From positions 21,851 to 85,850 of IMG/VR virus record IMGVR_UViG_3300033146_004974: a DNA stretch of 64,000 bases; one strand, 5' to 3'. A model generated the notes under the pieces. The model was not told the DNA's origin. It did not search any database and saw only the letters and a list, made by a program, of their open reading frames with translations. Source of the DNA: a virus. This document shows positions 1 through 64,000 of this stretch, one piece after another. Position numbers and translations under genes: made by a program. How positions within the stretch are numbered: position 1 is the stretch's first letter; every line of letters begins with the position of its first letter.

Positions 1-335
1 CGTTGCTGAAAGAATTCCCAGAATTTTCTAAATCAGAAGAAATAAGTGCTGCGAAGCTTGTTGCAATGGCAAATGAGAAGAGGAAGACATCAAAGAAAAA
101 GATTTTCGAAAATCTTGCGGAGAATTTAGAGCTGCTTGAGGAGAATTATTCCATCATTCAGTTGAAGAATCCTTACACAACAGATCATATCGAATTTGAA
201 TTTAAAGATCTTCGTGAAAAGGAGGTAAGATTTGATAAGAATCGTTTCCTTTCGATGTTTGAAAATGATAAAATTAAGGAGATGTTTTATATAACCTTGA
301 TCAAAGCATGTGATAGAATTATCAAGGCTATATAG
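1..335 (+). CDS. C-terminal part of a gene truncated by the window edge; possibly a 5'-3' exonuclease/RNase H (flap endonuclease family)
   Basis: Open frame from the window start. NLELLEENYSIIQL resembles the C-terminal helix of phage 5'-3' exonucleases, and the context is replication genes. Weak. Confidence 0.3.
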   Translation, partial: LLKEFPEFSKSEEISAAKLVAMANEKRKTSKKKIFENLAENLELLEENYSIIQLKNPYTTDHIEFEFKDLREKEVRFDKNRFLSMFENDKIKEMFYITLIKACDRIIKAI

Positions 336-354
336 ATTTTACAAGGAGTGCAAG

Positions 355-543
355 ATGAGTGTAAAAGAACAAGATTTGGTGAAGATTATAAATAAAATTT
401 TGAAACGTGGTGAAAGAAGCATAGCTATCCCAGCGGATAAGCAAGATGTGATTGTTGAACATTTTGAGGGAAAAGGCTGGGAGGTTTCAAAAAACGGATT
501 GCTTTTGGAATTCAAAGGTAGACAAACTCTTCTTCTAGACTAA
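355..543 (+). CDS. hypothetical protein
   Basis: ORF with AAGGAG upstream of ATG 355. Confidence 0.6.
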   Translation: MSVKEQDLVKIINKILKRGERSIAIPADKQDVIVEHFEGKGWEVSKNGLLLEFKGRQTLLLD

Positions 544-552
544 AAGGTCACA

Positions 553-870
553 ATGAGTGAAAGGAAGAAACTTGAATTTCTTTTGAAGGCTGCTGCTGGT
601 GAAGAAACGCTAGGAAAAAGTGCAGCAACAATGTTGGCAGTTGCGATGGGGATTCACATTGTGTCTCATCATCCTTTGGATTCAGGAGATTTGGGAAGGT
701 GCATCAAAATTGTTCAAATGTTCCCAGAAATCGAAGATTCATTTGAGGCTCTGAAAAATCTTCCTCATTGGGAGTCGATTATCGAGAATTGGGGCAAATT
801 AGTAAAAGAAATGCGCTCCTTAAATGGAACGTATGCGTATTTGAATAATGGAGAACTGATTAGGACCTAA
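553..870 (+). CDS. conserved phage hypothetical protein
   Basis: PLDSGDLGRCIKIVQMFPE resembles a recurrent phage P-x-D-x-x-D-x-x-RC motif. Confidence 0.6.
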   Translation: MSERKKLEFLLKAAAGEETLGKSAATMLAVAMGIHIVSHHPLDSGDLGRCIKIVQMFPEIEDSFEALKNLPHWESIIENWGKLVKEMRSLNGTYAYLNNGELIRT

Positions 871-871
871 A

Positions 872-1048
872 ATGGCTAAAAAGAACAAGAAAGAAGATTT
901 GAAGAAACGTGATCCATTTGCTTATCAACTCATTTTTAGAACGGGGAAGGGCGGTCATAAGGACAAGAGGAAAAAGGGTTCAAAAAAGCAACAAGCTCAA
1001 AGAATGATTGATGATGCTTTGGAAGATGAGTGGGAAGATGACGAATAA
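872..1048 (+). CDS. small basic protein with acidic tail (58 aa, not in ORF track)
   Basis: Hand translation MAKKNKKEDLKKRDPFAYQLIFRTGKGGHKDKRKK...EDEWEDDE; fills the gap between its neighbours. Confidence 0.65.
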   Translation: MAKKNKKEDLKKRDPFAYQLIFRTGKGGHKDKRKKGSKKQQAQRMIDDALEDEWEDDE

Positions 1049-1544
1049 AGAACAACAAAGAGAGTTTATTTATCATATTGTAGCATTGGAGGGGCCAATT
1101 GCGAGAAGTGAACTTGTGAAGTTAGGTGAGAAGGCAGGATTAAAGGTCTCAGAAATAAACGCTTCTGTTAGGCACTTAACTGAAAACAATCATTTATTAT
1201 TTAATAGCGAAATGCGTTTAGAGTGCAAGAAAGAAATTGTTAAGCACAGTGCTGAATTTGAGTGTTATGATTCGGTAAAGGAAATTCTTGTCAAAAGCTC
1301 TTTTCTTTACGAGGAGGTTGATGATAAAATTTTTGTCACTCTTGATTCATCAAGATTCAAACATGATGAACTGGAAAGAACAATTTTCAAAAAACTAAGA
1401 GAAGTTATGCCTCATCGTTTTAAGAAAAATAAGGGAAAGTATTACAGATTGTCGCGTTCCATTCCTGCATCTTCTGGCACAAGAAGATATGAACTCTATT
1501 CAGAGGATATTTCTGCAATTATTCCGAAAAAGTTTGCTGTTTGA
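1038..1544 (+). CDS. hypothetical protein, possible N-terminal winged helix
   Basis: GPIARSELVKLG...INASVRHLTENNHL has a wHTH-like pattern. Confidence 0.5.
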   Translation: MTNKEQQREFIYHIVALEGPIARSELVKLGEKAGLKVSEINASVRHLTENNHLLFNSEMRLECKKEIVKHSAEFECYDSVKEILVKSSFLYEEVDDKIFVTLDSSRFKHDELERTIFKKLREVMPHRFKKNKGKYYRLSRSIPASSGTRRYELYSEDISAIIPKKFAV

Positions 1545-1596
1545 AACTCGAAAGATTAGCGTGAGGCTTGACAAACACGACTAAACAGGGTATGCT
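1543..1596 (+). promoter_or_regulatory. sigma70-type promoter with upstream GAAAC box
   Basis: TTGACA 1568-1573, 17-nt spacer, TATGCT 1591-1596; GAAAC begins 25 nt before TTGAC. Confidence 0.7.
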
Positions 1597-1617
1597 GAAG
1601 GCACATTGGAGGGGATT

Positions 1618-2004
1618 ATGAGTGAGAAGACACAAATCGAACACCCTGATTATTATAATCAGGGCAACATTGAAGTCATTGACGCCATCAATGATTGGAA
1701 ATTGAATTTTAATCTTGGGAACACCGTCAAATACATTGTCAGGAAAGATTTTAAAGGCAATGACCCAATTGATGAATTGGAAAAAGCACTTTTTTATTTG
1801 AAGTACGAAATTAAAATGCTTGAGCAAATGCGTGATGGTCTTGGTAAAATTATCAAAGTTGATAAGGGAGTTGGCGATGAAAAAGTTGTTGCTCTTTTGA
1901 AGAAGAGTATTGAAGAAGGTAATTTGACTCCACAAGAGGTTAACGATTTTTTTGAAATGAACGAAAGTCTGCCGGAACTTCCTGAAGAAGTGGAGGAAAT
2001 TTGA
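1618..2004 (+). CDS. DUF3310 / T7 gp1.7-like nucleotide kinase family protein
   Basis: IEHPDYYNQGNIEVIDAI...FNLGNTVKYIVR...ELEKALFYL signature. Confidence 0.8.
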   Translation: MSEKTQIEHPDYYNQGNIEVIDAINDWKLNFNLGNTVKYIVRKDFKGNDPIDELEKALFYLKYEIKMLEQMRDGLGKIIKVDKGVGDEKVVALLKKSIEEGNLTPQEVNDFFEMNESLPELPEEVEEI

Positions 2005-2101
2005 TGCAATATCTGCTAGACATTACTCATATCTTTTTCAGCAAAAGGACAAGAAAATGGGTTCAATATGATCTAGCATATTGGAGGGCAATCGGGAAAA
2101 G

Positions 2102-2473
2102 ATGAGTGTCTACGATTTAGAACATGCTTTAAGAATCTTGCATGAAGGAGGTGACACATATTATAATCCAAAAAGGATTTTCAGAAGGGATTTAAATATT
2201 ATTTTAAAGCCTAGAGTGAAAATCGATTCTATCCAACTTCAGAAGTACAAAGTTGATGATATCATTTTATGTGAAGTTGGTGGAGTTACAAGAATAGCCA
2301 AATGTTTACAATACAGTTGGCTTGAAAAGAAAACAATTTTTTCTACAACCATATATGCGATTTTGGCCGGGAATGATAAGGTTATATACGGATGGACTAA
2401 CCGCATATATGGTTTGCTAAACGAACGATACTATTCAAAAATAGAGAGGAATGATGAGAGAAGTAGGAATTGA
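2102..2473 (+). CDS. hypothetical protein
   Basis: ORF track; ATG at 2102. Confidence 0.55.
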   Translation: MSVYDLEHALRILHEGGDTYYNPKRIFRRDLNIILKPRVKIDSIQLQKYKVDDIILCEVGGVTRIAKCLQYSWLEKKTIFSTTIYAILAGNDKVIYGWTNRIYGLLNERYYSKIERNDERSRN

Positions 2474-2708
2474 TACAATCATTGAAGAAGGGGTGGCACG
2501 TTTTTCTGGCTACAACAAAGGCTTTTGGCATTTTGTAGTCGAGTGGCGAGGGAGCTTTTATGCTTTCCGAATCCATGGGAAAGATTTGAGCGAAGCAAAG
2601 TTCAACCACAAAATGCCAGCGAAGTTCTATGAAAAATTCATCAGAAGTGAGTGGATTAACAAACTCATGTCTGATAGGAAACTGAAGACTGTCCAATTTG
2701 ACATTTAA
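2451..2708 (+). CDS. hypothetical protein
   Basis: ORF track; GAGG upstream. Confidence 0.55.
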   Translation: MMREVGIDTIIEEGVARFSGYNKGFWHFVVEWRGSFYAFRIHGKDLSEAKFNHKMPAKFYEKFIRSEWINKLMSDRKLKTVQFDI

Positions 2709-2729
2709 TTCCCTCCACAAGAATCATCC

Positions 2730-2757
2730 AAGGCAGAGTCATTCTGCCTTTTTTTTT
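2730..2757 (+). terminator. intrinsic terminator
   Basis: AAGGCAGA-GTCAT-TCTGCCTT followed by a T run. Confidence 0.8.
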
Positions 2758-2767
2758 GAGGATTTAC

Positions 2768-3715
2768 ATGCGCGAATTTAAAAAGCCAGATGTTGTCATG
2801 GCACTAACCCTAAACATCAACAATCCTTGGAGTAGGATTGTTATCAAATCGGCTGTTGTTAACGATAGTCCACTTTATTCAGTTAGAAAATCTCAGCTTG
2901 ATTACGAATTTGGTGAGAAGTTTTTAGCGGCGGAAACTGAAGAGGAAAAAGAAGAGATTCGCCAAGAGGCCATCGAGAAGATTCATTGCTTACTCAACCA
3001 CAAAGGCGAAAATCGAAGGAAGTATGTCATTGCCAGAACTGCACTCATTTTTTATGATGAAGCAACGACAAGTAGGTTTTTAGATTGGTTTGAGGAATGG
3101 GAAAAAGAATTCGGAAGGGAGACGGCACTTGTTGCAAAATCTCCTTATTTCAAATTTGAGAAGTACCGCGTCAATGTTTCTATTATGTTGACAACAGAAG
3201 AGTACAAACAATTTATTGAAGATTTCCCTTGGCAAGCATATGTGAGAGTTTACAAGGAATGGTTGCCGAGTGAAGGGCCTGAAATAGAATGGGATGGGGA
3301 TTATATGGATGAAAGGTACATGCTTTGGGATTCATCAAAACCAGAGTTTGAACCGGAAAAAGTTGTCCCAATGGTAGAGGAGAAATACGAATGGTACGAG
3401 AAACCTGATTTAGCGCTCCCTGATGGATATGATCCAAGAGGGTTGAAGTTTTCAAAGCAGGTGACGAATCTTGAAGCAACTTATTACAATGCTGTTAAGC
3501 AAGAGAAGAAAGAGGATCTCCTTGAACTCTTGAAGACTTCTTTAAAGCGAAAGAAGGCGGCTAATGAGATTAACGAACTTATTTCAAAAAATTACGACAA
3601 CTACCTCTCATCTGATGGTGATTTGCTATCTGATTTAAACAAACTTGAACCAAAACCTTCCAAGAAAACTGTTGAGAAAGTTATAGAACTTTTTAAGGAA
3701 TTCAATGAAAGCTGA
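2768..3715 (+). CDS. hypothetical protein
   Basis: Long ORF overlapping the helicase start. Confidence 0.7.
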   Translation: MREFKKPDVVMALTLNINNPWSRIVIKSAVVNDSPLYSVRKSQLDYEFGEKFLAAETEEEKEEIRQEAIEKIHCLLNHKGENRRKYVIARTALIFYDEATTSRFLDWFEEWEKEFGRETALVAKSPYFKFEKYRVNVSIMLTTEEYKQFIEDFPWQAYVRVYKEWLPSEGPEIEWDGDYMDERYMLWDSSKPEFEPEKVVPMVEEKYEWYEKPDLALPDGYDPRGLKFSKQVTNLEATYYNAVKQEKKEDLLELLKTSLKRKKAANEINELISKNYDNYLSSDGDLLSDLNKLEPKPSKKTVEKVIELFKEFNES

Positions 3716-5054
3716 TTTTGACAGAATTTTCCAAGAGAAATTGGTCCAGATAGTTTTTTTTGACCACAAATTTGCAACTCAAATCGAAGAATTGATTAAA
3801 TTTGATTATTTTGATTTGGAGCATCTTAGTGGATTCATGAGGATTTTTTATTCTTATAAAAAAGAATATGGGATCTTTCCTCAAAGTATTCTGTTTGGTT
3901 CAATTTTGAAGCTTGAAATGCCGAAGAAGACAAATGACGACATTATTGTCCGGGATAAGGCATTGGCATTTCTGGAGACGATTAAAGACAACAAACCAAT
4001 CGAGGAAGAAAAATATATTAAAGATAAATTTCTGGATTTCGTTAAAAATAAGGCGTTGATCGAAACATTCCAAGAGTGCATCCCATTGATTGAGCGAAAC
4101 GAAGTTGAGACAATTCGCGATAAAATTGGCGAAGTACTCAAAATGGGGATTGATCAAAATTTTGGCCACGATTATTTCAACGATTTTGAAGACAGGTATA
4201 GAGCAAATTCAAGGGAGGTTATTTCTACTGGTTGGAAAGAAATTGACGCAATAACAAAGGGTGGGCTTGCGAAGAAGGAATTGAGCGTCATCATTGGTTC
4301 AACGGGGAGTGGGAAATCTTTTTTGTTGACTCATCTTGTAGCAGAAGCAGTCAAACAAGGTTTGAATGCAATTTACTATTCTTTTGAACTTTCAGAAGGT
4401 GTAATTGGGCAAAGAATTGATGGAAAATTGAGTGGTATTGCCCTAGATTTGCTGGAGTATAAAAAAGATGTTGTCGAATCGAAGATTAACAACATTTTCA
4501 GTAAAACTGGAGCAATTCTTGTCATAAAAGATTATCCACAATTTTCTGTGACTGTTCAAACGCTTAAAAATCATATTCATCGCCTTAAATCTGTTAAGAA
4601 TTTCTACCCAGATTTGGTTGCGGTTGATTATGGAGATCTTTTAAAGGGCAGAGATGATTCTTTTGAGGCTACAAGGCACAATTTGAAGCGCAATTTTGAT
4701 ATGCTTCGGAATATGGCTGCTGAATTGAATATTGCTGTTGTAACAGCAACGCAAACGAATAGAAAAGGGTTGACACAAAAAGTTGTAACACTTGAGGATA
4801 TTAGCGAAAGTTATGGCAAAACACAGAATGCTGATTTGATTGTGACAATTTCCAGAACTCTTGAAGATAAAGAAGAGAATACTGGAAGGATGTTAGTGGC
4901 AAAGAATCGCAACGGGCCAGATGGAATTGTTTTTCCAATGGAGATTGACTATGGACATTCGGTAATAAATGTGTTAGAAAGACAGACGGGAGCAGTTTCA
5001 AAGCGGATTGATATGGACAAGATCCAGGATGCAATTCGTGGAAGAAAAAAATGA
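3705..5054 (+). CDS. dnaB: replicative DNA helicase (DnaB / T4 gp41-like, SF4)
   Basis: Walker A GSTGSGKS, VAVDYGDLL, VVTATQTNR, AKNRNGPDG. Confidence 0.92.
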   Translation: MKADFDRIFQEKLVQIVFFDHKFATQIEELIKFDYFDLEHLSGFMRIFYSYKKEYGIFPQSILFGSILKLEMPKKTNDDIIVRDKALAFLETIKDNKPIEEEKYIKDKFLDFVKNKALIETFQECIPLIERNEVETIRDKIGEVLKMGIDQNFGHDYFNDFEDRYRANSREVISTGWKEIDAITKGGLAKKELSVIIGSTGSGKSFLLTHLVAEAVKQGLNAIYYSFELSEGVIGQRIDGKLSGIALDLLEYKKDVVESKINNIFSKTGAILVIKDYPQFSVTVQTLKNHIHRLKSVKNFYPDLVAVDYGDLLKGRDDSFEATRHNLKRNFDMLRNMAAELNIAVVTATQTNRKGLTQKVVTLEDISESYGKTQNADLIVTISRTLEDKEENTGRMLVAKNRNGPDGIVFPMEIDYGHSVINVLERQTGAVSKRIDMDKIQDAIRGRKK

Positions 5055-5067
5055 GATTGCTCTCTGG

Positions 5068-5140
5068 GGGACTCTAGCTTAATGGTTAAAGCACCTGACT
5101 CATAATCAGTAGATTCTGAGTTCGAATCTCAGGAGTCCCA
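5068..5140 (+). tRNA. tRNA with CAT anticodon (elongator Met or Ile2), no encoded CCA
   Basis: Acceptor stem GGGACTC/GAGTCCC, D arm GCTT/AAGC, anticodon loop CTCATAA, T arm CTGAG-TTCGAAT-CTCAG; discriminator A is followed by TGG. Confidence 0.9.
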
Positions 5141-5150
5141 TGGAGGAAAA

Positions 5151-5579
5151 ATGAAAAATTTTAACAAAGAGTTTTTTGCATGTCAGGAATGCAATTTGAA
5201 AGAGGTTTTTGATTATTCTAAAATGAATGAAAAACCTTATTTTACAAGAAATGGAGAAATGTTTTGTTACAAACACTTGATTCATAGAATTGAAAAAGAT
5301 AATTTTCAACAATTTGTTGAAAAGGTCATTAGAACAGAATTTTTAACAACAGAAATAATGAGTCAGACAATTTACTTTGTCGAAGAGAAATTACGCATCA
5401 TCAAAGAAGAAATTGCTGACTTTCTGCAATCATCTCTCATTTTTCAGCAGAAAATGCAAAAATTTCGCGAACTCGAATTTAACACGCACGCTTGGTTGAG
5501 CCGTGAACAATTATCTTTTTATCGTGAAAGGCATTGTGCTTATTTTGAAGCAATATTAACTGCTTATAAAATTTGTTAA
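5151..5579 (+). CDS. hypothetical protein (CxxC...CxxH)
   Basis: GGAGG RBS; ORF track. Confidence 0.6.
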   Translation: MKNFNKEFFACQECNLKEVFDYSKMNEKPYFTRNGEMFCYKHLIHRIEKDNFQQFVEKVIRTEFLTTEIMSQTIYFVEEKLRIIKEEIADFLQSSLIFQQKMQKFRELEFNTHAWLSREQLSFYRERHCAYFEAILTAYKIC

Positions 5580-5674
5580 AAAACTTGTTTTTCGCAGATT
5601 GAAATGCCTCAACTGTTTTAAAAACGAAACGGTATTTAAAAAACCTAATGTGATTGTAAGGGAGTTCGAGATAA

Positions 5675-8086
5675 ATGAGAAAATTTTTGAGAAAAGAGGT
5701 TGAAAAAGCGTGTTTGGAATATTTTTTAGGTGATTCATTAGCAGCGAACGTTTCATACACAAAATATCTCCTAAAAGATAAGGAGGGTTTCTTCTTAGAA
5801 AAGACTCCAGACGAAATGCATTGGAGGATGGCAAAAGAATTTGCCAGAATTGAATGCAATTATTCTCAAGAGAATTTTAAAGAAGTAGCCAAACGTTTTT
5901 ATAATCTTTTTAAACATTTCAAATATATTGTGCCACAAGGTTCTGTAATGTATGGCTTAGGAAATCCTAAAGCCATTTCGTTATCGAATTGTACAGTTTT
6001 ACCATCTCCATCTGATTCTATTAGCGGAATTTTCAAAACAACTGGAGATATGGCCAACCTCTTCAAAAGGCGTTGTGGGGTTGGTCTTGATATTTCTTCG
6101 TTGCGTTGGGATGGAGCATATGTTGATAACTCCGCAAATTCCTCAACTGGTGCATGGAGTTTTGCCGATCTTTTTTCGTATGTGACCAAAAAGATTGGTC
6201 AGAATAATAGAAGGGGAGCGCTTCTGATTTCACTGGATGTTAGACATCCAGATGTTGTCAAATTTGCCACTTCTAAGTACGATGAAACAAAAGTCACTGG
6301 AGCGAATATTTCGTTAAAATTGGTTGATGAATTTTATCAAGCAGTCGAAAATGGCGAAAAATTCACACTCCAATGGCCAGTTGATTCCGCGAATCCTTCT
6401 TTTGTGCAAGAGGTTGATGCAAGAGAATTATTTGAAACGATTGTCGAAGCAGCGACAAAAACAGCGGCACCTGGGATCTTTAATTTTGATCGAATGTTGC
6501 GATACACTCCGACATATGCTTACGAAGCATTAAGGACTATAACAACAAATCCTTGTGGCGAAGTCCCTCTTGGGGCGAATGATTCGTGCAGATTGATTTC
6601 ACACAATTTGCTAAGTTATGTTATCGATCCATTTACGAAAGATGCTCGATTTGATTTTGAATTGTTTGATAAGCATTGCAGATTTAAGACAAGGCTTGGA
6701 GACAATCTCGTTGAATTGGAATTAGAAAAGATTCTTCAAATTTTGGAAAAACTGGATGATGAAGATGAAATCGACTTATGGAATAAGTTCTATAAAATCG
6801 GGAAGTTAGGAAGACGTTTAGGACTTGGCACTCATGGTTTGGCTGATGCTTTAGCGGCATTGAGAATCAGATACGATTCTGACGAAGCATTAGAAATGGT
6901 TGACGAGATTTATCGTAAACAGATGATTTCTTGTTATGACGAAAGCGTTAATCTCGCAATAGAACGTGGTTCATTTGAACTTTTCAATTGGGAATTAGAA
7001 AAGGACAATGAATTTATCAAACAACTCCCAGAATGGTTGCAAAAAAGAATTGCTAAGCATGGACGAAGGAATGTCGCATTGTTAACAAATGCGCCAACTG
7101 GTTCTGTTGCGATTGAATCACAGGTTACAAGCGGTCTGGAACCAGTTTTTCGATTTGTTCATGATAGACGACGAAAGCTGACAGAAAGTGAAAACATCAA
7201 ACCTGATTTTGTTGACAAAACTGGCGATAGATTTATCAAATTCAAAGTTTTCCATCACAATGTTGAAAGATGGCGGAAGGTAACAAACGGAGATGTCAAT
7301 AACTTGCCTGATTACTTTGTTTCATCAGACAAAATCAGTTGGCAAAAACGTGTTGAGCTTCAGGGAGTCATTCAAAAGAGTGTTGATAATTCAATAAGTT
7401 CGACCATCAATCTTCCAAAAGGGACTTCTGTCGAAATTGTCAAAGAAATTTACATGGAAGCCTGGCGCAAAGGGTTAAAAGGTGTTACAGTCTATATTGA
7501 TGGCACCAAAGATGGAATTTTATTGTCGGAAGAGTCAGAAAAAGAAGAATTTATTCAAAAAGATGCCTTAAAAAGACCTGAGAAACTGGAATGTGATATC
7601 CACCGTATGACAATTAAGGGGCAAAAATATATAATTTTTGTTGGATTGTACAATAAAAAACCTTATGAAGTCATGGGTGGTTCTTCTGAACACATTGAGG
7701 TTCCAAACAATTTGATGAAGGGATTTTTGTATAAAAAACAATTTAAAACAGTAAACAGTAAGTATCGTTTTGAATCTGGGGATTTTGAGATAAAGGAAAT
7801 TACCAAAGTTTTTGATAATCCGAATAACGAAGTTGTAACGCGACTTGTTTCTTTCGGTTTAAGACATGGTGCAAAACCTTCTGATATTGTTAGCCAGCTT
7901 CAAAAGGACCCGGATTCAGATTTCTTTTCGTTCTCAAAATCTTTAGCTAGAGCTTTGAAGAAGTATATCAAAGATGGAGAAAAAGTCAGCACAAGATATT
8001 GTAAAGAGTGTGGTGAAGAAAATTCATTAGAGTATCAAGAGGGATGTGTAACCTGCATGAATTGTGGGTGGTCAAAATGTGGTTGA
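5675..8086 (+). CDS. nrdJ: class II (adenosylcobalamin-dependent) ribonucleotide reductase
   Basis: SLSNC, TNPCGEVPL, APTGS, C-terminal CKECG...CVTCMNCGWSKCG; no adjacent beta subunit. Confidence 0.92.
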   Translation: MRKFLRKEVEKACLEYFLGDSLAANVSYTKYLLKDKEGFFLEKTPDEMHWRMAKEFARIECNYSQENFKEVAKRFYNLFKHFKYIVPQGSVMYGLGNPKAISLSNCTVLPSPSDSISGIFKTTGDMANLFKRRCGVGLDISSLRWDGAYVDNSANSSTGAWSFADLFSYVTKKIGQNNRRGALLISLDVRHPDVVKFATSKYDETKVTGANISLKLVDEFYQAVENGEKFTLQWPVDSANPSFVQEVDARELFETIVEAATKTAAPGIFNFDRMLRYTPTYAYEALRTITTNPCGEVPLGANDSCRLISHNLLSYVIDPFTKDARFDFELFDKHCRFKTRLGDNLVELELEKILQILEKLDDEDEIDLWNKFYKIGKLGRRLGLGTHGLADALAALRIRYDSDEALEMVDEIYRKQMISCYDESVNLAIERGSFELFNWELEKDNEFIKQLPEWLQKRIAKHGRRNVALLTNAPTGSVAIESQVTSGLEPVFRFVHDRRRKLTESENIKPDFVDKTGDRFIKFKVFHHNVERWRKVTNGDVNNLPDYFVSSDKISWQKRVELQGVIQKSVDNSISSTINLPKGTSVEIVKEIYMEAWRKGLKGVTVYIDGTKDGILLSEESEKEEFIQKDALKRPEKLECDIHRMTIKGQKYIIFVGLYNKKPYEVMGGSSEHIEVPNNLMKGFLYKKQFKTVNSKYRFESGDFEIKEITKVFDNPNNEVVTRLVSFGLRHGAKPSDIVSQLQKDPDSDFFSFSKSLARALKKYIKDGEKVSTRYCKECGEENSLEYQEGCVTCMNCGWSKCG

Positions 8087-8099
8087 AAAAGGGGATTTT

Positions 8100-8834
8100 A
8101 TGAAGCTGTATGAAGATGATATTGGCGAAGTTGAATTTGTGGATTGCATGGGTGATGATTTAGCGATTGTCAATGCCGCAAGAATCAGCTTTTCCAATGA
8201 AAAAAAGTTGCTTGATCTTTCTGATAGGAAATTGTTGAGATATATGTTGAAGAATGGTCATTGGTCTCCATTTGATCAAGCGTATGTCAAGTTTAAGATC
8301 AAAGTCCCGCTTTTTGTGCGAAGTCAGCATCATCGTCATTGTTCACAAAAATTTAATGAAATTTCGAGACGATATGTCGCAGTGGATATGGAGATGTATA
8401 ATAATCCAGAAGGACTGCGAAGGCAGCACAAAGTGAATAAACAAGGTTCTTATGATGAATTTTTCAATCCACAGTTGACGAATGATTCTGAATTATATTT
8501 TGAGAATGGTTGTTTTTCATCATATCCAGATGAATCAGTTAATCTTGTTCAGTATCTTGAACAGTATCATCAGCTCACGTTGCATATTTATAATACTCTT
8601 GTTTCATGGGGGTTTGCAAAGGAGCAAGTGCGCGGATATTTGCCTCAAAATTTATACACAACTTATATTGCGACAGGTTCGGTGCGCAGCTTTATTCATT
8701 ATCTTCAACAGCGATTGGATACTCATGCACAATGGGAGCACCGGAAGGTTGCAGAAGTTATTGAAAGACATCTGAGAGAACATTTCCCAATAACTTTTAA
8801 AATTCTTGATGAACTGGCATTAGAGGAGGGTTAA
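8100..8834 (+). CDS. thyX: flavin-dependent thymidylate synthase
   Basis: IVNAARIS, GHWSPF, RSQHHRH...NEISRRY, AKEQVR, HAQWEHR. Confidence 0.92.
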   Translation: MKLYEDDIGEVEFVDCMGDDLAIVNAARISFSNEKKLLDLSDRKLLRYMLKNGHWSPFDQAYVKFKIKVPLFVRSQHHRHCSQKFNEISRRYVAVDMEMYNNPEGLRRQHKVNKQGSYDEFFNPQLTNDSELYFENGCFSSYPDESVNLVQYLEQYHQLTLHIYNTLVSWGFAKEQVRGYLPQNLYTTYIATGSVRSFIHYLQQRLDTHAQWEHRKVAEVIERHLREHFPITFKILDELALEEG

Positions 8835-8837
8835 GAA

Positions 8838-9137
8838 ATGCTTATGACATTCAACGATTATGTTCTTGTAGAAAAGTTTGATGCCAAGAAGGCATATGTT
8901 GATAAGAAGATTGCGGAAACATCTTTCGATTTTGGCGAACAAAATTTGACCATTGATGAAAAATTTTGTTGGGTGACAGTCACAACGAAATATGAAAATG
9001 ATAAGGTTACTCTGCATAAAAATCAGAAATTACTTGTTTTTTCGCATCTTATCGAAAAGGTTGAGTACATTGATTTTGATGGTGTCGAAAAAGAATTGAC
9101 AATAATTCCATTATCTTCTATTGTGATATCAAAGTGA
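8838..9137 (+). CDS. GroES/Cpn10-like co-chaperonin (divergent)
   Basis: 99 aa; FNDYVLVE start and DGVEKELTIIPLSSIV end match the Cpn10 pattern. Confidence 0.5.
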   Translation: MLMTFNDYVLVEKFDAKKAYVDKKIAETSFDFGEQNLTIDEKFCWVTVTTKYENDKVTLHKNQKLLVFSHLIEKVEYIDFDGVEKELTIIPLSSIVISK

Positions 9138-10045
9138 GAAATATCGTTGTTGGGAATTCAGTAGAATCAGTCATATTCGCGTGGAAAAATGATTTTATTA
9201 TGATTCATTATGATGGCCCAACAACCTTGTATGATTACTTTGAACCAGATTTGAATTTGGCCCAATATTTTTTCCCAAAGTTAATTCTCAAAGATCGCCA
9301 AATTCAAATGATAGAAGGTTTGAAAAAGGTTGGCCCAACGATCCACAATCTCAAGGCAATGCTCTTGTTCGATCTTGGACTGCAAGGCTTGCTTCCTTTT
9401 TCCGATAGAGTTACAAATATCACAATTCTTGAGGAAGAAAACAAATTAAAGGTTTCTCTTGATGATGTTACAACAGAAACGATTGAATATGATGGATTGA
9501 TCCTGTTTGAAACTCATATTGTTGAAAATTCTGAAGCAAACTTTGTTGATGGAATTGAGGGGGAATATGTAGTCATTGATTGGTTCATAATTAGGAGACT
9601 CCTAAAAAGAAATTTGGAATATTATGAACGGGATAATAAATTTGTGAACAATTTTCATATAACATCTGCGATATCAAGCAATAGAAAATTGTTGGTCTCC
9701 AAATCTTATTTGACTCTTGAAGAATTGGAGAAAGAGTTTGACTCGAATGCTGTTCTTCATGAGATTGATAAAATCTTGATTGATAATGATTTTCAAAATG
9801 CAGTGAGACATCAGCAAAAAGCTAATAAATCTGATTTTCTACTAGAGCCGATTAGGAGAATCAAATTTAAAAACTGGTTTTTTTATGATGAAGATAATGG
9901 AAATATCGAATATAGAAATGATACTTTAGAAATGTTGTTAGAAAATATTAAACCGAAAGAAAGGAAATTGCCGTGGATTTTTCCAAAATTTCCAAAGAGC
10001 GCTATAGCCATTTCTCGTTTGTGGCAGGAATTATTCCACTTCTAA
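9134..10045 (+). CDS. hypothetical protein with degenerate Rossmann-like N-terminus
   Basis: NIVVGNSVESVIFA resembles a dinucleotide-binding beta-alpha start lacking a full GxGxxG. Confidence 0.5.
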   Translation: MRNIVVGNSVESVIFAWKNDFIMIHYDGPTTLYDYFEPDLNLAQYFFPKLILKDRQIQMIEGLKKVGPTIHNLKAMLLFDLGLQGLLPFSDRVTNITILEEENKLKVSLDDVTTETIEYDGLILFETHIVENSEANFVDGIEGEYVVIDWFIIRRLLKRNLEYYERDNKFVNNFHITSAISSNRKLLVSKSYLTLEELEKEFDSNAVLHEIDKILIDNDFQNAVRHQQKANKSDFLLEPIRRIKFKNWFFYDEDNGNIEYRNDTLEMLLENIKPKERKLPWIFPKFPKSAIAISRLWQELFHF

Positions 10046-10842
10046 ATCTATCAAATTTAGAATATGATTTGCCATATGATCCTTGGATGTTGCCGACAAG
10101 CGAGACGACAACGATTATTGAAAATGCAATCAATTCATGTGCAATGGCTGGATGTACTGATATATGGATTGTGGCACCAAATTTCATTCATCCAATGTTG
10201 AAGAAAATATTTGGTGATGCCATTTTGAGTCCAAGGATATATACAAATGCGATAGAAATTAAAAAAAAGAATGCAAAAACGGGATTTAGAACCGCCTTTC
10301 ATGCGAACAAAAGAATAATCCCTCTATTCTATATTCAGTTGGAACCAGACGATATGATATATAATGCTAATACAGCATTCTCTATTTTATATGCATCTTA
10401 TATTCCATCAAGATTAATAAAGAATTTTTCCAATTATGCGTTACCAGATATGTTTTACGTTCATCCTCCATTCACTGTCAATGATCCGAATGAACTGAAA
10501 CAAGTATCACACTTTAAAAGATTAGATAAAGCAAATTTCGGAGAATTGCTTTGCATAACTGATGGGGAAAAGAATGCTGCGAATGGGTATCAACTTCCTT
10601 TTGCATATCATTTGAATTCGCTTGAAAGAATGCACGAAAATTATAAAAACAGTAAAGAGAAAACTGTTCAAAATATGTTGAAAGGGATTGATTACAAAAA
10701 TTTTGAAATAAGTTGGCACCATGATTTGAGAAATTGGGAAGATTATTGTAGTTTTCTTATGAACAAAGAGCGAAGAAAAAAAACAGTGTTGAAGAGAAGA
10801 CTCTTGAACAATCAAGTTTTAAACAGAATAGGAAAAGAATGA
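9973..10842 (+). CDS. nucleotidyltransferase-like (sugar-phosphate NTP transferase fold), divergent
   Basis: AGIIPL...PWMLP...IIENAINSCAMAGCTDIWIV follows the NTP_transferase N-terminal pattern. Confidence 0.5.
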   Translation: MDFSKISKERYSHFSFVAGIIPLLNLSNLEYDLPYDPWMLPTSETTTIIENAINSCAMAGCTDIWIVAPNFIHPMLKKIFGDAILSPRIYTNAIEIKKKNAKTGFRTAFHANKRIIPLFYIQLEPDDMIYNANTAFSILYASYIPSRLIKNFSNYALPDMFYVHPPFTVNDPNELKQVSHFKRLDKANFGELLCITDGEKNAANGYQLPFAYHLNSLERMHENYKNSKEKTVQNMLKGIDYKNFEISWHHDLRNWEDYCSFLMNKERRKKTVLKRRLLNNQVLNRIGKE

Positions 10843-13800
10843 AAAAGATTAATTTTGTCAATCTTCATGCGCATTCAGGATTCTCTATTTTCGATGGTTT
10901 CGGAATGCCCGGAGAATATATGGATTATGCCTTCGAGAATGGCATGAATGCCCACGCCTTAACAGACCACGGCAATATGAATGGCTTTTCATACCAAATC
11001 TTACACGCAAAGAAGATGAAGGAAGCTGGGAAGGTATTAAAGCCGATTTATGGTGTTGAAGCTTATTTTGTACCTTCTGTGAAAGAATGGAAAGCGGCGA
11101 TGGACCAAAAGCAGTTTTCCAAGAGGGCCAAAAAGATTGATGATGATGCAAGAAGATTAAATCCAGAAGAGTTGGCCACCTTAAATAAAAGAAGGCATGT
11201 TGTTCTTCTGGCCCAGGACAAAAAGGGTTTGAAAAACCTTTTTCAGCTAGTATCAAAATCACACATGGGAGACAATTTTTATAGAAAGCCAAGAATTGAC
11301 TTGGATTTAATTAAAAAACATAATGAAGGTTTGGTCTGTACTTCTGCTTGCCTTGGCGGGTTAATGAATATGGAGTGGTGGATCAATGAAGATAAAGATA
11401 GAGCCATTGAGCAAATGGCTTTCTGGGCAGACCGATTTAAACAGATTTTTGGCAGACGTTTTTTTATCGAACTTCAATGGAACGATATTGAAGAACAGCA
11501 TTTGACCAATATTATCAATATTGAAATTGCAAAAAAACTCGAATTAGAACTTATTTCAACTGCTGATTGTCATTATCCAACACCTGAAGATTTTCAGAAT
11601 AGATATTTGTATAACAAGCTTGGCTGGTTGAATTCATATAACAATGAAGAGTTCGTAATGCCAGAAAGCGCAGAAGAAATTGGCTACCATTTGTATCCCA
11701 AAAATGGCGAGCAAATGATGGAGTCTTTTGAAAAATCTTCTGAAAAGATGGGATACAAATATGACAAGGATTTGGTCTTAAAAAGCATAACAAATGCATA
11801 TAAAATTTCTGAAGAGTTGATTGGGAATATCGAATTCGACACAAAAGTTCGACTGCCTGATTTTGTTGTCCCAGAAAATGTTGATGTCAATGAACATCTG
11901 AGGGAAGTTGCTGTAGCAGGACTACTGTCAAAAAATCTTGACTCGAAAGAATATCGCGAAAGATTAGAAGAAGAATTGGAAGTAATCGAGAGTCAAGATT
12001 TTTCAAAATATTTCCTTACTTCAAGAGCATATATCAAAGAGGCAAAGGATATAACTTTGATTGGCCCTTCACGCGGTTCAGCGGGTGGTTCATTAGTTTC
12101 ATATGTGCTTGGCATTACCCAACTTGATCCTATTAAATGGGGATTGCAATTTTCAAGATTCTTGACAAGAGGTGCTAAAGGATATCCAGATATTGATACT
12201 GATTTTGGTGACAACTTGGCTGTACATGATCACTTAATAAAAAAGTGGGGTGAGCAGAGTGTTGTTTCAATTACAAACTTTAACAGGTTGAAGTTTAAAT
12301 CTGTTTTGAAAGATCTTTCAAAACTATTTGGAGTCAGTTTTGAGGAGGTCAATGCAGTAACAACGGTGATGGAGGAAGAAGCGAAAGGGCCTGCAATGGC
12401 TGCAAAAGGTATTAAGGTAGGTGCATATACATTGAGTGGCGACGAGCTTAGAACGCATTCTGAGACCTTAAAGGCGTATCTCAAAAAGTATCCTGATGTT
12501 GATAAATATATTGACACACTGCAAGGTCAAATTCGTTCTGTTAGTCGTCATGCTGGTGGAATGTTGGTTTCAAATAATTTAATTGAAGAAATGCCATTAA
12601 TTCGCTCTGCTGCTTTATCAAAAGATAAGAAAGAAGCCAGAAAAAAACAAGGATTGAATGGTTATATCCTTCAGACGCCGTGGTCTGAAGGGCAGAATGT
12701 ACGCCACCTAGAACCATTAGGGTTCATTAAATTTGATAGACTTGGCTTATCAACATTGTTGATGTTCCAAAGCTGCATCGAAAACATTTTGGAAAAGCAA
12801 AATGGGCAAGAGGCTTCTTTTGACGAAGTGCAGAAGTGGTATAATAAAAATATGTCGCCAGATGTTTTAGATTTGGATGATCAAAAAGTTTGGAAATATG
12901 TTTTTCAAGATGGGAGATGGCCAGGAATTTTTCAATTTACTGAAAGTGGTGCTCAAGAGCTTTGTAAGTCCGTTGCGCCAACAAACATTAACGAATTGTC
13001 TGCTGTTACTTCATTATACCGCCCAGGGCCTTTAGGGGCTGGTGCTGATAAAGATTATTTGACTTACAAAAATAATCCGTTGAGGATTAGATATGAACAT
13101 AAAATTCTTGAAGGGATTTTGTCTAAAACATATGGGATGATTGTTTATCAAGAGCAGATTTCTGCAATTGCTTCACAACTTGGTGGGTTAACGAGTGATG
13201 AAGGGCAATTTTTCAGAAAGTTGTTGACAAAAAAAGGAACTGGGAAAGATGGCTACCTTCAAACTTTAGAAGAAAAATTCTTAAAAGGTTGCGAACTAAA
13301 TGGGATGAGCAATCTCATGGCCAATAAACTTTTGGAAAAATTAGTTTATTTTGCCGCATATGGTTTCAATGAAATTCACGCCATTGCTTATTCAATTATT
13401 TCGTATCAATGCGCATGGTTTTTTACATATTATTCTGCTGAATGGTTAGCGGCAGTTTTAGAAAGGGTTCCTGAGAAGCAAAAAGTTTCCGCAATCAATG
13501 CGACAAAATCATATGGTTTTGCAATCAAATCGCCAGATGTTAACCAATCAAGCAGAAAATGGAAGCCAATTGGAGATGGCTCAACAATTGCGCAACCTCT
13601 TTCAGCAGTCAAAGGAATTGGTGCCAAAGCGATTGAGGAAATCTTTGAACAACGTCCGTTGACGATGGACAAATTGTTGTTTGGAATTAGTAAAAGGAAA
13701 GTTAACAAAAAGGTGTTAACATCTTTGTTTAAGTCTGGTGCACTTGATGATCTAATCGATTTGGAAGTATACAGTAATTTTAAACACTTTTATTTGGCAG

Positions 13801-14249
13801 CTTTAGAAACAAGGCCAAAGACTAGAAAAGCGCTTGAAAAAAAGATCAAAGAAACGAAAGGTTGTGACGATTTTGATGAACAAGAGTATATCCAATTCAA
13901 GGTTGAATCATCAGGGATTTACCCAGTTTTTTATATTGTAGATCCAGAAATGGAGGACAGATTAAAAGAATTCAACATGAAATGTCTTGGCGAATTTGAT
14001 GGGACAACAGACCAACTATTCTGGGGGATAGTAAAGGAGACAGAGTTAAAAAGGACTAAAAGAGGAAGTTTATATAACGTTGTAACAATGATTGATACAA
14101 CATTTAAGGAGATCAAGATCAATTGTTGGTCATGGCAAGAGACTGATGTGGTTCACAAAAATCATGTATATTTTTTCAGAGTCGATCATGCTCCAAAATG
14201 GGGTTTTTCGACAAGAAGTTTCAAAAAGAATTTTAGAATGATTAAGTAA
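10839..14249 (+). CDS. dnaE: DNA polymerase III alpha subunit (family C) with PHP domain
   Basis: FVNLHAHSGFSIFDG, ALTDHG, RGSAGGSLV, PDIDTDF, YQEQI, YGFNEIHA. Confidence 0.96.
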   Translation: MKKINFVNLHAHSGFSIFDGFGMPGEYMDYAFENGMNAHALTDHGNMNGFSYQILHAKKMKEAGKVLKPIYGVEAYFVPSVKEWKAAMDQKQFSKRAKKIDDDARRLNPEELATLNKRRHVVLLAQDKKGLKNLFQLVSKSHMGDNFYRKPRIDLDLIKKHNEGLVCTSACLGGLMNMEWWINEDKDRAIEQMAFWADRFKQIFGRRFFIELQWNDIEEQHLTNIINIEIAKKLELELISTADCHYPTPEDFQNRYLYNKLGWLNSYNNEEFVMPESAEEIGYHLYPKNGEQMMESFEKSSEKMGYKYDKDLVLKSITNAYKISEELIGNIEFDTKVRLPDFVVPENVDVNEHLREVAVAGLLSKNLDSKEYRERLEEELEVIESQDFSKYFLTSRAYIKEAKDITLIGPSRGSAGGSLVSYVLGITQLDPIKWGLQFSRFLTRGAKGYPDIDTDFGDNLAVHDHLIKKWGEQSVVSITNFNRLKFKSVLKDLSKLFGVSFEEVNAVTTVMEEEAKGPAMAAKGIKVGAYTLSGDELRTHSETLKAYLKKYPDVDKYIDTLQGQIRSVSRHAGGMLVSNNLIEEMPLIRSAALSKDKKEARKKQGLNGYILQTPWSEGQNVRHLEPLGFIKFDRLGLSTLLMFQSCIENILEKQNGQEASFDEVQKWYNKNMSPDVLDLDDQKVWKYVFQDGRWPGIFQFTESGAQELCKSVAPTNINELSAVTSLYRPGPLGAGADKDYLTYKNNPLRIRYEHKILEGILSKTYGMIVYQEQISAIASQLGGLTSDEGQFFRKLLTKKGTGKDGYLQTLEEKFLKGCELNGMSNLMANKLLEKLVYFAAYGFNEIHAIAYSIISYQCAWFFTYYSAEWLAAVLERVPEKQKVSAINATKSYGFAIKSPDVNQSSRKWKPIGDGSTIAQPLSAVKGIGAKAIEEIFEQRPLTMDKLLFGISKRKVNKKVLTSLFKSGALDDLIDLEVYSNFKHFYLAALETRPKTRKALEKKIKETKGCDDFDEQEYIQFKVESSGIYPVFYIVDPEMEDRLKEFNMKCLGEFDGTTDQLFWGIVKETELKRTKRGSLYNVVTMIDTTFKEIKINCWSWQETDVVHKNHVYFFRVDHAPKWGFSTRSFKKNFRMIK

Positions 14250-14259
14250 AGGAAAGCGA

Positions 14260-14727
14260 ATGTATATTAAATTTTCATTAGAGGAAGAAGGGATGAAGGC
14301 TCCAACTAGGAGCAATCGGTCTGATGCGGGACTGGATGTTTATTTCAACCAGGCTGATTCGCATCTTTCATCTATAACAGTACATCCAGGCCAGAATTAT
14401 TTGTTTGCGACAGGTTGCAGATTTGAAATTCCACATGGTTACGCATTGATGGTTAAAAACCGTTCTGGGATGGCATCAAGACATAATTTGTTGAAAGGTG
14501 CTCAATTGATTGATGCAGGTTATTCAGGAGTTGTTTACATTGATTTACATAATGTTGGGGAAGAGGCGGTAACAATCAAAAATGGCACCAAGATCGCTCA
14601 ATTGGTTTTAGTTCCGGTTTTATCGTTTGATCTGGTTCAAGCTGACAAAGATGATTTGTATTCCAAAGAAATTGTTTTCTCAGAAAGGGGAGAAGGAGGG
14701 TTTGGCTCAACGGATTCAAAAAAGTAA
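14260..14727 (+). CDS. dut: trimeric dUTPase
   Basis: DAGLD, NRSG, LIDAGYSG, IAQLV, RGEGGFGST. Confidence 0.95.
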   Translation: MYIKFSLEEEGMKAPTRSNRSDAGLDVYFNQADSHLSSITVHPGQNYLFATGCRFEIPHGYALMVKNRSGMASRHNLLKGAQLIDAGYSGVVYIDLHNVGEEAVTIKNGTKIAQLVLVPVLSFDLVQADKDDLYSKEIVFSERGEGGFGSTDSKK

Positions 14728-14742
14728 GAATTGACGAGTTGC

Positions 14743-14772
14743 TTGACAATACAGCGCTGCTTATGAGATAGT
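14743..14772 (+). promoter_or_regulatory. probable sigma70-type promoter
   Basis: TTGACA 14743-14748, 18-nt spacer, GATAGT; intergenic. Confidence 0.45.
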
Positions 14773-14813
14773 GAAGGTGCATGGCATTAATGCCACAACA
14801 AGGAGAGGTCAGA

Positions 14814-15119
14814 ATGAGTTTAATTGATACAATCAACAACACATTTGAGCAAATTGAAGAGAAGTTAGAACAAAACACATCAACAAAGGAGGAGCATGTT
14901 AAAGCCTTTGTCGAAGAATTTGAAAAGATTGAAGAACAGTTTGCTGCTCTTCGCGAAGAAAGGAAACAATTAATTGATGAGTACACAAACAATAATTGGT
15001 TGACAAAGGATGATGTCAAAATGATTAAGCGTGCGATCAGAATCGTGAAGTCAGAAACGGATTTTGAAGAGTTAGCAGAATTTATCAATCCTGCGATGGA
15101 AGCATTAGGCGAAGTTTGA
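14814..15119 (+). CDS. small helical protein, possibly GapR/T4 DsbA-like DNA-binding
   Basis: KAFVEEFEKIEEQFAALREERKQLIDEY...VKMIKRAIRI pattern; GGAGAGG RBS. Confidence 0.45.
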   Translation: MSLIDTINNTFEQIEEKLEQNTSTKEEHVKAFVEEFEKIEEQFAALREERKQLIDEYTNNNWLTKDDVKMIKRAIRIVKSETDFEELAEFINPAMEALGEV

Positions 15120-15454
15120 TGCTAATTGACGATTTTGAAACCTTCAAATTTCATTATTTGGAGGGGTCAAAAAAGACCATAAAACTTCCGATCTGTTCAA
15201 AGGAAAAGATGGATTTCTTTTTTAAACTTCAACAAGACAAGTTTTCTAAAGTTGATTTCATTTTGCTTATTATAAAGGCATATATAAATCATGACAGAAG
15301 ATTGATAAGCTTGATACGGGAAGAACAGAAACGAAAAAAGACCTTTTCGACCGAAGTTTTCAAAAAAATGAAAAAGAATGATAAAAAAGTTTATTCAAGT
15401 CTAGATAATTATACTTTCGGAGAGGAAGGTGATATTCTTTTTGAGGAAGAATAA
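15119..15454 (+). CDS. hypothetical protein
   Basis: TGATG overlap with the upstream gene. Confidence 0.6.
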   Translation: MLIDDFETFKFHYLEGSKKTIKLPICSKEKMDFFFKLQQDKFSKVDFILLIIKAYINHDRRLISLIREEQKRKKTFSTEVFKKMKKNDKKVYSSLDNYTFGEEGDILFEEE

Positions 15455-15491
15455 ACTATATAAATTGTTACGAAAAATAAAGGAGCAAAGA

Positions 15492-15998
15492 ATGGATATT
15501 GACAAATGGGCAGAAATTGCAGGCACAAACGAAGCTACTCGCAAACTTATCAAGGAAGCTTACCGTCTTGAAGAGGTAGACAGTGCAGGTCTGGAAAAAG
15601 ATGAGGAAGTCCTTGAAGAAGAGGAAGAATTAGAAATCGATGATGAGTCGATGGAAGAAATGTCTGAGCCTGATGAAGAAATGGGCGAAGAAATGGGCGA
15701 AGAAATGGATGAGGAAATGCCTTTGGAAGAACCTGACGATGAAATGCTGATGGGAAATGAGGAAGGGCAAGAGAAAAATGATTTGCTTTACAAACAAGTC
15801 ATTAACGCCTTGGCACCAATTTTTGGAGTCGAAATAGAAATTGATTCTGATGTTTCTCCAGAAGGTGATATGGAAGTTATGTCGGATGAGGTTTCTGATG
15901 GCATGGAAGGTGAAGAAGTTGATGAGGAAATGTTGGCTGAAGCATTTAAACGAGTAGAAAAAAAGATTCGCTCTCAATTTAGAATCAAAAAGAGATAA
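15492..15998 (+). CDS. highly acidic low-complexity protein (EEM repeats)
   Basis: AAGGAG RBS; E/D/M-rich. Confidence 0.7.
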   Translation: MDIDKWAEIAGTNEATRKLIKEAYRLEEVDSAGLEKDEEVLEEEEELEIDDESMEEMSEPDEEMGEEMGEEMDEEMPLEEPDDEMLMGNEEGQEKNDLLYKQVINALAPIFGVEIEIDSDVSPEGDMEVMSDEVSDGMEGEEVDEEMLAEAFKRVEKKIRSQFRIKKR

Positions 15999-16018
15999 GT
16001 GAAGCTAATCAAGTGAAT

Positions 16019-16044
16019 AAAGGCCATTTATGGCCTTTTTTTTT
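16019..16044 (+). terminator. intrinsic terminator
   Basis: AAAGGCCA-TTTA-TGGCCTTT followed by a T run. Confidence 0.8.
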
Positions 16045-16154
16045 AGGAGATGTGATGGAATCCTTGAAGGAGAAGATAGTAAGAATTGCCAAAGATTTAT
16101 TGAAAAAAAAGAAAAATGAAGATGTACTCTTATTACAACCTAGCAAGGAAAAAG

Positions 16155-16769
16155 ATGGAAACAAACGATAAAAATCCAATTTTTGTGCCAAAGATTGTCC
16201 ACATTCATGGAGAAATAGATGATACAAATGCCGCAAAAGCAATTGATCAAATGTATGCAGTCAGGAGCTACATGAAAGAAACTGTTGTGATTAATGAGCG
16301 TGTAATGATTGAAGAACGCTCTGCAAAAGCAACAATTCTCTTAAAAAAGAATCCAGAAATAACTTTAAGGGTTTCTTCAACCGGAGGTGGGGTCTATGAT
16401 ATGCTTTCTATTCTTGATACAATGGAAAATCTTAAAAGAACAATAGCCATTAAGACTATTGCAACTGGGTATGTAATGTCGGCGGCAGTTCCTTTAATTG
16501 CTTTTGGCACAAAAGGAAGAAGGTTTGCTGGGAAACGTTGTCAATTCATGATTCATGGAATTGCAGGGGGAGCTTATGGTAAACTTGTTGAAATTGTAGA
16601 GACAACCAAGCATTTGAAGCATCTTCAAAAGCTGTATATCGAAGCCTTGCTTGCAACAACAAACTTCCCCCCAAAGAAATTTGAAGAAATTGTCAAAAGC
16701 AGAGGGGAATTTTATTTCACTTCACAAGAGGCGCTGAAGTTCGGCATTATTGATAAAATTATTGATTGA
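16155..16769 (+). CDS. clpP: ClpP-family (S14) protease
   Basis: STGGGVYD, GYVMSAA (Ser), MIHG (His), EFYFTSQEALKFGIIDKII. Confidence 0.85.
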   Translation: METNDKNPIFVPKIVHIHGEIDDTNAAKAIDQMYAVRSYMKETVVINERVMIEERSAKATILLKKNPEITLRVSSTGGGVYDMLSILDTMENLKRTIAIKTIATGYVMSAAVPLIAFGTKGRRFAGKRCQFMIHGIAGGAYGKLVEIVETTKHLKHLQKLYIEALLATTNFPPKKFEEIVKSRGEFYFTSQEALKFGIIDKIID

Positions 16770-16777
16770 GGGTGAGA

Positions 16778-17569
16778 ATGTTGTTAAGGAATATGGCAAG
16801 AATTTTTGCTCCTTCGTTGCACGACAAATGGCAAGTTAAAATGAGAAAGACTCTTGCCGAATCTTTAACAAGAAATGAAAAAGTTGTGGTGCCAGAAAAG
16901 AAAGAAAAATGTATCATTTGTCATGATGAAGAAGTTGCAATCAAATGGTCAAAAGTTGTGAATGTTCATGACAACAACGCTTTAAAATCTGAAAGAGGAA
17001 ATTATTCCAGAAGAAGGTCTGGTACAAAACCAAAAATGATTGTGACACACTGGGATGTTACCAAAAGTGCCGAATCATGTTGCAAAGTTTTGAATCGTGT
17101 TGGACTATCTAGTCATTTTGTTATTGATAATGATGGGACAATTTTTCAAATGCTTGACACCAAGCACAAAGCGTGGCACGCTGGGAAGGTTAACAAATTT
17201 TCAATAGGCATCGACATATCAAATGCTTATTATCTAAAACATCAAGATTGGTACATTAAAAATGGGTTTGGCCCTCGACCAATTATGAGTGATTGTTATA
17301 TTCATGGGAAAAAATTGAAGCCATTTCTTGGTTTTTTCCCTATCCAAATCCAAGCTTACAAAGAACTGCTAAAAGCGTTAATGAACGCTTATTCAATAAA
17401 AAATGATTATCCAACTGAGGATGGCAATCTAATTAAAACAGTTTATAAACCTGCTGTTAAAGGTGATTTTTCTGGATTTGTTGCACATTATCATGTATCA
17501 AAAAACAAGAAAGATGTCGCCGGGTTAGATTTTAGTAGAATTTGGAGCGAAATTGAAGAATATTATTAA
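16778..17569 (+). CDS. N-acetylmuramoyl-L-alanine amidase (Amidase_2), likely endolysin
   Basis: IVTHWD, SSHFVIDNDGTIFQ, AWHAG, SIGIDI, VAHYHV...KKD; start uncertain. Confidence 0.85.
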   Translation: MLLRNMARIFAPSLHDKWQVKMRKTLAESLTRNEKVVVPEKKEKCIICHDEEVAIKWSKVVNVHDNNALKSERGNYSRRRSGTKPKMIVTHWDVTKSAESCCKVLNRVGLSSHFVIDNDGTIFQMLDTKHKAWHAGKVNKFSIGIDISNAYYLKHQDWYIKNGFGPRPIMSDCYIHGKKLKPFLGFFPIQIQAYKELLKALMNAYSIKNDYPTEDGNLIKTVYKPAVKGDFSGFVAHYHVSKNKKDVAGLDFSRIWSEIEEYY

Positions 17570-19055
17570 AGATTATGTTAAAAAAGAATATAAGAATCTC
17601 CCTGAACCTGTTATTGCCGATGATTTGAGCATTATTGTTTCGGAAGGTTACAAAAGTGCAATGAATCATTTGCTTCTTGAAGCGAAGTTTGATTATTCCC
17701 AATTACCGACGGAAATGAAATCAAGGATATCCCTTTTCAACTCTATGCTCAAAAAAAAGGGAGATGATTTTCTGACTCTTGTGGACAAAAAACTATTGGC
17801 CGATTCAGTGAACAAATTGTCAGACACGGATGGCAGCATTGATAGCACTAAACTGATAACAGAGTTTATGAGCGGTTCATCAATCGGGAATTTTGATTTA
17901 AGCAAGAAAAATATCAAAAGCATTTTAAACGTTTTTGGCCAAAAAGGGGTGAGCATATTCATTCTCTCAGAGAATGGTTCATTGATTGGCAATTTTTCTG
18001 ATCTAATAACCTTTTTATCGTCAAAAGATGGTGAAAAAGGCTATGAGGTAATTGTTGCCAGGACAGAAAAGGGAAGGCTTTCATTTTCAAGTTTCAACAT
18101 CACAAGAGAAAATTTTTTCTACTTTTTCCCAGCTAAGAAATACTTTGAATATACTCCAGATGATTTTGCAAAAGAAAATTCCTTAGAAGTACTTGGGAAC
18201 AAAATTCCAACGCACAGGAAAGATTTGAGCAAAATTATTTCGCTGAATGAAGAAGTGAAAGTTGAGATCTTTTCTGACATTAATGGCAACATTTTCTCTG
18301 ATATCAAAGATTTTGACAAAGAAGAGTTTTTCGAGAAGGTTTTGCCATTTTCCGGGAGAGTTGGACAATCTGATTCAATAAGAACCGATTTGCCTGATGG
18401 GATGGATGGATATAAATCTGCAATTGAACTTGTTAAATCTCACCCAGAATCAGAAGAAATTTTGCAGAAATATGCAATGTATGCAGGTATGACTGAAAAA
18501 GAATTTTATGATACAATTTCTCCAAAAAATGGAAGGAAAAGGTCATATGGAACAATTTTTAAGAATCGTTTTGAATTAATTCTGAAGGTTGCGAACAAAA
18601 TTAATAAGATGAAAAGGAAGCTTGGAACTGAAAGTGAAATGAAGCCAGGGCTTCCAATTCAGAATGCTCTTGTTGAGCTTGAGGATTTTGCCGAGAAGAA
18701 ACCTACTTTGAAAGATTTAAAGGATTTGGCTATTTTTGATCCAATCTCTTGGGGCAATATTCTTATTAACAATTTAAAATATCAGAAAAATGGGTTTGTT
18801 GGAGGTGAATTTGAGTTGACCAAAAGAAAACTGGAAAAAAACATCGTCAAACTTGGTTCTATTCCGAATGACCCTAACTATTATACAAAAGCTTCTGACA
18901 AAATTGATAAATTGATAGAAAAGAAAATTGATGATTTAAATTCATCAACAAACCATATTATCGATTTTGTTAGAGATTCGTTGAAACGACAATCAAAACG
19001 TGTTAAGCTCGAAAAAGAGTTGAACAAATTCAAAGAGCAAATTGGAGGTTTCTAA
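17553..19055 (+). CDS. hypothetical protein (500 aa)
   Basis: Long ORF coupled to groEL by TAATG. Confidence 0.7.
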   Translation: MKNIIKDYVKKEYKNLPEPVIADDLSIIVSEGYKSAMNHLLLEAKFDYSQLPTEMKSRISLFNSMLKKKGDDFLTLVDKKLLADSVNKLSDTDGSIDSTKLITEFMSGSSIGNFDLSKKNIKSILNVFGQKGVSIFILSENGSLIGNFSDLITFLSSKDGEKGYEVIVARTEKGRLSFSSFNITRENFFYFFPAKKYFEYTPDDFAKENSLEVLGNKIPTHRKDLSKIISLNEEVKVEIFSDINGNIFSDIKDFDKEEFFEKVLPFSGRVGQSDSIRTDLPDGMDGYKSAIELVKSHPESEEILQKYAMYAGMTEKEFYDTISPKNGRKRSYGTIFKNRFELILKVANKINKMKRKLGTESEMKPGLPIQNALVELEDFAEKKPTLKDLKDLAIFDPISWGNILINNLKYQKNGFVGGEFELTKRKLEKNIVKLGSIPNDPNYYTKASDKIDKLIEKKIDDLNSSTNHIIDFVRDSLKRQSKRVKLEKELNKFKEQIGGF

Positions 19056-20632
19056 TGAAGAAAAAAATCCTTTTCGATCAAGAATTGCGTCGCGAGATTC
19101 TAGAAGGTGTTAGGAAGTTATCAAAAGCCGTTAGTTCAACGTTGGGGCCAAAGGGACGGAATGTCATTATTCGTCACAAGGAGAAATTGCCATTCATGAC
19201 AAAAGATGGCGTAACTGTCGCGCAATCTTTTGTCATTTCTGACAATGTTGTGCAGAATGCGGCTGCACAAATTGTTAAAGAAGTCTCGCTGAATACAAAC
19301 AAAGAAGTTGGTGATGGTACAACAACTGCCACAATTTTGACTCATAGTATTCTTGAAAATTCTGATAAATACTTGACGAGTGGGATTTCTCCAATTGAAT
19401 TACAAAGGGGAATTGAAAAGATTTCCTCATTTATTCTTGATGAAATTCATTCAGAAAAACAATTTGTCAAGACTGAAGAGGATGTTAAGAACATTGCAAC
19501 AATTTCTGCCAATGGTGATGAAGAAATTGCAGAAATTGTTGCAACTGCCGTGACATCCGTTGGTTTAGATGGTGCTGTGACAGTTGAAAACGGTTTTGGG
19601 AAAACAAGTCTTGATATGAAAGAAGGCTTCCTCTATCCTTCTGGATTTTTGACACCACATTTTATCACGAATCTTGATTTAAGGAATACGACCACATTAA
19701 ATCCTTTCATTTTTATCACTGATTATGACATTAGTGCTGTTGAGCATTTCATGCCTGTTATCGAAGTGGCGGCGGCAGTTAACAGAGATGTTTTACTTAT
19801 TGCACCAAGTATTAATAAAACGGCCTTGAAAGCTTTGATCAGCAATGAATTATCGGAAAAGACTGTTAATCGTGTAATACCGATTGAAGCAGCTTTTTTC
19901 GGCAATCGTCAAAGTGATGTTTTATTTGATTTGGCCACAAAGGTTGGCGCGACAGTTATTTCAATTAAAAACAATCTCGTTTTTGGCCAGGCTGCCATTA
20001 AACATCTCGGAACAGCAGAGAAAGTTGAAATCAACAATTATCAAACACTATTTTTGGCTGTTGGCAATCAGGAGGAAATCGATTATCGCTTGAAAGATAT
20101 CGAACATCAAATGAAACAACCGAACACTCCGCCAGAGGATGAGCAATTTATGCATGAGCGAATTCTCAGGCTAAGAAGTGCCGTTGCGATTATTCAAGCA
20201 GGGGGAAATTCTAAACTTGAAATGATTGAGAAAAAGCATAGGATTCAAGATTCTATTGAGGCAGTTAAAGCGGCAATAACATTTGGTTATTTGCCTGGTG
20301 GCGGATCATTTCTGCTAAAGGTTGCAGACAAATTTGAGTCTGATGGTTTTTCTCTTGGTGAAAAAGGCGGTGTTGAGATTATCAAGAAAGCGTGTACCGA
20401 GCCGGTTCGACAACTTGCGAAGAACTCAGGATTAGTTCCAGACGTTGTTGTCAACACAGTTTTGAAAAGTGAAAAAAATTGTGGAGTGAATATGTCAAAT
20501 GGTTTGGAATGCAATTTGATCGATTCTGGCATCATCGACCCAGCACAAGTGATTGAAGTTTCGTTTAAGAATGCTGTATCGGTTGCAGGAACTCTTTTGA
20601 TGGCGGGTGTCGGGATTATTGAAGAGGAATAA
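19055..20632 (+). CDS. groEL: group I chaperonin GroEL
   Basis: TLGPKGRNV, TKDGVTVA, GDGTTTAT, PGGG, GIIDP. Confidence 0.95.
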   Translation: MKKKILFDQELRREILEGVRKLSKAVSSTLGPKGRNVIIRHKEKLPFMTKDGVTVAQSFVISDNVVQNAAAQIVKEVSLNTNKEVGDGTTTATILTHSILENSDKYLTSGISPIELQRGIEKISSFILDEIHSEKQFVKTEEDVKNIATISANGDEEIAEIVATAVTSVGLDGAVTVENGFGKTSLDMKEGFLYPSGFLTPHFITNLDLRNTTTLNPFIFITDYDISAVEHFMPVIEVAAAVNRDVLLIAPSINKTALKALISNELSEKTVNRVIPIEAAFFGNRQSDVLFDLATKVGATVISIKNNLVFGQAAIKHLGTAEKVEINNYQTLFLAVGNQEEIDYRLKDIEHQMKQPNTPPEDEQFMHERILRLRSAVAIIQAGGNSKLEMIEKKHRIQDSIEAVKAAITFGYLPGGGSFLLKVADKFESDGFSLGEKGGVEIIKKACTEPVRQLAKNSGLVPDVVVNTVLKSEKNCGVNMSNGLECNLIDSGIIDPAQVIEVSFKNAVSVAGTLLMAGVGIIEEE

Positions 20633-20634
20633 GG

Positions 20635-20973
20635 ATGGAGTTTTATCAATTTTTAACAGATATAGGAGGTGTTGCAAAACTAGTTCTCTTATTCATATTG
20701 GGCGGCTTCATGCTTCATCTTAAATCGGCTGTTAACAATGGAAAGATTTCTGTTGTTATACAAAGCAGGACCAACTCCTCTTTAGAAAAAGAAAACCATA
20801 TTTTAAAAGAGGAAAACTCTAAACTTTGTGTAGAAATTAAGGAAGTAAGGTTGACTGCAAAACAAATGTCGGAAGAAGTTGAAGCATGGCAAATAAAGTA
20901 TATTGAAGCCCTTGAAAAAAGCAAAAAAGAGTTTTTAGAATTAAAAAAGGAGATTGAAGATGAACACACTTAG
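20635..20973 (+). CDS. membrane-anchored coiled-coil protein (holin-like?)
   Basis: N-terminal hydrophobic segment followed by a charged heptad region. Confidence 0.45.
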   Translation: MEFYQFLTDIGGVAKLVLLFILGGFMLHLKSAVNNGKISVVIQSRTNSSLEKENHILKEENSKLCVEIKEVRLTAKQMSEEVEAWQIKYIEALEKSKKEFLELKKEIEDEHT

Positions 20974-21045
20974 TGACAAAGAAAGGAATAGACTTATAGT
21001 AAAAATGATGCTCTTTTTCTTCCTCTTGTTGATGATGATGTTCTA

Positions 21046-21831
21046 ATGATTTTCAAAAAATATGAATCTTTCTTGAAAAGCAATATTCAACGCCATCACA
21101 ATCGTGTATCAATGATTAAAAAAATTGATATTGCGATTGAATATGAAGATTTTATAGATGCACAATTGCATTATGATATTGCAGTGCTTTTGCTTTCCGA
21201 AATGAGGAAAACTTGGGCACTGGATAGGATAGCAATAATTTTTTCATTTCATAGCGAAAAAATTTTGGAAGATAGGAAAAGGGAGTTTGAGAACTTTGTT
21301 GTCAATCAGGATCAAAGGGCACAGTTAAAGAAAGTTTTGAATTATTTTGACTTATCTAATTCTATGATATATGAAGAGAATTATATGATGAAGAAGTATT
21401 ACAGAATGCGAAACGCTTTAACATTTGGTGACTATATCAATCCACAAGATTTAGGAGGATTTGTTGGCGAAAAAAGTGTGAATAAAATCATCTCCAATCT
21501 TAACAAGCCAGCTATTTACGAGTCTGGAGATCTGTTGTTGATTAATTTCACCAGAATGAAAAACGACAGATTTCGCAAAATCTTCGATCTTCATTATTAC
21601 CAATCGAAGAATTACATCAGAAGTGGTCTCTTTTTCGTTCTGTCCGAAACAGATATTGTTGGCCCATCAGGAAGAATGTATAGAGGATGGTTATTTACAG
21701 GCGATAGAAAATTGGATGTTCACATTGGAGAACAATTCTTAAAAAAATACCGTTTTACTAAGAGGATGAGGAATGATATCAGGAAATTTAGAAAAGAACA
21801 TGGACAATTACAATCGAAATCCTATTATTAG
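21046..21831 (+). CDS. hypothetical protein
   Basis: ORF track. Confidence 0.65.
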   Translation: MIFKKYESFLKSNIQRHHNRVSMIKKIDIAIEYEDFIDAQLHYDIAVLLLSEMRKTWALDRIAIIFSFHSEKILEDRKREFENFVVNQDQRAQLKKVLNYFDLSNSMIYEENYMMKKYYRMRNALTFGDYINPQDLGGFVGEKSVNKIISNLNKPAIYESGDLLLINFTRMKNDRFRKIFDLHYYQSKNYIRSGLFFVLSETDIVGPSGRMYRGWLFTGDRKLDVHIGEQFLKKYRFTKRMRNDIRKFRKEHGQLQSKSYY

Positions 21832-22096
21832 AGTTCAAAAAACGGTAGATTGGAGAAATTTTAGAAACCTTTTGGAACATGAATGGAGCGAATTTCAAGA
21901 TCTTGTGGAATGGGGGGGGATGGATGTTTTCAAATGGGATTCTGAAGAGATGGCCGATTCGATGTTGAGAATTAAACTGAAATTTGACGATTTGTACACA
22001 AATTTTGAAGCTTACTTGGAAATAGAGAAAAAAATTGAAGATAACACACCAAGAAATGAAGAAGACATTCCAGAAGTTGAACATTCAGGCGATTAA
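21800..22096 (+). CDS. hypothetical protein
   Basis: ORF track. Confidence 0.55.
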   Translation: MDNYNRNPIIRVQKTVDWRNFRNLLEHEWSEFQDLVEWGGMDVFKWDSEEMADSMLRIKLKFDDLYTNFEAYLEIEKKIEDNTPRNEEDIPEVEHSGD

Positions 22097-22352
22097 CGCT
22101 TCAATATTGAGTGCAGAAGAAGAGCCACAATGGATTCCTAAAAAAGAAGGAGTTCAAGAGCTTTTATGGAATTTGAAAGAAGATTGTGAAGAGACTGTGA
22201 AACTGATGCTGAACTTTTTTCATCCTTCAGTTGAAACTGATGCTGAAATTAATGATGAAACTTTTGCAGAATTGTTTATCAAACTTGAGCTGAATTTTGC
22301 AATGACAGAATTGTTGAGAAGAGAGTTTTCCATTTCGCTTTTGTTGCACTGA
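22056..22352 (+). CDS. hypothetical protein
   Basis: ORF track. Confidence 0.55.
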   Translation: MKKTFQKLNIQAINASILSAEEEPQWIPKKEGVQELLWNLKEDCEETVKLMLNFFHPSVETDAEINDETFAELFIKLELNFAMTELLRREFSISLLLH

Positions 22353-22360
22353 AAGAGAAA

Positions 22361-22831
22361 ATGTTGAGCAAAATAGCGCTTTTTATGTTCAAGTTAAGCT
22401 CATTTTATTCGCTTGTGGCATTGTACTCTATTGTCTCATTCGGTTTCTGCACTCTTCAGACATCATTACTAATTGGTTTTGCAGCAGTGTGGTTGATGCT
22501 GATGAACAAAGCTTTTTACTCCTTTTTCAAGTCGTATCTTGAAGTTTTGCCATTTAGGGTTGACAAAAGCAAGACTTATCAAGTTTCTTACGATATCATT
22601 TTCCCAATGGCAGTTCTGCTTTCATTCAATATGATCACCTTTTATGGATTTTTTGCAATACCTTTTCTAATTGCAGTCATCGGTAGCAAAACTTACCCAT
22701 ATTCTTTTGGCAAACAAATTTATTTAGTTCGTGGGGAGAAATTGTTCTACATCATTTCCAAACGTCCATTGTCAAAAGTGACGCATGTGCGTTGTTTGAG
22801 CAATGTTCTATATATTGATGTAGAAAGGTGA
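22361..22831 (+). CDS. hypothetical membrane protein
   Basis: Several hydrophobic segments. Confidence 0.6.
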   Translation: MLSKIALFMFKLSSFYSLVALYSIVSFGFCTLQTSLLIGFAAVWLMLMNKAFYSFFKSYLEVLPFRVDKSKTYQVSYDIIFPMAVLLSFNMITFYGFFAIPFLIAVIGSKTYPYSFGKQIYLVRGEKLFYIISKRPLSKVTHVRCLSNVLYIDVER

Positions 22832-22835
22832 TGCA

Positions 22836-23051
22836 ATGAAATTTTGCAAAGAATCGGAAGAAGTCAAATCGTTTGAAAATGATTTTGAAGCTTTTGTTTT
22901 ATATGAAGAATGGGGTGTTGATGATTGTTGTTTCAAATGTTGTTTTATTTATTTCGCATGTTGTTTTATTGCAGTTGATAATACGCCCGTCTTAGAGAAC
23001 CAAGTGGGACCTACACATGTAAGTTACAATTTCAGCAGAAATTGGATGTGA
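22836..23051 (+). CDS. MKFR...WQ family small protein (Cys-rich variant)
   Basis: MKFCK...VDN...FSRNWM. Confidence 0.7.
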   Translation: MKFCKESEEVKSFENDFEAFVLYEEWGVDDCCFKCCFIYFACCFIAVDNTPVLENQVGPTHVSYNFSRNWM

Positions 23052-23083
23052 TACAATAAAGTTGGCAAAAGACGAAAGTCTTC

Positions 23084-23137
23084 GAAACAGCACGAATCCT
23101 CGCCGTGTTTGACTCCTGAGCGCGGGTGTGACATTGT
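23084..23137 (+). promoter_or_regulatory. promoter with upstream GAAAC box
   Basis: GAAACAGCACGAATCC...TTGACT 23109, 17-nt spacer, CATTGT. Confidence 0.6.
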
Positions 23138-23187
23138 GAAGGTGCAAGCGAAGGAATATCACAAACACGTTGTACAAGGCGTTGACA

Positions 23188-23382
23188 ATGAAATTCCGTC
23201 AAGAATCAGAAGAAGTCGAATCGTTTGAAAATGATTTCGAAACTTTTGTTATATATGAAGAATGGGATATTGATGATTGTTATTTCGCATGTGGTCCTGC
23301 TGGAGTTGATAATACGCCCCACTTGGAGAATCAAGTGGGGCTTACACATGTAAGTTACAATTTCAGCAGAAATTGGATGTGA
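23188..23382 (+). CDS. MKFR...WQ family small protein
   Basis: MKFRQ...VDN...FSRNWM; close paralog of 22836. Confidence 0.7.
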   Translation: MKFRQESEEVESFENDFETFVIYEEWDIDDCYFACGPAGVDNTPHLENQVGLTHVSYNFSRNWM

Positions 23383-23414
23383 TACAACAAAGTTTGCGAA
23401 AGGTGATACATCTT

Positions 23415-23468
23415 GAAACGGCGCAAATTCGTACTGTGCTTGACTCCTAAGCGCTAGTGTGGCATTGT
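23415..23468 (+). promoter_or_regulatory. promoter with upstream GAAAC box
   Basis: GAAACGGCGCAAATTC...TTGACT 23440, 17-nt spacer, CATTGT. Confidence 0.65.
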
Positions 23469-23519
23469 GAAGGTGCGAGCACGGAATCACCACAAACACG
23501 TTGCACAAGGCGTTGACAA

Positions 23520-24314
23520 ATGTATATTCAAAACTTTGTTGTTGAAGTTACCAGAAGATGTAACATGGTTTGCTCTCATTGCTTGCGAGGGAAAGCCCAG
23601 AATCTTGAAATGAGTCGAGAAACAGTTTCGCGTTTGTTTCGCGGAATTGATAGTATTAGGGCTTTAACGATAACAGGTGGAGAGCCAAGCCTCGCCGTCG
23701 AAAGAATTGAATGGATCATTGATGAATTGAAAAACAATCATGTCGAACTTGGCTATTTTTATATTGCAACAAATGGTAAGAAAGTTTCTCAAGAGTTTTT
23801 GATTGCTTTGATCAAACTTTATGCACTTTCTGATGAAAAAGATATGTGCCAAGTCCTTGTTTCGACAAGCTATCATGATTTGCCCGTGAATAATGATCAA
23901 TTGGAACTCCTTTCGGCATTAAATTTTGTCGAGATTCAGAAGGATGCTCCTTTCGCCTTGATCGAACAAGGATTCGCAGAAAATTTGTCCGGCAACAAAA
24001 GAGAATTAAGCCTGGAATGGTTTGAAGTTGATGAAGATAGTATAATGGATGGATATATTTATATCAATGCAAAAGGAGATTTCATTCCATCTTGCGATAT
24101 GTCTTATGACAATCAAGATTTGGTTGCCAAATTTGGCAATGTGAACGATGATGGTTTTAATTATTTTGAGGCCATTGAACAGTTTAATGAAATACAGGAA
24201 TATTCTCCCATCAATGAGGACAGTGAATATGGGATTTGCTTTAGTGAGTTGATCGATAGATTGATGGAAAAGTACAAAAACATTTGGAGTTTTAAATGTT
24301 CATCTGCTGCATGA
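23520..24314 (+). CDS. radical SAM protein
   Basis: CNMVCSHC (CxxxCxxC), ITGGEP, ATNG, C-terminal YINAKGDFIPSC (Twitch-like). Confidence 0.9.
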   Translation: MYIQNFVVEVTRRCNMVCSHCLRGKAQNLEMSRETVSRLFRGIDSIRALTITGGEPSLAVERIEWIIDELKNNHVELGYFYIATNGKKVSQEFLIALIKLYALSDEKDMCQVLVSTSYHDLPVNNDQLELLSALNFVEIQKDAPFALIEQGFAENLSGNKRELSLEWFEVDEDSIMDGYIYINAKGDFIPSCDMSYDNQDLVAKFGNVNDDGFNYFEAIEQFNEIQEYSPINEDSEYGICFSELIDRLMEKYKNIWSFKCSSAA

Positions 24315-24748
24315 TTATTGTTACAATTGTAGCATGGATTTCTCAAAATGCTTTGCATGAAATGGCGCACTTTTTGGTGGCGAAATATCATTTCAATGTT
24401 AAGCTGAAAACATTCAGAATCTTTCCTCACTTTCTGGGAAAAGATGGAGAAGTCTATTATCTCCCATTCACTCTCAAAAAGCCTGAAGGTGCGCGGTTTT
24501 TATTCGCAAGGGTTGAATGGGAAGGAGGAGAGTCAGAAAGTGCCGCAAAAATGAGACAAGTTCTTGCAGCACCGCTTGTTGCTTCATTTGCTTTAATCCT
24601 TCTGCTGCTCATTGCAGAAAGTTTGACAGGATTCAGCTTTTTTTATTCCCCATTTTATCTAACATCAGGAATCAACATCGTTTGGTGGATTTGGGGAATG
24701 AAATTTGGCTCAAAATTTTCTGATGGCAAAAGATATTTGTCATTGTGA
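24296..24748 (+). CDS. membrane protein with HExxH (M50/zincin-like metalloprotease)
   Basis: LHEMAH in a hydrophobic helix, LAAPL, C-terminal SDG. Confidence 0.55.
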   Translation: MFICCMIIVTIVAWISQNALHEMAHFLVAKYHFNVKLKTFRIFPHFLGKDGEVYYLPFTLKKPEGARFLFARVEWEGGESESAAKMRQVLAAPLVASFALILLLLIAESLTGFSFFYSPFYLTSGINIVWWIWGMKFGSKFSDGKRYLSL

Positions 24749-24754
24749 GGAAAA

Positions 24755-25777
24755 ATGGAAATTTTTGACAACAAAGAATTCAAGATTCTTAGGTCAGATG
24801 AGTACAACTTCGTTTTTGACAAAAAGACTGGAGTTTTCAAAAGGTGGGGAAAGACTTTTGACGATGATCCAGAAGAAGGTCTGCCAGAAATTGCCGATAT
24901 TGAAATTTCAGAAGTTTGTTCTGGAGTCTCTGGAAGTGGTTTGTGTAATTTTTGTTATAAAAGCAACACAAAGTCTGGGCGGAATATGAGCCTTGAGACC
25001 TTTAAAAAGGTCTTTTCCAATCTTCCGAAAAGCGTGACTCAAATTGCTTTTGGAATTGGTGATATTGAAGGTAATCCAGAGATTTGGGATATTTTGTGGC
25101 ACACCAGAAACAATGGTGTCATTCCCAATATTACAATAAATGGACAAGGGATAACAAAAAAAATTGCGCATAAGTTGGCCAGTGTTTGCGGCGCTGTTGC
25201 AGTCTCTTTGTACAACAAAGAATTAACATTTGATGCTGTTCATAAGCTTTCTGAAGAAGGTTTAAAGCAAGTTAATATCCATTTCTTTTTGGCTGAAGAA
25301 ACATATGAAAGGGCGTTAAGAACTCTTGATGATATCAAGAATGACGAAAGATTGGCCAATTTGAATGCGCTAGTCTTTTTGTCGCTGAAGTCAAAAGGCC
25401 GTGCCAAAGGTAATTTCCATTCTCTTTCGCAAGAGAGATTCACCAATCTTGTGGAAAAATCAATGGAAAAAGGAGTTAGAATCGGTTTTGATTCATGTTC
25501 GGCATTTAAATATCTGAATGCTGTTGGATATGAAGAACCACATATTTCATTCACAGAGCCTTGCGAAAGCACTCTTTTTTCAATGTATATAAACGTTGAA
25601 GGAAAATTTTTTCCATGTTCTTTTATGGAAGGTGAAAAAGGTTGGGAAAAAGGAATTGATTGCACAAGTGGAGAATTTTTGAAAGCAGTATGGAATCATG
25701 GGAGAACATGCAGAACAAGAAATTTAGTGAAAATTGCAAGAAAATCTTGTGTTAATTGTCACCATTTTAAAATTTGA
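24755..25777 (+). CDS. radical SAM protein with SPASM/Twitch-like C-terminus
   Basis: CSGVSGSGLCNFC (Cx8Cx2C), NITING, PCESTLFSMYINVEGKFFPCSF, CVNC. Confidence 0.85.
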   Translation: MEIFDNKEFKILRSDEYNFVFDKKTGVFKRWGKTFDDDPEEGLPEIADIEISEVCSGVSGSGLCNFCYKSNTKSGRNMSLETFKKVFSNLPKSVTQIAFGIGDIEGNPEIWDILWHTRNNGVIPNITINGQGITKKIAHKLASVCGAVAVSLYNKELTFDAVHKLSEEGLKQVNIHFFLAEETYERALRTLDDIKNDERLANLNALVFLSLKSKGRAKGNFHSLSQERFTNLVEKSMEKGVRIGFDSCSAFKYLNAVGYEEPHISFTEPCESTLFSMYINVEGKFFPCSFMEGEKGWEKGIDCTSGEFLKAVWNHGRTCRTRNLVKIARKSCVNCHHFKI

Positions 25778-25787
25778 GGGAAAATAA

Positions 25788-26312
25788 GTGAAAGTTAGAC
25801 ACGGTTTTGTTTCAAATTCATCGTCAAGTTCGTTTCAATGCGGAGTTTGTGATGAAATTGCATCAGGTTGGGATGTCTCTTTTGAAGATTGGGGGATATA
25901 TCAGTGCGGCATTTGTGAACAAACATATTGCGAACATCATGCGTTACCATTGACGTTTGGGAATGTCCAAAGGGGAGTTGAAAAACTGATAAAAAACAGT
26001 GAAAAATCATTTTCCAATGATTTTCATGTTGACCAAGAAGTTTTGCAAATTTTGCAGAATCATTCTGGGATGCTTGATGAACACGGACTGGATGATTTGC
26101 AAGAACTTTTCGAAGCCGGGACAAAATGGTCTGAACCAATGGTGAGAAACTTTGTTGCAACAGTTTGTTGTCCAATGTGTTCAATGCAAAAGATGTCTCC
26201 AAGATTATATGTTAAGTACATCTTGAAACATCATTTGAAGATGACTGAAGAAGAGGTGCTGGCTTCTTTGAGAGGGAATGGTGTTACATTTGAACAACTT
26301 ATGTCACCATGA
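25788..26312 (+). CDS. Cys-rich protein with N-terminal GFVSNSSSSSF motif
   Basis: MKVRHGFVSNSSSSSF; several CxxC pairs. Confidence 0.75.
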   Translation: MKVRHGFVSNSSSSSFQCGVCDEIASGWDVSFEDWGIYQCGICEQTYCEHHALPLTFGNVQRGVEKLIKNSEKSFSNDFHVDQEVLQILQNHSGMLDEHGLDDLQELFEAGTKWSEPMVRNFVATVCCPMCSMQKMSPRLYVKYILKHHLKMTEEEVLASLRGNGVTFEQLMSP

Positions 26313-26370
26313 ACTCAGGAGGAGAAGAACAGTGAACAAATTACAATAACGTAAAAAGCTGAGGAAAAAA

Positions 26371-27624
26371 ATGAGTACATTCACATTCAAAGAAGTTTTG
26401 GCTGCAATCCCATATCTCATTGACAATCAGACTGGGAAGAAAAAGTTTGGCATCATGCTTCGTGGTCCACATGGAATTGGCAAAAGCGAATTTATTGCTC
26501 AAATTGGCCACAAATTGGGGAGAAAAGTTCTTGATGTTCGTCTTTCACAAAAAAGTGAAGGCGATTTGATGGGATTGCCAACAATTGTTGAAGGAGATGA
26601 TGGTTTTTCTTCAACAAGATTCCACTCTCCAGAATGGTTTATGCAAGCCTGTCGCGAACCAGTTGTTCTTAATATGGATGAGTGGGATCGAGCAATAACA
26701 GAAGTTCGCCAAGGAGCTTTTGAAATTGGCGATTCAAGAAAGCTGGATATGAAAGAGCTTCATCCAGATACTTTAGTTTTTACAGCGTGCAATTCTGGAA
26801 CTGAATTGACTTCTGGTCAATATGATGTTAATGATCTTGATCCAGCGGAACTTGATCGTTGGTTTGTCATTGATTTAGAACCTTCCGTTGACGACTGGTT
26901 GGCGTGGGCTTCAAAAAATGAAATTCCAGAAGTGATTTGGGATTTTCATAATGAAAATTCAAGAACCACAAATCATCTGGAATTCAATGGGGTTTCAGAA
27001 CCAAACAAGATTTACCCTTCGAGAAGAAGTTGGGCAAGATTTGCGGACGCAATCAATAATTATCTTCTTCTTGAAAAGAAAAAAAATGTTGGGGAAATGG
27101 ATAAAGAAATCCTTTTCTTCCTTGGTTGCGGATTTCTGGGGGATGAGACAACAGCAGCTTTTATTAAATACACTCAAGAGTACAAACATGGTGAAAAACC
27201 TTCCCTGGAAGACATTCTTGACCATGGGAAGTTCCACAAGTTGAAGACCTGTGAAGCAACTGATCACATTGCAATTGTGGAGAAGTTTAAGAAAAAATAT
27301 CCTGTCACAAAGGGTGATACATTCATTCTTAATGGGCAACAGATTGAGAATCTTGCGGAGTATGCAGTAAATTATTGCCCACCTGAAGTAGCAATTTTGT
27401 TGTTTAATCATGTCACTTTCCTTCCTGCAAAGGATGAAGAAATTCAAGTTTTGATGAGACGAACGAGGAGAGAAAGAGGGAGCACTCACCCAACGGGACG
27501 GTTGTTTTCAGATGCAATGAGAATTTATAATTGCAAAGTTTTTGAAAAGAGAACAGGGGAGTTGACAACATTCAAAAAGTATTTTGCTTCATTTGCTGGG
27601 AAATCTTCTCTGATCAGTTTTTAA
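26371..27624 (+). CDS. MoxR-like AAA+ ATPase
   Basis: GPHGIGKS, DLMGLP, LNMDEWDRA, DPAELDRW, PSRRSW. Confidence 0.88.
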   Translation: MSTFTFKEVLAAIPYLIDNQTGKKKFGIMLRGPHGIGKSEFIAQIGHKLGRKVLDVRLSQKSEGDLMGLPTIVEGDDGFSSTRFHSPEWFMQACREPVVLNMDEWDRAITEVRQGAFEIGDSRKLDMKELHPDTLVFTACNSGTELTSGQYDVNDLDPAELDRWFVIDLEPSVDDWLAWASKNEIPEVIWDFHNENSRTTNHLEFNGVSEPNKIYPSRRSWARFADAINNYLLLEKKKNVGEMDKEILFFLGCGFLGDETTAAFIKYTQEYKHGEKPSLEDILDHGKFHKLKTCEATDHIAIVEKFKKKYPVTKGDTFILNGQQIENLAEYAVNYCPPEVAILLFNHVTFLPAKDEEIQVLMRRTRRERGSTHPTGRLFSDAMRIYNCKVFEKRTGELTTFKKYFASFAGKSSLISF

Positions 27625-27663
27625 ACGCAATGCTTTTGCATTGCGGAATTGGGGTGGTGAAAA

Positions 27664-28980
27664 ATGTCTCTTTTTGAAAAAGAAGTCGTCAGATTATTAT
27701 ACGAAGAACCGTTTTTTGCAGCTTTGTCAATGAGGATTAATAAACGTGCGATAAAAGGTGGGCATATTGCAGGAGTGGGGATTGTCAATGGACGTTTGGA
27801 AATGGTTTATAATGAAGAAATGTTTTTCAGTCTCGATGCTGAAACGCGTCTTGGGCTTTTAAAACATGAAATGTATCACATTGTTTTGGCGCATTTAACG
27901 GAAAGGCTACTGTACTCAGACGAATCAAAAGAGATGCAAGAAATTTATGCAGTTGTTGCTAACATCGCTAAAGATTTAGCAATTAATACGCATATCCCCT
28001 CATTGAGCGGTGTTAAAAAGGTGCTTGTTAAAGGTGAAATGCAGGAAATTTATTTTTGTATTCCAGGTGGTAAGGGATATGAAAAATATCCTCCGAATTT
28101 GACTTCTGAAGCATATTACGACATGCTTAAAAAAGATGAGGAATTCCTCGCGACATTCAAATGTTCAGTTTGTAAAAAGAAGATTCCATTTAATGAAAAA
28201 GACGAGCTGAAAGATGATTATTGCAAAGGTTGCAAAGGTTACGGCGGGGTTTTGGGAGAAAGTGGTCCAGAACATGGGAATCACGATAAGCATGAAGGAT
28301 TTGGAGAATCGAAAGTCAATGATGCGATTCTTAAGGATGTTCTAAACAAGGCTTACAAAGATGGATTGCGCAAAGGTTTTGGGTCTTTGTCGCATGAATA
28401 TCAGGAGCTTTTGAAAAATTATTTTTCAAACTATGTTGATTGGAAGATGCTTTTTAGAAGATTTGTAAAATTTTCCATCAGAAATGGAAAAAAATCATCT
28501 TTGATGAAGTTGAACAAACGATATCCTTATATGTTTGCAGGAAAGAAATATAACAGAACTGCCAACATTGCGGTGTCAATTGACGAAAGCGGCTCTGTTA
28601 GCAATGAAATGCTTGAAGTGTTCATAGCAGAGCTGAACTCTCTTTCGAGAATGGTGGAATTTACTGTTATCCCTTTTGACACAAAGATAAACAAAAAAAA
28701 TATCTTTGTGTGGAAAAAGGGGAGCAAATTAGATTTTATTCGTCGCCAAGCTGGCGGAACCGACTTCGATGCACCGACAAACTGGGTGAATGAGAATAAA
28801 TCTCCAAATGGTTCTAAATTTGATGGTCACATTATTCTAACAGATTTAGAAGCTCCTCAACCTGGCCCAAGTCGTTGTAAAAGAATGTGGATTACAACTG
28901 AATCATGCAGTAATAGCTATTTCGATCCAAAAAGCATTGGAGAAGTTGTTACTTATATCCCGGATGAACAACTAAGATAA
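27664..28980 (+). CDS. VWA-like domain / metallopeptidase protein (DUF2201 type)
   Basis: KHEMYH, DLAIN, IDESGS, GGTDF, LTD; adjacent to the MoxR ATPase. Confidence 0.88.
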   Translation: MSLFEKEVVRLLYEEPFFAALSMRINKRAIKGGHIAGVGIVNGRLEMVYNEEMFFSLDAETRLGLLKHEMYHIVLAHLTERLLYSDESKEMQEIYAVVANIAKDLAINTHIPSLSGVKKVLVKGEMQEIYFCIPGGKGYEKYPPNLTSEAYYDMLKKDEEFLATFKCSVCKKKIPFNEKDELKDDYCKGCKGYGGVLGESGPEHGNHDKHEGFGESKVNDAILKDVLNKAYKDGLRKGFGSLSHEYQELLKNYFSNYVDWKMLFRRFVKFSIRNGKKSSLMKLNKRYPYMFAGKKYNRTANIAVSIDESGSVSNEMLEVFIAELNSLSRMVEFTVIPFDTKINKKNIFVWKKGSKLDFIRRQAGGTDFDAPTNWVNENKSPNGSKFDGHIILTDLEAPQPGPSRCKRMWITTESCSNSYFDPKSIGEVVTYIPDEQLR

Positions 28981-28991
28981 AAGGAAGGAAA

Positions 28992-29318
28992 ATGAGTAAA
29001 GAAATTTTAAAAACTGAACAAACACAAGAGAAGTTACAGGCTGTTGAGATTGAAGTTGTGAAGCAACGTTCGATTTTAAAACTTTTAGATTTTTTAAACG
29101 AATCCAGTTACAATTATGATTTTGTAAATGGCAAAGGGCACTTCTTTCGTTTGAGATTGAAGATTGCTGGACAAGAAATGAACGAATATGCTACAATTGA
29201 TTTTCATTTTTTATTTGCAGCAGCAGAAGGTGAATATCAGTTTTTGAACAAATTTAAGAATTATTTGCTTTCCATCTTAACAATTATAGACACGGAATTG
29301 TTAAGATGGAAAGCATAA
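28992..29318 (+). CDS. hypothetical protein
   Basis: AAGGAAGG RBS; ORF track. Confidence 0.6.
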   Translation: MSKEILKTEQTQEKLQAVEIEVVKQRSILKLLDFLNESSYNYDFVNGKGHFFRLRLKIAGQEMNEYATIDFHFLFAAAEGEYQFLNKFKNYLLSILTIIDTELLRWKA

Positions 29319-29464
29319 TGAAAAATGAAAAACCACCATCTTCTTAGGTACACCCGCGCGCATTATGCGCGCGGCACGCAAGAGCGTTATAGTAAAAAGA
29401 ATGATAACCTTCAGGGGGCTAAAATTTATTGCTAGTTTTCAGAAAATTTTAAAAGGAAGCTACA

Positions 29465-29671
29465 ATGAAATTTAAGGAGTTTTCACCAAATATTAATGCA
29501 GCTTTCACCGGATGGACGTTGTTCGAAACGATTAGAATAATGTCAAAGGAAGGTGAAGTGGTGATGAGATGCGAAAATATGGACTGGCTTTGGGAATATC
29601 AAGAGATTGATGGAATTAAGGTGCAAACCATATTTAAAATAGGGCAATATTTCTCAAGAGTTGAACAATAA
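29465..29671 (+). CDS. MKFR...WQ family small protein (isolated, divergent)
   Basis: MKFKE...MDW...FSRVEQ; CAATG start context. Confidence 0.6.
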   Translation: MKFKEFSPNINAAFTGWTLFETIRIMSKEGEVVMRCENMDWLWEYQEIDGIKVQTIFKIGQYFSRVEQ

Positions 29672-29780
29672 ATGTGATGGTTAAAACGTGAGGTCAAAAA
29701 TGGTTAATATCATTTTAACAATGGCTTGGCTATCCATTTTGATAGCCTTCGCCATTCTTTTTTATTTAAGATTTAGCCAT

Positions 29781-29840
29781 GAATAGCTCGGAATTCGCGC
29801 GCCACTTGACTAGACATGTGCCTATGTTAATGTCTAGTCA
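29781..29840 (+). promoter_or_regulatory. promoter with upstream box and overlapping 11-bp inverted repeat
   Basis: GAATAGCTCGGAATTCGCGC...TTGACT 29806; TGACTAGACAT (29807-29817) / ATGTCTAGTCA (29830-29840). Confidence 0.6.
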
Positions 29841-30592
29841 TGGCATGGCAAAGGGGGAGTAGCGTGCGACAAAAAATAGAATTTCTCTTGAATTCGATTA
29901 CGAACGTTAAAACAGGAAGACATGCTATAAGAAAGATGTCTAGACTTTTAAAGGAAAATGGCGAATTTGTTGCACCAATTGGTTTGGGCAATATAAAAAC
30001 GGGATTGCCCGGATTTTATCGAAAGGTTGGTGACAATTGTCCAACTTGTAAGTTTAAAAACGATGGGTGTTACGCTCAACTTGGTTATGTTGGGATTGTT
30101 GAAAAACGTTCTCCAACTTCTTCTGAAGCGGCTTTGAACGGATTTCTTATCTCCACAATTGTTTCGCAAAAATATTACAACAAACCTTCAAGATTGTTTG
30201 TATCTGGTGATATTTTTATAAATGGAGAATATGACAAAGAATTACATAATTCTTTAATTGAAGCTGGACAAATTCTCCAAACAATTTTTGGAACAGAAAC
30301 TCTTGCATATGGATACACTCATGGCAAAAATCTTTTAAAAGAAATTAAAGAATTGAAGAGTGCTGGAATTGTTTTATTGCAATCAGAATTTCATGGTGTT
30401 GGAGGTTCTGTTGTTCATCATTTTAATAAATTTGATGAGCTAAAAAGTAATGAATTTCGCTACATAAAATGTCCTGCACAGCTCAGAAAAGATTTCCAAT
30501 GCAGTGATTGCAAATTATGTATCAAATCTTATGAAAAGAAGTTGTGCATTGTTTTTAATCCACATGGGGCACTGAAAGGGAAATTCAAATGA
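29840..30592 (+). CDS. Cys-rich phage protein (GP88-like, Fe-S/radical-SAM-related)
   Basis: NIKTG, CPTC...GCYA, RLFVSGD, YGYTH, CPAQ...CSDCKLC, FNPHG. Confidence 0.6.
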   Translation: MAWQRGSSVRQKIEFLLNSITNVKTGRHAIRKMSRLLKENGEFVAPIGLGNIKTGLPGFYRKVGDNCPTCKFKNDGCYAQLGYVGIVEKRSPTSSEAALNGFLISTIVSQKYYNKPSRLFVSGDIFINGEYDKELHNSLIEAGQILQTIFGTETLAYGYTHGKNLLKEIKELKSAGIVLLQSEFHGVGGSVVHHFNKFDELKSNEFRYIKCPAQLRKDFQCSDCKLCIKSYEKKLCIVFNPHGALKGKFK

Positions 30593-31320
30593 GAATTCAA
30601 ATTGTTTCTGATCTGCACATTGAAAATTATGCAGATTACAATTGGCTTATTGAAGAGATAATAGCAACAAAAAACAAATATAAATCCGACATTCTTGCAA
30701 TTGCAGGAGATGTCGGAAATTATCCGAAAAATTTAGAATTGATTGAAAAATTTGGGAAATATTTTTCTCAAGTTATTTTTGTATGGGGGAACCACGATTA
30801 TTACAACAACCGTGGAAAATTAATTTTAGAAACCGAAAAAAGATTCGCAAAATCGGATAATATCCATTGGTTGCAACAAAATAGAATCGAAATTGATGGT
30901 CAAGGGTTTATTGGGGCGACATGCTGGTTCCCCAAAAGAAAAGATGATCAAAAATATGCTCACATGATGGCCAACAAAATTTATTCTGAATCAGAAGGAA
31001 TGTCGTGGATTTATTCTCAACATCGCTTGGCAAAGAAATTTTTTAAAGAAAATATGAAAGATGGTGATATAGTTTTGACTCACCATATGCCAACATATCG
31101 ATGCGTGAGTCCAAAATTTTCTGGTTCCCCTTTGAATCGTTTTTTTGTCTCTTCAATGACGAAAGAAATTAAAAAGGCTAAACCTTCTTTGTGGATTTGT
31201 GGTCATACACATGACAAATTTTCGGTAGAACAGTTTGAAACAGCAATTGTAGCAAATCCTTTTGGATATCCGAGCGAGATAAGGTTGCGAGGAATTTCAG
31301 AACTTGTTTTGGAATGGTGA
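30589..31320 (+). CDS. calcineurin-like metallophosphoesterase
   Basis: SDLH, AGD, GNHD, THH, GHTH. Confidence 0.92.
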   Translation: MRIQIVSDLHIENYADYNWLIEEIIATKNKYKSDILAIAGDVGNYPKNLELIEKFGKYFSQVIFVWGNHDYYNNRGKLILETEKRFAKSDNIHWLQQNRIEIDGQGFIGATCWFPKRKDDQKYAHMMANKIYSESEGMSWIYSQHRLAKKFFKENMKDGDIVLTHHMPTYRCVSPKFSGSPLNRFFVSSMTKEIKKAKPSLWICGHTHDKFSVEQFETAIVANPFGYPSEIRLRGISELVLEW

Positions 31321-31339
31321 GCACTGTTTGAAACATTCT

Positions 31340-31394
31340 GAAACGGCACGAATTCACGCTCCGCTTGACAAAACAGAGGTGTTCATGCGACGCT
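31340..31394 (+). promoter_or_regulatory. promoter with upstream GAAAC box
   Basis: GAAACGGCACGAATTCACGC...TTGACA 31365. Confidence 0.65.
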
Positions 31395-31439
31395 TAGATT
31401 GTGGGAAAGACATAAAGCGTTGACCAAACGGGGGGAAAA

Positions 31440-31667
31440 ATGAAAAAGAATCTTTGGATCATTGCAAAAAAAAGTCAGGGAGCAGAAATTGTTTACTGTT
31501 TTCATGATTCTTTTCATGGAGCTACCAAGGATTTAAGAGAGAATCGTTATCCATTCTCTCACTACCTTCGAAGAGAAAATGACAACGATTTTTATCGTTG
31601 TCATTTCTGCAAAAGGAAGATGCGATTAAATGAAAGATGTTCTTGCACGATTCCTAAAAGAGGATGA
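31440..31667 (+). CDS. hypothetical protein
   Basis: G-rich RBS; CxxC. Confidence 0.55.
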   Translation: MKKNLWIIAKKSQGAEIVYCFHDSFHGATKDLRENRYPFSHYLRRENDNDFYRCHFCKRKMRLNERCSCTIPKRG

Positions 31668-32092
31668 GTAAGTATTTCTCGGAAGAGGGAAAGATTGTTC
31701 AATTGTCCAGAAGACAAAAAAATATCGTTTCCCTAGCAAAGAATATCTCTTTTCAATCACAACATCCGACTTTTTTTCATGGTGCCGTTCTAGTTCGTGG
31801 TTCAATAATCATTAACACAGCGTGCAATACCTTGGACTATTCTTACTTTGGGAATAGATTTAGAAATGATGGTTTCAAAGCGACTCGTCACGCTGAGTTG
31901 AGTGTCATTTTAGGAATTCCCAGGAAAAATACAACTGGTTCTGATATTTATGTTGTCAGGACTAATAAAGATTCTATGTTTTGTAATTCAAAACCTTGCA
32001 TGATGTGTAGCAATGCTATGTTATATGTTGGCATCAAAAGAGTCTTTTTCTCTGATGAAAAAGGATTCATCAGAGTTATCAAATTGCTATAG
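31664..32092 (+). CDS. zinc-dependent cytidine/dCMP deaminase-like protein
   Basis: HGAVLV, RHAE, SKPCMMC, GIKRVFFS. Confidence 0.85.
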   Translation: MSKYFSEEGKIVQLSRRQKNIVSLAKNISFQSQHPTFFHGAVLVRGSIIINTACNTLDYSYFGNRFRNDGFKATRHAELSVILGIPRKNTTGSDIYVVRTNKDSMFCNSKPCMMCSNAMLYVGIKRVFFSDEKGFIRVIKLL

Positions 32093-32111
32093 CCTCGCCC
32101 TGGGAGAAACG

Positions 32112-33458
32112 ATGCGTCAAGTAAGAATCCATTCAACAAGAGTTAAAGATTTTGAAAGAAGGTTGCGCGCAATTGAAAAGAAGGCGCGCAAGGCTGGAAT
32201 CGAACCACCAAAGGCTCAATTTTCGACTCTTGAAGAAGTTCCTTATTTTTCCTATGATGGGAAAGATTTGGATTCTTATGATGGTTCGAGAACTCCCCGT
32301 GGATATCATGTCTATCATATTTATATGGTGACAAAACCCGATTATCAACTCCCTGGAGGATGGGAGTTGAAAGCTGCAATTGAACATGAAGAGGAAGCCA
32401 ACATGATTTATTCATGGGATGGAGATAAATCTTATGAAGAATTCAGAAAAGCTCCTGCCATTTGTGATCATTGCAAAACGAATCGCAAAAGGAATTTGAC
32501 ATATCTTGTCAAAAATTCTGAAGGGGACCTAAGACAAGTTGGCAAAACTTGTTTGAAGGAATATATGGGAATCGATGCTGCGAAAGCGTTGCTAGCCATT
32601 GATTCAACTCGTTTGGAAAATATGGGTTGGGATGGTGAGGCAAAAATTCCATCAAGATATCCAATTCATTTGACAATTGCTCTTGCAAAAGAGGAGATTG
32701 AAACAAGTGGATATCATAAAACCTCGGAAAAAAACTCGACGAAAGATGCTGTTATCGAAACGTTTATGATGTTGGAAAGCAGGAACGAAAAAGTCTTGCA
32801 AAGCGCCAAGGGCTATATTGCAAAAGCTTTAGACAAACATGGACAGTATGCAAAGGAAGCTGTTATTTGGATGAAGTCCGAAACTTTTGACAATGATTAT
32901 TTAAACAATTTGAAGGCAATCTGTTTAACTTCTTCTGTTTCAACAAAGAGAATGGGACTTCTCGTTTCAATGCCTTTGGCATATGACAATCATTTGAAAA
33001 AGTTGAATGCAGACAAAACAAATGACATTGAATCTGTTTATTTTGGAAGAGTCGGGGATAAGATTGGCACTCTTTTGACAAAAAGTGATCGCACTTGTGA
33101 AAGATTGACTTATTTCACCAATTTAAAAACTGGTGAAATTGTCGCATTTTCCGACACTAGATTGACCAATTTGCGAGCACAAGATTATGACAAATCTATG
33201 CTAGCAGGTTTGTTTTTAACTGTTACCACAAGGAAAGTTGTCGATGGTTATTACGGTGTTAGTACATTATTAAAAATGGTTGACTCCGAAGGGCATTTGT
33301 TCGTTTATTTTAAAAGCGGATATTTTGACGAAGTAGTTGATCCCGGTGATCAAATTATTTTGAAAGGAACAATCAAGAGGCATGAAATTTTCAACAATGT
33401 TAAGCAAACAGTTTTGACAAGATGCTCAATCACTAAACTTCAAGGTGTAGAAGAATGA
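32112..33458 (+). CDS. conserved phage protein (CDHC motif, C-terminal OB-fold-like)
   Basis: CDHCKTNRKR...QVGKTCL; KGTIKRH...QTVLTRC; GGAG RBS. Confidence 0.65.
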   Translation: MRQVRIHSTRVKDFERRLRAIEKKARKAGIEPPKAQFSTLEEVPYFSYDGKDLDSYDGSRTPRGYHVYHIYMVTKPDYQLPGGWELKAAIEHEEEANMIYSWDGDKSYEEFRKAPAICDHCKTNRKRNLTYLVKNSEGDLRQVGKTCLKEYMGIDAAKALLAIDSTRLENMGWDGEAKIPSRYPIHLTIALAKEEIETSGYHKTSEKNSTKDAVIETFMMLESRNEKVLQSAKGYIAKALDKHGQYAKEAVIWMKSETFDNDYLNNLKAICLTSSVSTKRMGLLVSMPLAYDNHLKKLNADKTNDIESVYFGRVGDKIGTLLTKSDRTCERLTYFTNLKTGEIVAFSDTRLTNLRAQDYDKSMLAGLFLTVTTRKVVDGYYGVSTLLKMVDSEGHLFVYFKSGYFDEVVDPGDQIILKGTIKRHEIFNNVKQTVLTRCSITKLQGVEE

Positions 33459-33655
33459 AAGTTTACAAGAAAATTGAATATATTTTACAGTGCGACATAT
33501 GTCGCACAATCCTAAGCTTCACGATTGGCGAAGCTCTTGAAAACGATAACCAATTGGAATGCCCAGAATGCCACAATTTTTTAATGGTTGGCGAGGATAT
33601 CCCAAGCGTATATCTCACCATTGAAGAATATGAGGAAAAGGAAAAAAGACGTTGA
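33455..33655 (+). CDS. small zinc-ribbon protein
   Basis: CDIC...CPEC; ATGA overlap. Confidence 0.6.
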   Translation: MKVYKKIEYILQCDICRTILSFTIGEALENDNQLECPECHNFLMVGEDIPSVYLTIEEYEEKEKRR

Positions 33656-34113
33656 AAAACGGATTTTCTAAAAAAAGAGTTCGCAAAGGATTCCCTGAAT
33701 TGGTCCATGGTGAATATTATACTACAAATGTTCAACCATTCTGGAACAGGTTTGTACCATTTGATAAAGACTTGAAACTTTCAATGTTTGCTTTGTCAAT
33801 TTCTTTTGAAAATTTAGAACCTTTCGCCATTGGGGTTAGGAATTTAAATGGCGAATTTCTTGTGGGATATGAAAAGACAATTCTAGGAAACGAATTGTTC
33901 ACTTCGTTCGATGGCCAGAAGGAATTTTTAAACAGATTCATCACGAATCCAGAAATCAGTTTTTTATTGGTTTGGCAAAGTTTGCTTATCAATGCAGATG
34001 AGCAACAGAAGATTCCATACCTTTTGTCGAAGGAATTTGTTAACTTTTCTGGAATCGTGTTAAGAGGGAATGCGCAAAGGGTTAAGAGCTTTTCTCTTTT
34101 TGCAAAACCGTAA
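33652..34113 (+). CDS. hypothetical protein
   Basis: TTGA overlap; ORF track. Confidence 0.55.
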   Translation: MKNGFSKKRVRKGFPELVHGEYYTTNVQPFWNRFVPFDKDLKLSMFALSISFENLEPFAIGVRNLNGEFLVGYEKTILGNELFTSFDGQKEFLNRFITNPEISFLLVWQSLLINADEQQKIPYLLSKEFVNFSGIVLRGNAQRVKSFSLFAKP

Positions 34114-34122
34114 GGAAAGATC

Positions 34123-34260
34123 ATGAATTTTGAAGAATCAGTCAAGCCTTCTCTTTTTGAGGAATTTGTTGAAGAACATGAATGCCTCGAATGTGGGGAA
34201 TTTTTTGAAAATTGTCGTTGTAACGAAATGTTGCAAGATTTGGAAGAAGATTTTGTTTAA
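34123..34260 (+). CDS. small acidic Cys protein (45 aa, not in ORF track)
   Basis: MNFEESVKPSLFEEFVEEHECLECGEFFENCRCNEM...; AAGGA RBS. Confidence 0.5.
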   Translation: MNFEESVKPSLFEEFVEEHECLECGEFFENCRCNEMLQDLEEDFV

Positions 34261-34267
34261 AAATCTT

Positions 34268-34322
34268 GAAACGGCGCAAATTCATGCGCAGTTTGACAAA
34301 ACAGGTGTGCACATGCCATGCT
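34268..34322 (+). promoter_or_regulatory. promoter with upstream GAAAC box
   Basis: GAAACGGCGCAAATTCATGC...TTGACA 34293, 18-nt spacer, CATGCT. Confidence 0.7.
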
Positions 34323-34372
34323 TGAATTGTGGGCGAGACGAGAGGGAAAGACATTCAACGAAGGACTACAGA

Positions 34373-34531
34373 ATGAGGTTTTTCACAACATTTGCTTTCA
34401 TTCTTTCCTGCAATTTGATCTCTCTGATTGTTGCAGATGTCAATCCTCTTTTAACAAGCTGTTTAGTTTTTGCAGGGATGCTGTACGGCGTCTGGGCAAG
34501 TTATGGCAGCTCGCTAAAAAGGAAGAAGTGA
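34373..34531 (+). CDS. small membrane protein
   Basis: Two hydrophobic segments; AAGGA RBS. Confidence 0.5.
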   Translation: MRFFTTFAFILSCNLISLIVADVNPLLTSCLVFAGMLYGVWASYGSSLKRKK

Positions 34532-34563
34532 AGTCATTCCAAACCTTAACGAGAGAATCGAAA

Positions 34564-34818
34564 ATGCGATTTAAATACTCCCCTTGGGGAAAAGTTCAAC
34601 ACTGTCATAAATTCTGTCGAGGAATTTATTCGGTTTCAACAGCGGGTCATGGAGGAATTTATGTTTCTCCATCCTTGAACAAAAACATTCCAGAAGAATA
34701 TAGAAATTCTTCTGGATGGTATGAAGAAGATTTAGAGGCGGCGATTCCTATGTATTTCCTTAATTTGCCAAATGGCAAAAGTGCATGGGAATCGTATCAA
34801 AAGTTTTATCTAACTTGA
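34564..34818 (+). CDS. conserved hypothetical protein (SPWG...STAGHGG...WYEED family)
   Basis: Motif pattern common in mobile elements. Confidence 0.7.
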   Translation: MRFKYSPWGKVQHCHKFCRGIYSVSTAGHGGIYVSPSLNKNIPEEYRNSSGWYEEDLEAAIPMYFLNLPNGKSAWESYQKFYLT

Positions 34819-34838
34819 TTTCGAAAAGGAGTTCTCAT

Positions 34839-35069
34839 ATGTCAAGAGGGAAAATGTATATATTAGTCGATGATTCCCAGTGTGTGGGTTGTTATTCGGA
34901 CTTGCACGAGGCTCGCAAGGTCCAAACGAGTCAGACATATCCTTGTCTAATAAGGATAGGAAGATGTTCAAAAGAGATCGAACGTGGAGACTATGTATCT
35001 TTGGTGAGTGTAATATATGACCCAGCAGTAGGGAATATCCCATATTACACTCATTACGCGAAGAAGTGA
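34839..35069 (+). CDS. hypothetical protein
   Basis: AAGGAG RBS. Confidence 0.55.
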   Translation: MSRGKMYILVDDSQCVGCYSDLHEARKVQTSQTYPCLIRIGRCSKEIERGDYVSLVSVIYDPAVGNIPYYTHYAKK

Positions 35070-35072
35070 GGG

Positions 35073-35134
35073 GGCAAAGATTTTTTAATGAGTTGTGTAT
35101 TCCCTTTTGTAAAACTCATTAAAAAATCTTTGCC
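35073..35134. repeat. perfect 22-bp inverted repeat
   Basis: GGCAAAGATTTTTTAATGAGTT / AACTCATTAAAAAATCTTTGCC, 18-nt loop. Confidence 0.95.
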
Positions 35135-35211
35135 TACAAAGAAGATGAAAGATGTGAATTTCTTTTGTTTTCATTTGACTACAAAAATTCGCACATTGCA
35201 GGGATTTCAGC

Positions 35212-36570
35212 ATGAAAGTTGATGTCAAAAGAGTTGAAAACCAAGAGTTTCAAACCGCTTTGAAACTGATGAAAAAGGTTGAAGCGGAAGGGTATGAAAT
35301 TCTTATTGTAGGAGGTTTTGTTCGAGATCTTCTTTTGGGAAGGAATTCTGATGACATTGATTTGAGCACAAATTGCCCTGAAGATGTTTTGAGCACTCTT
35401 TTTGAAACATTTGACATCGGAAAATCCAAATCTTTTGGAATTTCCGTTGTCAAATTGAATGATTTTGTTTTTGAGGTTGCGCAGTTTCGCCAAGATATTT
35501 ATGAAAGAATGGGCAAAGGAGCTTCTTTTGCAAAGGTTGTCAACTCTTTCAAAAGCGATGCTGCCAGAAGAGATTTTACGATCAATGCGTTAGGCTTGCG
35601 GAATGATGGGACAATCATAGACCATTTCGAAGGTCAAAAAGATCTTCGCCAAAAATGCGTCAAAGCAATAGGCGTTCCTGCGCAAAGATTTGAAGAAGAT
35701 GTTGTCCGAATCTTGAGAGCAATTAGATTTTCTTCAAGATTGGGATTCACCATCGAGGAGAAAACGTTGAAAGAGATTGAAAATTTCTCAAGCAAAATGA
35801 GTGCGGTCGCTTGGGAAAGAGTTTTGAAAGAGTTGAAAAAAATGGCTTCCGGGAATGGGACTCAGTTTGCGCACGCAATTGAATTGTTGGCAAAGACTGG
35901 TGTTCTCCGGGAGATTATTCCAGAGCTTCTGCAATTGCAAGGTTTGGAACAAAATGCGGACCATCATCCTGAAGGAAATGTCTGGGAACATACCTTGGCA
36001 GCGTTAAAGTGTAGCAACTCCCAAAATCCTTTGGTGAATTTTGCGATTCTTTTTCATGACATTGGAAAGATTGGAACTCATTCAGATGAGAATGGGAAAC
36101 ACAGTTATCACGGTCATGAAAAAGAGTCGTCGAAGATGTTTCGAATGATTGCGAAACGTCTGAAGATGTCAAATTCTGACATTGAGGCAATCGATTTTGC
36201 GATCTTGAATCACATGAAGTTTCACAGAATCCCAGAAATGAAGTTGGGAAAAGTTGCGAAACTGATTGGTGATAAGAATTTTGAGGTTTTGCAAAAGGTT
36301 GCGGAAGCTGATACCAAATGCAGACTTCACGCATTTAAACCAGAATCTTGGCAAAAGGTTCAGGATAAGATTGGCAAAGCAAGTCAGAAAATGGATATTG
36401 CAAAAGATTTGCCATCCGTTTCTGGCAAAATGATCATGCAGATTTTGGGAATTCCTCCCGGACCAAAAGTTGGGATTGTCAAAAAAGCTGTTGGCAACGA
36501 AATCCTTGAATTTGGAATGCCCCAAGATTTAGAAGGTTTGGTCAGGAGGATTGGAAATGAAATTTCATAA
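35212..36570 (+). CDS. cca: CCA-adding tRNA nucleotidyltransferase with HD domain
   Basis: VGGFVRDLLLG..DDIDL, RRDFTINAL, RFEEDVVRILRA, ERVLKEL, HHPEGNVWEH, LFHDIGK. Confidence 0.88.
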   Translation: MKVDVKRVENQEFQTALKLMKKVEAEGYEILIVGGFVRDLLLGRNSDDIDLSTNCPEDVLSTLFETFDIGKSKSFGISVVKLNDFVFEVAQFRQDIYERMGKGASFAKVVNSFKSDAARRDFTINALGLRNDGTIIDHFEGQKDLRQKCVKAIGVPAQRFEEDVVRILRAIRFSSRLGFTIEEKTLKEIENFSSKMSAVAWERVLKELKKMASGNGTQFAHAIELLAKTGVLREIIPELLQLQGLEQNADHHPEGNVWEHTLAALKCSNSQNPLVNFAILFHDIGKIGTHSDENGKHSYHGHEKESSKMFRMIAKRLKMSNSDIEAIDFAILNHMKFHRIPEMKLGKVAKLIGDKNFEVLQKVAEADTKCRLHAFKPESWQKVQDKIGKASQKMDIAKDLPSVSGKMIMQILGIPPGPKVGIVKKAVGNEILEFGMPQDLEGLVRRIGNEIS

Positions 36571-37528
36571 GTTTGATGGCATCAAAAATTCTATTCCAAA
36601 GGAAGTGGCTCGTTTGGTTAGAATATTCCGAAAAGACGGGATTGTTCTGGACAATCAAACATGGATTGTGACAGAAAAGATCCATGGGACCAATTTGGGA
36701 GTTTATTACCTTCCATCGGAAGGGTTCAAGATCGCTTCAAGAAACGGTTTTACTGGCACAGGCTTTTTTGGTTCTCATGAAGTTATTATAAGAATCAAAG
36801 AACAAGTCAAAAAGCTTTGGGGGAACATTTGTGAGCCAGAAATCCCTTTAGTTTTGCATGGAGAACTCTATGGAGGATTCTTTGACGGCGTTTCAAAGAA
36901 TCGAAGAGTTCAAAAAGGAGTTCAATACCGTTCCGACCATGGTTTTGCAATCTTTGATGTGAGAATCGGGGATGAATTGCAAACATGGTCAGAAATGATT
37001 CCACGCCTTGAAGAAGTTGGGTTGGAATATCAACGAATTTTATTCACAGGAACTTTGAAACAATGTCTTGAATTTCCTGAAGAATTTGATTCGTTGAAAC
37101 CAAAGGAGCTTGGGTTGGGAACTGATGAGCAAAACCTTGCTGAAGGAATTGTTCTAAAAACTGATAAGCCGATGTTTGCCAAAGATAGAAGGGCAATCTT
37201 GAAAAAAAAGAACAAAACATTTTCAGAACGAGCATGTAAAAAGGAGGCGACGATCAAGTCTCAAAACGAGATCCCTGGAAGTGTTCTTCGCGAATTTCAA
37301 ACCGTTGCGGAGTTTGTGACGTTGAATCGCTTGAGGAATGTCGTATCTCATGTTGGATTCGATTCAATGAAGGATTTTGGCAAAGTCTTGAAAGAGTTCG
37401 TCGAAGATGTTATTTCAGATTATCTTGACGAAGAAGAGAGAGAAATCTGGGATGGAAGAATGAGAAAAATGTTGACAAGAGAATGCGCACTCTTGATGAA
37501 AGATTCTATTGAAAAAGATTTGATTTAA
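36557..37528 (+). CDS. RNA ligase, Rnl2 family
   Basis: EKIHGTN, GELYG, FAIFDV, EGIVLK, LKKKN, VTLNRLRNV. Confidence 0.9.
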   Translation: MKFHKFDGIKNSIPKEVARLVRIFRKDGIVLDNQTWIVTEKIHGTNLGVYYLPSEGFKIASRNGFTGTGFFGSHEVIIRIKEQVKKLWGNICEPEIPLVLHGELYGGFFDGVSKNRRVQKGVQYRSDHGFAIFDVRIGDELQTWSEMIPRLEEVGLEYQRILFTGTLKQCLEFPEEFDSLKPKELGLGTDEQNLAEGIVLKTDKPMFAKDRRAILKKKNKTFSERACKKEATIKSQNEIPGSVLREFQTVAEFVTLNRLRNVVSHVGFDSMKDFGKVLKEFVEDVISDYLDEEEREIWDGRMRKMLTRECALLMKDSIEKDLI

Positions 37529-37609
37529 TGGGGATTTGGATTCTGAATTGTTCCTGCTTGTTCCTGATTATCATCACCATCATCATCATAACCAGAAGGA
37601 GTTGAAAAA

Positions 37610-37840
37610 ATGACATTCCAACAGTGGAAAGAAGAGTTGAATGTTTACATGCGACAAAGCCATTTGGGAATGACGTTAACAGAATTCCCAGAAATGGAAG
37701 TTGGGATGAGGGAGGCATTCACTTCTGGGAATTCCCCCGGCATTTTCTGGGAAAGTGAGTTGATCCCGATGCTTGAAGAAATGTTTGGACCATTGATGTC
37801 CGACTTTCTTAATGATGAAGAAGCTTGGGACATGGGATAA
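37610..37840 (+). CDS. hypothetical protein
   Basis: AAGGAG RBS. Confidence 0.6.
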   Translation: MTFQQWKEELNVYMRQSHLGMTLTEFPEMEVGMREAFTSGNSPGIFWESELIPMLEEMFGPLMSDFLNDEEAWDMG

Positions 37841-37842
37841 AA

Positions 37843-38412
37843 ATGAGATGGATTGTTTTGGTTGGAGCAAATCGCTTTGAAAGAATTCGTCGTCTAAGAA
37901 TTCTTAGCAAAGATGCTGAAAACTATTGTTATTTTCATGACAAGATTTTGAGACGAATGAAGGAGAACAATCCATTTTCGTATGAAAAGTGGCTATTCCG
38001 AGCTATTGAAAACGAAAGTCGTTACGGGAAGTTGACGGTTTTTATTGAAGAATTGGGCGATAATTTTTTGCCAGACGAGTTGATTGATTTTGTTCAACAC
38101 TTGAAAAACGAACATCCAGAAATGAGAGTTATCATTTCGACAGATTCTCGTTTTCTTATGGCTCAAATGAGGAAGGAGGAATTGTTAATTGTCACCGATT
38201 CTGGAGTTAAACCATTCAAAATTGAACCTCGCTTGAGCTTGGCTTCTGATTTTGACATGGAAATGTATCAAAAAACCGTTGCTAATTCATTGGCGAGGGA
38301 TTTTCAAAGATTTAAATATCTTGAGCATTCAGCCGATGATATTGAGGGCTTCAAAGAGTTTTCAACCCTTCAAGAAAAACTTTTTCGCGAAGGGTTGTTG
38401 ACCAAAAGGTGA
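37843..38412 (+). CDS. hypothetical protein
   Basis: ORF track. Confidence 0.6.
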   Translation: MRWIVLVGANRFERIRRLRILSKDAENYCYFHDKILRRMKENNPFSYEKWLFRAIENESRYGKLTVFIEELGDNFLPDELIDFVQHLKNEHPEMRVIISTDSRFLMAQMRKEELLIVTDSGVKPFKIEPRLSLASDFDMEMYQKTVANSLARDFQRFKYLEHSADDIEGFKEFSTLQEKLFREGLLTKR

Positions 38413-38416
38413 AAAA

Positions 38417-39400
38417 ATGTTGTGGGCAATTCTTTTTTTATACCTTTTGCCAGTTCCTTTTTATTTCATGAAGTTATATCAAGACTATCATGACCGAACA
38501 AATTCGGCCAGAAAAGACAAGGGGTGGCAAATCTTTTGGGAATCTTTAAAATACCCAAAAGAAATTTGGAGAAATTTTAAGGAAAAAAGAATTGCCAAGA
38601 AATATATTATCCTCGAACTGAATGCGCCCAAAGAAGAGAGCAGGCAGTTTTTTGAGGAGTTTATGAGTGATAGGAGAAAAATGCGCAGCTATATGCACAA
38701 AAAAAATGCGCAATGGGTTCCTGTTGCTGTTGATCGGGGGTTTAAGATAAAATTCACTCCTCCTATGAACAAAGAAGAAAATGAATTGGCAATGTTTGTT
38801 GGATTATGTTATAAATTTTCGACAAATCATTGGGCAACAATTGTCGATTCGTTTGAAGCCTTTACAGACATGTTTGGAATCAAATTCCACAATGGAGATA
38901 TTTTTCTTCAATATTTCTTTGCTTCTGCTTATTGGGAAAAATATGGTGAACTTCCCGTGAATAAATTGCGGACATTTGCTGAAGTTTTGGAGATTGCCCT
39001 TCAAGCAAGTTTGTTTTGGAAATTCTGGGAAGAGATTTATTTCAGGCGAATGATTCATTTGCCAAAAAGTGATTTAGCATTTTATCAAATGCACTTAATG
39101 TCCGCAAAATTCGTTTCAGCAGAATTTTATCAAGTTGCTGAAGAGGTGGTGGAATTTCTTCTTAATTATGAAGAAAAAAAAGAAGATGAATTGATCGAAG
39201 AAGAGGATGAATTGATCGAAGAAGAGGATGAATTGATCGAAGAAGAGGATGAATTGATCGAAGAAGAGGATGAATATGAAGATGAATTGATCGAAGAAGA
39301 GGATGAATTGATCGAAGAAGAGGATGAATTGATCGAAGAAGAGGATGAATTGATCGAAGAAGAGGATGAGGAGACATTTGATGACATCGTTGCTTATTAA
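38417..39400 (+). CDS. membrane-anchored protein with acidic repeat tail
   Basis: N-terminal TM segment; DELIEEE x8. Confidence 0.7.
   Translation: MLWAILFLYLLPVPFYFMKLYQDYHDRTNSARKDKGWQIFWESLKYPKEIWRNFKEKRIAKKYIILELNAPKEESRQFFEEFMSDRRKMRSYMHKKNAQWVPVAVDRGFKIKFTPPMNKEENELAMFVGLCYKFSTNHWATIVDSFEAFTDMFGIKFHNGDIFLQYFFASAYWEKYGELPVNKLRTFAEVLEIALQASLFWKFWEEIYFRRMIHLPKSDLAFYQMHLMSAKFVSAEFYQVAEEVVEFLLNYEEKKEDELIEEEDELIEEEDELIEEEDELIEEEDEYEDELIEEEDELIEEEDELIEEEDELIEEEDEETFDDIVAY
39185..39364 (+). repeat. 21-bp coding tandem repeat, 4+4 copies
   Basis: GATGAATTGATCGAAGAAGAG x4, GATGAATATGAA, then x4. Confidence 0.95.
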
Positions 39401-39508
39401 TTTGTACATCTTTGGCGTTCTGATCAACATTGCATTTTGCAAGAACCTTTCGCCAATGATTTTAGTGCCATTTTATCCATCTGCAAAAGAAGTTTTTGGG
39501 AGAAGAGA

Positions 39509-40312
39509 ATGAGTCCATTTTCGTTTTTTGGTGCAATACTTTTGGCAAGCATACTACTTTTCTTTTTAAACTTGATTCAAGTGCCATATAGCAAATTTGG
39601 CTATTGGCTTTTCATTCCTTTTGGGTATCTTTTCGCGTCCGAAAAGGAAGAAAAGGAGAGAATTGTATATGATTGCACTTTAGAAGTTGAAAAGTGGATA
39701 GCAGAACGTTTCATCAAAGAATATATGTTGCCTAAAAGCGCTGAAGATCCTGTTTTAAATTTTGTCAAAATTCGATGGCATTTTCCAAGTCCCAAAACGA
39801 ATTTGGAAAAAGGAGTGTGGAATATCCTCGGATGGGAAATGGTTTTTGAAAATGACAAAAAGTACTTCACAACAGTTCAAGAAACTTTTTACAACTTTTA
39901 TATAACATTTGTTAATGATTCTTCGCATTATGGTTTCGTGACACCAATTCTTACAATTTATTTTGTCCATTTGTGGTTGAAAGATCATAAAATTCCAGAA
40001 GAATTGTTTGTGACTAATGAAGAATTGACCAATATTGCCCTAAAATCAAAAATGTTCTGGAAGTTCTGGTACAAGCATGGAGTCAAAACATTTTTGGAAA
40101 AAGATTTGACATTGAATGATGTCAGATTTCTCAGAGAATTTTTACCACTTTCAAGGGGATTTGAGGAATTTGATGATGATGGCTGGGAGATAAAAATTTG
40201 GAGTCATCTTGAAGGAGCGGAAAGCATCATTGAAGATCTTTATCTCGAAGAGGCTTCGAAAAAGGAACAAGATTTGAAAGAAATTCCACTCAGGTTTATG
40301 ATGAGTGAATGA
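39509..40312 (+). CDS. membrane-anchored protein, likely paralog of 38417
   Basis: N-terminal TM segments; shared IAL-x4-FWKFW. Confidence 0.65.
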   Translation: MSPFSFFGAILLASILLFFLNLIQVPYSKFGYWLFIPFGYLFASEKEEKERIVYDCTLEVEKWIAERFIKEYMLPKSAEDPVLNFVKIRWHFPSPKTNLEKGVWNILGWEMVFENDKKYFTTVQETFYNFYITFVNDSSHYGFVTPILTIYFVHLWLKDHKIPEELFVTNEELTNIALKSKMFWKFWYKHGVKTFLEKDLTLNDVRFLREFLPLSRGFEEFDDDGWEIKIWSHLEGAESIIEDLYLEEASKKEQDLKEIPLRFMMSE

Positions 40313-40354
40313 GATAAATATTACCAATTTCCATTCTACAAATTGAGGAAATAT

Positions 40355-41320
40355 ATGAGTTTTATTATACCTCTTCAAGAGATTTTTGAAGAAGAAACCC
40401 CAGAAGAAATTCAGGGAATCATGAAAAACATTCCTCAAGAAGTTTTAAACATTTTGAGGGATGTTCCTCCAGAAGTCGAAACTAAAGAGCCTGCAAATAA
40501 TGTTGACTCTTTGGTAAGACTTGCTAGCAAAAACGAATTGGATACGATTAGAGAAATACCGATCCCTGATTTAAATCCAAACTCATTGAACGCTGCGCTA
40601 AAAACATGTATTGCAAAAGATTATCGAGAGCTTTTTGAATATCTTTATGGTATTTTTAAGAAAACGCCAATTCATAGCAAGAAGACAAAGGTCAACGGAT
40701 TGTTTGAATTTTCAGTCGCCCAAAATTCGATATATTTTGTCGAACTGTTAGCGAACAAACACAAATATCTTGATCCTTTCCCACCGATGAATCGCGCAAT
40801 TTCTCATGGATTTGTTGATATTATCACAAAATTATTAAAAATTTTCCCAGAAATAGATAACATTTATGATTTTCAGAAATTTTTAACTCGTGCGATAAGG
40901 GATGATAATCTCATCTCCATCAAGTTTTTTTTGGATAAGGGTGCACTCATTCATTCTGATGTTGATAAACCATTTTTGGAGGCGTCAAAATTTTCACCCA
41001 ACTTCCTCAAATTCTTTTTTGAAAGCGGAGAAACAGTCCAGGAAGGAACAATGCGGCAAGCCCTATTGAACGCAGTACATGAAGGTTATCCAGACATTGT
41101 TGAATTGCTTGTCAAAAATGGAGCCAGCCTAGAGGAAGAGGACTTAGAATTCTTTTTCGAATATGATGGCGAAGATTTTTTTGATTATGTTCAAATCTTT
41201 ATTGAAAATGGTTTAAGCCCTCGTGCACATGATGATTATTTTTTGAAGATGGCTGTGGATCAATATGACACATTTATAATCAATTTTTTGCTTAGGGAGA
41301 TTGCAAAAAATGATTTTTAA
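40355..41320 (+). CDS. ankyrin-repeat-like protein
   Basis: AISHGFVDIITKLL, AIRDDNLISIKFFLDKGA, AVHEGYPDIVELLVKNGA. Confidence 0.8.
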   Translation: MSFIIPLQEIFEEETPEEIQGIMKNIPQEVLNILRDVPPEVETKEPANNVDSLVRLASKNELDTIREIPIPDLNPNSLNAALKTCIAKDYRELFEYLYGIFKKTPIHSKKTKVNGLFEFSVAQNSIYFVELLANKHKYLDPFPPMNRAISHGFVDIITKLLKIFPEIDNIYDFQKFLTRAIRDDNLISIKFFLDKGALIHSDVDKPFLEASKFSPNFLKFFFESGETVQEGTMRQALLNAVHEGYPDIVELLVKNGASLEEEDLEFFFEYDGEDFFDYVQIFIENGLSPRAHDDYFLKMAVDQYDTFIINFLLREIAKNDF

Positions 41321-42545
41321 TATTTTGGAAGAAGCAGGGAGCTTGAAAGGCAATGCGCAAATCGAATTCCTCAAAAATCACCGAAGCAATGAAAGATTGC
41401 AGTTCTTTTTGGAAGTTGTTTGCACAGATGTCAGGTTAAAATGCAAATTTCCTTCTGCAACCTGCTGCAAAAATGCAGAAGAATTTGATGCAGAAGAAAG
41501 TTTGGAACAAGAAATGAGGAACGCAATTGCGAATTTGTTTGGGACCGATGAGTTGCGTTCGAGGTTGACGAATCTTGCAGAAAGGTCTACAAATTTTCAA
41601 TTAAAGTGGATTAAAAGAATCTGGAACAAAAAGTTGAGAATAGGAATTGGCAAAAGAGTTTACGAGAAAGTGTGGGGAAAACCAAAAACAAATTTTTCTG
41701 TTTGTTTATGCAAAAAGTGGAAGGGGAAAGAATTTGCAACTGATGAATGGATTGCTGAACCAAAATTGGACGGAGTTCGTTGCATAATCTTGATTGACCA
41801 AAACGGAAATGCTATTGCTAAATCAAGGAATGGCAAAGTGCTCCCTGGCGCGAAACATGTTGCACAAATTTTAGGACAAAAAGTTTCCAACATTGTTCTA
41901 GATGGAGAAATTGTTTACAAAGATTTCAGAACATCAGTTTCATTGGTCAAATCTGAATCGAATTGGGAATCTTCAAAGCTGATTTTTCATGCGTTTGACG
42001 GAATGCCATATGATCTTTGGCCCCAAACTTGGGAGAAAGATATAAAATTCAGAAAAAGGTGGTTGCGTGAACAATTGAGCCAAGTTGATTCAAAGAATAT
42101 TGAACTTGTTCCATCATTTTTGATTTCAGAAAAGGGGAGCGATTTTGATGGTGCTTATCCAAATGGGATGGATGCCTTTGAAAATTTTGTTTCTCAAGGA
42201 TATGAAGGAGCGGTTTTCAAAAGGATTGAGAGTTTTTACAAGCATTCGAGGACAAGCGATTGGCTAAAATTTAAGCCAGTCAAAGAAGATGATTTTGTAA
42301 TCTTGGAAGTTCTTGAAGGTGAAGGAAGATTCAAGGGAATACTCGGTTCAATTGTTGTCGATGTTGATGGAGTCAAAGTCAATTGTGGAAGCGGTTTTGA
42401 CGACAATCAAAGAAAAGAGTTCTGGGATGATAGAGCTGAGTTGATAGGAAAAATCGCAGAAATTAGATATGACAACAAAACACCGGATGGCTCACTAAGA
42501 TTTCCAATCTTCAAGACAATTCGTTTTGACAAAACGGGAGAGTAG
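41310..42545 (+). CDS. lig: ATP-dependent DNA ligase
   Basis: EPKLDGVR, LDGE, FHAFD, EGAVFK, WLKFK, CGSGF, SLRFP. Confidence 0.93.
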   Translation: MIFNILEEAGSLKGNAQIEFLKNHRSNERLQFFLEVVCTDVRLKCKFPSATCCKNAEEFDAEESLEQEMRNAIANLFGTDELRSRLTNLAERSTNFQLKWIKRIWNKKLRIGIGKRVYEKVWGKPKTNFSVCLCKKWKGKEFATDEWIAEPKLDGVRCIILIDQNGNAIAKSRNGKVLPGAKHVAQILGQKVSNIVLDGEIVYKDFRTSVSLVKSESNWESSKLIFHAFDGMPYDLWPQTWEKDIKFRKRWLREQLSQVDSKNIELVPSFLISEKGSDFDGAYPNGMDAFENFVSQGYEGAVFKRIESFYKHSRTSDWLKFKPVKEDDFVILEVLEGEGRFKGILGSIVVDVDGVKVNCGSGFDDNQRKEFWDDRAELIGKIAEIRYDNKTPDGSLRFPIFKTIRFDKTGE

Positions 42546-42547
42546 CG

Positions 42548-43096
42548 ATGAGATATGGAAGGGTTTTCTACAACTTCTTTCAAGCTTTGAAGGAATCTGA
42601 AGAAATTAGTCAAACAATTTCAGATTACAACTTTGATCATTTGTTCGTAAGAATGGTCGAAAGTGATTCTTTCGAACTTCTTGAGCTTCTTTTGGAAAAT
42701 GGAGTTGTTTTTAGCAATTTGGATTATGGATTAACACAAGCTGCTTCATTGGGACATCTCGAAATTGTCGAACTTCTGTTGAACCATGGCGCTAATCCAA
42801 AATCTGGTGGCAATGAAGCTTTAAAATCGGCTGTTTTAAAGGGACACACAAGAATCGTTAAACTTTTTTTGGCACAAGGAATTGAATTCAAGTTGAGCGA
42901 TTCATTCCTCGAATATGTTTTCCAAAAAGAGAATCTGGAAATTCTTTCAATTCTGACCGGAGCAGGCTTCACCATTCCGAATCTTCAAAGTTTGATAGAA
43001 CGTGAGGAACAAATTTTTCTTGATTCGTTTAAATGGAGCAACTCAGAGAGAGAGTCGGCCAATTTTATCCTCGAATTCCCTGCTTTCTCTCATTGA
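42548..43096 (+). CDS. ankyrin-repeat protein
   Basis: AASLGHLEIVELLLNHGA, AVLKGHTRIVKLFLAQG. Confidence 0.85.
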   Translation: MRYGRVFYNFFQALKESEEISQTISDYNFDHLFVRMVESDSFELLELLLENGVVFSNLDYGLTQAASLGHLEIVELLLNHGANPKSGGNEALKSAVLKGHTRIVKLFLAQGIEFKLSDSFLEYVFQKENLEILSILTGAGFTIPNLQSLIEREEQIFLDSFKWSNSERESANFILEFPAFSH

Positions 43097-43100
43097 TTCT

Positions 43101-43155
43101 GAAACAGCGCAAATTCACGCGCAGCTTGACAAAACAGGCGTGCACACTCCATGCT
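43101..43155 (+). promoter_or_regulatory. promoter with upstream GAAAC box
   Basis: GAAACAGCGCAAATTCACGC...TTGACA 43126, 18-nt spacer, CATGCT; near-copy of 34268. Confidence 0.7.
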
Positions 43156-43188
43156 TGGTTCATGGGAGACACGCCGCAAGGGGAGAAG

Positions 43189-43377
43189 ATGAAAATTCAA
43201 GATCTTATCAAAAAGTTGGTTGAAATTGAAACAGAGCATGGGAATGTTTCTGTTTCAATTTGGGAAGGTCTTGAGATTCATCAAGAGCAGAATGTGTGCG
43301 ATATTTGTTTTCTTTCAAAAGACGAATTTCGCAGTATTGAAGAATCTCATGTTCTGATCATCCCCGGCCACGATTGA
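43189..43377 (+). CDS. hypothetical protein
   Basis: GGGGAG RBS; MKIQDLIKKL start. Confidence 0.6.
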   Translation: MKIQDLIKKLVEIETEHGNVSVSIWEGLEIHQEQNVCDICFLSKDEFRSIEESHVLIIPGHD

Positions 43378-43483
43378 TTCTTCAAAAAATGGGTCTTCGC
43401 ACGAGAGAGGAAAAGAATTCCGTTGATGCTTGAAAAAGCAGAAAAAGACAGCAAAATTTTTTTGTACCACCAAAGGAGAAGAA

Positions 43484-44323
43484 ATGAGTTACAATTACAA
43501 CACAGTTATTTATCACCGTGACCTTGATGGTTTCGCCGCTGCTTTTGCAGCTTGGAAAGTATTGGGCAATTCTGCCCAATATATTTCCATTCAATATGGG
43601 GAACCAATTCCAGATTTGGCTGGAAAGAACGTTCTGGTTGTTGATTTTTCATTCAAACGAGACGCGATGAAGCGTCTCGTTGAAGAAACTGAGGCAATTC
43701 AAATTGTGGATCATCACAGATCCGTTTCTTTTGAATTCCCGGACGGGCATCCGAACATTTTTTTAGATCAGTCAAAGTCTGGTGCGGTTCTCGCTTGGGA
43801 ATGGTTTTTCCCAAATGAAGAATTGCCATATGCTTTCGAGCTGGTTCAGGACGCCGATCTTTGGCGAAATGAACTTCCTGAAACTGATGCGTTTAAATTC
43901 GCAATCGAGTTCGATCTTGAGGCAGAAAACTTCCCCATTTTTGAAGAAATCATTGGGGAAGGATTTGAAACTGCTTTGGCCAAAGGGCAAGCAGTGGCCA
44001 ACTGGATTGACAAACAAATTGCGAACGATGTTCGCAAAAGTTACAAAATCCGGCTAAAACAAACAGGGGATATCTTCTGGGCTTTTAACGGGTTTACGCC
44101 ATGGTTGTCCAAATTGGGCAATCAATTGGCTCAAAAAGAAGAATTGGGGAAAGGCTTGATGTTCATCTTCAATGGTGAAAAAACCATTGTTTCAATGCGT
44201 TCTGTTGGAGCGCATGATGTCGGGCTTGTTGCAAAAGAATATGGGGGAGGCGGACATAAATATGCAGCAGGCTTTGAATGGACAAAACCCTTGGAAGAAC
44301 TTTTTGAAGTGGTTGAAGAATAA
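43484..44323 (+). CDS. DHH/DHHA1 family phosphoesterase
   Basis: YHRDLDG, VVDFS, VDHH, SMRS, GGGHKYAAG. Confidence 0.9.
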   Translation: MSYNYNTVIYHRDLDGFAAAFAAWKVLGNSAQYISIQYGEPIPDLAGKNVLVVDFSFKRDAMKRLVEETEAIQIVDHHRSVSFEFPDGHPNIFLDQSKSGAVLAWEWFFPNEELPYAFELVQDADLWRNELPETDAFKFAIEFDLEAENFPIFEEIIGEGFETALAKGQAVANWIDKQIANDVRKSYKIRLKQTGDIFWAFNGFTPWLSKLGNQLAQKEELGKGLMFIFNGEKTIVSMRSVGAHDVGLVAKEYGGGGHKYAAGFEWTKPLEELFEVVEE

Positions 44324-44339
44324 TCAACCACTTCAAAAA
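44301..44339. repeat. 16-bp perfect inverted repeat at gene end (terminator-like)
   Basis: TTTTTGAAGTGGTTGA / TCAACCACTTCAAAAA. Confidence 0.85.
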
Positions 44340-44469
44340 AACCCAGCGTTCGGTGAATGCTGGGAGGGGTTATAAGGGTATCGAAAGAAAAATCGTCTAG
44401 AACATGCCACAAGCCTAGTGGATGTGCTTGCAATAGATAAAGTTTTAGATTAATATTCGGAGAGAAATT

Positions 44470-44733
44470 ATGAGTTACCAATATCGTCCAGCCAAATTGG
44501 AAAAAATCATGACAGAATTTGGCTGGGTTTATGTCAGATCTGGTGTTTATTCTCTAAAAATTGGGGAATTGGAGCTAGCGAAAGTTCTGAAGGAGGGGAA
44601 AGACAAGTGGGTCATTAGACCAAATTTGATCTTTTCCGGTTTGAGCCAGTACGAATTCAGAACTGCTTCAGATGCCAGAAAGGAAGTTGCCAGATCGCTT
44701 CCTAAAGAATGGAGAATTTATGTCGCAAGATAA
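44470..44733 (+). CDS. hypothetical protein
   Basis: GGAG RBS. Confidence 0.6.
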   Translation: MSYQYRPAKLEKIMTEFGWVYVRSGVYSLKIGELELAKVLKEGKDKWVIRPNLIFSGLSQYEFRTASDARKEVARSLPKEWRIYVAR

Positions 44734-44782
44734 TTTGCGGCAAGTTCCCCAAAAACTTTTTTAACAATCAGTGAGGGTTAAA

Positions 44783-45598
44783 ATGGCCAAATCTCGAAAA
44801 GATATTTATTCTGAGATTACAAACAAAATGATCTCTTCCCTGAAAAGTGGGACAGTCCCTTGGAAAAAGAATTGGCAATCTTCTTTGCCAAAGAATTTGT
44901 CAACGGACAAGGAATACCGAGGGATTAATCTTTTGATCCTCATGAACACTGATTTTGGCACTCCTTATTGGATGACTTTCAAACAGGCCAAGAGCCTTGG
45001 CGGAAGCATCAGAAAAGGTGAAAAAGGGACAAGGATTGTCTTTTGGAAACTGGTTGAAAAGGGTGAGGATGATGAATTCGCAAAATTCGCAATCATTCGT
45101 CAGTACACAGTTTTCAATTTAGACCAAACAGAAGGGATTGAAAAACCAGTGGAGGAGGAAAAGAATCTTTCTTGTGAAAAGGTGGTGGAGAACTATCCTT
45201 TGCCACAACCTTCATTTAGATTTGGAAAACCAAGTTATTCTCCGAAGAGGGATGTTGTCTCAATCCCAAACATCTCAGATTTCAATTCTTCAGATGATTA
45301 TTACTCGACCTTGTTTCACGAACTTGCACATTCAACTGGACACAAAGAAAGGTTGGACAGGGGTTTTGAGGATTCTTCTCTTTCATTTGGCTCAGAAGAT
45401 TATTCAAAAGAAGAGTTGATTGCTGAATTCAGCTCGTCTTTTATTTGTGCCAAAGTCGGGATTGAAACTAATTTTGACAATTCAGCTTCTTACATTGCAT
45501 CATGGCTAAAGGTTCTTAAAAAAGATCCAAAAATTGTGGTGCAGGCTGCGCAAAAGGCGCAAAAAGTGGCTGATTTTATTCTTGGAAAAGAATGGTGA
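44783..45598 (+). CDS. ardC: ArdC-like ssDNA-binding antirestriction protein (zincin-like domain)
   Basis: VPWKKNW, YRGIN, WMTFKQA, VFNLDQ, FHELAHSTGH..RLDR, EELIAE. Confidence 0.9.
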   Translation: MAKSRKDIYSEITNKMISSLKSGTVPWKKNWQSSLPKNLSTDKEYRGINLLILMNTDFGTPYWMTFKQAKSLGGSIRKGEKGTRIVFWKLVEKGEDDEFAKFAIIRQYTVFNLDQTEGIEKPVEEEKNLSCEKVVENYPLPQPSFRFGKPSYSPKRDVVSIPNISDFNSSDDYYSTLFHELAHSTGHKERLDRGFEDSSLSFGSEDYSKEELIAEFSSSFICAKVGIETNFDNSASYIASWLKVLKKDPKIVVQAAQKAQKVADFILGKEW

Positions 45599-45619
45599 AA
45601 TATTCCGCAGAAGGAAAGG

Positions 45620-46489
45620 TTGATGTTATTCGAAATAGATTTGAAAGATTTTCCTTATAGAAATAGAGAAACGGTTTCTTACACTGAATTCAAAGTGTTT
45701 CAGGATTGTCAATTCAGACATTATATGTCTTTTATCAATCCTGAAACACCAATGGGAGAAAAGTTCCAAACTTTTTCTGGAATATTTGGAACAATGGTTC
45801 ATGAATATTTGAAAAAGATTGCTGTTAAGCAAAGAATGCTAAATCTTTTAAATCAAAGAAATTTAAATATTGCTTTTTATCAAAAAGAATTTAAATTCGA
45901 TTTTCTAAGGGAGCTTCGCAAAGCAAGTGTGCGCGAAGATTATGCCACAAAAAGATTGCTTAGTTCTCTTTCTGGGAAAAAGAATTACACAGAATTGAAA
46001 GAAATATTCATAAAGGCTGGGCAAAAGTTCTTGAATTATGGCCACTTTATTCTAACACAAAATTTAATTGTCGCAACGGAACTTGAATTGTACGACATGA
46101 TTCCTGATATTTCGCCAAATCTTCGTAAATTCAAGGGGGCAATTGATTTAGTCACATATGATAATGATTCCAAAAAGTTCGGAATCATTGAGTGGAAAAC
46201 TTCTTATAGAGAGGTGGAACACGATCCCCGTCAATTGTTGCTGTATAAATATTTTCTGGCAAAAGATTTGAAGCTCCCTCTTGATAGGTTCAAAACATAT
46301 TTTTGTGAATTTCGTGTCTCAACAATGGATCATAAATTTACAGAAGTTCCGTCGAATTCTTCTTATATGGAGAATGTTATGGAACCTTTGAAGAATTTTG
46401 TTCTAACTTTGAAGACTAAAAAAGTTTCGAGAAAAGTTGGGAAGAGATGTGATTTTTGCCGCTTTCAAGATCTTTGCGAGATGTTCTGA
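45620..46489 (+). CDS. PD-(D/E)XK nuclease (Cas4/AddB-like)
   Basis: SYT...CQFRHY, GTMVH, GAIDLV, IIEWKTS, QLLLY, CDFC...C. Confidence 0.85.
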   Translation: MMLFEIDLKDFPYRNRETVSYTEFKVFQDCQFRHYMSFINPETPMGEKFQTFSGIFGTMVHEYLKKIAVKQRMLNLLNQRNLNIAFYQKEFKFDFLRELRKASVREDYATKRLLSSLSGKKNYTELKEIFIKAGQKFLNYGHFILTQNLIVATELELYDMIPDISPNLRKFKGAIDLVTYDNDSKKFGIIEWKTSYREVEHDPRQLLLYKYFLAKDLKLPLDRFKTYFCEFRVSTMDHKFTEVPSNSSYMENVMEPLKNFVLTLKTKKVSRKVGKRCDFCRFQDLCEMF

Positions 46490-46701
46490 TGAAGTATAAA
46501 ATTACTTCTTTTTATATTCAAGAACAAGCGTTACGCGGGATTGGTGATCTTTTTGTAACATATGTTTTGCGAAGTGACAAACGTTGCACTTACAGCTTTC
46601 ATTTGAAACTGGTTGATAACCAATTTGAAGTTTTCAAAGTGGGGAATAGAATCAGGAAAATTTCGTCATTTTTACCAAATTTTTCAAGAGATTGGCAGTG
46701 A
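46489..46701 (+). CDS. MKFR...WQ family small protein
   Basis: MKYK...VDN...FSRDWQ. Confidence 0.7.
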   Translation: MKYKITSFYIQEQALRGIGDLFVTYVLRSDKRCTYSFHLKLVDNQFEVFKVGNRIRKISSFLPNFSRDWQ

Positions 46702-46922
46702 GGTTCCGCAACAAGTTTGAAATAACTGAAGATCTTGTAAACGATATGTGGAGATGCTCTTTTTTTACATTGGTTATCGAATGTTGGACATGTCTTCACA
46801 TGTTTGAAATAAATTCGAATATTAATGTAAGAATTGATTTATTAACATTTGAAAAATATGACAAAACCAAATCATCTTCGCTATATCCTGAATTTCATAA
46901 ATTTTTAAGGAGTTGGCAATGA
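46698..46922 (+). CDS. MKFR...WQ family small protein
   Basis: GTG start, RFRN...IDL...FLRSWQ. Confidence 0.7.
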   Translation: MRFRNKFEITEDLVNDMWRCSFFTLVIECWTCLHMFEINSNINVRIDLLTFEKYDKTKSSSLYPEFHKFLRSWQ

Positions 46923-47125
46923 AATTCAGAAACATATATCATTCAGCGACAAGTCACATTTCGTTATTCACGTGCCGCCATATTAAGTTTCACACTTCTT
47001 TGGGAAGAAAAATGATTTTTAAAGATAACACAATAGATTATCAATATGAATGGAACACTGATTTTGATGGTTCGTCAAAGAAATTTTGGTATCCATTTAG
47101 ACAATTTGACAGGGTTCATCAATAA
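46919..47125 (+). CDS. MKFR...WQ family small protein
   Basis: MKFRN...IDYQ...FDRVHQ. Confidence 0.7.
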   Translation: MKFRNIYHSATSHISLFTCRHIKFHTSLGRKMIFKDNTIDYQYEWNTDFDGSSKKFWYPFRQFDRVHQ

Positions 47126-47150
47126 GACAGGAATCAGCAAAAGGAAAAAA

Positions 47151-47306
47151 ATGTGCAAAAAGAGAATCATTTTAGAAATTGAATTCCAGGATTTGAAAAG
47201 GAAATGCGAAAAAGGTTGCAAACATAAATTCTGCGATTGCAATATTGAAGAAGATTGCGAAAAATGTGGAGGATGCGGGATCGTCGAAGAGGATAAAAAA
47301 TCATAA
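47151..47306 (+). CDS. small Cys-rich protein
   Basis: CEKGC...CDC...CEKCGGCG; AAGGA RBS. Confidence 0.5.
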   Translation: MCKKRIILEIEFQDLKRKCEKGCKHKFCDCNIEEDCEKCGGCGIVEEDKKS

Positions 47307-47348
47307 GAGCACTCATCAAACATCCAACCAATTCGAAAAGGGGATCAA

Positions 47349-49364
47349 ATGTTTCACAAATTTGCAGATGCAGTTGCCAAGAAAATCTCTTCCTTTAGCA
47401 AAAAGTCCAACCAGGTCTTTCAAGTTTCTTTGACCAAAGAAGAAATTTGGGAGAAGTACCTCTCTTCTTTCCCGGCAGGAACCAATGAAATTTTCATTGT
47501 TCGTGCCGAACATGATTGCAGCACGTGCAAAAGTTTCATTCGTCAATATGGACGAATCGTTTTGCTTGAAAACGATGGAAAGAAATTAACAACAATTTGG
47601 GATGGCTTGGGGAAAATCCCTGAACCTTATCACACTGTTGTAAAAGAGTTGGCAAAATTTGTTAAAAATGCTGCAATCTCCAAACCTTTCTTCTTCACCG
47701 AAAGAAAATTTGGGAACCAACTCAATCGCAAAGAAAGAGAGGATGGAACCATTGAAAGGTTCTACCACTTCTATGGAAGTGCGGTTTCTATTCAGCAGAA
47801 GAAAAATGTCCCAAGACTTGTGGGCAATCTTGTCTCGCAAAAAGGGACTTTGCAAAGGGCATTGGAGGATTTAACTCTTGATTCTGCCGAAGTTGTTCTT
47901 GAATTGATTCAGCAAGGAAGTTTGTACCGTGGTGCCGAACACAAGAACGCGCTTCTGAATTTTGTTAAGGCAAAGAAGAAGTGGGAGAAATTGGCTCCCA
48001 AAATGCGCGAAAGATGGTTGTGGTTGAATCTTAAGAGCACGGTCACATTTTTGCGTAATTCTTCAATCGGCACTCTTCTGCAAAACATTTCTGCTGGAAT
48101 GGATTTGGATACGGCAGTTCGGAAGTACGAAGCAATTGTTGCTCCAGCAAATTACAAAAGACCGAAAGCAATCTTCACCAAGAAGATGCTTTCTGATGCC
48201 AAGCAAGCTCTTTCCGATGCTGGACTGCTTTCGGCTTTGAAAAGAAGATTCGCAACTCTTGATGATATCTCTGTCAACAATGTTCTATTTGTTGACCGTG
48301 ATCAACGTTTGGCGCAAGAATCTGACATTTTTTCAGAGCTTGAAACGAAAGCGGTGAGCAATCCCAAAAAGTTTGGGAAAGTTCAGGAAATTGGGATTGA
48401 AGATTTTTTGAAAAATGTTTTGCCTGGTTCTACCAAGGTGGAAGCATTGATCGAAAATTCCTTGAACAATAATTTTGTAAGTTTGCTAGCCCCATCCGTT
48501 CCAGATTCCAAGACTTTGTTTAAATGGGACAATCGTTTTTCATGGAGTTATAACGGGAACTTGACAGACTCCAGTATCAAAAGAAATGTTTCAAAAGCTG
48601 GGGGGAGTGTGACAGGAGTTCTCCGTTTTTCAATCCAGTGGAATGAAAATGGAGACAACCTGAATGACTTTGATGCACATTGTTTTGAGCCGGAAGGGGG
48701 AGAAATCTTTTTTGACAACAAAAGGAATGTGAAGACTGGTGGGGAACTGGATATTGATATCATCAATCCGAAGGGAGTGGCGGTTGAAAATATCACTTGG
48801 CCAGATTTAAACAAAATGCAAGAGGGGGTTTACATATTCTTTGTCCGCAATTACACACACCGTGGTGGAACAAGTGGATTCCGTGCGGAAATTGAAATGG
48901 GTGGAGAAGTTTTGAACTTCGATTATCCACATGATGTGCGTCATGGTGCCAGAGTGGATGTCGCAAAAATTTTTTTGAAAGATGGAAAATTCAAAGTTGT
49001 CTCATCCTTGCAACATTCACGAACTTCAAAAGAAATATGGGGAGTTCAAACAAACGAATTCAGCCCAGTTTCTTCGATCATGTATTCACCAAATTTTTGG
49101 GATGAAAAAACTGTTGGGAACAAACACACATTCTTTTTCTTATCAGGTTGCATCAACGATGGTGTTCCAAGGGGGATTTACAATGAATTTTTGAAAGAAG
49201 ATTTTAACAAGCATCGAAAGGTGTTTGAAGCGTTGGGAGGCAGCATCAAGATTCGAGATGAACCACGACAATTATCCGGTGTCGGTTTTTCGTCAACGGT
49301 TCGCAATTCGTTAACAGTTCGTGTGACAGGAAAGACTGTCAGAGTTATGAAAATCAATTTCTAA
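47349..49364 (+). CDS. conserved phage protein (671 aa) with DUF2135/YfaP-like internal domain
   Basis: HDCSTC, SLYRG, APANYKRP, DFDAHC..P, LDID, VENITW. Confidence 0.7.
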   Translation: MFHKFADAVAKKISSFSKKSNQVFQVSLTKEEIWEKYLSSFPAGTNEIFIVRAEHDCSTCKSFIRQYGRIVLLENDGKKLTTIWDGLGKIPEPYHTVVKELAKFVKNAAISKPFFFTERKFGNQLNRKEREDGTIERFYHFYGSAVSIQQKKNVPRLVGNLVSQKGTLQRALEDLTLDSAEVVLELIQQGSLYRGAEHKNALLNFVKAKKKWEKLAPKMRERWLWLNLKSTVTFLRNSSIGTLLQNISAGMDLDTAVRKYEAIVAPANYKRPKAIFTKKMLSDAKQALSDAGLLSALKRRFATLDDISVNNVLFVDRDQRLAQESDIFSELETKAVSNPKKFGKVQEIGIEDFLKNVLPGSTKVEALIENSLNNNFVSLLAPSVPDSKTLFKWDNRFSWSYNGNLTDSSIKRNVSKAGGSVTGVLRFSIQWNENGDNLNDFDAHCFEPEGGEIFFDNKRNVKTGGELDIDIINPKGVAVENITWPDLNKMQEGVYIFFVRNYTHRGGTSGFRAEIEMGGEVLNFDYPHDVRHGARVDVAKIFLKDGKFKVVSSLQHSRTSKEIWGVQTNEFSPVSSIMYSPNFWDEKTVGNKHTFFFLSGCINDGVPRGIYNEFLKEDFNKHRKVFEALGGSIKIRDEPRQLSGVGFSSTVRNSLTVRVTGKTVRVMKINF

Positions 49365-49374
49365 AGGAGTTCAA

Positions 49375-49746
49375 ATGTTTGAACAAGCATCAAGACAAAA
49401 AATCCGTTTCGCTTCGACAGTTGGTTCTGTTACTGTCGAAGATCTTTGGGATATGAGTTTGTCAAAGCTCAATGCAATTGCAAAGGGATTGAACAAACAG
49501 TTAAAGGAATCCGAGGAGGAGGACTTTCTCAAAGTTTCGACAAAGAAGGATGAGATTCTTCAATTGAAATTCGACATTGTTTTGCACATCTTGCGAACCA
49601 AACAAGAGGAGCAAAAGGCAAAGAGAAATGAGAAAAAGATTGCTGAAGTTCGTCAGACTCTTTTGAGAATTAAAGAGGAAAAGATGAATGAGAACCTTCG
49701 CAATCTTTCAATCGAAGAGATTGAAGCAAAATTGTCAGAACTTTGA
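49375..49746 (+). CDS. conserved phage coiled-coil protein
   Basis: MFEQASRQKIRF...VEDLWDM; AAGGAG RBS. Confidence 0.7.
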   Translation: MFEQASRQKIRFASTVGSVTVEDLWDMSLSKLNAIAKGLNKQLKESEEEDFLKVSTKKDEILQLKFDIVLHILRTKQEEQKAKRNEKKIAEVRQTLLRIKEEKMNENLRNLSIEEIEAKLSEL

Positions 49747-49752
49747 TGAACC

Positions 49753-49779
49753 AGCCACGCGAAAGCGTGGCTTTTTTTA
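49753..49779 (+). terminator. intrinsic terminator
   Basis: AGCCACGC-GAAA-GCGTGGCT followed by a T run. Confidence 0.88.
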
Positions 49780-49805
49780 TGAGAATTTGAAAAAGTTTCG
49801 GAATT

Positions 49806-49859
49806 GAAATAGCGCAAATTGCGCGCGCATTGACAAAACACGGGTGTTTGTGAGAGAAT
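49806..49859 (+). promoter_or_regulatory. promoter with upstream GAAA box
   Basis: GAAATAGCGCAAATTGCGCGC..TTGACA 49830, 18-nt spacer, GAGAAT. Confidence 0.65.
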
Positions 49860-49983
49860 AAAGTGTGAGGAATCGCACGCGTTTGCGCCGCGTCGTTGAC
49901 GCCGCACGCGGTGTCTGCTACTCTGAATGTGGGGCGTTGCAAGCAAGCGACGCGTGCACAAATCAACACCACAAGGTTAACAA

Positions 49984-51498
49984 ATGAGCGCCACAAAGCT
50001 TTCCGATTCTTTTTTTAATTCTTTTTCAGACTTCGAGAAAAAAGAAGTCTTAAAAGAGGAGTTTGACAATTACTTTTTTGAATCAACGTCGTTTCAAGAA
50101 AGTTCGTTCAAAGATTGCGAATTCGTCAATTCACAAATGGGACATTCAATTTTTGATGAATGTTCATTCAAAGATGTTTCGTTCAAAAATTGCGATCTAA
50201 CTTTCGCAATTTTTCGCAATTGTTCATTCCAAGATTGCGAATTTGAGCGTAATCAAATGAAGCAAGCGAGCTTTGAAAGATGTGAGATTTTGGCCAATTT
50301 CATTGATAATAATGTCGAAGGAATGGACATTGTTTCGTCCGTTCTGAAAGCTGCAATCTTCGAACACAAAGATTGCAGGATTCAGAATTCAGAAATTGTT
50401 GGGGACATTGATCTTGACGCTTCCAACATTTATGAATGCGTCAAAATTGACAAAGTTTCAAAACCGTTTGAAAAATATCATTCAAACGGTGTTCTTTTTT
50501 TTGGACAATTCACCGGAAAAATGGTGTACCAGAAAAGGAATATGAATTTTACTCTAGAAACAATGTCAGTCTTTGACGTTCGTTTGACAGAAAATGGCAA
50601 AAAAATGTTTGCCAAGATTCAAAAGTTTGGGAATATCGTTGAAATTTTGATCGATGTTTCCCAAGGAATCAAAAAAGATGTTCATGTCGAATTCCTATCC
50701 TTTTTGCAAGGGAATGTGCAATATGCCTTTTCCAAAAGAATTAAAAAAACCTTGCCTGAGTTCTTTGAAAAAGGTGTTCAATATCGCAAACCAAGGAATG
50801 AAGGGTTAAAAACTTGGAAAGATCACAAATTCCACAAGATTGCAATGCAATTCATTTTGAACGAGATAGGAACAGAATTTCTCGACTTTCCAAAAAAAGA
50901 ACAAGATAAAACTTTAGCTCTGGTTATCAGAGCATATGAGGGTTACCTTGCTCAGGAAAAAGCAAAGAAAGTCCGTGATTTTGCTTTGACGATTGAACTT
51001 GGGAAAAAAGAGGATCTTTCCAAGTTTCAAAAAATGGATTATCCATACACAAGCCAAATGCTAGAATTTTTGGCAATCAATCGAGCAATAGCCGCTGGTT
51101 TTGTTGATCTTGGCGAAGCAAAACAGGCTTTTAGATACGCTATGAATTCCCAGAATTCTTTTTCCAAAACTTTGTCCCTTGTTATGAATAAAATTCAACA
51201 TGTTATGCCTTTTGTTAAAGGTATGACACCATGGGGCAAAAAGATGGAAAATGCTTATATTGTTCGAGAAGTCGCAACAAAAAAAGAGGAGATTGCAATA
51301 ACTTTCCCGATCAATATCAACAAGGCGAGTTCAGAAGTGCTTGCAAAACTTCCCGGAATCAAAGAAGGTTTGGCAAAAAAGATTGTCAACGAAAGAATGA
51401 AGGGGAATTTTGTGAAGGTCGAAGATCTACGCTTTGTGAAGGGAATTTCAAGAGCGAAGGCTAAATCTTTGCAGGCGAAGGGGTTTGCGACGGTTTGA
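49984..51498 (+). CDS. pentapeptide-repeat protein with C-terminal ComEA-like helix-hairpin-helix domain
   Basis: SFQES SFKDC EFVNS...FRNC SFQDC repeats; ININKASSEVLAKLPGIKEGLAKKIV...DLRFVKGI. Confidence 0.8.
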   Translation: MSATKLSDSFFNSFSDFEKKEVLKEEFDNYFFESTSFQESSFKDCEFVNSQMGHSIFDECSFKDVSFKNCDLTFAIFRNCSFQDCEFERNQMKQASFERCEILANFIDNNVEGMDIVSSVLKAAIFEHKDCRIQNSEIVGDIDLDASNIYECVKIDKVSKPFEKYHSNGVLFFGQFTGKMVYQKRNMNFTLETMSVFDVRLTENGKKMFAKIQKFGNIVEILIDVSQGIKKDVHVEFLSFLQGNVQYAFSKRIKKTLPEFFEKGVQYRKPRNEGLKTWKDHKFHKIAMQFILNEIGTEFLDFPKKEQDKTLALVIRAYEGYLAQEKAKKVRDFALTIELGKKEDLSKFQKMDYPYTSQMLEFLAINRAIAAGFVDLGEAKQAFRYAMNSQNSFSKTLSLVMNKIQHVMPFVKGMTPWGKKMENAYIVREVATKKEEIAITFPININKASSEVLAKLPGIKEGLAKKIVNERMKGNFVKVEDLRFVKGISRAKAKSLQAKGFATV

Positions 51499-51525
51499 GC
51501 TAAACAAAACAATTTGCAGAACTTC

Positions 51526-51551
51526 AAGGCACCTTCGGTGCCTTTTCTTTT
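51526..51551 (+). terminator. intrinsic terminator
   Basis: AAGGCACC-TTC-GGTGCCTT followed by TTCTTTT. Confidence 0.8.
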
Positions 51552-51571
51552 GTCTAAATCTAGGAAAAAAA

Positions 51572-51772
51572 ATGTTGGACATTCAATCAACCGCTTTGTA
51601 TCTTGATTCCATCTCAAAGATCCCGCTGGAAAAGAGAGAGGAAGCATATCAGATTTTGTTAAAAATCCCTGGATTCAATGCGCGATTGTTGATTGCAATC
51701 AATGAGTACATTAAGATCAGAAACTTGAGGGGGAACTTGAAAGACTTGGTGATGCCAGAAACAGAACAGTGA
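51572..51772 (+). CDS. hypothetical protein leading the array operon
   Basis: AGGA RBS; GTGA overlap into the first array member. Confidence 0.55.
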   Translation: MLDIQSTALYLDSISKIPLEKREEAYQILLKIPGFNARLLIAINEYIKIRNLRGNLKDLVMPETEQ

Positions 51773-51966
51773 GATACCGAAGATATGTTTCTTTGACAAG
51801 CAATCCTCTAATTTCATCAGCAGAATTTGAAACGTCAACCAAAGCAATTTTGGTTAACAAATTGAGTGATCCGACAAAAAAATGGATTGCAATTGATTAC
51901 CAACCTGAGATTTACTGGGGAAAGAGAGCTATTGAACAACTTTCTTTTGATAAGGCTTGGCAATGA
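51769..51966 (+). CDS. MKFR...WQ family small protein
   Basis: MRYR...IDYQ...FDKAWQ. Confidence 0.75.
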   Translation: MRYRRYVSLTSNPLISSAEFETSTKAILVNKLSDPTKKWIAIDYQPEIYWGKRAIEQLSFDKAWQ

Positions 51967-52184
51967 GGTCCAAAGATTTTAAAAAATGGAACAAGTTCAA
52001 TAATTATAGAATTCAGACAACTGAATATCCTGGGAGCATTGGTGAGCATTTCAAAAGCACAATCGTGCATGGCGAAAAACCATTTGATTTTATTGATTTC
52101 CAGCCAGATATTGTAAACTATTATTCAACATTTTACAGGGCAGTTAAAGAAGGAAAAATTTATTGTTCAAGAGAGTGGCAATGA
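51963..52184 (+). CDS. MKFR...WQ family small protein
   Basis: MRSK...IDFQ...SREWQ. Confidence 0.75.
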   Translation: MRSKDFKKWNKFNNYRIQTTEYPGSIGEHFKSTIVHGEKPFDFIDFQPDIVNYYSTFYRAVKEGKIYCSREWQ

Positions 52185-52411
52185 TGCGTTTTAGAAAAGA
52201 GTCGGAAAAGATTGATAACTTGATCAATCGACATTATTTCTCTTTTAATCATCAAGCTCAATTTGAAGTTTTGAGTGCAACCCTTATTCGTGGTGCAAAG
52301 CCCAACTCCAATGAGAGAAAAAATTTTATAATATTTGTGGAATTAAGCACGATGGATTATATCCAACTTCTTTATGGCAAAACAGGCCCCTTCTTAAGGA
52401 AGCGGCAGTGA
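52181..52411 (+). CDS. MKFR...WQ family small protein
   Basis: MMRFRK...MDY...FLRKRQ. Confidence 0.75.
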   Translation: MMRFRKESEKIDNLINRHYFSFNHQAQFEVLSATLIRGAKPNSNERKNFIIFVELSTMDYIQLLYGKTGPFLRKRQ

Positions 52412-52617
52412 AATTTAGAACAACAATGAGCAGAGTTTCTTGCCCTTTTGAGCTAATTTTTGTCACAAGAGTTCTTGCTAACAGCAAAATAAAATTCTCC
52501 ATATTTTCAGGAATGTGGGAAATTGATTTGATAAATTTTTATACGCAAAAAGGTGAAGAGATAGAAAAAATGAATTTGGCAGATTTATGGCGTTATGAAT
52601 GGGAGGTTTTCCAATGA
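52408..52617 (+). CDS. MKFR...WQ family small protein
   Basis: MKFR...IDL...WEVFQ. Confidence 0.7.
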   Translation: MKFRTTMSRVSCPFELIFVTRVLANSKIKFSIFSGMWEIDLINFYTQKGEEIEKMNLADLWRYEWEVFQ

Positions 52618-52796
52618 AGTTTAGAAACAAATATTGCTTACACGAAAAATCTTTAAAAAAAGATTACTTATTTATAAGTGCTCAAATTTATCAAGATGGA
52701 CCAGCAAATTCATTCATTAATTTTCAACAATGGTGGACTCTTGAAAGAAAGGTTGGATTGTTTTTAGACAAAATTGGCGACAGAAATTGGCAATGA
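52614..52796 (+). CDS. MKFR...WQ family small protein
   Basis: MKFRN...INFQ...DRNWQ. Confidence 0.75.
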   Translation: MKFRNKYCLHEKSLKKDYLFISAQIYQDGPANSFINFQQWWTLERKVGLFLDKIGDRNWQ

Positions 52797-52817
52797 TTGT
52801 TGGAAAGAAGGCGGACC

Positions 52818-53048
52818 ATGAAATCAAGAAGCCAGTTTAAAAACACATCTGAAAGATTCGTTAAAGACAGCATGTTTGAAGCGATGGTTGTTAAAAAATA
52901 TGAGTGGAGAAGCACAACAGGAAAATCAAAAATGCTTGTTTCATTTGGCTGGGGATATGTTGATGAACTTGAATTTGTTAAGTTCAATGGAACAAAACTC
53001 TCAAATTTAAACAATTTCTGCTACAAACATTCAAGAGAATGGCAATGA
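52818..53048 (+). CDS. MKFR...WQ family small protein
   Basis: MKSR...VDE...SREWQ. Confidence 0.75.
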   Translation: MKSRSQFKNTSERFVKDSMFEAMVVKKYEWRSTTGKSKMLVSFGWGYVDELEFVKFNGTKLSNLNNFCYKHSREWQ

Positions 53049-53266
53049 TTTTCAGGAATTTGTCTCAAAATGTTTATGCTTATAGGCCATATGATCCAAC
53101 CATCATTCAACATAGAATATTCGAACATCCATATTCTTTTAAAACTTGTGAATTCACTCATGGATTCTGGACTGATCATCAAGTTTTGGTAAATTTCGGT
53201 GACATTCCAACAAATTTCTTTGGAGAAAATATTTCAAAACGATATTTTTCAGGAGCTTGGCAATGA
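53045..53266 (+). CDS. MKFR...WQ family small protein
   Basis: MIFRN...TDHQ...FSGAWQ. Confidence 0.75.
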   Translation: MIFRNLSQNVYAYRPYDPTIIQHRIFEHPYSFKTCEFTHGFWTDHQVLVNFGDIPTNFFGENISKRYFSGAWQ

Positions 53267-53751
53267 GAAGATTTTTATTTTTAGATTTTGATGGAGTTTT
53301 GAATTCTATTCATTGGTTTAAAACCAGGAGAAGATTTGATCCCATGTTGAATGGAGTTTATTCCGAAGAATTATCGGAAGATTATGATTTAGATCCGTTA
53401 TGCGTAGGATTCCTTAACAAAATTGTAACAAACATTGAAAATCTTGAAATTGTCATCTCGTCGGCGTGGAGAATTTATAAATCCGTTTCTTATTTGGATT
53501 CAATATTGATGAGAAACGGATTTGTTGGAAAAGTATATTCCAAAACTCCTTTTTTACGACATGAAGGGAGAGAAGAGGAAATTTTCTCTTGGTTGCAAAA
53601 AATTGATGATGAGTATTCATTTGTCATTTTGGATGATGAATATATCATGGAACATCCGAGATTTGTTCAAACAAATGTGGAAACTGGTTTGACTGAAGAA
53701 AATGTTCAACAAGTTATCAAACTTTTTCAAGAGGCAGACCATGAATGTTAA
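53263..53751 (+). CDS. HAD-superfamily phosphatase (Swiss-Army-Knife RNA-repair HAD type)
   Basis: FLFLDFDGVLN, IVISSAWR, REEEI, FVILDD, GLT. Confidence 0.85.
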   Translation: MRRFLFLDFDGVLNSIHWFKTRRRFDPMLNGVYSEELSEDYDLDPLCVGFLNKIVTNIENLEIVISSAWRIYKSVSYLDSILMRNGFVGKVYSKTPFLRHEGREEEIFSWLQKIDDEYSFVILDDEYIMEHPRFVQTNVETGLTEENVQQVIKLFQEADHEC

Positions 53752-54013
53752 AAAGAATCTGCAATATTACAAAAAAGATTGCCCCATTTCTCAATTGCCA
53801 AAAGAAATTCGCCATTTTTGGAGCATGGTCAGAAAAAGACAGAAGATTGAAGTTTCAAGAGAATTGGCAAGAGAACTTCGTTTGGCACATTATGTCACTC
53901 ATTATGTGGTTGACAAAAGAGTTTACAAATTCTATCCTCAAACAAAAGAGATTGGCGAATTTCTTTGGCCATACATTGGGGAACATTGCACATTTATTGA
54001 AAATGAAGTTTAG
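53741..54013 (+). CDS. hypothetical protein (not a family member)
   Basis: GAGG RBS; ORF track. Confidence 0.55.
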   Translation: MNVKKNLQYYKKDCPISQLPKEIRHFWSMVRKRQKIEVSRELARELRLAHYVTHYVVDKRVYKFYPQTKEIGEFLWPYIGEHCTFIENEV

Positions 54014-54209
54014 AAAAGATAATGAAGAATTCATGGAAAAAGCATTAGGGATATATAAGATGAGTTTTGCTAATGTTGTGTTGATTGAAAATGAAGATTG
54101 TTCATTCTTCTTTGCGACCTCTAACATGTTTTCAATCGATCACCTACCAGAGATCTTTCTTAATGAAAGAAATGTTTGGCCAAACGAATTCACAAGATCT
54201 TGGCAATAA
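54003..54209 (+). CDS. MKFR...WQ family small protein
   Basis: MKFRK...IDHL...FTRSWQ. Confidence 0.75.
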   Translation: MKFRKDNEEFMEKALGIYKMSFANVVLIENEDCSFFFATSNMFSIDHLPEIFLNERNVWPNEFTRSWQ

Positions 54210-54220
54210 AATGGAAGATC

Positions 54221-54427
54221 ATGAGATATAGAAACATTTTTAAAATGATACAATACCGAGTCAACAAACAATATGGAAGATTTTGGCATTATACAATCGA
54301 TCCCGTTAATACTGCTGAGCCAGCTCATGTTGATGTTGATGATATTGAAATCGATTGTGTTATGACATATGATACTGATTCGGAATATTTTATGTATCTC
54401 TTTCCAATTGACAGATCTTGGCAATGA
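54221..54427 (+). CDS. MKFR...WQ family small protein
   Basis: MRYRN...IDC...IDRSWQ. Confidence 0.75.
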   Translation: MRYRNIFKMIQYRVNKQYGRFWHYTIDPVNTAEPAHVDVDDIEIDCVMTYDTDSEYFMYLFPIDRSWQ

Positions 54428-54624
54428 AGTTTAGAAAATCTTTTGAGATGGTAAGAACATATTGTTTCATTGAATTTGAAACAAGAATTATTATAACAGT
54501 ACCTCACATTGCGCCCAATAGAATGGAAATAAAAGTCACATTTCATAAGACACTGGATTATCTAAAACGTATTGAATTTGGTTATGGAGTAAGAAGAAGT
54601 AATTTTTCTCATGAGGCTCAATGA
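54424..54624 (+). CDS. MKFR...WQ family small protein
   Basis: MKFRK...LDYL...FSHEAQ. Confidence 0.75.
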   Translation: MKFRKSFEMVRTYCFIEFETRIIITVPHIAPNRMEIKVTFHKTLDYLKRIEFGYGVRRSNFSHEAQ

Positions 54625-54815
54625 AGTTCCGTCAAGATATAACAACAACAAAATATAAAAAATTGGGCAACAAATATGCTATACTCTTTCACATCATTAT
54701 ACATTATGGCGAAAGTCATTTGGGAACTGTCCTTAAAGATATCGATTTTGTAACCTCTCACGCAAATGCAGGCAAATATAGAATTACCTCAACTTCTTCA
54801 AAAAATTGGCAATAG
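54621..54815 (+). CDS. MKFR...WQ family small protein
   Basis: MKFRQ...IDF...SKNWQ. Confidence 0.75.
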   Translation: MKFRQDITTTKYKKLGNKYAILFHIIIHYGESHLGTVLKDIDFVTSHANAGKYRITSTSSKNWQ

Positions 54816-54848
54816 AAAATCATGATCTATTGGACAGCGGAATGGGCC

Positions 54849-55055
54849 ATGAAATTTAAGAACATTTTTAAAATAATACAATACCATATTAGCAGGCAAG
54901 ATGGAAGATTCTGGCATTACACAATAGATTTTAGTGATGTTCTTGGGCCTGCTCATGTTGATGTTGATGACGCAGAAATAGATTTCTTAATGACGTATGA
55001 CATCGATTTGGAATACTATATTTACCTCTTACCATTTGATCAGAATTTGCAATAA
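54849..55055 (+). CDS. MKFR...WQ family small protein (paralog of 54221)
   Basis: MKFKN...IDFL...FDQNLQ. Confidence 0.75.
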   Translation: MKFKNIFKIIQYHISRQDGRFWHYTIDFSDVLGPAHVDVDDAEIDFLMTYDIDLEYYIYLLPFDQNLQ

Positions 55056-55063
55056 GAGAATAT

Positions 55064-55108
55064 ATGAAGTTTCAAAGAGATGAGGTTAAGAAAAGGGATT
55101 GGCAATGA
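55064..55108 (+). pseudogene. minimal ('empty') family member, 14 aa MKFQRDEVKKRDWQ
   Basis: ATG AAG TTT CAA AGA GAT GAG GTT AAG AAA AGG GAT TGG CAA TGA. Confidence 0.65.
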
Positions 55109-55314
55109 TGTTTAGAGATCTTTTAGAGAATACTTCAGAAACTTATAATTGTGGTTGGGAAATATTCTCAACAACTTGCCCAGTATTTCTAAGAAAGAAT
55201 CCCGAACGAACTTATTTAAATGTTGATTATTTAGTTGAATACGAAGCATGGGAACATCTTACTCATAGGATTGTTTATAGCTACAAACAAAATTTTGTAC
55301 GAAGTTGGCAATGA
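55105..55314 (+). CDS. MKFR...WQ family small protein
   Basis: MMFRD...VDYL...FVRSWQ. Confidence 0.75.
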   Translation: MMFRDLLENTSETYNCGWEIFSTTCPVFLRKNPERTYLNVDYLVEYEAWEHLTHRIVYSYKQNFVRSWQ

Positions 55315-55535
55315 ATTTTCAAAAAATTGGATGCGTTGTGAAATTTAGAAAAGAAATGGGTAAATATATTCAAGAAGTTCGTTCAATCGTATTTGAAAGT
55401 TACTCTCTTTCTTTTAGCAAATACGATTTTCTAATTGGACCTACTTTTGGTATTACAATGGATTATCAAAAAATTCATTTTAAATCAGGCTTTAAAAGTG
55501 GAACGTATCCTGGCTTTAAAAGAGAATGGCAATGA
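55311..55535 (+). CDS. MKFR...WQ family small protein (alternative GTG start 55338)
   Basis: MNFQ..VKFRK...MDYQ...FKREWQ. Confidence 0.75.
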   Translation: MNFQKIGCVVKFRKEMGKYIQEVRSIVFESYSLSFSKYDFLIGPTFGITMDYQKIHFKSGFKSGTYPGFKREWQ

Positions 55536-55726
55536 AATTCAGAAAAGAGTTGAAAGGCAATTTTAGCCTTTATTCGACAACATTATTCCACACAATCATA
55601 CCAATTTCTTATGACAAAACAAGAGTGGCAGCATGGAGCTTTTCTGATATTGATTATCAATATGGGTTAAATTGTTATGGAGAATTTATTGAACAGATAT
55701 TTGCTTTTTCAAGAGATCGGCAATGA
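55532..55726 (+). CDS. MKFR...WQ family small protein
   Basis: MKFRK...IDYQ...FSRDRQ. Confidence 0.75.
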   Translation: MKFRKELKGNFSLYSTTLFHTIIPISYDKTRVAAWSFSDIDYQYGLNCYGEFIEQIFAFSRDRQ

Positions 55727-55938
55727 AATTTAGAAAAGAGGTTGAAAATGAAGCACAACTGAAAACAACCCCTTTTCTATTTGTTCCTTTTGCAATTATG
55801 TTTCATGAATACCATATTAAAGAAGAGAACAGGGGCTTGCTTTGCTATAGAAGAGTTATTGATCACCTTTGGGCTTTCAATGAAAGCTACCCATTATTCA
55901 ATCAACGAGAATTCTTTTTTGGCAAAAATTGGATGTGA
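55723..55938 (+). CDS. MKFR...WQ family small protein
   Basis: MKFRK...IDHL...FGKNWM. Confidence 0.75.
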   Translation: MKFRKEVENEAQLKTTPFLFVPFAIMFHEYHIKEENRGLLCYRRVIDHLWAFNESYPLFNQREFFFGKNWM

Positions 55939-55948
55939 TGAGGACAAA

Positions 55949-56239
55949 ATGAAAGAATATGAACTGAGGGGAGATTTAAGGGGATATTATGGATACCACT
56001 CTTTTCAAAACTATCCGAACACGGAAGAATCCGGCTGGTGGTTGGGGTTATCCTTTCCAGTCCTAGAGGACCGGGGAGGAGAGCAGTTTTTACACACTCC
56101 AAGACAATTAGAAGAACCCTATTTAATAGTGGGAGATGCTGTTAGGGGGGAAGTAGAGATTAGAGGCAAGAAAAGACAAGTCCGCACCATGACCATATGG
56201 TGTAACAAAAGGGAAATAATCATTGCAAAAATTCTCTAG
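55949..56239 (+). CDS. hypothetical protein (not a family member)
   Basis: GAGGA RBS; MKEYELRGDLRG... Confidence 0.6.
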   Translation: MKEYELRGDLRGYYGYHSFQNYPNTEESGWWLGLSFPVLEDRGGEQFLHTPRQLEEPYLIVGDAVRGEVEIRGKKRQVRTMTIWCNKREIIIAKIL

Positions 56240-56283
56240 TCTCTGCCTTTTTCTTCTTAAGTTAACACACTTTAGGGAATACA

Positions 56284-56496
56284 ATGAAATTTCGTGACAT
56301 TTTGCCTCTTCAAATTCCAAATCCAATGCTGAATTCTTTCTTAACATTTGGAATCAAACTGCCTTTTGTTTTCGGTCATTATTGTTATGATTTGGGGTTC
56401 ATGTACAATCAGGTTGATATTCTTCCAGAACCATATCCTGAAACCTCTGGGGCAAAACCTTTCCGCGCCTTGAGATTTGAAAAAAGTTGGCAATGA
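56284..56496 (+). CDS. MKFR...WQ family small protein
   Basis: MKFRD...VDIL...FEKSWQ. Confidence 0.75.
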   Translation: MKFRDILPLQIPNPMLNSFLTFGIKLPFVFGHYCYDLGFMYNQVDILPEPYPETSGAKPFRALRFEKSWQ

Positions 56497-56696
56497 AATT
56501 TCGTCAAAAATTTGCTAATAAGAAGCCATTTTTGCTTGCACAAATAGTGACATATGCAATTTTCACATACAATGTTAAATTTTACAGATTACTAGGATCT
56601 GGGATTAGTATCAACCCAGTCTTAAAAACGGTTGACTATTTGAATATTGAACAAATGTTTTCAAGAAAAACTCTCTTTTCAAAAGATTGGCAATGA
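56493..56696 (+). CDS. MKFR...WQ family small protein
   Basis: MKFRQ...VDYL...FSKDWQ. Confidence 0.75.
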   Translation: MKFRQKFANKKPFLLAQIVTYAIFTYNVKFYRLLGSGISINPVLKTVDYLNIEQMFSRKTLFSKDWQ

Positions 56697-56719
56697 TTCA
56701 TGCCGACGAAGGAGGAAAC

Positions 56720-56920
56720 ATGAAATTTGTTTCTAAATTTGATGAAATCAATTTTTCCTGTTACGATAATTTTTTGATATATACAATTTCTCCATATTGT
56801 GACGATTTATGTTGCTCATTGGGAACCTTCATTGAAGTGAGACCAATTCTAAAGAATGTTGATCATATCATTCTAGATTATGTTGTGAGGCCAACACCAT
56901 TTGTGAAAGAATTTATGTGA
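56720..56920 (+). CDS. MKFR...WQ family small protein
   Basis: AAGGAGG RBS; MKFV...VDHI...FVKEFM. Confidence 0.7.
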   Translation: MKFVSKFDEINFSCYDNFLIYTISPYCDDLCCSLGTFIEVRPILKNVDHIILDYVVRPTPFVKEFM

Positions 56921-56928
56921 GATGCAAA

Positions 56929-57120
56929 ATGAAATTCAGAGAAACTGAAAAAGATTCTGCAAAATTGAGCACAACTTTTTTTGACAGTTTGGTTGTTGCT
57001 TTCGCATTCCGAAGTGGACTCTATTTCGGACTTAAATATTTTGATTCGCTCCCATATGTTATAGGGGTGAAACCAGCATTTAAGAGGGAAAAACATAATT
57101 TTAACAGAGGTTGGCAATGA
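56929..57120 (+). CDS. MKFR...WQ family small protein
   Basis: MKFRE...FDSL...FNRGWQ. Confidence 0.75.
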   Translation: MKFRETEKDSAKLSTTFFDSLVVAFAFRSGLYFGLKYFDSLPYVIGVKPAFKREKHNFNRGWQ

Positions 57121-57137
57121 AATTTCGTGGCATTTAG
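57117..57137 (+). pseudogene. truncated family stub MKFRGI*
   Basis: TGGCA ATG AAA TTT CGT GGC ATT TAG. Confidence 0.55.
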
Positions 57138-57169
57138 TGCTTTAAAAAAAGTAATATAATGGAACACTA

Positions 57170-57364
57170 ATGGAATATCGTAATAAATTAAAAAACTCGA
57201 TATGGAAGTGGTCATGGGAAATATTTGTAACAGGTTCTATTTCCCGCAATTCCGAACATAAAACTATTGTTCAAAGATATTCAATTGATTTATTGCCTAA
57301 AACTTCTGAAGACGAAATGTATTTACCATTTGTTGTCCTACGTTTTTCAGGCAAGTGGCAATAA
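57170..57364 (+). CDS. MKFR...WQ family small protein
   Basis: MEYRN...IDLL...FSGKWQ. Confidence 0.75.
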   Translation: MEYRNKLKNSIWKWSWEIFVTGSISRNSEHKTIVQRYSIDLLPKTSEDEMYLPFVVLRFSGKWQ

Positions 57365-57418
57365 GATACAAAATGGATGGGGGGATATTCATTCCTTCGG
57401 TCTTTTAAAGAGGCATTG

Positions 57419-57616
57419 ATGCGTTTCACAAAAGAAATGGGAATAAATTACGAACACGCCAACATTCTTTTCGAGCACTGGGTGATGACATTTAAATTGA
57501 AGTTCCACAATCCAACTTTGCTTGAAACAATTGATTATCAATCAATAATTTACGATAAGGCAGATTATTTGAAAAGTTTATCATTGTTCGAGTCTTTTTC
57601 AATAAATTGGCAATGA
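57419..57616 (+). CDS. MKFR...WQ family small protein
   Basis: MRFTK...IDYQ...FSINWQ. Confidence 0.75.
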   Translation: MRFTKEMGINYEHANILFEHWVMTFKLKFHNPTLLETIDYQSIIYDKADYLKSLSLFESFSINWQ

Positions 57617-57638
57617 ATCCAACAATTTTGCTTCATTC

Positions 57639-57756
57639 TTTTGAGCCAGGCTTTTGCCTGGCTTCAAAACGTTTGGGCCAAATGTTCGCCATCATCATCA
57701 TTGCATCATCTTTGCGAACAATTGCCAACTTTTTTGCACGGATTACCGTGCAAAAG
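57639..57756. terminator. two hairpins between convergent transcription units
   Basis: TTTTGAGCCAGGC-TTTT-GCCTGGCTTCAAAA and TTTTGCACGG-ATTA-CCGTGCAAAA. Confidence 0.7.
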
Positions 57757-60385
57757 AATGAAGAATTCTGATTCTGATTCGGCTTTCATTCAACATTCCA
57801 TTTTGTTTCAGAAACTTTCTCGCTTGTCCTTGGGATTGCCAATCAAGTTCTCCATTTTTGAGAAGCAGTGCGACAATTTCTGGATTTCCTTTTTTCAATG
57901 CTTTCCGCATTGTTCTTTCCTTGGGCCTGAGCCAACCTTTTTGTGCAAGAAATTGAAGAATTTCTATATCATCGATATAAAGATTTGTTAAATAATCAAA
58001 TGAAATATTTTTTTGTCGATAATATTTTTCAAGTTTTTCTGCCAGATCAAAAAGGTGGTTTTCCAATAGTTTTTGTAGAATAATATCGACAAAATGATAA
58101 CTAATTTTTGTTATCTTTTTATAACCACCTTTTTGGAAGAAATCGAGTGCGGTCTGATTTTTGTAAGTAAGTGCCCAATAAAGCAAATGATCCATTTCAT
58201 TTTCTGGGAGATATTTGAAAGCAAGAGGGATTTTCTTGCTGTTCTGCAACATCAACAATCTCAAATAATGTTCCCAACCTTCGTGCTGATCAAAATTTTT
58301 CAGGACTTTGATAAATGGAAAATCATCTGCCTCGTCATCAAGAATTGCTCTTATGACTCTTGAATCGCCAGCTCTTTCAGTATTGAACAAAAATTCAAAA
58401 GCTTCTTTATCTCCATAATTAATTGCTGTTATGAGGAAAATCAACGCATCATTTTCAAATTTTGGGGATTTGTTCGAGAAGTATGCCAACAATTTATTGA
58501 TTGGGTAAGAATGTTGAAACATGATTGCTGATAGAATGGCATTTTTATTGTAAGATGTTTTTTCATCTTTGAATAAGAAATTGATGACTTCCTCATTGTC
58601 ATATTCCACAGCATTTTTCAATACTATTCCTCTAGGATCTTTGCTTAGATTATTGGACAAAAGATGATTGATAACTTCCTCATTTTCTTCTTCCACAGCA
58701 ATTGCCAAAATTTTTCCTTCAGGATCTTTGCTCAGATTATTGGACAAAAGATGATTGATAACTTTTTCATTTTCATATTCCATGGCATTTTCCAAAGCTC
58801 TTCCTTCAGGATCTTTGCTCAGATTATTGGATAGAAGATGATTAATAACTTTTTCATTTTCTTCTATCACGGCATTTTTTAAGGCTCTTCCTTCGGGATC
58901 TTTGCTCAGATTATTGGACAAAAGATGATTGATAACTTTTTCATTTTCATATTTTACAGCAAGTCTCAAAGCTGTTCCTCCAGGATCTTTGCTTAGATTA
59001 TTGGATAGGAGATGATTGATAACTTTTTCATTTTTATATCCCACAGCATTTGCCAATTGCAATCCGAACTCATCAGAGAGAGTTGGTTGTTGTAAAAGAA
59101 AATCAACACCTTCATGATATTTTTTTCGCATAGCATATGTTAGACTCTCCGAATCTTCAATGTTAGCACCATGATTCAAAAGAAGATCTGCAATCTTCAA
59201 TTGTCTGCTTTCGATTGCTGCTCCCAATGGTTGATTGCTGTTGAAATTGATATCAGCACCGTCTTCAACAAGTTCTTTCACTTTTTCAAAATTGAGTTCT
59301 TTGATTGCGTCAATGAGCAATTCGCCACGTTTTTCAACTTCTTTTCGGACATCTTTTTGGTCCAAATCTGGAGTTCCGAACGTGAAACGATTTTCAATCC
59401 CTCCAAAATCGTTTTCGATTCCAACATTTTGAACAAGATCGTGCAATGAAAGGTCTTCATAAGCTCCACCAACAAGTTTGATCTCATTTTTGTCAGCAGT
59501 TTTCAACCATTCAAGTCCCTCTTGTTGATTGGTTATTAGAAACTTTGTCAATTCTCTTTCTGTTAATGAGCGCAAATTATGGTCATCACTATAAAACTTT
59601 GACCATGTGTAAACATTGTGTTTAAAATCTTTTGAAGCAAGTCTTCTGACTCTTGTCATCCCCTGGGTTTTGATCCCGTTAAAACCACGTTTTTTGTCAT
59701 AAAGAATCTCATCATTCGCAAAAGATTCATTGTTAAAGTTTTCTTGAATCCACTGTGCATCCTCGTCTGAGATATTGTAGACCATGAATCCATTGCTTCC
59801 AACTGCTTCTGAAATTGCACAATGGAAGAAAGCTTGTCCTTCCGTGTGACAGTTTGTTACAACATGGTCTGACATTTTCATGATGTCGATCGGATGTCTG
59901 GTCATTAAAAGATATCCACTTCCATCACGGTTTGTCTTCCAAGTTTGATAAGCTTTGCTATCCATGAAACGTTTAAACCAACCATCCTTGTCCAGTTTGA
60001 ACTTTCTAAAAAACCTGTTCAAACTTATCTTTTTTATTTTTGCTTTCGCTCTCCCATTGCTTTTTCTCATTGCATATTCATTTGGTTCTTCTAGCCATTC
60101 GACAATCCCCGTTTCAAAAGTTTTGTTCTCATCAGCTCCAATTTCTTCCAATTTGTTTCTAATCCTTTTGAAAGCTTTTTTGACTTTGGGATTTAAAACA
60201 TCTCCTTCCAATTTGAAAAGTCTTCTATTGCTTGGAAGCAGTTTTGAAATGCTTTTCATTCCATATTTAAAATTGTCCGAATCTGTTACAGTCTTGAAAC
60301 TCTTATGGATGTCCAAAGCAGTTTGTGAAACTTCATTCAGCCTGCTTCGTTTTGGACGAAGCAGCTTCTTCATTTTTATTTTCAT
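57743..60385 (-). CDS. large ankyrin-repeat protein (880 aa)
   Basis: VKELVEDGADIN..PLGAAI..IADLLLNHGANI; five near-identical 29-aa repeats; the only long minus-strand gene. Confidence 0.85.
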   Translation of the reverse strand: MKIKMKKLLRPKRSRLNEVSQTALDIHKSFKTVTDSDNFKYGMKSISKLLPSNRRLFKLEGDVLNPKVKKAFKRIRNKLEEIGADENKTFETGIVEWLEEPNEYAMRKSNGRAKAKIKKISLNRFFRKFKLDKDGWFKRFMDSKAYQTWKTNRDGSGYLLMTRHPIDIMKMSDHVVTNCHTEGQAFFHCAISEAVGSNGFMVYNISDEDAQWIQENFNNESFANDEILYDKKRGFNGIKTQGMTRVRRLASKDFKHNVYTWSKFYSDDHNLRSLTERELTKFLITNQQEGLEWLKTADKNEIKLVGGAYEDLSLHDLVQNVGIENDFGGIENRFTFGTPDLDQKDVRKEVEKRGELLIDAIKELNFEKVKELVEDGADINFNSNQPLGAAIESRQLKIADLLLNHGANIEDSESLTYAMRKKYHEGVDFLLQQPTLSDEFGLQLANAVGYKNEKVINHLLSNNLSKDPGGTALRLAVKYENEKVINHLLSNNLSKDPEGRALKNAVIEENEKVINHLLSNNLSKDPEGRALENAMEYENEKVINHLLSNNLSKDPEGKILAIAVEEENEEVINHLLSNNLSKDPRGIVLKNAVEYDNEEVINFLFKDEKTSYNKNAILSAIMFQHSYPINKLLAYFSNKSPKFENDALIFLITAINYGDKEAFEFLFNTERAGDSRVIRAILDDEADDFPFIKVLKNFDQHEGWEHYLRLLMLQNSKKIPLAFKYLPENEMDHLLYWALTYKNQTALDFFQKGGYKKITKISYHFVDIILQKLLENHLFDLAEKLEKYYRQKNISFDYLTNLYIDDIEILQFLAQKGWLRPKERTMRKALKKGNPEIVALLLKNGELDWQSQGQARKFLKQNGMLNESRIRIRILHSFAR
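58580..59045 (-). repeat. 87-bp coding tandem repeat, ~5.3 copies
   Basis: NEKVINHLLSNNLSKDP.G..L..A unit; GGATCTTTGCT.AGATTATTGGA recurs on the + strand. Confidence 0.9.
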
Positions 60386-60464
60386 TCATCCAGCCTTATG
60401 TTCTTCTTGATCAATTCCCAGATACAATATATATCGTTTTAAGGACAAAAGAATCTCCACATCC

Positions 60465-60522
60465 TTTGCCAGCTTGCAGAATTGTTCGCAATTGGGCGGA
60501 ATATCTTCTGCAAGCTGGCAAA
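60465..60522. repeat. 17-bp perfect inverted repeat
   Basis: TTTGCCAGCTTGCAGAA / TTCTGCAAGCTGGCAAA, 24-nt loop. Confidence 0.9.
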
Positions 60523-60744
60523 ATCTTGGAAAACCATTTCCTTTGTTCGAGTCATAAAAATCAATTCTTTCTTAAGGAATGGTAGCCAACTCTGGGCACT
60601 ATCTTCTGCTTGTCAAAAGCAGAAAGAATGTCTCAAATTTCATTCTTGCTTGAAAAAGCAATGAATGAAAGCCGAAGAAATAAGTGGCCAATTCCTGTTT
60701 GTTTTCAATGATTTAAGAACAGATTGCGTGAGGGTTGAGAATAG

Positions 60745-60806
60745 GGTTGTGCAGAGGTTGTGCAGAGGTTGTGCAGAGGTTGTGCATAAGTTGCGCATAA
60801 GTTGTG
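60745..60806. repeat. 11-bp tandem repeat
   Basis: GGTTGTGCAGA x3 followed by degenerate copies. Confidence 0.9.
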
Positions 60807-61518
60807 AATGGGTGCAGAACAAGTTGGAAAAGGTTGGGTGATTTTTGGAATTTTCCAAAAAAAGTCAAGCACTTTCTGCCATTTTTTGCATACCAGTTCC
60901 AAAAAAAGTTGATAATTCTTCTACAATTCTTTTAAAAAGTCATAAAAAATTAAAAAGCCTGGTACTCCACTCCCCTTCGGCACCATTTTAGCACCCTACC
61001 CCTTGGGGACTTTGCACCCCACTTTTTTTCATGTTTTTTAACAAAACGTGTATTGTAACCCATTAGAATCATTGATTTTTTAGGGGGGGGTCAAGCAACA
61101 TTTGGCCAAAATGCCTAACACATTGGTTTTAAATGGTTTTTCACGTTTTTCACATTTTTTCAAAACAAGGTTTTCGACCATCTTTTGACCAATTGAAGTG
61201 TCAAAAAGGGGTTAAAACGGTGTTTTTGGGCAAAGTGAGCGAACATGTTTGGTCGCTATTGCCTAAAGACTCCAGAAGATGTGTCCAATTGTCACACCCC
61301 ATTTGAGGCAGAAATTGTCCAATTTCTTTGGAAAAAGTGGGGCATGATCTTTTTGCGAAGCATTAATTAGTCTCCTCAAAATAAAAAAGTTTTGAAATGG
61401 AATCAATGAAATCACGACATTTTTGTCATAGTTCCCCAGAATTCTGCAACTTTTTGCGCACTTTTGGGAAAGAAGTTTTAGACTTTTTAAAAAAACATTA
61501 AAAACAAAAACTTTTGCA

Positions 61519-61875
61519 CTTAAATTAATGGTTTATAGTTAACCATTTGTTTAACTGTTAACCAACCAGCTTTTTGTGAACATTTTTCACAGTTTCCAAA
61601 CTGGTTAACTATTAACTCTTAAATTAATGGTTTACAATTAACCAACCAGTTTTTTGTGAACATTTTTCACAGTTTCCAAACAGGTTAACTATTAACTCTT
61701 AAATTAATGGTTAATTATTAACCATTTGTTTAACTATTAACCATTTGTTTAACTGTTAACCAACCAGTTTTTTGTGAAAATCTTTCACAGTTTCCAAAAT
61801 GGTTAACTATTAACTCTTAAATTAATGGTTTACAATTAACCAACCAGTTTTTTGTGAACATTTTTCACAGTTTCC
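61519..61875. repeat. AT-rich complex direct repeats with 4 palindromic TGTGAA-N5-TTCACA sites (candidate origin/terminal signal)
   Basis: Sites start at 61575, 61655, 61773 and 61853; TTAAATTAATGGTT and GTTAAC motifs repeated. Confidence 0.85.
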
Positions 61876-62289
61876 CCCATTGTTTAATAACGATGAGCAT
61901 AGATGTTTCAAAACATTTAAACAAAATGTGCAACATACTGTTTTTTAAGAGTTTTTTAAAACTACTGAAAAGTTTTTCAGTTCAAAACAGTTGGGTCATA
62001 TCGTTAAACATCATCGTCAACGGGCTTGAGCAGCCTTGAAAAGAACGATGATGAAAAGTCTTTACCTTCCTTTATCTTTTTGTTCAAGGCGTTCTGAGAG
62101 CCTCACAGAAATTGCATCATTCGGTTAACGGTTAAATGGCCCACAATTGGCCCACAATCGCTCACAAACAAACGTGCACTAATATAAAGGGCCAAGTTCA
62201 AGAGCACCACAGCGCAAACCAGAGCGGTTTATGACGATTTACACTCTCTTTTTGCCCATTTTTAGCTCATTTTTGAGCAGCTTTCATCC

Positions 62290-62372
62290 CACACATTTTG
62301 TCGAACACCTTGGCACACATTTTGTCGAACACCTTGGCACACATTTTGTCGAACACCTTGGCACACATTTTG
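62290..62372. repeat. 24-bp tandem repeat x3.5
   Basis: CACACATTTTGTCGAACACCTTGG. Confidence 0.95.
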
Positions 62373-62843
62373 GCAAGGTGGACAAATATTCAGTAAAATA
62401 TGTTACGCATGTGAATCATTGTGCGCGCCATTGTAAGGTGTTGTTTTACAAGAGTTTTTCATTTTGTTACAGTTTCTCACGCAAGGTGCGCAAAGTTATT
62501 CGCAATACAGCATTGAATCTTGACGCTGGGTTGAACAAGATGATGAGACAATGCGCGAGGATTCGCCAATCAATGAGCGTAAGTCATTGATTAATAAGGC
62601 GAAAAGAGGTTTTGAAACTATTTTGGCAAAATTGCGGTGTTGGCTCGCAACTCGCATTAAGAGTACATGTCGCGACAATGAGACAAGCCAAAAAAGATTG
62701 TCGCGAAAATGGCGGAAAGGGGTTGCAAACGTGGCTCATTCCGCTATGATGAGAGACACAAGGGAAGCACGATGGTTCGCGGATGGTTCGCGAACCGGGC
62801 AAGCTTCCCAAAATTGCGCAACAATTGCGCAAAGGTTAGAAAA

Positions 62844-63404
62844 ATGTCTGACAACACCAACACAATCGTTGCTTCCGTTGCTTCCGTTGCTTCCTCTTCC
62901 GTTGCTTCCTCTTCCGTTGCTTCCTCTTCCGTTGCTTCCTCTTCCGTTGCTTCCGCGAAAGAGCGGATGGTTGCGCTCCAAGCTGCTCTCCAGCGCGCAA
63001 TGAGCGCTGGTGACTTCGGCGCAATGGCGCGCCTCACTTTGGCCAGCGCCAAGCTGGCCAAAGAGGTTGTGACCGAGGAGAACGGTGAAAAAATCACCGT
63101 CCTCAAGAGACGCGCCGCCGCTTTCCGCACGGCGTCTGCGCTTTTTGCCAGTGCATCCGCGCTTTGCCGCGCCGAGAGTGAAGGGCTTGGAGCCACCTTC
63201 CAAGGCAGAAGCGGCGCAGAGGTTCTCAATCCAGACGCGGCGGAAGCGTTCATGCAGGCCGCGCTCGATGCCCTGCTCTGCCCAGAGGTTAAGCACCTTC
63301 ACGGGGTACCAAACCCCTTTGTTGAAGTTCGGCGGGTAGCGCCCGTCGAACTTGAGGAAGAACTTGAGGAAGAAGAAGAAGAAGAGGAATTGCTTGAGGA
63401 GTGA
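62844..63404 (+). CDS. GC-rich hypothetical protein with VASSS repeats and poly-E tail
   Basis: AAAGG upstream of ATG; Ala-rich; 15-bp GTTGCTTCCTCTTCC repeats. Confidence 0.6.
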   Translation: MSDNTNTIVASVASVASSSVASSSVASSSVASSSVASAKERMVALQAALQRAMSAGDFGAMARLTLASAKLAKEVVTEENGEKITVLKRRAAAFRTASALFASASALCRAESEGLGATFQGRSGAEVLNPDAAEAFMQAALDALLCPEVKHLHGVPNPFVEVRRVAPVELEEELEEEEEEEELLEE

Positions 63405-63742
63405 GCGATTCCGCGAGCGCTCAAGCGCTCGCACCTTAACCTAAGCTTTGGAGATTTTTTTTCCAAGGTTTGGTTTAAGGTGCGCAAATTTTGTGCCAAT
63501 AGTGCTACACCGGCACTATCCCCCTCCCAGGGTAGACCTTTGCGCAAAATTTGCAATAATGCGCAACAATTGCGCGAAGGGGTTGACAACCTCTTGTGTC
63601 ACTCTTTTTTTGTCCCAAATATTTAACCAAATGGTTTTGGAATGAATGTTGCATGAGACCTTTCAAACTTTGATGCAAAAAAGCACGCATAAATTCCCAG
63701 ATTTTCCTATGCAATTTATTCACAAATGTTTTGTTACAACAT

Positions 63743-64000
63743 TCCTTTCAAACTTTGATGCAACATTCCTTTCAAACTTTGATGCAAAAAACCTTTCAAA
63801 CATTTGATGCAAAAATCCTTTCAAACATTTGATGCAAAAATCCTTTCAAACATTTGATGCAAAAATCCTTTCAAACATTTGATGCAAAAATCCTTTCAAA
63901 CATTTGATGCTAAAATCCTTTCAAACATTTGATGCTAAAATCCTTTCAAACATTTGATGCTAAAATCCTTTCAAACATTTGATGCTAAAATCCTTTCAAA
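63743..64000. repeat. 25-bp tandem repeat array running off the window end
   Basis: CATTTGATGC(A/T)AAAATCCTTTCAAA x8 from 63801, preceded by slightly shorter variants; no spacers. Confidence 0.95.

What the first reader, a model, noticed from the sequence alone, without database searches (positions are those of the whole stretch)
51769..57616. Array of 22 small hypervariable proteins sharing a three-anchor scaffold (MKFR ... [IV]D ... FxRxWQ)
Seen: 22 ORFs of about 60-77 aa lie head to tail. Nearly all start M-[KR]-[FY]-[RK], carry a hydrophobic-Asp-(Y/F/H/L) motif roughly 17-30 residues from the end, and finish (F)-x-[RK]-x-W-Q. The two segments between these anchors are mostly unalignable by eye, yet length is tightly constrained. 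The anchors use synonymous codons (R = AGA/CGT/CGC, K = AAA/AAG, F = TTT/TTC), which points to selection on the protein. I do not recognise the family. Inference: a phage repertoire of small binders with a constant frame and variable face, such as an anti-defence or host-takeover inhibitor library. Alternatively they are interchangeable specificity subunits that dock on one partner through their conserved termini.
Basis: partly seen in the sequence, partly recalled or inferred. Interest (0 to 1): 0.92.

Follow-up and report, generated by a model that had tools for sequence, protein, structure and literature searches.

The report
Tandem small-protein family in large phage
An uncultured large phage carries 28 copies, 22 of them in one tightly packed row, of an undescribed 60-76-residue protein whose two ends stay constant while the middle varies; arrays of this general kind recur in big phages, and what this one does is still untested.

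Summary
Window 51769-57616 (+ strand) has 22 head-to-tail genes of 60-76 aa from one family. The same 85.8-kb phage contig has 6 more copies elsewhere. Anchors are M-[KR]-[FY]-[RK] (15 of 22), a Phe near residue 20, hydrophobic-Asp (19 of 22) and W-Q at the end (15 of 22). The genes look real: the annotated frame scores best among six frames in 26 of 26, and two young pairs have dN/dS of 0.22 and 0.45.

Codon choice shows amino-acid selection on the N-terminal anchor. The C-terminal anchor also carries the next gene's ribosome-binding site and its ATGA stop/start.

No Pfam, PHROGs, NCBIfam, PADLOC or PDB match was found. A profile search of 1.84 billion proteins returned only this contig's own copies. 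DNA scans of the junction found one other phage contig with at least four or five members and no orthologues. Structure models are weak, with only a central beta-hairpin moderately confident.

Best reading (about 0.4): a tandemly expanded, translationally coupled repertoire of small soluble proteins, probably for host interaction or counter-defence. Function is untested.

This scan has noted analogous arrays of other families on other phage DNA, so this is a new member of a known kind.

The parts
51769..51966 (+). member 1 of the array, 65 aa, GTG start overlapping the stop of the upstream 66-aa ORF (GTGA); ends KAWQ
51963..52184 (+). member 2, 73 aa, MRSK... ends REWQ
52184..52411 (+). member 3, 75 aa, MRFRKE... 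ends RKRQ (Trp lost)
52408..52617 (+). member 4, 69 aa, GTG start, (M)KFRTT... ends EVFQ
52614..52796 (+). member 5, 60 aa, MKFRNK... ends RNWQ; no Asp anchor
52818..53048 (+). member 6, 76 aa, MKSRSQ... ends REWQ; own ribosome site, 21-nt gap
53045..53266 (+). member 7, 73 aa, MIFRNL... ends GAWQ
53263..53751 (+). not a member: HAD_SAK_2 phosphatase-like gene set into the array, start coupled by ATGA to member 7
   Evidence: Pfam PF18143 E 2.8e-25; nearest homologues 38-42% identical
53741..54013 (+). not a member: 90-aa ORF of no family, 11-nt overlaps on both sides
54003..54209 (+). member 8, 68 aa, MKFRKD... ends RSWQ then TAA; structure model 1
54221..54427 (+). member 9, 68 aa, MRYRNI... 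ends RSWQ; young paralogue of 54849 (60% identity, dN/dS 0.22)
54424..54624 (+). member 10, 66 aa, MKFRKS... ends HEAQ
54621..54815 (+). member 11, 64 aa, MKFRQD... ends KNWQ then TAG; structure model 2
54849..55055 (+). member 12, 68 aa, MKFKNI... ends QNLQ; paralogue of 54221
55064..55108 (+). 14-aa mini-ORF MKFQRDEVKKRDWQ: the two end motifs without an interior; a collapsed member
55108..55314 (+). member 13, 68 aa, MFRDLL... ends RSWQ
55338..55535 (+). member 14, 65 aa from GTG (VKFRKE), or 74 aa from the junction ATG at 55311; ends REWQ
55532..55726 (+). member 15, 64 aa, MKFRKE... ends RDRQ
55723..55938 (+). member 16, 71 aa, MKFRKE... ends KNWM
55949..56239 (+). not a member: 96-aa ORF (MKEYELRG...) of no family
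56284..56496 (+). member 17, 70 aa, MKFRDI... ends KSWQ; own ribosome site
56493..56696 (+). member 18, 67 aa, MKFRQK... ends KDWQ; similar to its neighbour 56720
56720..56920 (+). member 19, 66 aa, MKFVSK... ends KEFM; AGGAGG ribosome site
56929..57120 (+). member 20, 63 aa, MKFRET... ends RGWQ
57117..57137 (+). 6-aa stub MKFRGI-stop after a full junction: truncated member
57170..57364 (+). member 21, 64 aa, MEYRNK... ends GKWQ then TAA
57419..57616 (+). member 22, 65 aa, MRFTKE... ends INWQ; last of the array. The ATG in its junction opens only a 52-aa frame that runs into the 3' end of the convergent 880-aa gene
46489..46701 (+). satellite member, 70 aa, MKYKIT... ends RDWQ; directly behind a PD-(D/E)XK nuclease gene
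46698..46922 (+). satellite member, 74 aa, GTG start, (M)RFRNK... ends RSWQ
46919..47125 (+). satellite member, 68 aa, MKFRNI..TIDYQ.. ends RVHQ
29465..29671 (+). solitary member, 68 aa, MKFKEF..NMDWL.. ends FSRVEQ
22836..23051 (+). member, 71 aa, MKFCKE... ends SRNWM, with a Cys-rich insert; upstream of a radical-SAM gene pair
23188..23382 (+). member, 64 aa, MKFRQE... ends SRNWM; 72% identical to 22836 (dN/dS 0.45)
51572..51772 (+). 66-aa ORF of no family that opens the operon. It starts 28 nt after a terminator-like hairpin (51526-51544)
57743..60385 (-). convergent 880-aa protein: N-terminal domain of about 330 aa of no family, then ankyrin repeats. Its N-terminal domain is the only other protein shared with the second family-bearing contig

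Best explanation
This is a lineage-restricted family of small soluble proteins of about 67 aa. It has been expanded by tandem duplication to 28 copies in a large phage of a Gram-positive-type host.

Shown: the genes are real, and they share four short anchors (MKFR, a Phe near residue 20, hydrophobic-Asp, FxRxWQ) around very divergent interiors. They sit in one co-directional, very tightly packed operon. In that operon the last codons of one gene carry the ribosome site, and an ATGA stop/start, of the next.

Inferred: the roughly 30-nt junction is held constant both by selection on the two protein ends and by the need for termination-reinitiation. It also gives a stretch of homology at which unequal exchange adds, deletes and collapses copies.

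Inferred with less certainty: the proteins are made together with the replication and counter-defence genes around them. They would act as a diversified set of binders against different host targets (host takeover or anti-defence). The constant ends would serve as a common handle, and the variable hairpin and loops would give each copy its specificity.
For: Coding:
- The interior of 26 of 26 members scores best in the annotated frame among six frames, under a codon model trained on 27 long genes of the phage.
- dN/dS is 0.45 and 0.22 in the two young pairs.
- 20 of 330 + strand ORFs carry the end motif, against 0 of 574 on the - strand.

One family:
- Alignments A1 and A3 show the anchors.
- In leave-one-out full-length profiles, 15 of 28 members were recovered at E<1e-3 (Z=1474), and 23 of 28 beat all 100 shuffles.
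- With both ends cut off, 10 of 26 interiors were still reached by at most 4 of 100 shuffles.

Selection on protein ends:
- Codons at K2, F3, R4, F-6 and Q-1 follow genome usage.
- WQ is kept at the three ends that stop with TAA or TAG, where no start overlaps.

Coupling:
- Of 27 junctions, 12 are 4-nt overlaps, 2 are 1-nt and 2 are 11-nt. The largest gap is 54 nt.
- AGA or AGG is used at Arg -4 in 13 of 14, and TCA at Ser -5 in 9 of 12.

Birth and death:
- There is a 14-aa ends-only ORF and a 6-aa stub.
- There is a frameshifted copy in the second contig.
- 3 of the 7 BLASTP-similar pairs (7 of 325 pairs at E<1e-3) are immediate neighbours, hypergeometric p 0.009.

Old and diversifying:
- A second phage contig (IMGVR_UViG_3300033146_005369) has at least four or five members with the same anchors and junction.
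- None of them is closer to a window member than BLASTP E 2.6e-4.
- The rest of the two contigs shares one protein, at 37% identity.

Diverse surfaces:
- pI ranges from 4.1 to 10.1 and net charge from -11 to +8. There are no hydrophobic segments.

Context:
- The array is on the same strand as the replication genes.
- Neighbours include an ArdC-N/zincin protein, a PD-(D/E)XK nuclease, a pentapeptide-repeat/HhH protein, a DNA ligase, a tRNA nucleotidyltransferase and a HAD_SAK_2 gene inside the array.
Against: Nothing here shows function, timing or even translation.
- No sequencing run could be listed, so there are no expression data.
- No convincing promoter was found ahead of the array. A terminator-like hairpin sits 28 nt before the operon's first ORF.
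- The neighbours are only guilt by association.
- Both structure models are poor (pLDDT 67 and 58, pTM 0.33). The ends are not modelled as a packed handle.
- Fold searches found nothing.
- The two young pairs show purifying selection, not positive selection.
- No close relative of the phage exists in the collections, so gain and loss of copies at the junction could not be observed directly.
- Part of the C-terminal conservation is a nucleotide constraint.
Confidence: 0.4

Rival explanations
1. Packaged, ejected proteins. The constant ends would be capsid-targeting or processing signals. The variable bodies would be injected with the DNA, as with the T-even internal proteins, which share only a short targeting sequence and include the 76-residue anti-restriction protein IPI*.
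For: The anatomy is similar: small size, a short constant N-terminal motif often followed by Lys/Glu (MKFRKE in 6 of 26 aligned) and very diverse bodies. [quoted passage not shown]
Against: The array lies in and reads with the replication block, not with head genes. A constant C-terminus and an internal Asp anchor are not features of the T4 signal. No prohead protease or head gene is on this 42%-complete contig, so nothing could be tested.
Confidence: 0.15
2. Junction-driven gene nursery. The constancy would be mainly a nucleic-acid matter: a termination-reinitiation and recombination cassette. The interiors would be loosely constrained filler with no common protein function.
For: The junction holds stop, start and ribosome site together. 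TGGCAATGA occurs 16 times against 1.07 expected. AGA/AGG and TCA are over-used at -4 and -5. There is an ends-only 14-aa ORF. A junction-like string sits at the end of the unrelated HAD gene, read in another frame (family D9). 16 of 26 interiors are not distinguishable from shuffles.
Against: Arg at position 4 is CGT/CGC/CGA in 7 of 19, and Phe and Lys codons follow genome usage. The N-terminal motif is therefore kept as amino acids. Members with their own ribosome site and no upstream junction still start MKF (52614, 56284, 56720, 56929, 22836, 23188). Internal Phe and Asp anchors are at or above 90%. All interiors keep the coding signature. dN/dS is below 0.5.
Confidence: 0.15
3. Interchangeable subunits that dock by their constant ends on one constant phage partner. 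The partner could be the undescribed N-terminal domain of the neighbouring 880-aa ankyrin protein. The system would then be a combinatorial adaptor or specificity system.
For: Translational coupling suits subunits made together. The N-terminal ~330 aa of the 880-aa protein is the only other protein shared by the two family-bearing contigs. It is 37-39% identical, with invariant His/Cys/Glu/Asp-rich blocks, and in the window it abuts the array.
Against: The co-occurrence rests on two contig fragments. In the second contig the homologue lies about 16 kb from the visible members. No interaction was tested.
Confidence: 0.1
4. Substrates of the phage's radical-SAM enzymes. They would be precursor-like proteins with constant recognition ends and variable cores, comparable to many diverse precursors served by one maturase.
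For: Two members (22836, 23188), one with a seven-Cys insert, lie directly upstream of two radical-SAM genes and an M50-like membrane peptidase fragment. This lead came from earlier notes e1-6134562 and e1-6134563. Reading the printed sequences by eye, I recognise G-x4-C, SPASM/twitch-like C-terminal motifs in both enzymes. That recognition is from recall and no tool confirmed it.
Against: Only 2 of 28 members are next to these genes. Most members have 0-1 Cys. Radical SAM 2 has full-length homologues (about 43% identity) in 182 phage records, mostly T4-like enterobacterial phages, and the family profile found nothing outside this contig. The best homologue of radical SAM 1 sits on a 10.6-kb contig with no family member. 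No leader-binding domain was detected. At 60-76 aa with a predicted hairpin, these look like small proteins, not leader-core peptides.
Confidence: 0.07

Closest known systems
Lineage-specific tandem expansions of small proteins in large and jumbo phages, e.g. about 35 copies of a zinc ribbon in Bacillus phage G (PMC7824862, passage read)
   Same: There are many paralogues of one small protein in a single large phage of a Gram-positive host. They are restricted to a narrow lineage, and their function is unknown or only guessed.
   Different: This is a different family. It has no zinc ligands or any catalogued domain. Here the copies are chained by overlapping stop/start junctions, and both protein ends are the conserved parts.
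T-even phage internal proteins (IPI, IPII, IPIII and polymorphic Ip loci) with a conserved capsid targeting sequence (PMC3012670, passages read)
   Same: They are small and very diverse proteins that share only a short terminal motif. One of them is a 76-residue inhibitor of a host restriction enzyme.
   Different: No sequence or fold relation was found. Here the C-terminus and an internal Asp are also constant, the copy number is far higher, and the genes sit in the replication block. Packaging and cleavage are untested.
PeSL (promoter-early stem-loop) cassettes of T4-type phages (PMC2839356, abstract and outline read; PMC4122927, search listing only)
   Same: Short conserved sequences between small, non-essential, fast-turning-over genes can serve as recombination points for modular shuffling.
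   Different: PeSLs are intergenic promoter-plus-terminator units. Here there is no intergenic space at most junctions (16 of 27 overlap). The repeat is coding in both neighbours, and no promoter or stem-loop pattern recurs.
One-maturase, many-precursor peptide libraries such as the prochlorosins (PMC10783134, abstract start in a search listing only)
   Same: Many genes have constant recognition parts and hypervariable remainder.
   Different: Prochlorosin precursors have a long Nif11-type leader and a short core. Here the constant parts are 4-6 residues at each end. Only 2 of 28 copies are near candidate maturases, and those enzymes occur elsewhere without the family.
Virus multigene families that expand and contract by tandem duplication (poxvirus 'genomic accordions', African swine fever virus MGFs).
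   Same: Tandem copy-number change of host-interaction genes, and birth-and-death with remnants.
   Different: These are eukaryotic viruses with larger proteins and no overlapping-junction architecture.

Membership tests
Any catalogued protein family (Pfam-A, PHROGs v4, NCBIfam, PADLOC, PDB sequences) | Significant profile match | tested here: not met
   Of 26 members scanned, at most 1 matched any single Pfam family (best E 0.029) and at most 1 any PHROG (best E 0.0091). The 5 members scanned against NCBIfam gave 0 families. PADLOC gave 1 of 30 at E 0.053. The PDB profile search had a best E of 2.3.
Lineage-specific tandem expansion of a small phage protein | Many paralogues of one family in one phage genome, mostly adjacent | tested here: met
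   There are 28 copies on one 85.8-kb contig, 22 of them in 5.8 kb. 3 of 7 similar pairs are neighbours, p 0.009.
Lineage-specific tandem expansion of a small phage protein | Restricted phyletic range | tested here: met
   The profile against 1.84 billion representatives gave 22 hits, all from this contig. The two word-indexed searches gave 8 and 6 hits, all from this contig. Junction DNA scans found one further contig among IMG/VR hits and none among 48 metagenome and 20 genome-contig hits. Caveat: left-out members score only 3.5-23 bits. Unseen divergent members could therefore not pass a database-wide threshold.
T-even internal proteins | Short conserved N-terminal targeting sequence | tested here: inconclusive
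   A constant N-terminal motif exists (15 of 22 strict). It has no detectable relation to the T4 sequence, which was not compared letter by letter here.
T-even internal proteins | Cleavage by the prohead protease and presence in the virion | not testable with these tools
   No head or protease genes are on the contig (42% complete). There are no proteomics data.
PeSL cassettes | Sigma-70-like early promoter plus stem-loop terminator between the small genes | tested here: not met
   16 of 27 junctions overlap and the largest gap is 54 nt. The consensus scan shows no recurrent promoter or hairpin at junctions. The repeats found are the coding junctions themselves.
Radical-SAM-modified peptide precursors | Precursor genes clustered with their maturase | tested here: not met
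   2 of 28 members adjoin radical-SAM genes. The 22-gene array has none within about 25 kb.
Radical-SAM-modified peptide precursors | Maturase and precursor family co-occur in other genomes | tested here: not met
   Homologues of radical SAM 2 occur in 182 phage records, and the best homologue of radical SAM 1 occurs without family members.
Radical-SAM-modified peptide precursors | Post-translational modification of the product | not testable with these tools
   This needs mass spectrometry.

The most novel reading that the evidence does not exclude
The constant ends are a universal plug. All 28 proteins would dock, one at a time, on a single phage enzyme. The candidate is the undescribed, His/Cys/Glu-rich N-terminal domain of the neighbouring 880-aa ankyrin protein, the only other protein shared by both family-bearing contigs. 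The array would then be a phage-encoded combinatorial targeting system that points one activity at many host molecules.
Probability: 0.08. Interest if true: 0.8.

Novelty: new member of a known kind. Interest (0 to 1): 0.45.

Why it matters
Large phages repeatedly devote several percent of their DNA to rows of tiny, fast-diverging paralogues whose function nobody has measured. This case is a clean example for experiments.
- It has 28 copies with short, well-defined constant ends and an internal anchor.
- It includes natural 'ends-only' and truncated variants.
- A second, distant phage keeps the same ends with entirely different interiors.

Taken together, these make it straightforward to ask by pull-down, toxicity or defence-escape screens what the ends bind and what the interiors recognise. 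The junction also shows how one short sequence can be protein end, ribosome site, stop, start and recombination homology at once. If the function turns out to be counter-defence, the array is a ready-made library of inhibitors. If not, it is still an undescribed protein family.

Tried and rejected
Searches that gave nothing usable:
- Known-family searches: Pfam, PHROGs, NCBIfam, PADLOC and PDB sequences.
- ESM Atlas look-alikes of member 54003: best score 0.77, below any useful level.
- Fold searches with model 1. Foldseek against PDB and BFVD gave no hit at E<=0.001. VIA wide gave no chain at Z>=2. The model is too weak for these blanks to mean a new fold.
- Homodimer prediction for member 54003: no verdict. 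It is not evidence either way.
- Public sequencing runs for 51500-58000: none was listed, and no RNA holder was listed.

Looking for related phages through neighbouring genes:
- The pentapeptide/HhH protein, the 880-aa protein and the DNA polymerase gave no relative in IMG/VR.
- The HAD gene's nearest homologues are only 38-42% identical.
- A two-sequence alignment of the 880-aa N-terminal domain found only the second contig again.
- Regions around the phrog_1735 homologue in Clostridioides phage pCD1602_4 and in a faecal phage contig hold no member.
- The genome search with the family alignment on the second contig reported no match although members are there. I then fetched the contig and scanned it with hmmsearch.

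Other checks:
- Rfam on 45000-64000: no family.
- Literature searches for a described array of this kind found none. This rests on those two searches only.

Readings rejected:
- Circular or leaderless bacteriocins. Members are not hydrophobic or cationic helices. The comparison is from recall.
- Secreted proteins. No signal peptide or membrane segment was seen by eye or in GRAVY values.

Correction of my own notes: the notebook says 11 of 26 and 22 of 28 for the two leave-one-out counts. Recounting the outputs gives 10 of 26 and 23 of 28.

Full report
WHAT THE DNA IS. The window is bases 21851-85850 of an 85,850-bp IMG/VR virus record judged 42% complete. It carries a large-phage replication block: ribonucleotide reductase, a DnaE-type polymerase, DnaB-like helicase, GroEL, a tRNA nucleotidyltransferase and DNA ligase. 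Its phrog_1735 protein is 44-47% identical to proteins of Clostridioides and Bacillus phages. Start sites are preceded by purine-rich Shine-Dalgarno strings. A large phage of a Gram-positive-type host is the likely source.

THE OBSERVATION. Between 51769 and 57616, all on the + strand, I place 22 genes of 60-76 aa, median 67.5.
- 15 of 22 start M[KR][FY][RK].
- 15 of 22 end WQ, and 12 of 22 end [RK]xWQ.
- 19 of 22 have a hydrophobic-Asp motif 14-34 residues from the end. A 20th has VDI, which my expression missed.
- An alignment that adds members from a second contig shows a fourth anchor: a Phe near residue 20 in at least 90% of 30 sequences.

The stretch also holds three unrelated genes (HAD_SAK_2 at Pfam E 2.8e-25, a 90-aa ORF and a 96-aa ORF) and two remnants. 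The remnants are a 14-aa ORF made only of the two end motifs and a 6-aa stub. Six more members lie elsewhere on the contig, at 22836, 23188, 29465, 46489, 46698 and 46919, giving 28 in all.

Chance is excluded. 20 of 330 + strand ORFs of at least 40 aa carry the end motif, against 0 of 574 on the - strand. TGGCAATGA occurs 16 times against 1.07 expected, and 0 of 100 shuffles reached that.

ARE THEY GENES, AND ONE FAMILY? I trained a codon model on 27 long genes of the phage and applied it to member interiors with both ends cut off. It prefers the annotated frame among all six frames in 26 of 26. The control, 145 of 145 pieces of the training genes, is self-trained.

The two young pairs have dN/dS of 0.45 (22836/23188, 72% identity) and 0.22 (54221/54849, 60%).

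Only 7 of 325 pairs reach BLASTP E<1e-3, so the family is very divergent. Leave-one-out profiles of full-length members recover 15 of 28 at E<1e-3 (Z=1474), and 23 of 28 beat all 100 shuffles. With the first 5 and last 7 residues removed, 10 of 26 interiors are still reached by at most 4 of 100 shuffles, and 16 are not distinguishable. The interiors are thus related but nearly saturated with change.

PROTEIN OR NUCLEOTIDE CONSTRAINT AT THE ENDS? The junction consensus TTTTCAAGAGAnTGGCAATGAAATTTAGAAA holds the C-terminal FSRxWQ of one gene, its stop, the overlapping ATG and the MKFRK of the next.
- At K2, F3, R4, F-6 and Q-1 the codons follow the phage's general usage. For example, Arg4 is AGA 11, CGT 5, and CGC, CGA and AGG one each.
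- Members with their own ribosome site and no upstream junction still begin MKF.
- The three ends that stop with TAA or TAG keep WQ.

The ends are therefore selected as amino acids. There is also a nucleotide overlay. Arg -4 is AGA or AGG in 13 of 14 (AGA 11 of 14 against a genome share of 0.42, binomial p 0.012). Ser -5 is TCA in 9 of 12 against a genome share of 0.27. This gives AAGAGA or AGGAG about six bases before the next ATG.

Of 27 junctions in the operon, 12 are 4-nt overlaps, 2 are 1-nt and 2 are 11-nt. No gap exceeds 54 nt. Translational coupling is the natural reading, but it is inferred, not shown.

HOW THE ARRAY CHANGES. Three of the seven similar pairs are immediate neighbours (p 0.009), which fits tandem duplication. 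The ends-only ORF, the stub and a frameshifted copy in the second contig are remnants of loss. The only DNA repeats in the array are the 24-35-nt junctions (66-100% identical to each family's reference copy) and the one young gene pair. Unequal exchange at the junction is plausible. I could not observe it because no close relative of the phage exists in the collections.

DISTRIBUTION.
- A profile of 26 members against 1.84 billion representative proteins gave 22 hits at E<=0.001. All are this contig's own proteins.
- Two word-indexed searches of 5.8 billion clusters gave 8 and 6 hits, all from this contig.
- This blank is weak. Left-out true members score only 3.5-23 bits, far below what such a database needs.
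- Exact scans for the junction DNA found one other record, IMGVR_UViG_3300033146_005369 (77,107 bp, 42% complete). A row of members runs off the contig end there: a partial one ending SRDWQ, two full ones (80 and 64 aa, MKFRK...GWQ/NWQ), a frameshifted one, and a more distant one (MKLR...NINFQ).
- None of these is closer to a window member than BLASTP E 2.6e-4.
- The two contigs otherwise share only the N-terminal ~330 aa of the 880-aa ankyrin protein, at 37% identity.
- The other pattern hits held no member: 15 and 4 other loci in IMG/VR, 60 other loci in a double-junction scan, 48 in metagenome contigs and 20 in genome contigs.

The anchors have therefore outlived complete turnover of the interiors in two distantly related phages.

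STRUCTURE. AlphaFold2 with the paralogue alignments gave pLDDT 67 and pTM 0.33 for member 54003. That model has helix 2-15 and strands 21-29, 36-44, 51-53 and 56-58. For member 54621 it gave pLDDT 58 and pTM 0.33, with strands 21-32 and 35-45. In both, only the central hairpin reaches block means of 76-86. It begins at the Phe anchor and ends at the Asp anchor. The ends are low-confidence, so whether they pack into a core cannot be said.

The proteins are soluble, aromatic-rich (18% against 10% in long genes) and range from pI 4.1 to 10.1.

WHAT IT MOST LIKELY DOES. I commit, at about 0.4, to a co-expressed, diversified repertoire of small binders acting on host targets (takeover or counter-defence). 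The grounds are as follows:
- the birth-and-death pattern;
- complete interior turnover between phages with constant ends;
- widely varying surface charge;
- a position among replication genes and putative counter-defence genes, namely an ArdC-N/zincin protein, a pentapeptide-repeat/HhH protein, RNA-repair-type genes and a HAD_SAK_2 gene inside the array.

All of this is inference.

Rivals:
- Packaged internal proteins with terminal signals, as in T-even phages (PMC3012670): 0.15.
- A mainly nucleic-acid-level cassette: 0.15.
- Docking subunits of one phage partner: 0.10.
- Radical-SAM substrates: 0.07.

The radical-SAM idea came from earlier notes on 22836-26312. I tested it. The two enzymes are real radical-SAM proteins. 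Enzyme 2 has full-length homologues at about 43% identity in 182 phage records that lack the family. The best homologue of enzyme 1 sits on a contig without members. Only 2 of 28 members are adjacent.

COMPARISON AND NOVELTY. The family itself is undescribed, but the kind is known.
- Large phages carry lineage-specific expansions of small proteins, for example about 35 zinc-ribbon copies in Bacillus phage G (PMC7824862).
- Short conserved sequences between small accessory genes drive modular shuffling in T4-type phages (PeSLs; PMC2839356).
- Earlier notes of this scan describe analogous arrays of other families on other phage genomes. Some have the same 'end of one gene is the ribosome site and start of the next' junction. 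These are unchecked AI notes, and none shares sequence with this family.

I therefore class this as a new member of a known kind, of moderate interest. It is a well-defined, experimentally convenient case rather than a surprise.

Noticed in passing
window 57743-60385 (-) and L025:17926-19968 (-): The 880-aa protein has an N-terminal domain of about 330 aa of no known family ahead of its ankyrin repeats. It has invariant blocks such as RHPxDI..MSD, CHxEG and CAISEAxGSNGF. It is the only protein besides the small family shared by the two family-bearing contigs (37-39% identity). PHROGs and PDB gave nothing. Atlas look-alikes are unnamed viral clusters, scoring 0.89.
   Followed up: partly
window 53722-53754: The 3' end of the HAD_SAK_2 gene carries a junction-like string (CTTTTTCAAGAGGCAGACCATGA), read in a different frame from the family's FSR. 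It sits just before the start of the next ORF. It may be a relic of insertion at a junction, or a shared initiation signal.
   Followed up: no
window 22836-26312: Two family members precede two radical-SAM genes, an M50-like membrane fragment and a Cys-rich protein. Radical SAM 2 (24755-25777) is conserved at about 43% identity in 182 phage records, mostly T4-like Klebsiella, Cronobacter and Enterobacter phages. Its substrate is unlikely to be this family.
   Followed up: partly
window 62000-64000: The last 2 kb of the contig is GC-richer (0.455 against about 0.35). It is full of simple amino-acid-repeat frames on both strands (VASSS, EEAT, PLLPL), unlike the rest of the phage. This may be an assembly join or foreign DNA at the contig end.
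   Followed up: no
L026:16285-16470 (-), i.e. contig IMGVR_UViG_3300033146_005369 about 76285-76470: One member of the second phage is split. After a perfect junction it reads MKFKNV-stop, and the body continues in another frame behind a run of A. This is a frameshift, a sequencing error or a slippery site.
   Followed up: no
window 51526-51544: A GC-rich hairpin with a T-tract follows the pentapeptide-repeat/HhH gene, 28 nt before the first ORF of the array operon. No clear promoter lies between them. The array may therefore be read through a leaky terminator or from an unrecognised phage promoter.
   Followed up: no
window 44771-45598 and 49984-51498: An ArdC-N plus zincin (MPTase-PolyVal) protein and a pentapeptide-repeat protein with a C-terminal helix-hairpin-helix flank the satellite and main arrays. 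Both are candidate counter-defence or DNA-mimic functions.
   Followed up: no
window 23049-23192 and 23380-23524: The roughly 135-nt spacers after members 22836 and 23188 are duplicates of each other, including the last 25 nt before the next start. The duplication unit was therefore gene plus spacer, unlike the overlap-joined main array.
   Followed up: partly

Follow-up and report, generated by a model that had tools for sequence, protein, structure and literature searches.

An open reading frame of only 14 codons (mini-ORF) at 55064-55108 on the + strand, lying in an array of small phage genes, is in our judgement rather probably the vestige of one of the array family's own copies, which has lost its interior and probably persists as a joint, or relay, between the genes on either side. 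The window analysed here is a stretch of 64,000 nt (bases 21,851-85,850) from one virus record, which has 85,850 nt in all and contains no Ns. The mini-ORF consists of an ATG, 13 sense codons and a TGA, and its product is MKFQRDEVKKRDWQ. Its TGA (55106-55108) overlaps the ATG (55105-55107) of the next family member (MMFRDLL...VRSWQ), forming an ATGA joint. The earlier note had described a 14-aa member made of two conserved termini and joined by ATGA to the next gene, and this description is confirmed by the sequence, the translation and scoring matrices. The absence of the variable interior and of the Asp anchor, also claimed there, is confirmed by alignments with the family (A1) and with the canonical junction and the start at 55311 (A3).

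The start matrix was built from the 25 full-length members (first 18 nt of each), with the mini-ORF excluded, and the end matrix from the last 24 nt of the family genes. The start of the mini-ORF (MKFQ) ranks 20th among the 85,833 + strand positions of the whole record; members take 14 of the top 20 positions, and of the other five, three (57117, 55338 and 23188) are family-related. The start is therefore of the family type by this rank and by its MKF, but residue 4 is Gln instead of the family Arg. The claimed RDWQ end is likewise real in part: it retains K-R-D-W-Q-TGA and the ATGA, and over its last ~15 nt it resembles the family and forms a true junction, but the preceding part shows no such resemblance, the Phe normally found at -6 is out of place, and the end ranks 32nd on the end matrix, under most members. 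ORFs of this kind would be expected by chance about 0.01-0.02 times, a rough estimate from the matrix ranks (~3 unrelated positions in 85,833 scoring as high, and 20 in-frame codon positions upstream of each of ~20 junctions).

Little lies between the two ends. The mini-ORF has 14 aa against 60-79 aa in the members, and nothing in it corresponds to D41 of alignment A1, the Asp of the h-D-[YFH]-h motif, which lies some 25 residues before the C-terminus. In alignment A3, the family start is directly joined to the end motif, with an extra 18-19 nt inside the latter and no recognisable interior; the middle of the mini-ORF is unique sequence. An ATG at 55080 (MRLRKG...) was considered as a second family-like start within the mini-ORF and rejected, as its rank on the start matrix (54) is at noise level. 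The predicted RNA fold of 55030-55140 is weaker than that of shuffled sequences (z=+1.41), and this locally unstructured state is as expected of an initiation region.

The MKFR...[RK]xWQ family and its junctions

The family comprises 25 paralogous genes of 60-79 aa with an M-K-F-R start, a nearly invariant Asp (h-D-[YFH]-h) and an F-x-[RK]-x-W-Q end (alignment A1), distributed over two arrays (Table 1). They are real coding genes, since dN/dS is 0.225 for the paralog pair 54221-54427 and 54849-55055, which are identical at 41 of 68 aa and 149 of 204 nt. Neighbouring members overlap by 4 nt at 13 of the 24 member-to-next-member junctions, TGA is the stop codon in 20 of the 25 genes, and the junction consensus extends over ~30 nt, with an imperfect conserved DNA core of about 20-30 nt. 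The main array is interrupted by a HAD_SAK_2 gene (53263-53751) and by two unrelated small ORFs (53741-54013 and 55949-56239). The HAD_SAK_2 gene, encoding a "Swiss Army Knife" RNA-repair HAD domain, begins at a canonical junction ATG and has no family termini. At the final junction of the array, the ATG begins a non-family ORF of 52 aa (MNPTILLHSF..., 57613-57771), a doubtful gene, which overlaps the 3' end of a convergent 880-aa gene. Strong terminator-like hairpins stand ahead of the main array, one in its immediate vicinity (Table 1) and a further one at 49753-49772, while a terminator scan found none of similar quality inside it. The main array is thus likely one operon or transcription unit.

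Table 1. Features of the arrays, the genes flanking the mini-ORF and the relics (positions in the window).
Feature	Position	Strand	Remarks
Cys-rich paralogs (two)	22836..23382	+	64-71 aa; MKF[CR]...FSRNWM; upstream of radical SAM gene 23520-24314 (Pfam Radical_SAM)
Second array	46489..47125	+	three members of the same family
Terminator-like hairpin	51526..51544	+	strong; just upstream of the main array
Main array	51769..57616	+	22 members
15-aa ORF	52793..52840	+	MIVGKKADHEIKKPV; begins at a junction ATG and overruns the start of the next member (52818)
Possible third start-plus-end relic	53847..53870	+	LKFQENWQ; TTG replaces ATG, GAG replaces TGA
Upstream member	54849..55055	+	68 aa; paralog of 54221-54427
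Downstream member	55105..55314	+	69 aa; start overlaps the stop of the mini-ORF
Second start-plus-end relic	55311..55337	+	junction ATG, then end motif out of its native frame; stop lost
Junction ATG with in-frame extension	56693..56719	+	nine codons (MIHADEGGN); carries a strong SD for the MKF start 56720
Start-only stub	57117..57137	+	MKFRGI and stop; begins at a canonical ATGA junction; start matrix rank 13

The two termini seem to be constrained in different manners. The MKFR start is conserved as protein, because the synonymous codons of the start motif match genome usage (Lys2, p=0.78; Phe3, p=0.60; Arg4, p=0.16); for Arg4, two codon families are in use across 18 of the 25 members. At the other end, where Ser stands at -5 it is encoded by TCA in nine of ten cases, compared with 28% of the Ser codons in the genome (p=8e-5). 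This bias suggests an added constraint at the nucleotide level, as would be expected if the end codons double as the next initiation region. The array starts pair with the canonical anti-Shine-Dalgarno (anti-SD) sequence better than random ATGs do (median -3.3 vs -1.9 kcal/mol, p=5e-4) and do not differ significantly from the other genes of the phage (-3.3, n=31, vs -5.6 kcal/mol, n=55; p=0.17). Overlapping and spaced starts are also alike (median -3.8, n=17, vs -3.3 kcal/mol, n=14; p=0.90), and the idea that spaced starts carry stronger SDs was rejected. These alike SD strengths give no support to a special dependence of the array on coupling.

Promoter functions of the junction were also considered. 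The junction was rejected as a sigma-70 promoter, the first hexamer TTGGCA being flagged among the canonical member junctions at 46913 only, and it was rejected as a sigma-54 promoter by eye only, the -12 GC being missing. The RNA ligase gene starts (within 36540-36570) with MKFHKF behind an SD-plus-spacer that closely resembles the array junction. The array junction could be one form of an initiation region that this phage uses generally.

Two Cys-rich paralogs far upstream of the arrays (Table 1) have termini as in the array family and are 80% identical to each other, and their comparison with A1 by hhalign covered 64 columns with a probability of 88% (E 2.9e-6). They may be substrates of the adjacent radical SAM enzyme. 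Another ORF, 29465-29671, was considered as a lone family member and rejected (hhalign probability 4.8%).

Relatives of the family are extremely scarce. None of the 23 members tested matched a named family in Pfam or PHROGs, where the inserted HAD gene was matched and one weak PHROG match of unknown function was obtained, and the family had no match in NCBIfam, PADLOC, PDB sequences or Rfam. The ESM Atlas model was poor (pLDDT 0.39) and gave no usable match. A search of 1.84 billion representatives with the family profile returned 18 matches, all of them the window's own proteins. In a cluster look-up, nine of ten proteins were singletons on one contig and the tenth was absent from the collection, and two single-protein searches matched just the queries or their own paralog. 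A 504-aa neighbour protein had no relative in IMG/VR; a 671-aa neighbour protein had 521 relatives (~45-51% identity), and none of the 80 such loci examined carried family ORFs. No family ORFs were found at 68 loci of metagenome contigs, either.

The junction 19-mer was found at seven loci in IMG/VR, of which one, on contig G001, is real, and a looser 17-mer (48 loci) again left G001 as the sole carrier. G001 is the only other record with the family, having two full members and one partial at its contig end. It is hardly related to our record otherwise (eight tblastx segments); in the profile comparison with the array family only the last seven columns align, and one 19-nt junction string is identical. 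In addition, seven records of hydrothermal-vent run X1 (share 0.06) were compared, and one of them, 244 nt long, is near-identical to 54277-54520 (98% identity, four differences), a coverage that leaves 55064-55108 outside. The earlier note had advised looking for a filled allele in related genomes; none of the collections searched held a relative close enough to show such an allele or a swap.

Other relics and competing explanations

The mini-ORF is not the only decayed element. The array also contains the stub at 57117, whose stop lies 32 nt ahead of the start of the next member, the 15-aa ORF at 52793 and the extension at 56693, in which the SD reaches -11.7 kcal/mol. G001 has a 6-aa stub (MKFKNV and stop; L003 1800-1830, - strand) at a canonical junction, beyond which a family-like body with an h-D-H-L-P motif continues in another frame, that is, a frameshifted member. 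More closely comparable are two sites where a family start directly meets an end motif. On the + strand of the 85,850-nt record, just three sites show [A/T/G]TGAAN immediately before TTTCAA (53847, 55064 and 55311), all in the array, while TTTCAA by itself, which is part of the family end motif, occurs 155 times on that strand. Gln stands at position 4 in all three relics and at no regular start among 24 (Fisher test made post hoc, p=3e-4). The relic at 55311 forms a 9-aa N-terminal extension (MNFQKIGCV) fused to a member that truly starts at GTG 55338, which ranks 15th on the start matrix. The one at 53847 lies in a frame open for 86 codons upstream of member 54003 and overlaps the 90-aa ORF 53741-54013; it is counted as possible only, because a junction nhmmer profile missed it at E<=10.

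These relics bear on whether the mini-ORF was preserved on purpose, so to speak. The earlier note had suggested an in-frame deletion kept to preserve translational coupling and had taken random deletions in relatives, with no preference for in-frame, termini-preserving ones, as the contrary outcome. The mini-ORF itself agrees with the suggestion, being termini-only, in frame and provided with the ATGA joint. Its sister relics do not: besides the mini-ORF, which alone is a free ORF, the relic at 55311 has its end motif read out of the native frame and is fused to the next gene, and that at 53847 has lost both ATG and TGA. These relics show no preference for the in-frame, termini-preserving outcome. 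The in-frame state would arise by chance in about one of three cases, and the other two start-plus-end relics did not retain it. That the mini-ORF has been "kept" is plausible. Similar minimal members were sought elsewhere, and 6-aa stubs having the start only turned up in both the array and G001, but no second free ORF with start and end. A local deletion or rearrangement, as behind several other relics in the array, would have made the mini-ORF. Deletion between direct repeats at the 5' and 3' ends of a gene was considered and dropped, because the similarity of these ends within family genes was not above control (p=0.19 and 0.65), and no specific deletion mechanism is supported by this test.

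An unlikely reading is that there never was a full gene at this site and that a ~40-nt joint (end plus start motif) was partly duplicated or slipped. The 45 nt parse almost wholly into junction-type sequence, the junction ATG of the 55311 relic is at once followed by another end motif and another start, and insertions of 21-27 nt beside junctions are common in the array. However, the spacings (53 nt from stop to stop and 41 nt from start to start) misfit a single clean tandem copy, the internal ATG at 55080 does not rise above noise, and the junction nhmmer profile gives only a marginal match, at 55032-55080 (E=9.1). Moreover, the first ten codons resemble the N-termini of members past the core, with a 29-nt local match to the start of 55723. 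Collapse of a full-length gene by the metagenome assembler is scarcely credible. The record is a single metagenomic contig with many copies of a short repeat, which makes such an error conceivable, but the repeated core is short and imperfect, as described above, the middle of the mini-ORF is unique, the record lacks Ns, and like relics occur at two other sites and in G001. It is equally hard to believe in a functional 14-aa peptide of both terminal motifs, for example a decoy or regulator for whatever recognises the ends. The use of two codon families for Arg4 with genome-like codon choice does imply that the ends may be recognised as protein; yet the peptide has Gln at that very position, lacks the Phe at -6 in its place and exists in no second copy as a free ORF. 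The peptide by itself probably has no function.

A different type of explanation takes the termini as sites of exchange. The earlier note had raised the possibility that interiors are swapped as modules between fixed ends, and this was not borne out: a leave-one-out profile recognised 12 of the 25 termini-trimmed interiors (<=4 of 100 shuffles as good), eight gave no signal, and five of 300 interior pairs had blastp E<0.05. This residual homology fits old duplication and divergence without any need for swapping, and module swapping of the interiors is of low probability. We also regard as quite improbable a general scheme in which start and end motifs are in-register recombination joints, the relics, joined at the T-run of the Phe codon, are excision footprints, and the array turns over in a cassette-like manner. 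If it were true, loss and gain would take place inside an unbroken chain of coupled frames, with the junction conserved between nearly unrelated phages. Very improbable is the corresponding reading of the mini-ORF as an empty acceptor site, left by precise excision between ends that serve as joints for the exchange of interiors in register. One join signature is indeed common to the three start-plus-end relics, and the 19-nt junction string is identical in G001 although little else of the family aligns there. On the other hand, exchange is seen in no pair of related genomes, homology can still be detected in nearly half of the interiors, the conserved core of DNA is short, and the MKFR start is conserved as protein and not as a DNA site. 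In addition, recombination at flanking joints, according to the PeSL model as it is outlined for T4-type phages (PMC2839356), leaves a single joint and not a start followed by an end.

A possible coupling relay and its known counterparts

If the mini-ORF is the vestige of a family copy, its position between two members may account for the form in which it survives. The preceding gene stops 8 nt ahead of the mini-ORF, at a degraded junction (NLQ and TAA, without an overlapping ATG), and the 5' part of the mini-ORF would provide a start 8 nt behind that stop. The last codons of the mini-ORF make up the ribosome-binding region of the 55105 gene, and the final ~15-20 nt would thus serve both as this region and as the ATGA joint. 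The 3' part could not be lost, because the initiation region and the joint of 55105 would go with it. Without the mini-ORF, 49 nt would separate the previous stop from the 55105 start; with it, there are an 8-nt gap and a 4-nt overlap. This replacement makes a coupling relay physically sensible: the short ORF, if translatable, would pass ribosomes from 54849-55055 to 55105-55314 by termination-reinitiation. The 55105 start has a moderate SD (duplex energy with the canonical anti-SD, -5.1 kcal/mol), and the gene might also start de novo from it. We infer from the arrangement that a full-length copy formerly stood at the site, that the mini-ORF is translated and that coupling depends on it.

Experiments on translational coupling lend some plausibility to this relay. 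Among overlapping gene pairs of E. coli and Haloferax, 13 of 14 tested were strictly coupled (Huber et al., 2019; PMC6728339). In the six gene pairs tested for this in a later study, gaps of ~20 nt left almost no coupling, and in two E. coli pairs the upstream gene's final 15 nt were sufficient for it (Huber et al., 2023; PMC10666635). This near loss of coupling across ~20 nt is the reason why a short ORF that bridges the gap would be of consequence at our site. The mini-ORF and 55105 resemble such termination-reinitiation pairs in lying on the same strand with a 4-nt ATGA overlap, and in the cases reported a very short upstream frame can suffice. They differ in that the upstream ORF is a 14-codon remnant and not a gene, and coupling is here deduced from nucleotide sequence. 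The mini-ORF is, in our opinion, a gene remnant that probably still acts as a coupling relay.

Two phage systems are similar in other respects. The ORFan cassettes of the hyperplastic regions of T4-type phages are likewise rows of small ORFans with a repeated short motif, the PeSL, at which gene gain and loss were proposed (Arbiol et al., 2010; PMC2839356). However, PeSLs as described there are intergenic promoter-plus-terminator units of ~100 bp, and the array repeat is a coding sequence of ~30 nt without stem-loop. The sigma-70-like promoter and terminator stem-loop that define a PeSL are both wanting in our junction, with its fold of z=+1.41 and its hexamer at 46913 only. Moreover, recombination in the PeSL account yields one chimeric motif, in contrast to the start plus end of the mini-ORF. 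The internal proteins of T4 are diverse small phage proteins sharing just a capsid targeting sequence, as they are reviewed by Rao and Black (2010; PMC3012670), and the N-terminal MKFR of the array appears comparable in being conserved at the protein level. Unlike the T4 proteins, as presented in that review, the array members are conserved at both ends, and the motif is merely 4-6 residues.

As a marker of array evolution, the mini-ORF indicates that clean loss of an interior is possible with retention of the start and the stop-start joint. Constraint is strongest on this joint, as judged from the 19-nt junction string that is identical in two otherwise almost unrelated phages. The mini-ORF is also a natural minimal case for the question whether a 14-codon ORF suffices to relay ribosomes between genes. 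Taken alone, it is a small thing of modest interest; the family with its strongly conserved joint is functionally unexplained and is the more interesting target.

The phage record and the neighborhood of the arrays

The record encodes a DnaB-like helicase, ribonucleotide reductase, DnaE-like polymerase, GroEL, RNA ligase, CCA-adding enzyme and DNA ligase. It represents part of a large and very divergent phage, whose DnaE-like polymerase is at most 32% identical to that of any GenBank phage. Nearly all genes lie on the + strand and have ordinary Shine-Dalgarno sites. The neighbors of the array, namely an ArdC-like protein, a PD-(D/E)XK nuclease, a pentapeptide-repeat protein and an ankyrin protein, fit an accessory or host-takeover region. 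The small-gene arrays are flanked by an ArdC-like antirestriction protein/metallopeptidase (44771-45598) and by a protein with pentapeptide repeats and a helix-hairpin-helix (49984-51498), and these flanks fit an anti-defence neighborhood.

The 880-aa ankyrin-repeat protein (57743-60385, - strand) contains 5.5 tandem repeats of 87 nt (29 aa) with 83% identity at 58580-59056, and its N-terminal part belongs to the handful of regions that tblastx matches in G001. The end of the record (60745-64000) is rich in tandem repeats (11 nt x5.6, 80 nt x2.2, 24 nt x3.5 and 15 nt x5.7); a 25-nt x10.4 repeat extends to the last base, and GC climbs to 45% in this region. This stretch may represent a genome end or have a regulatory role.
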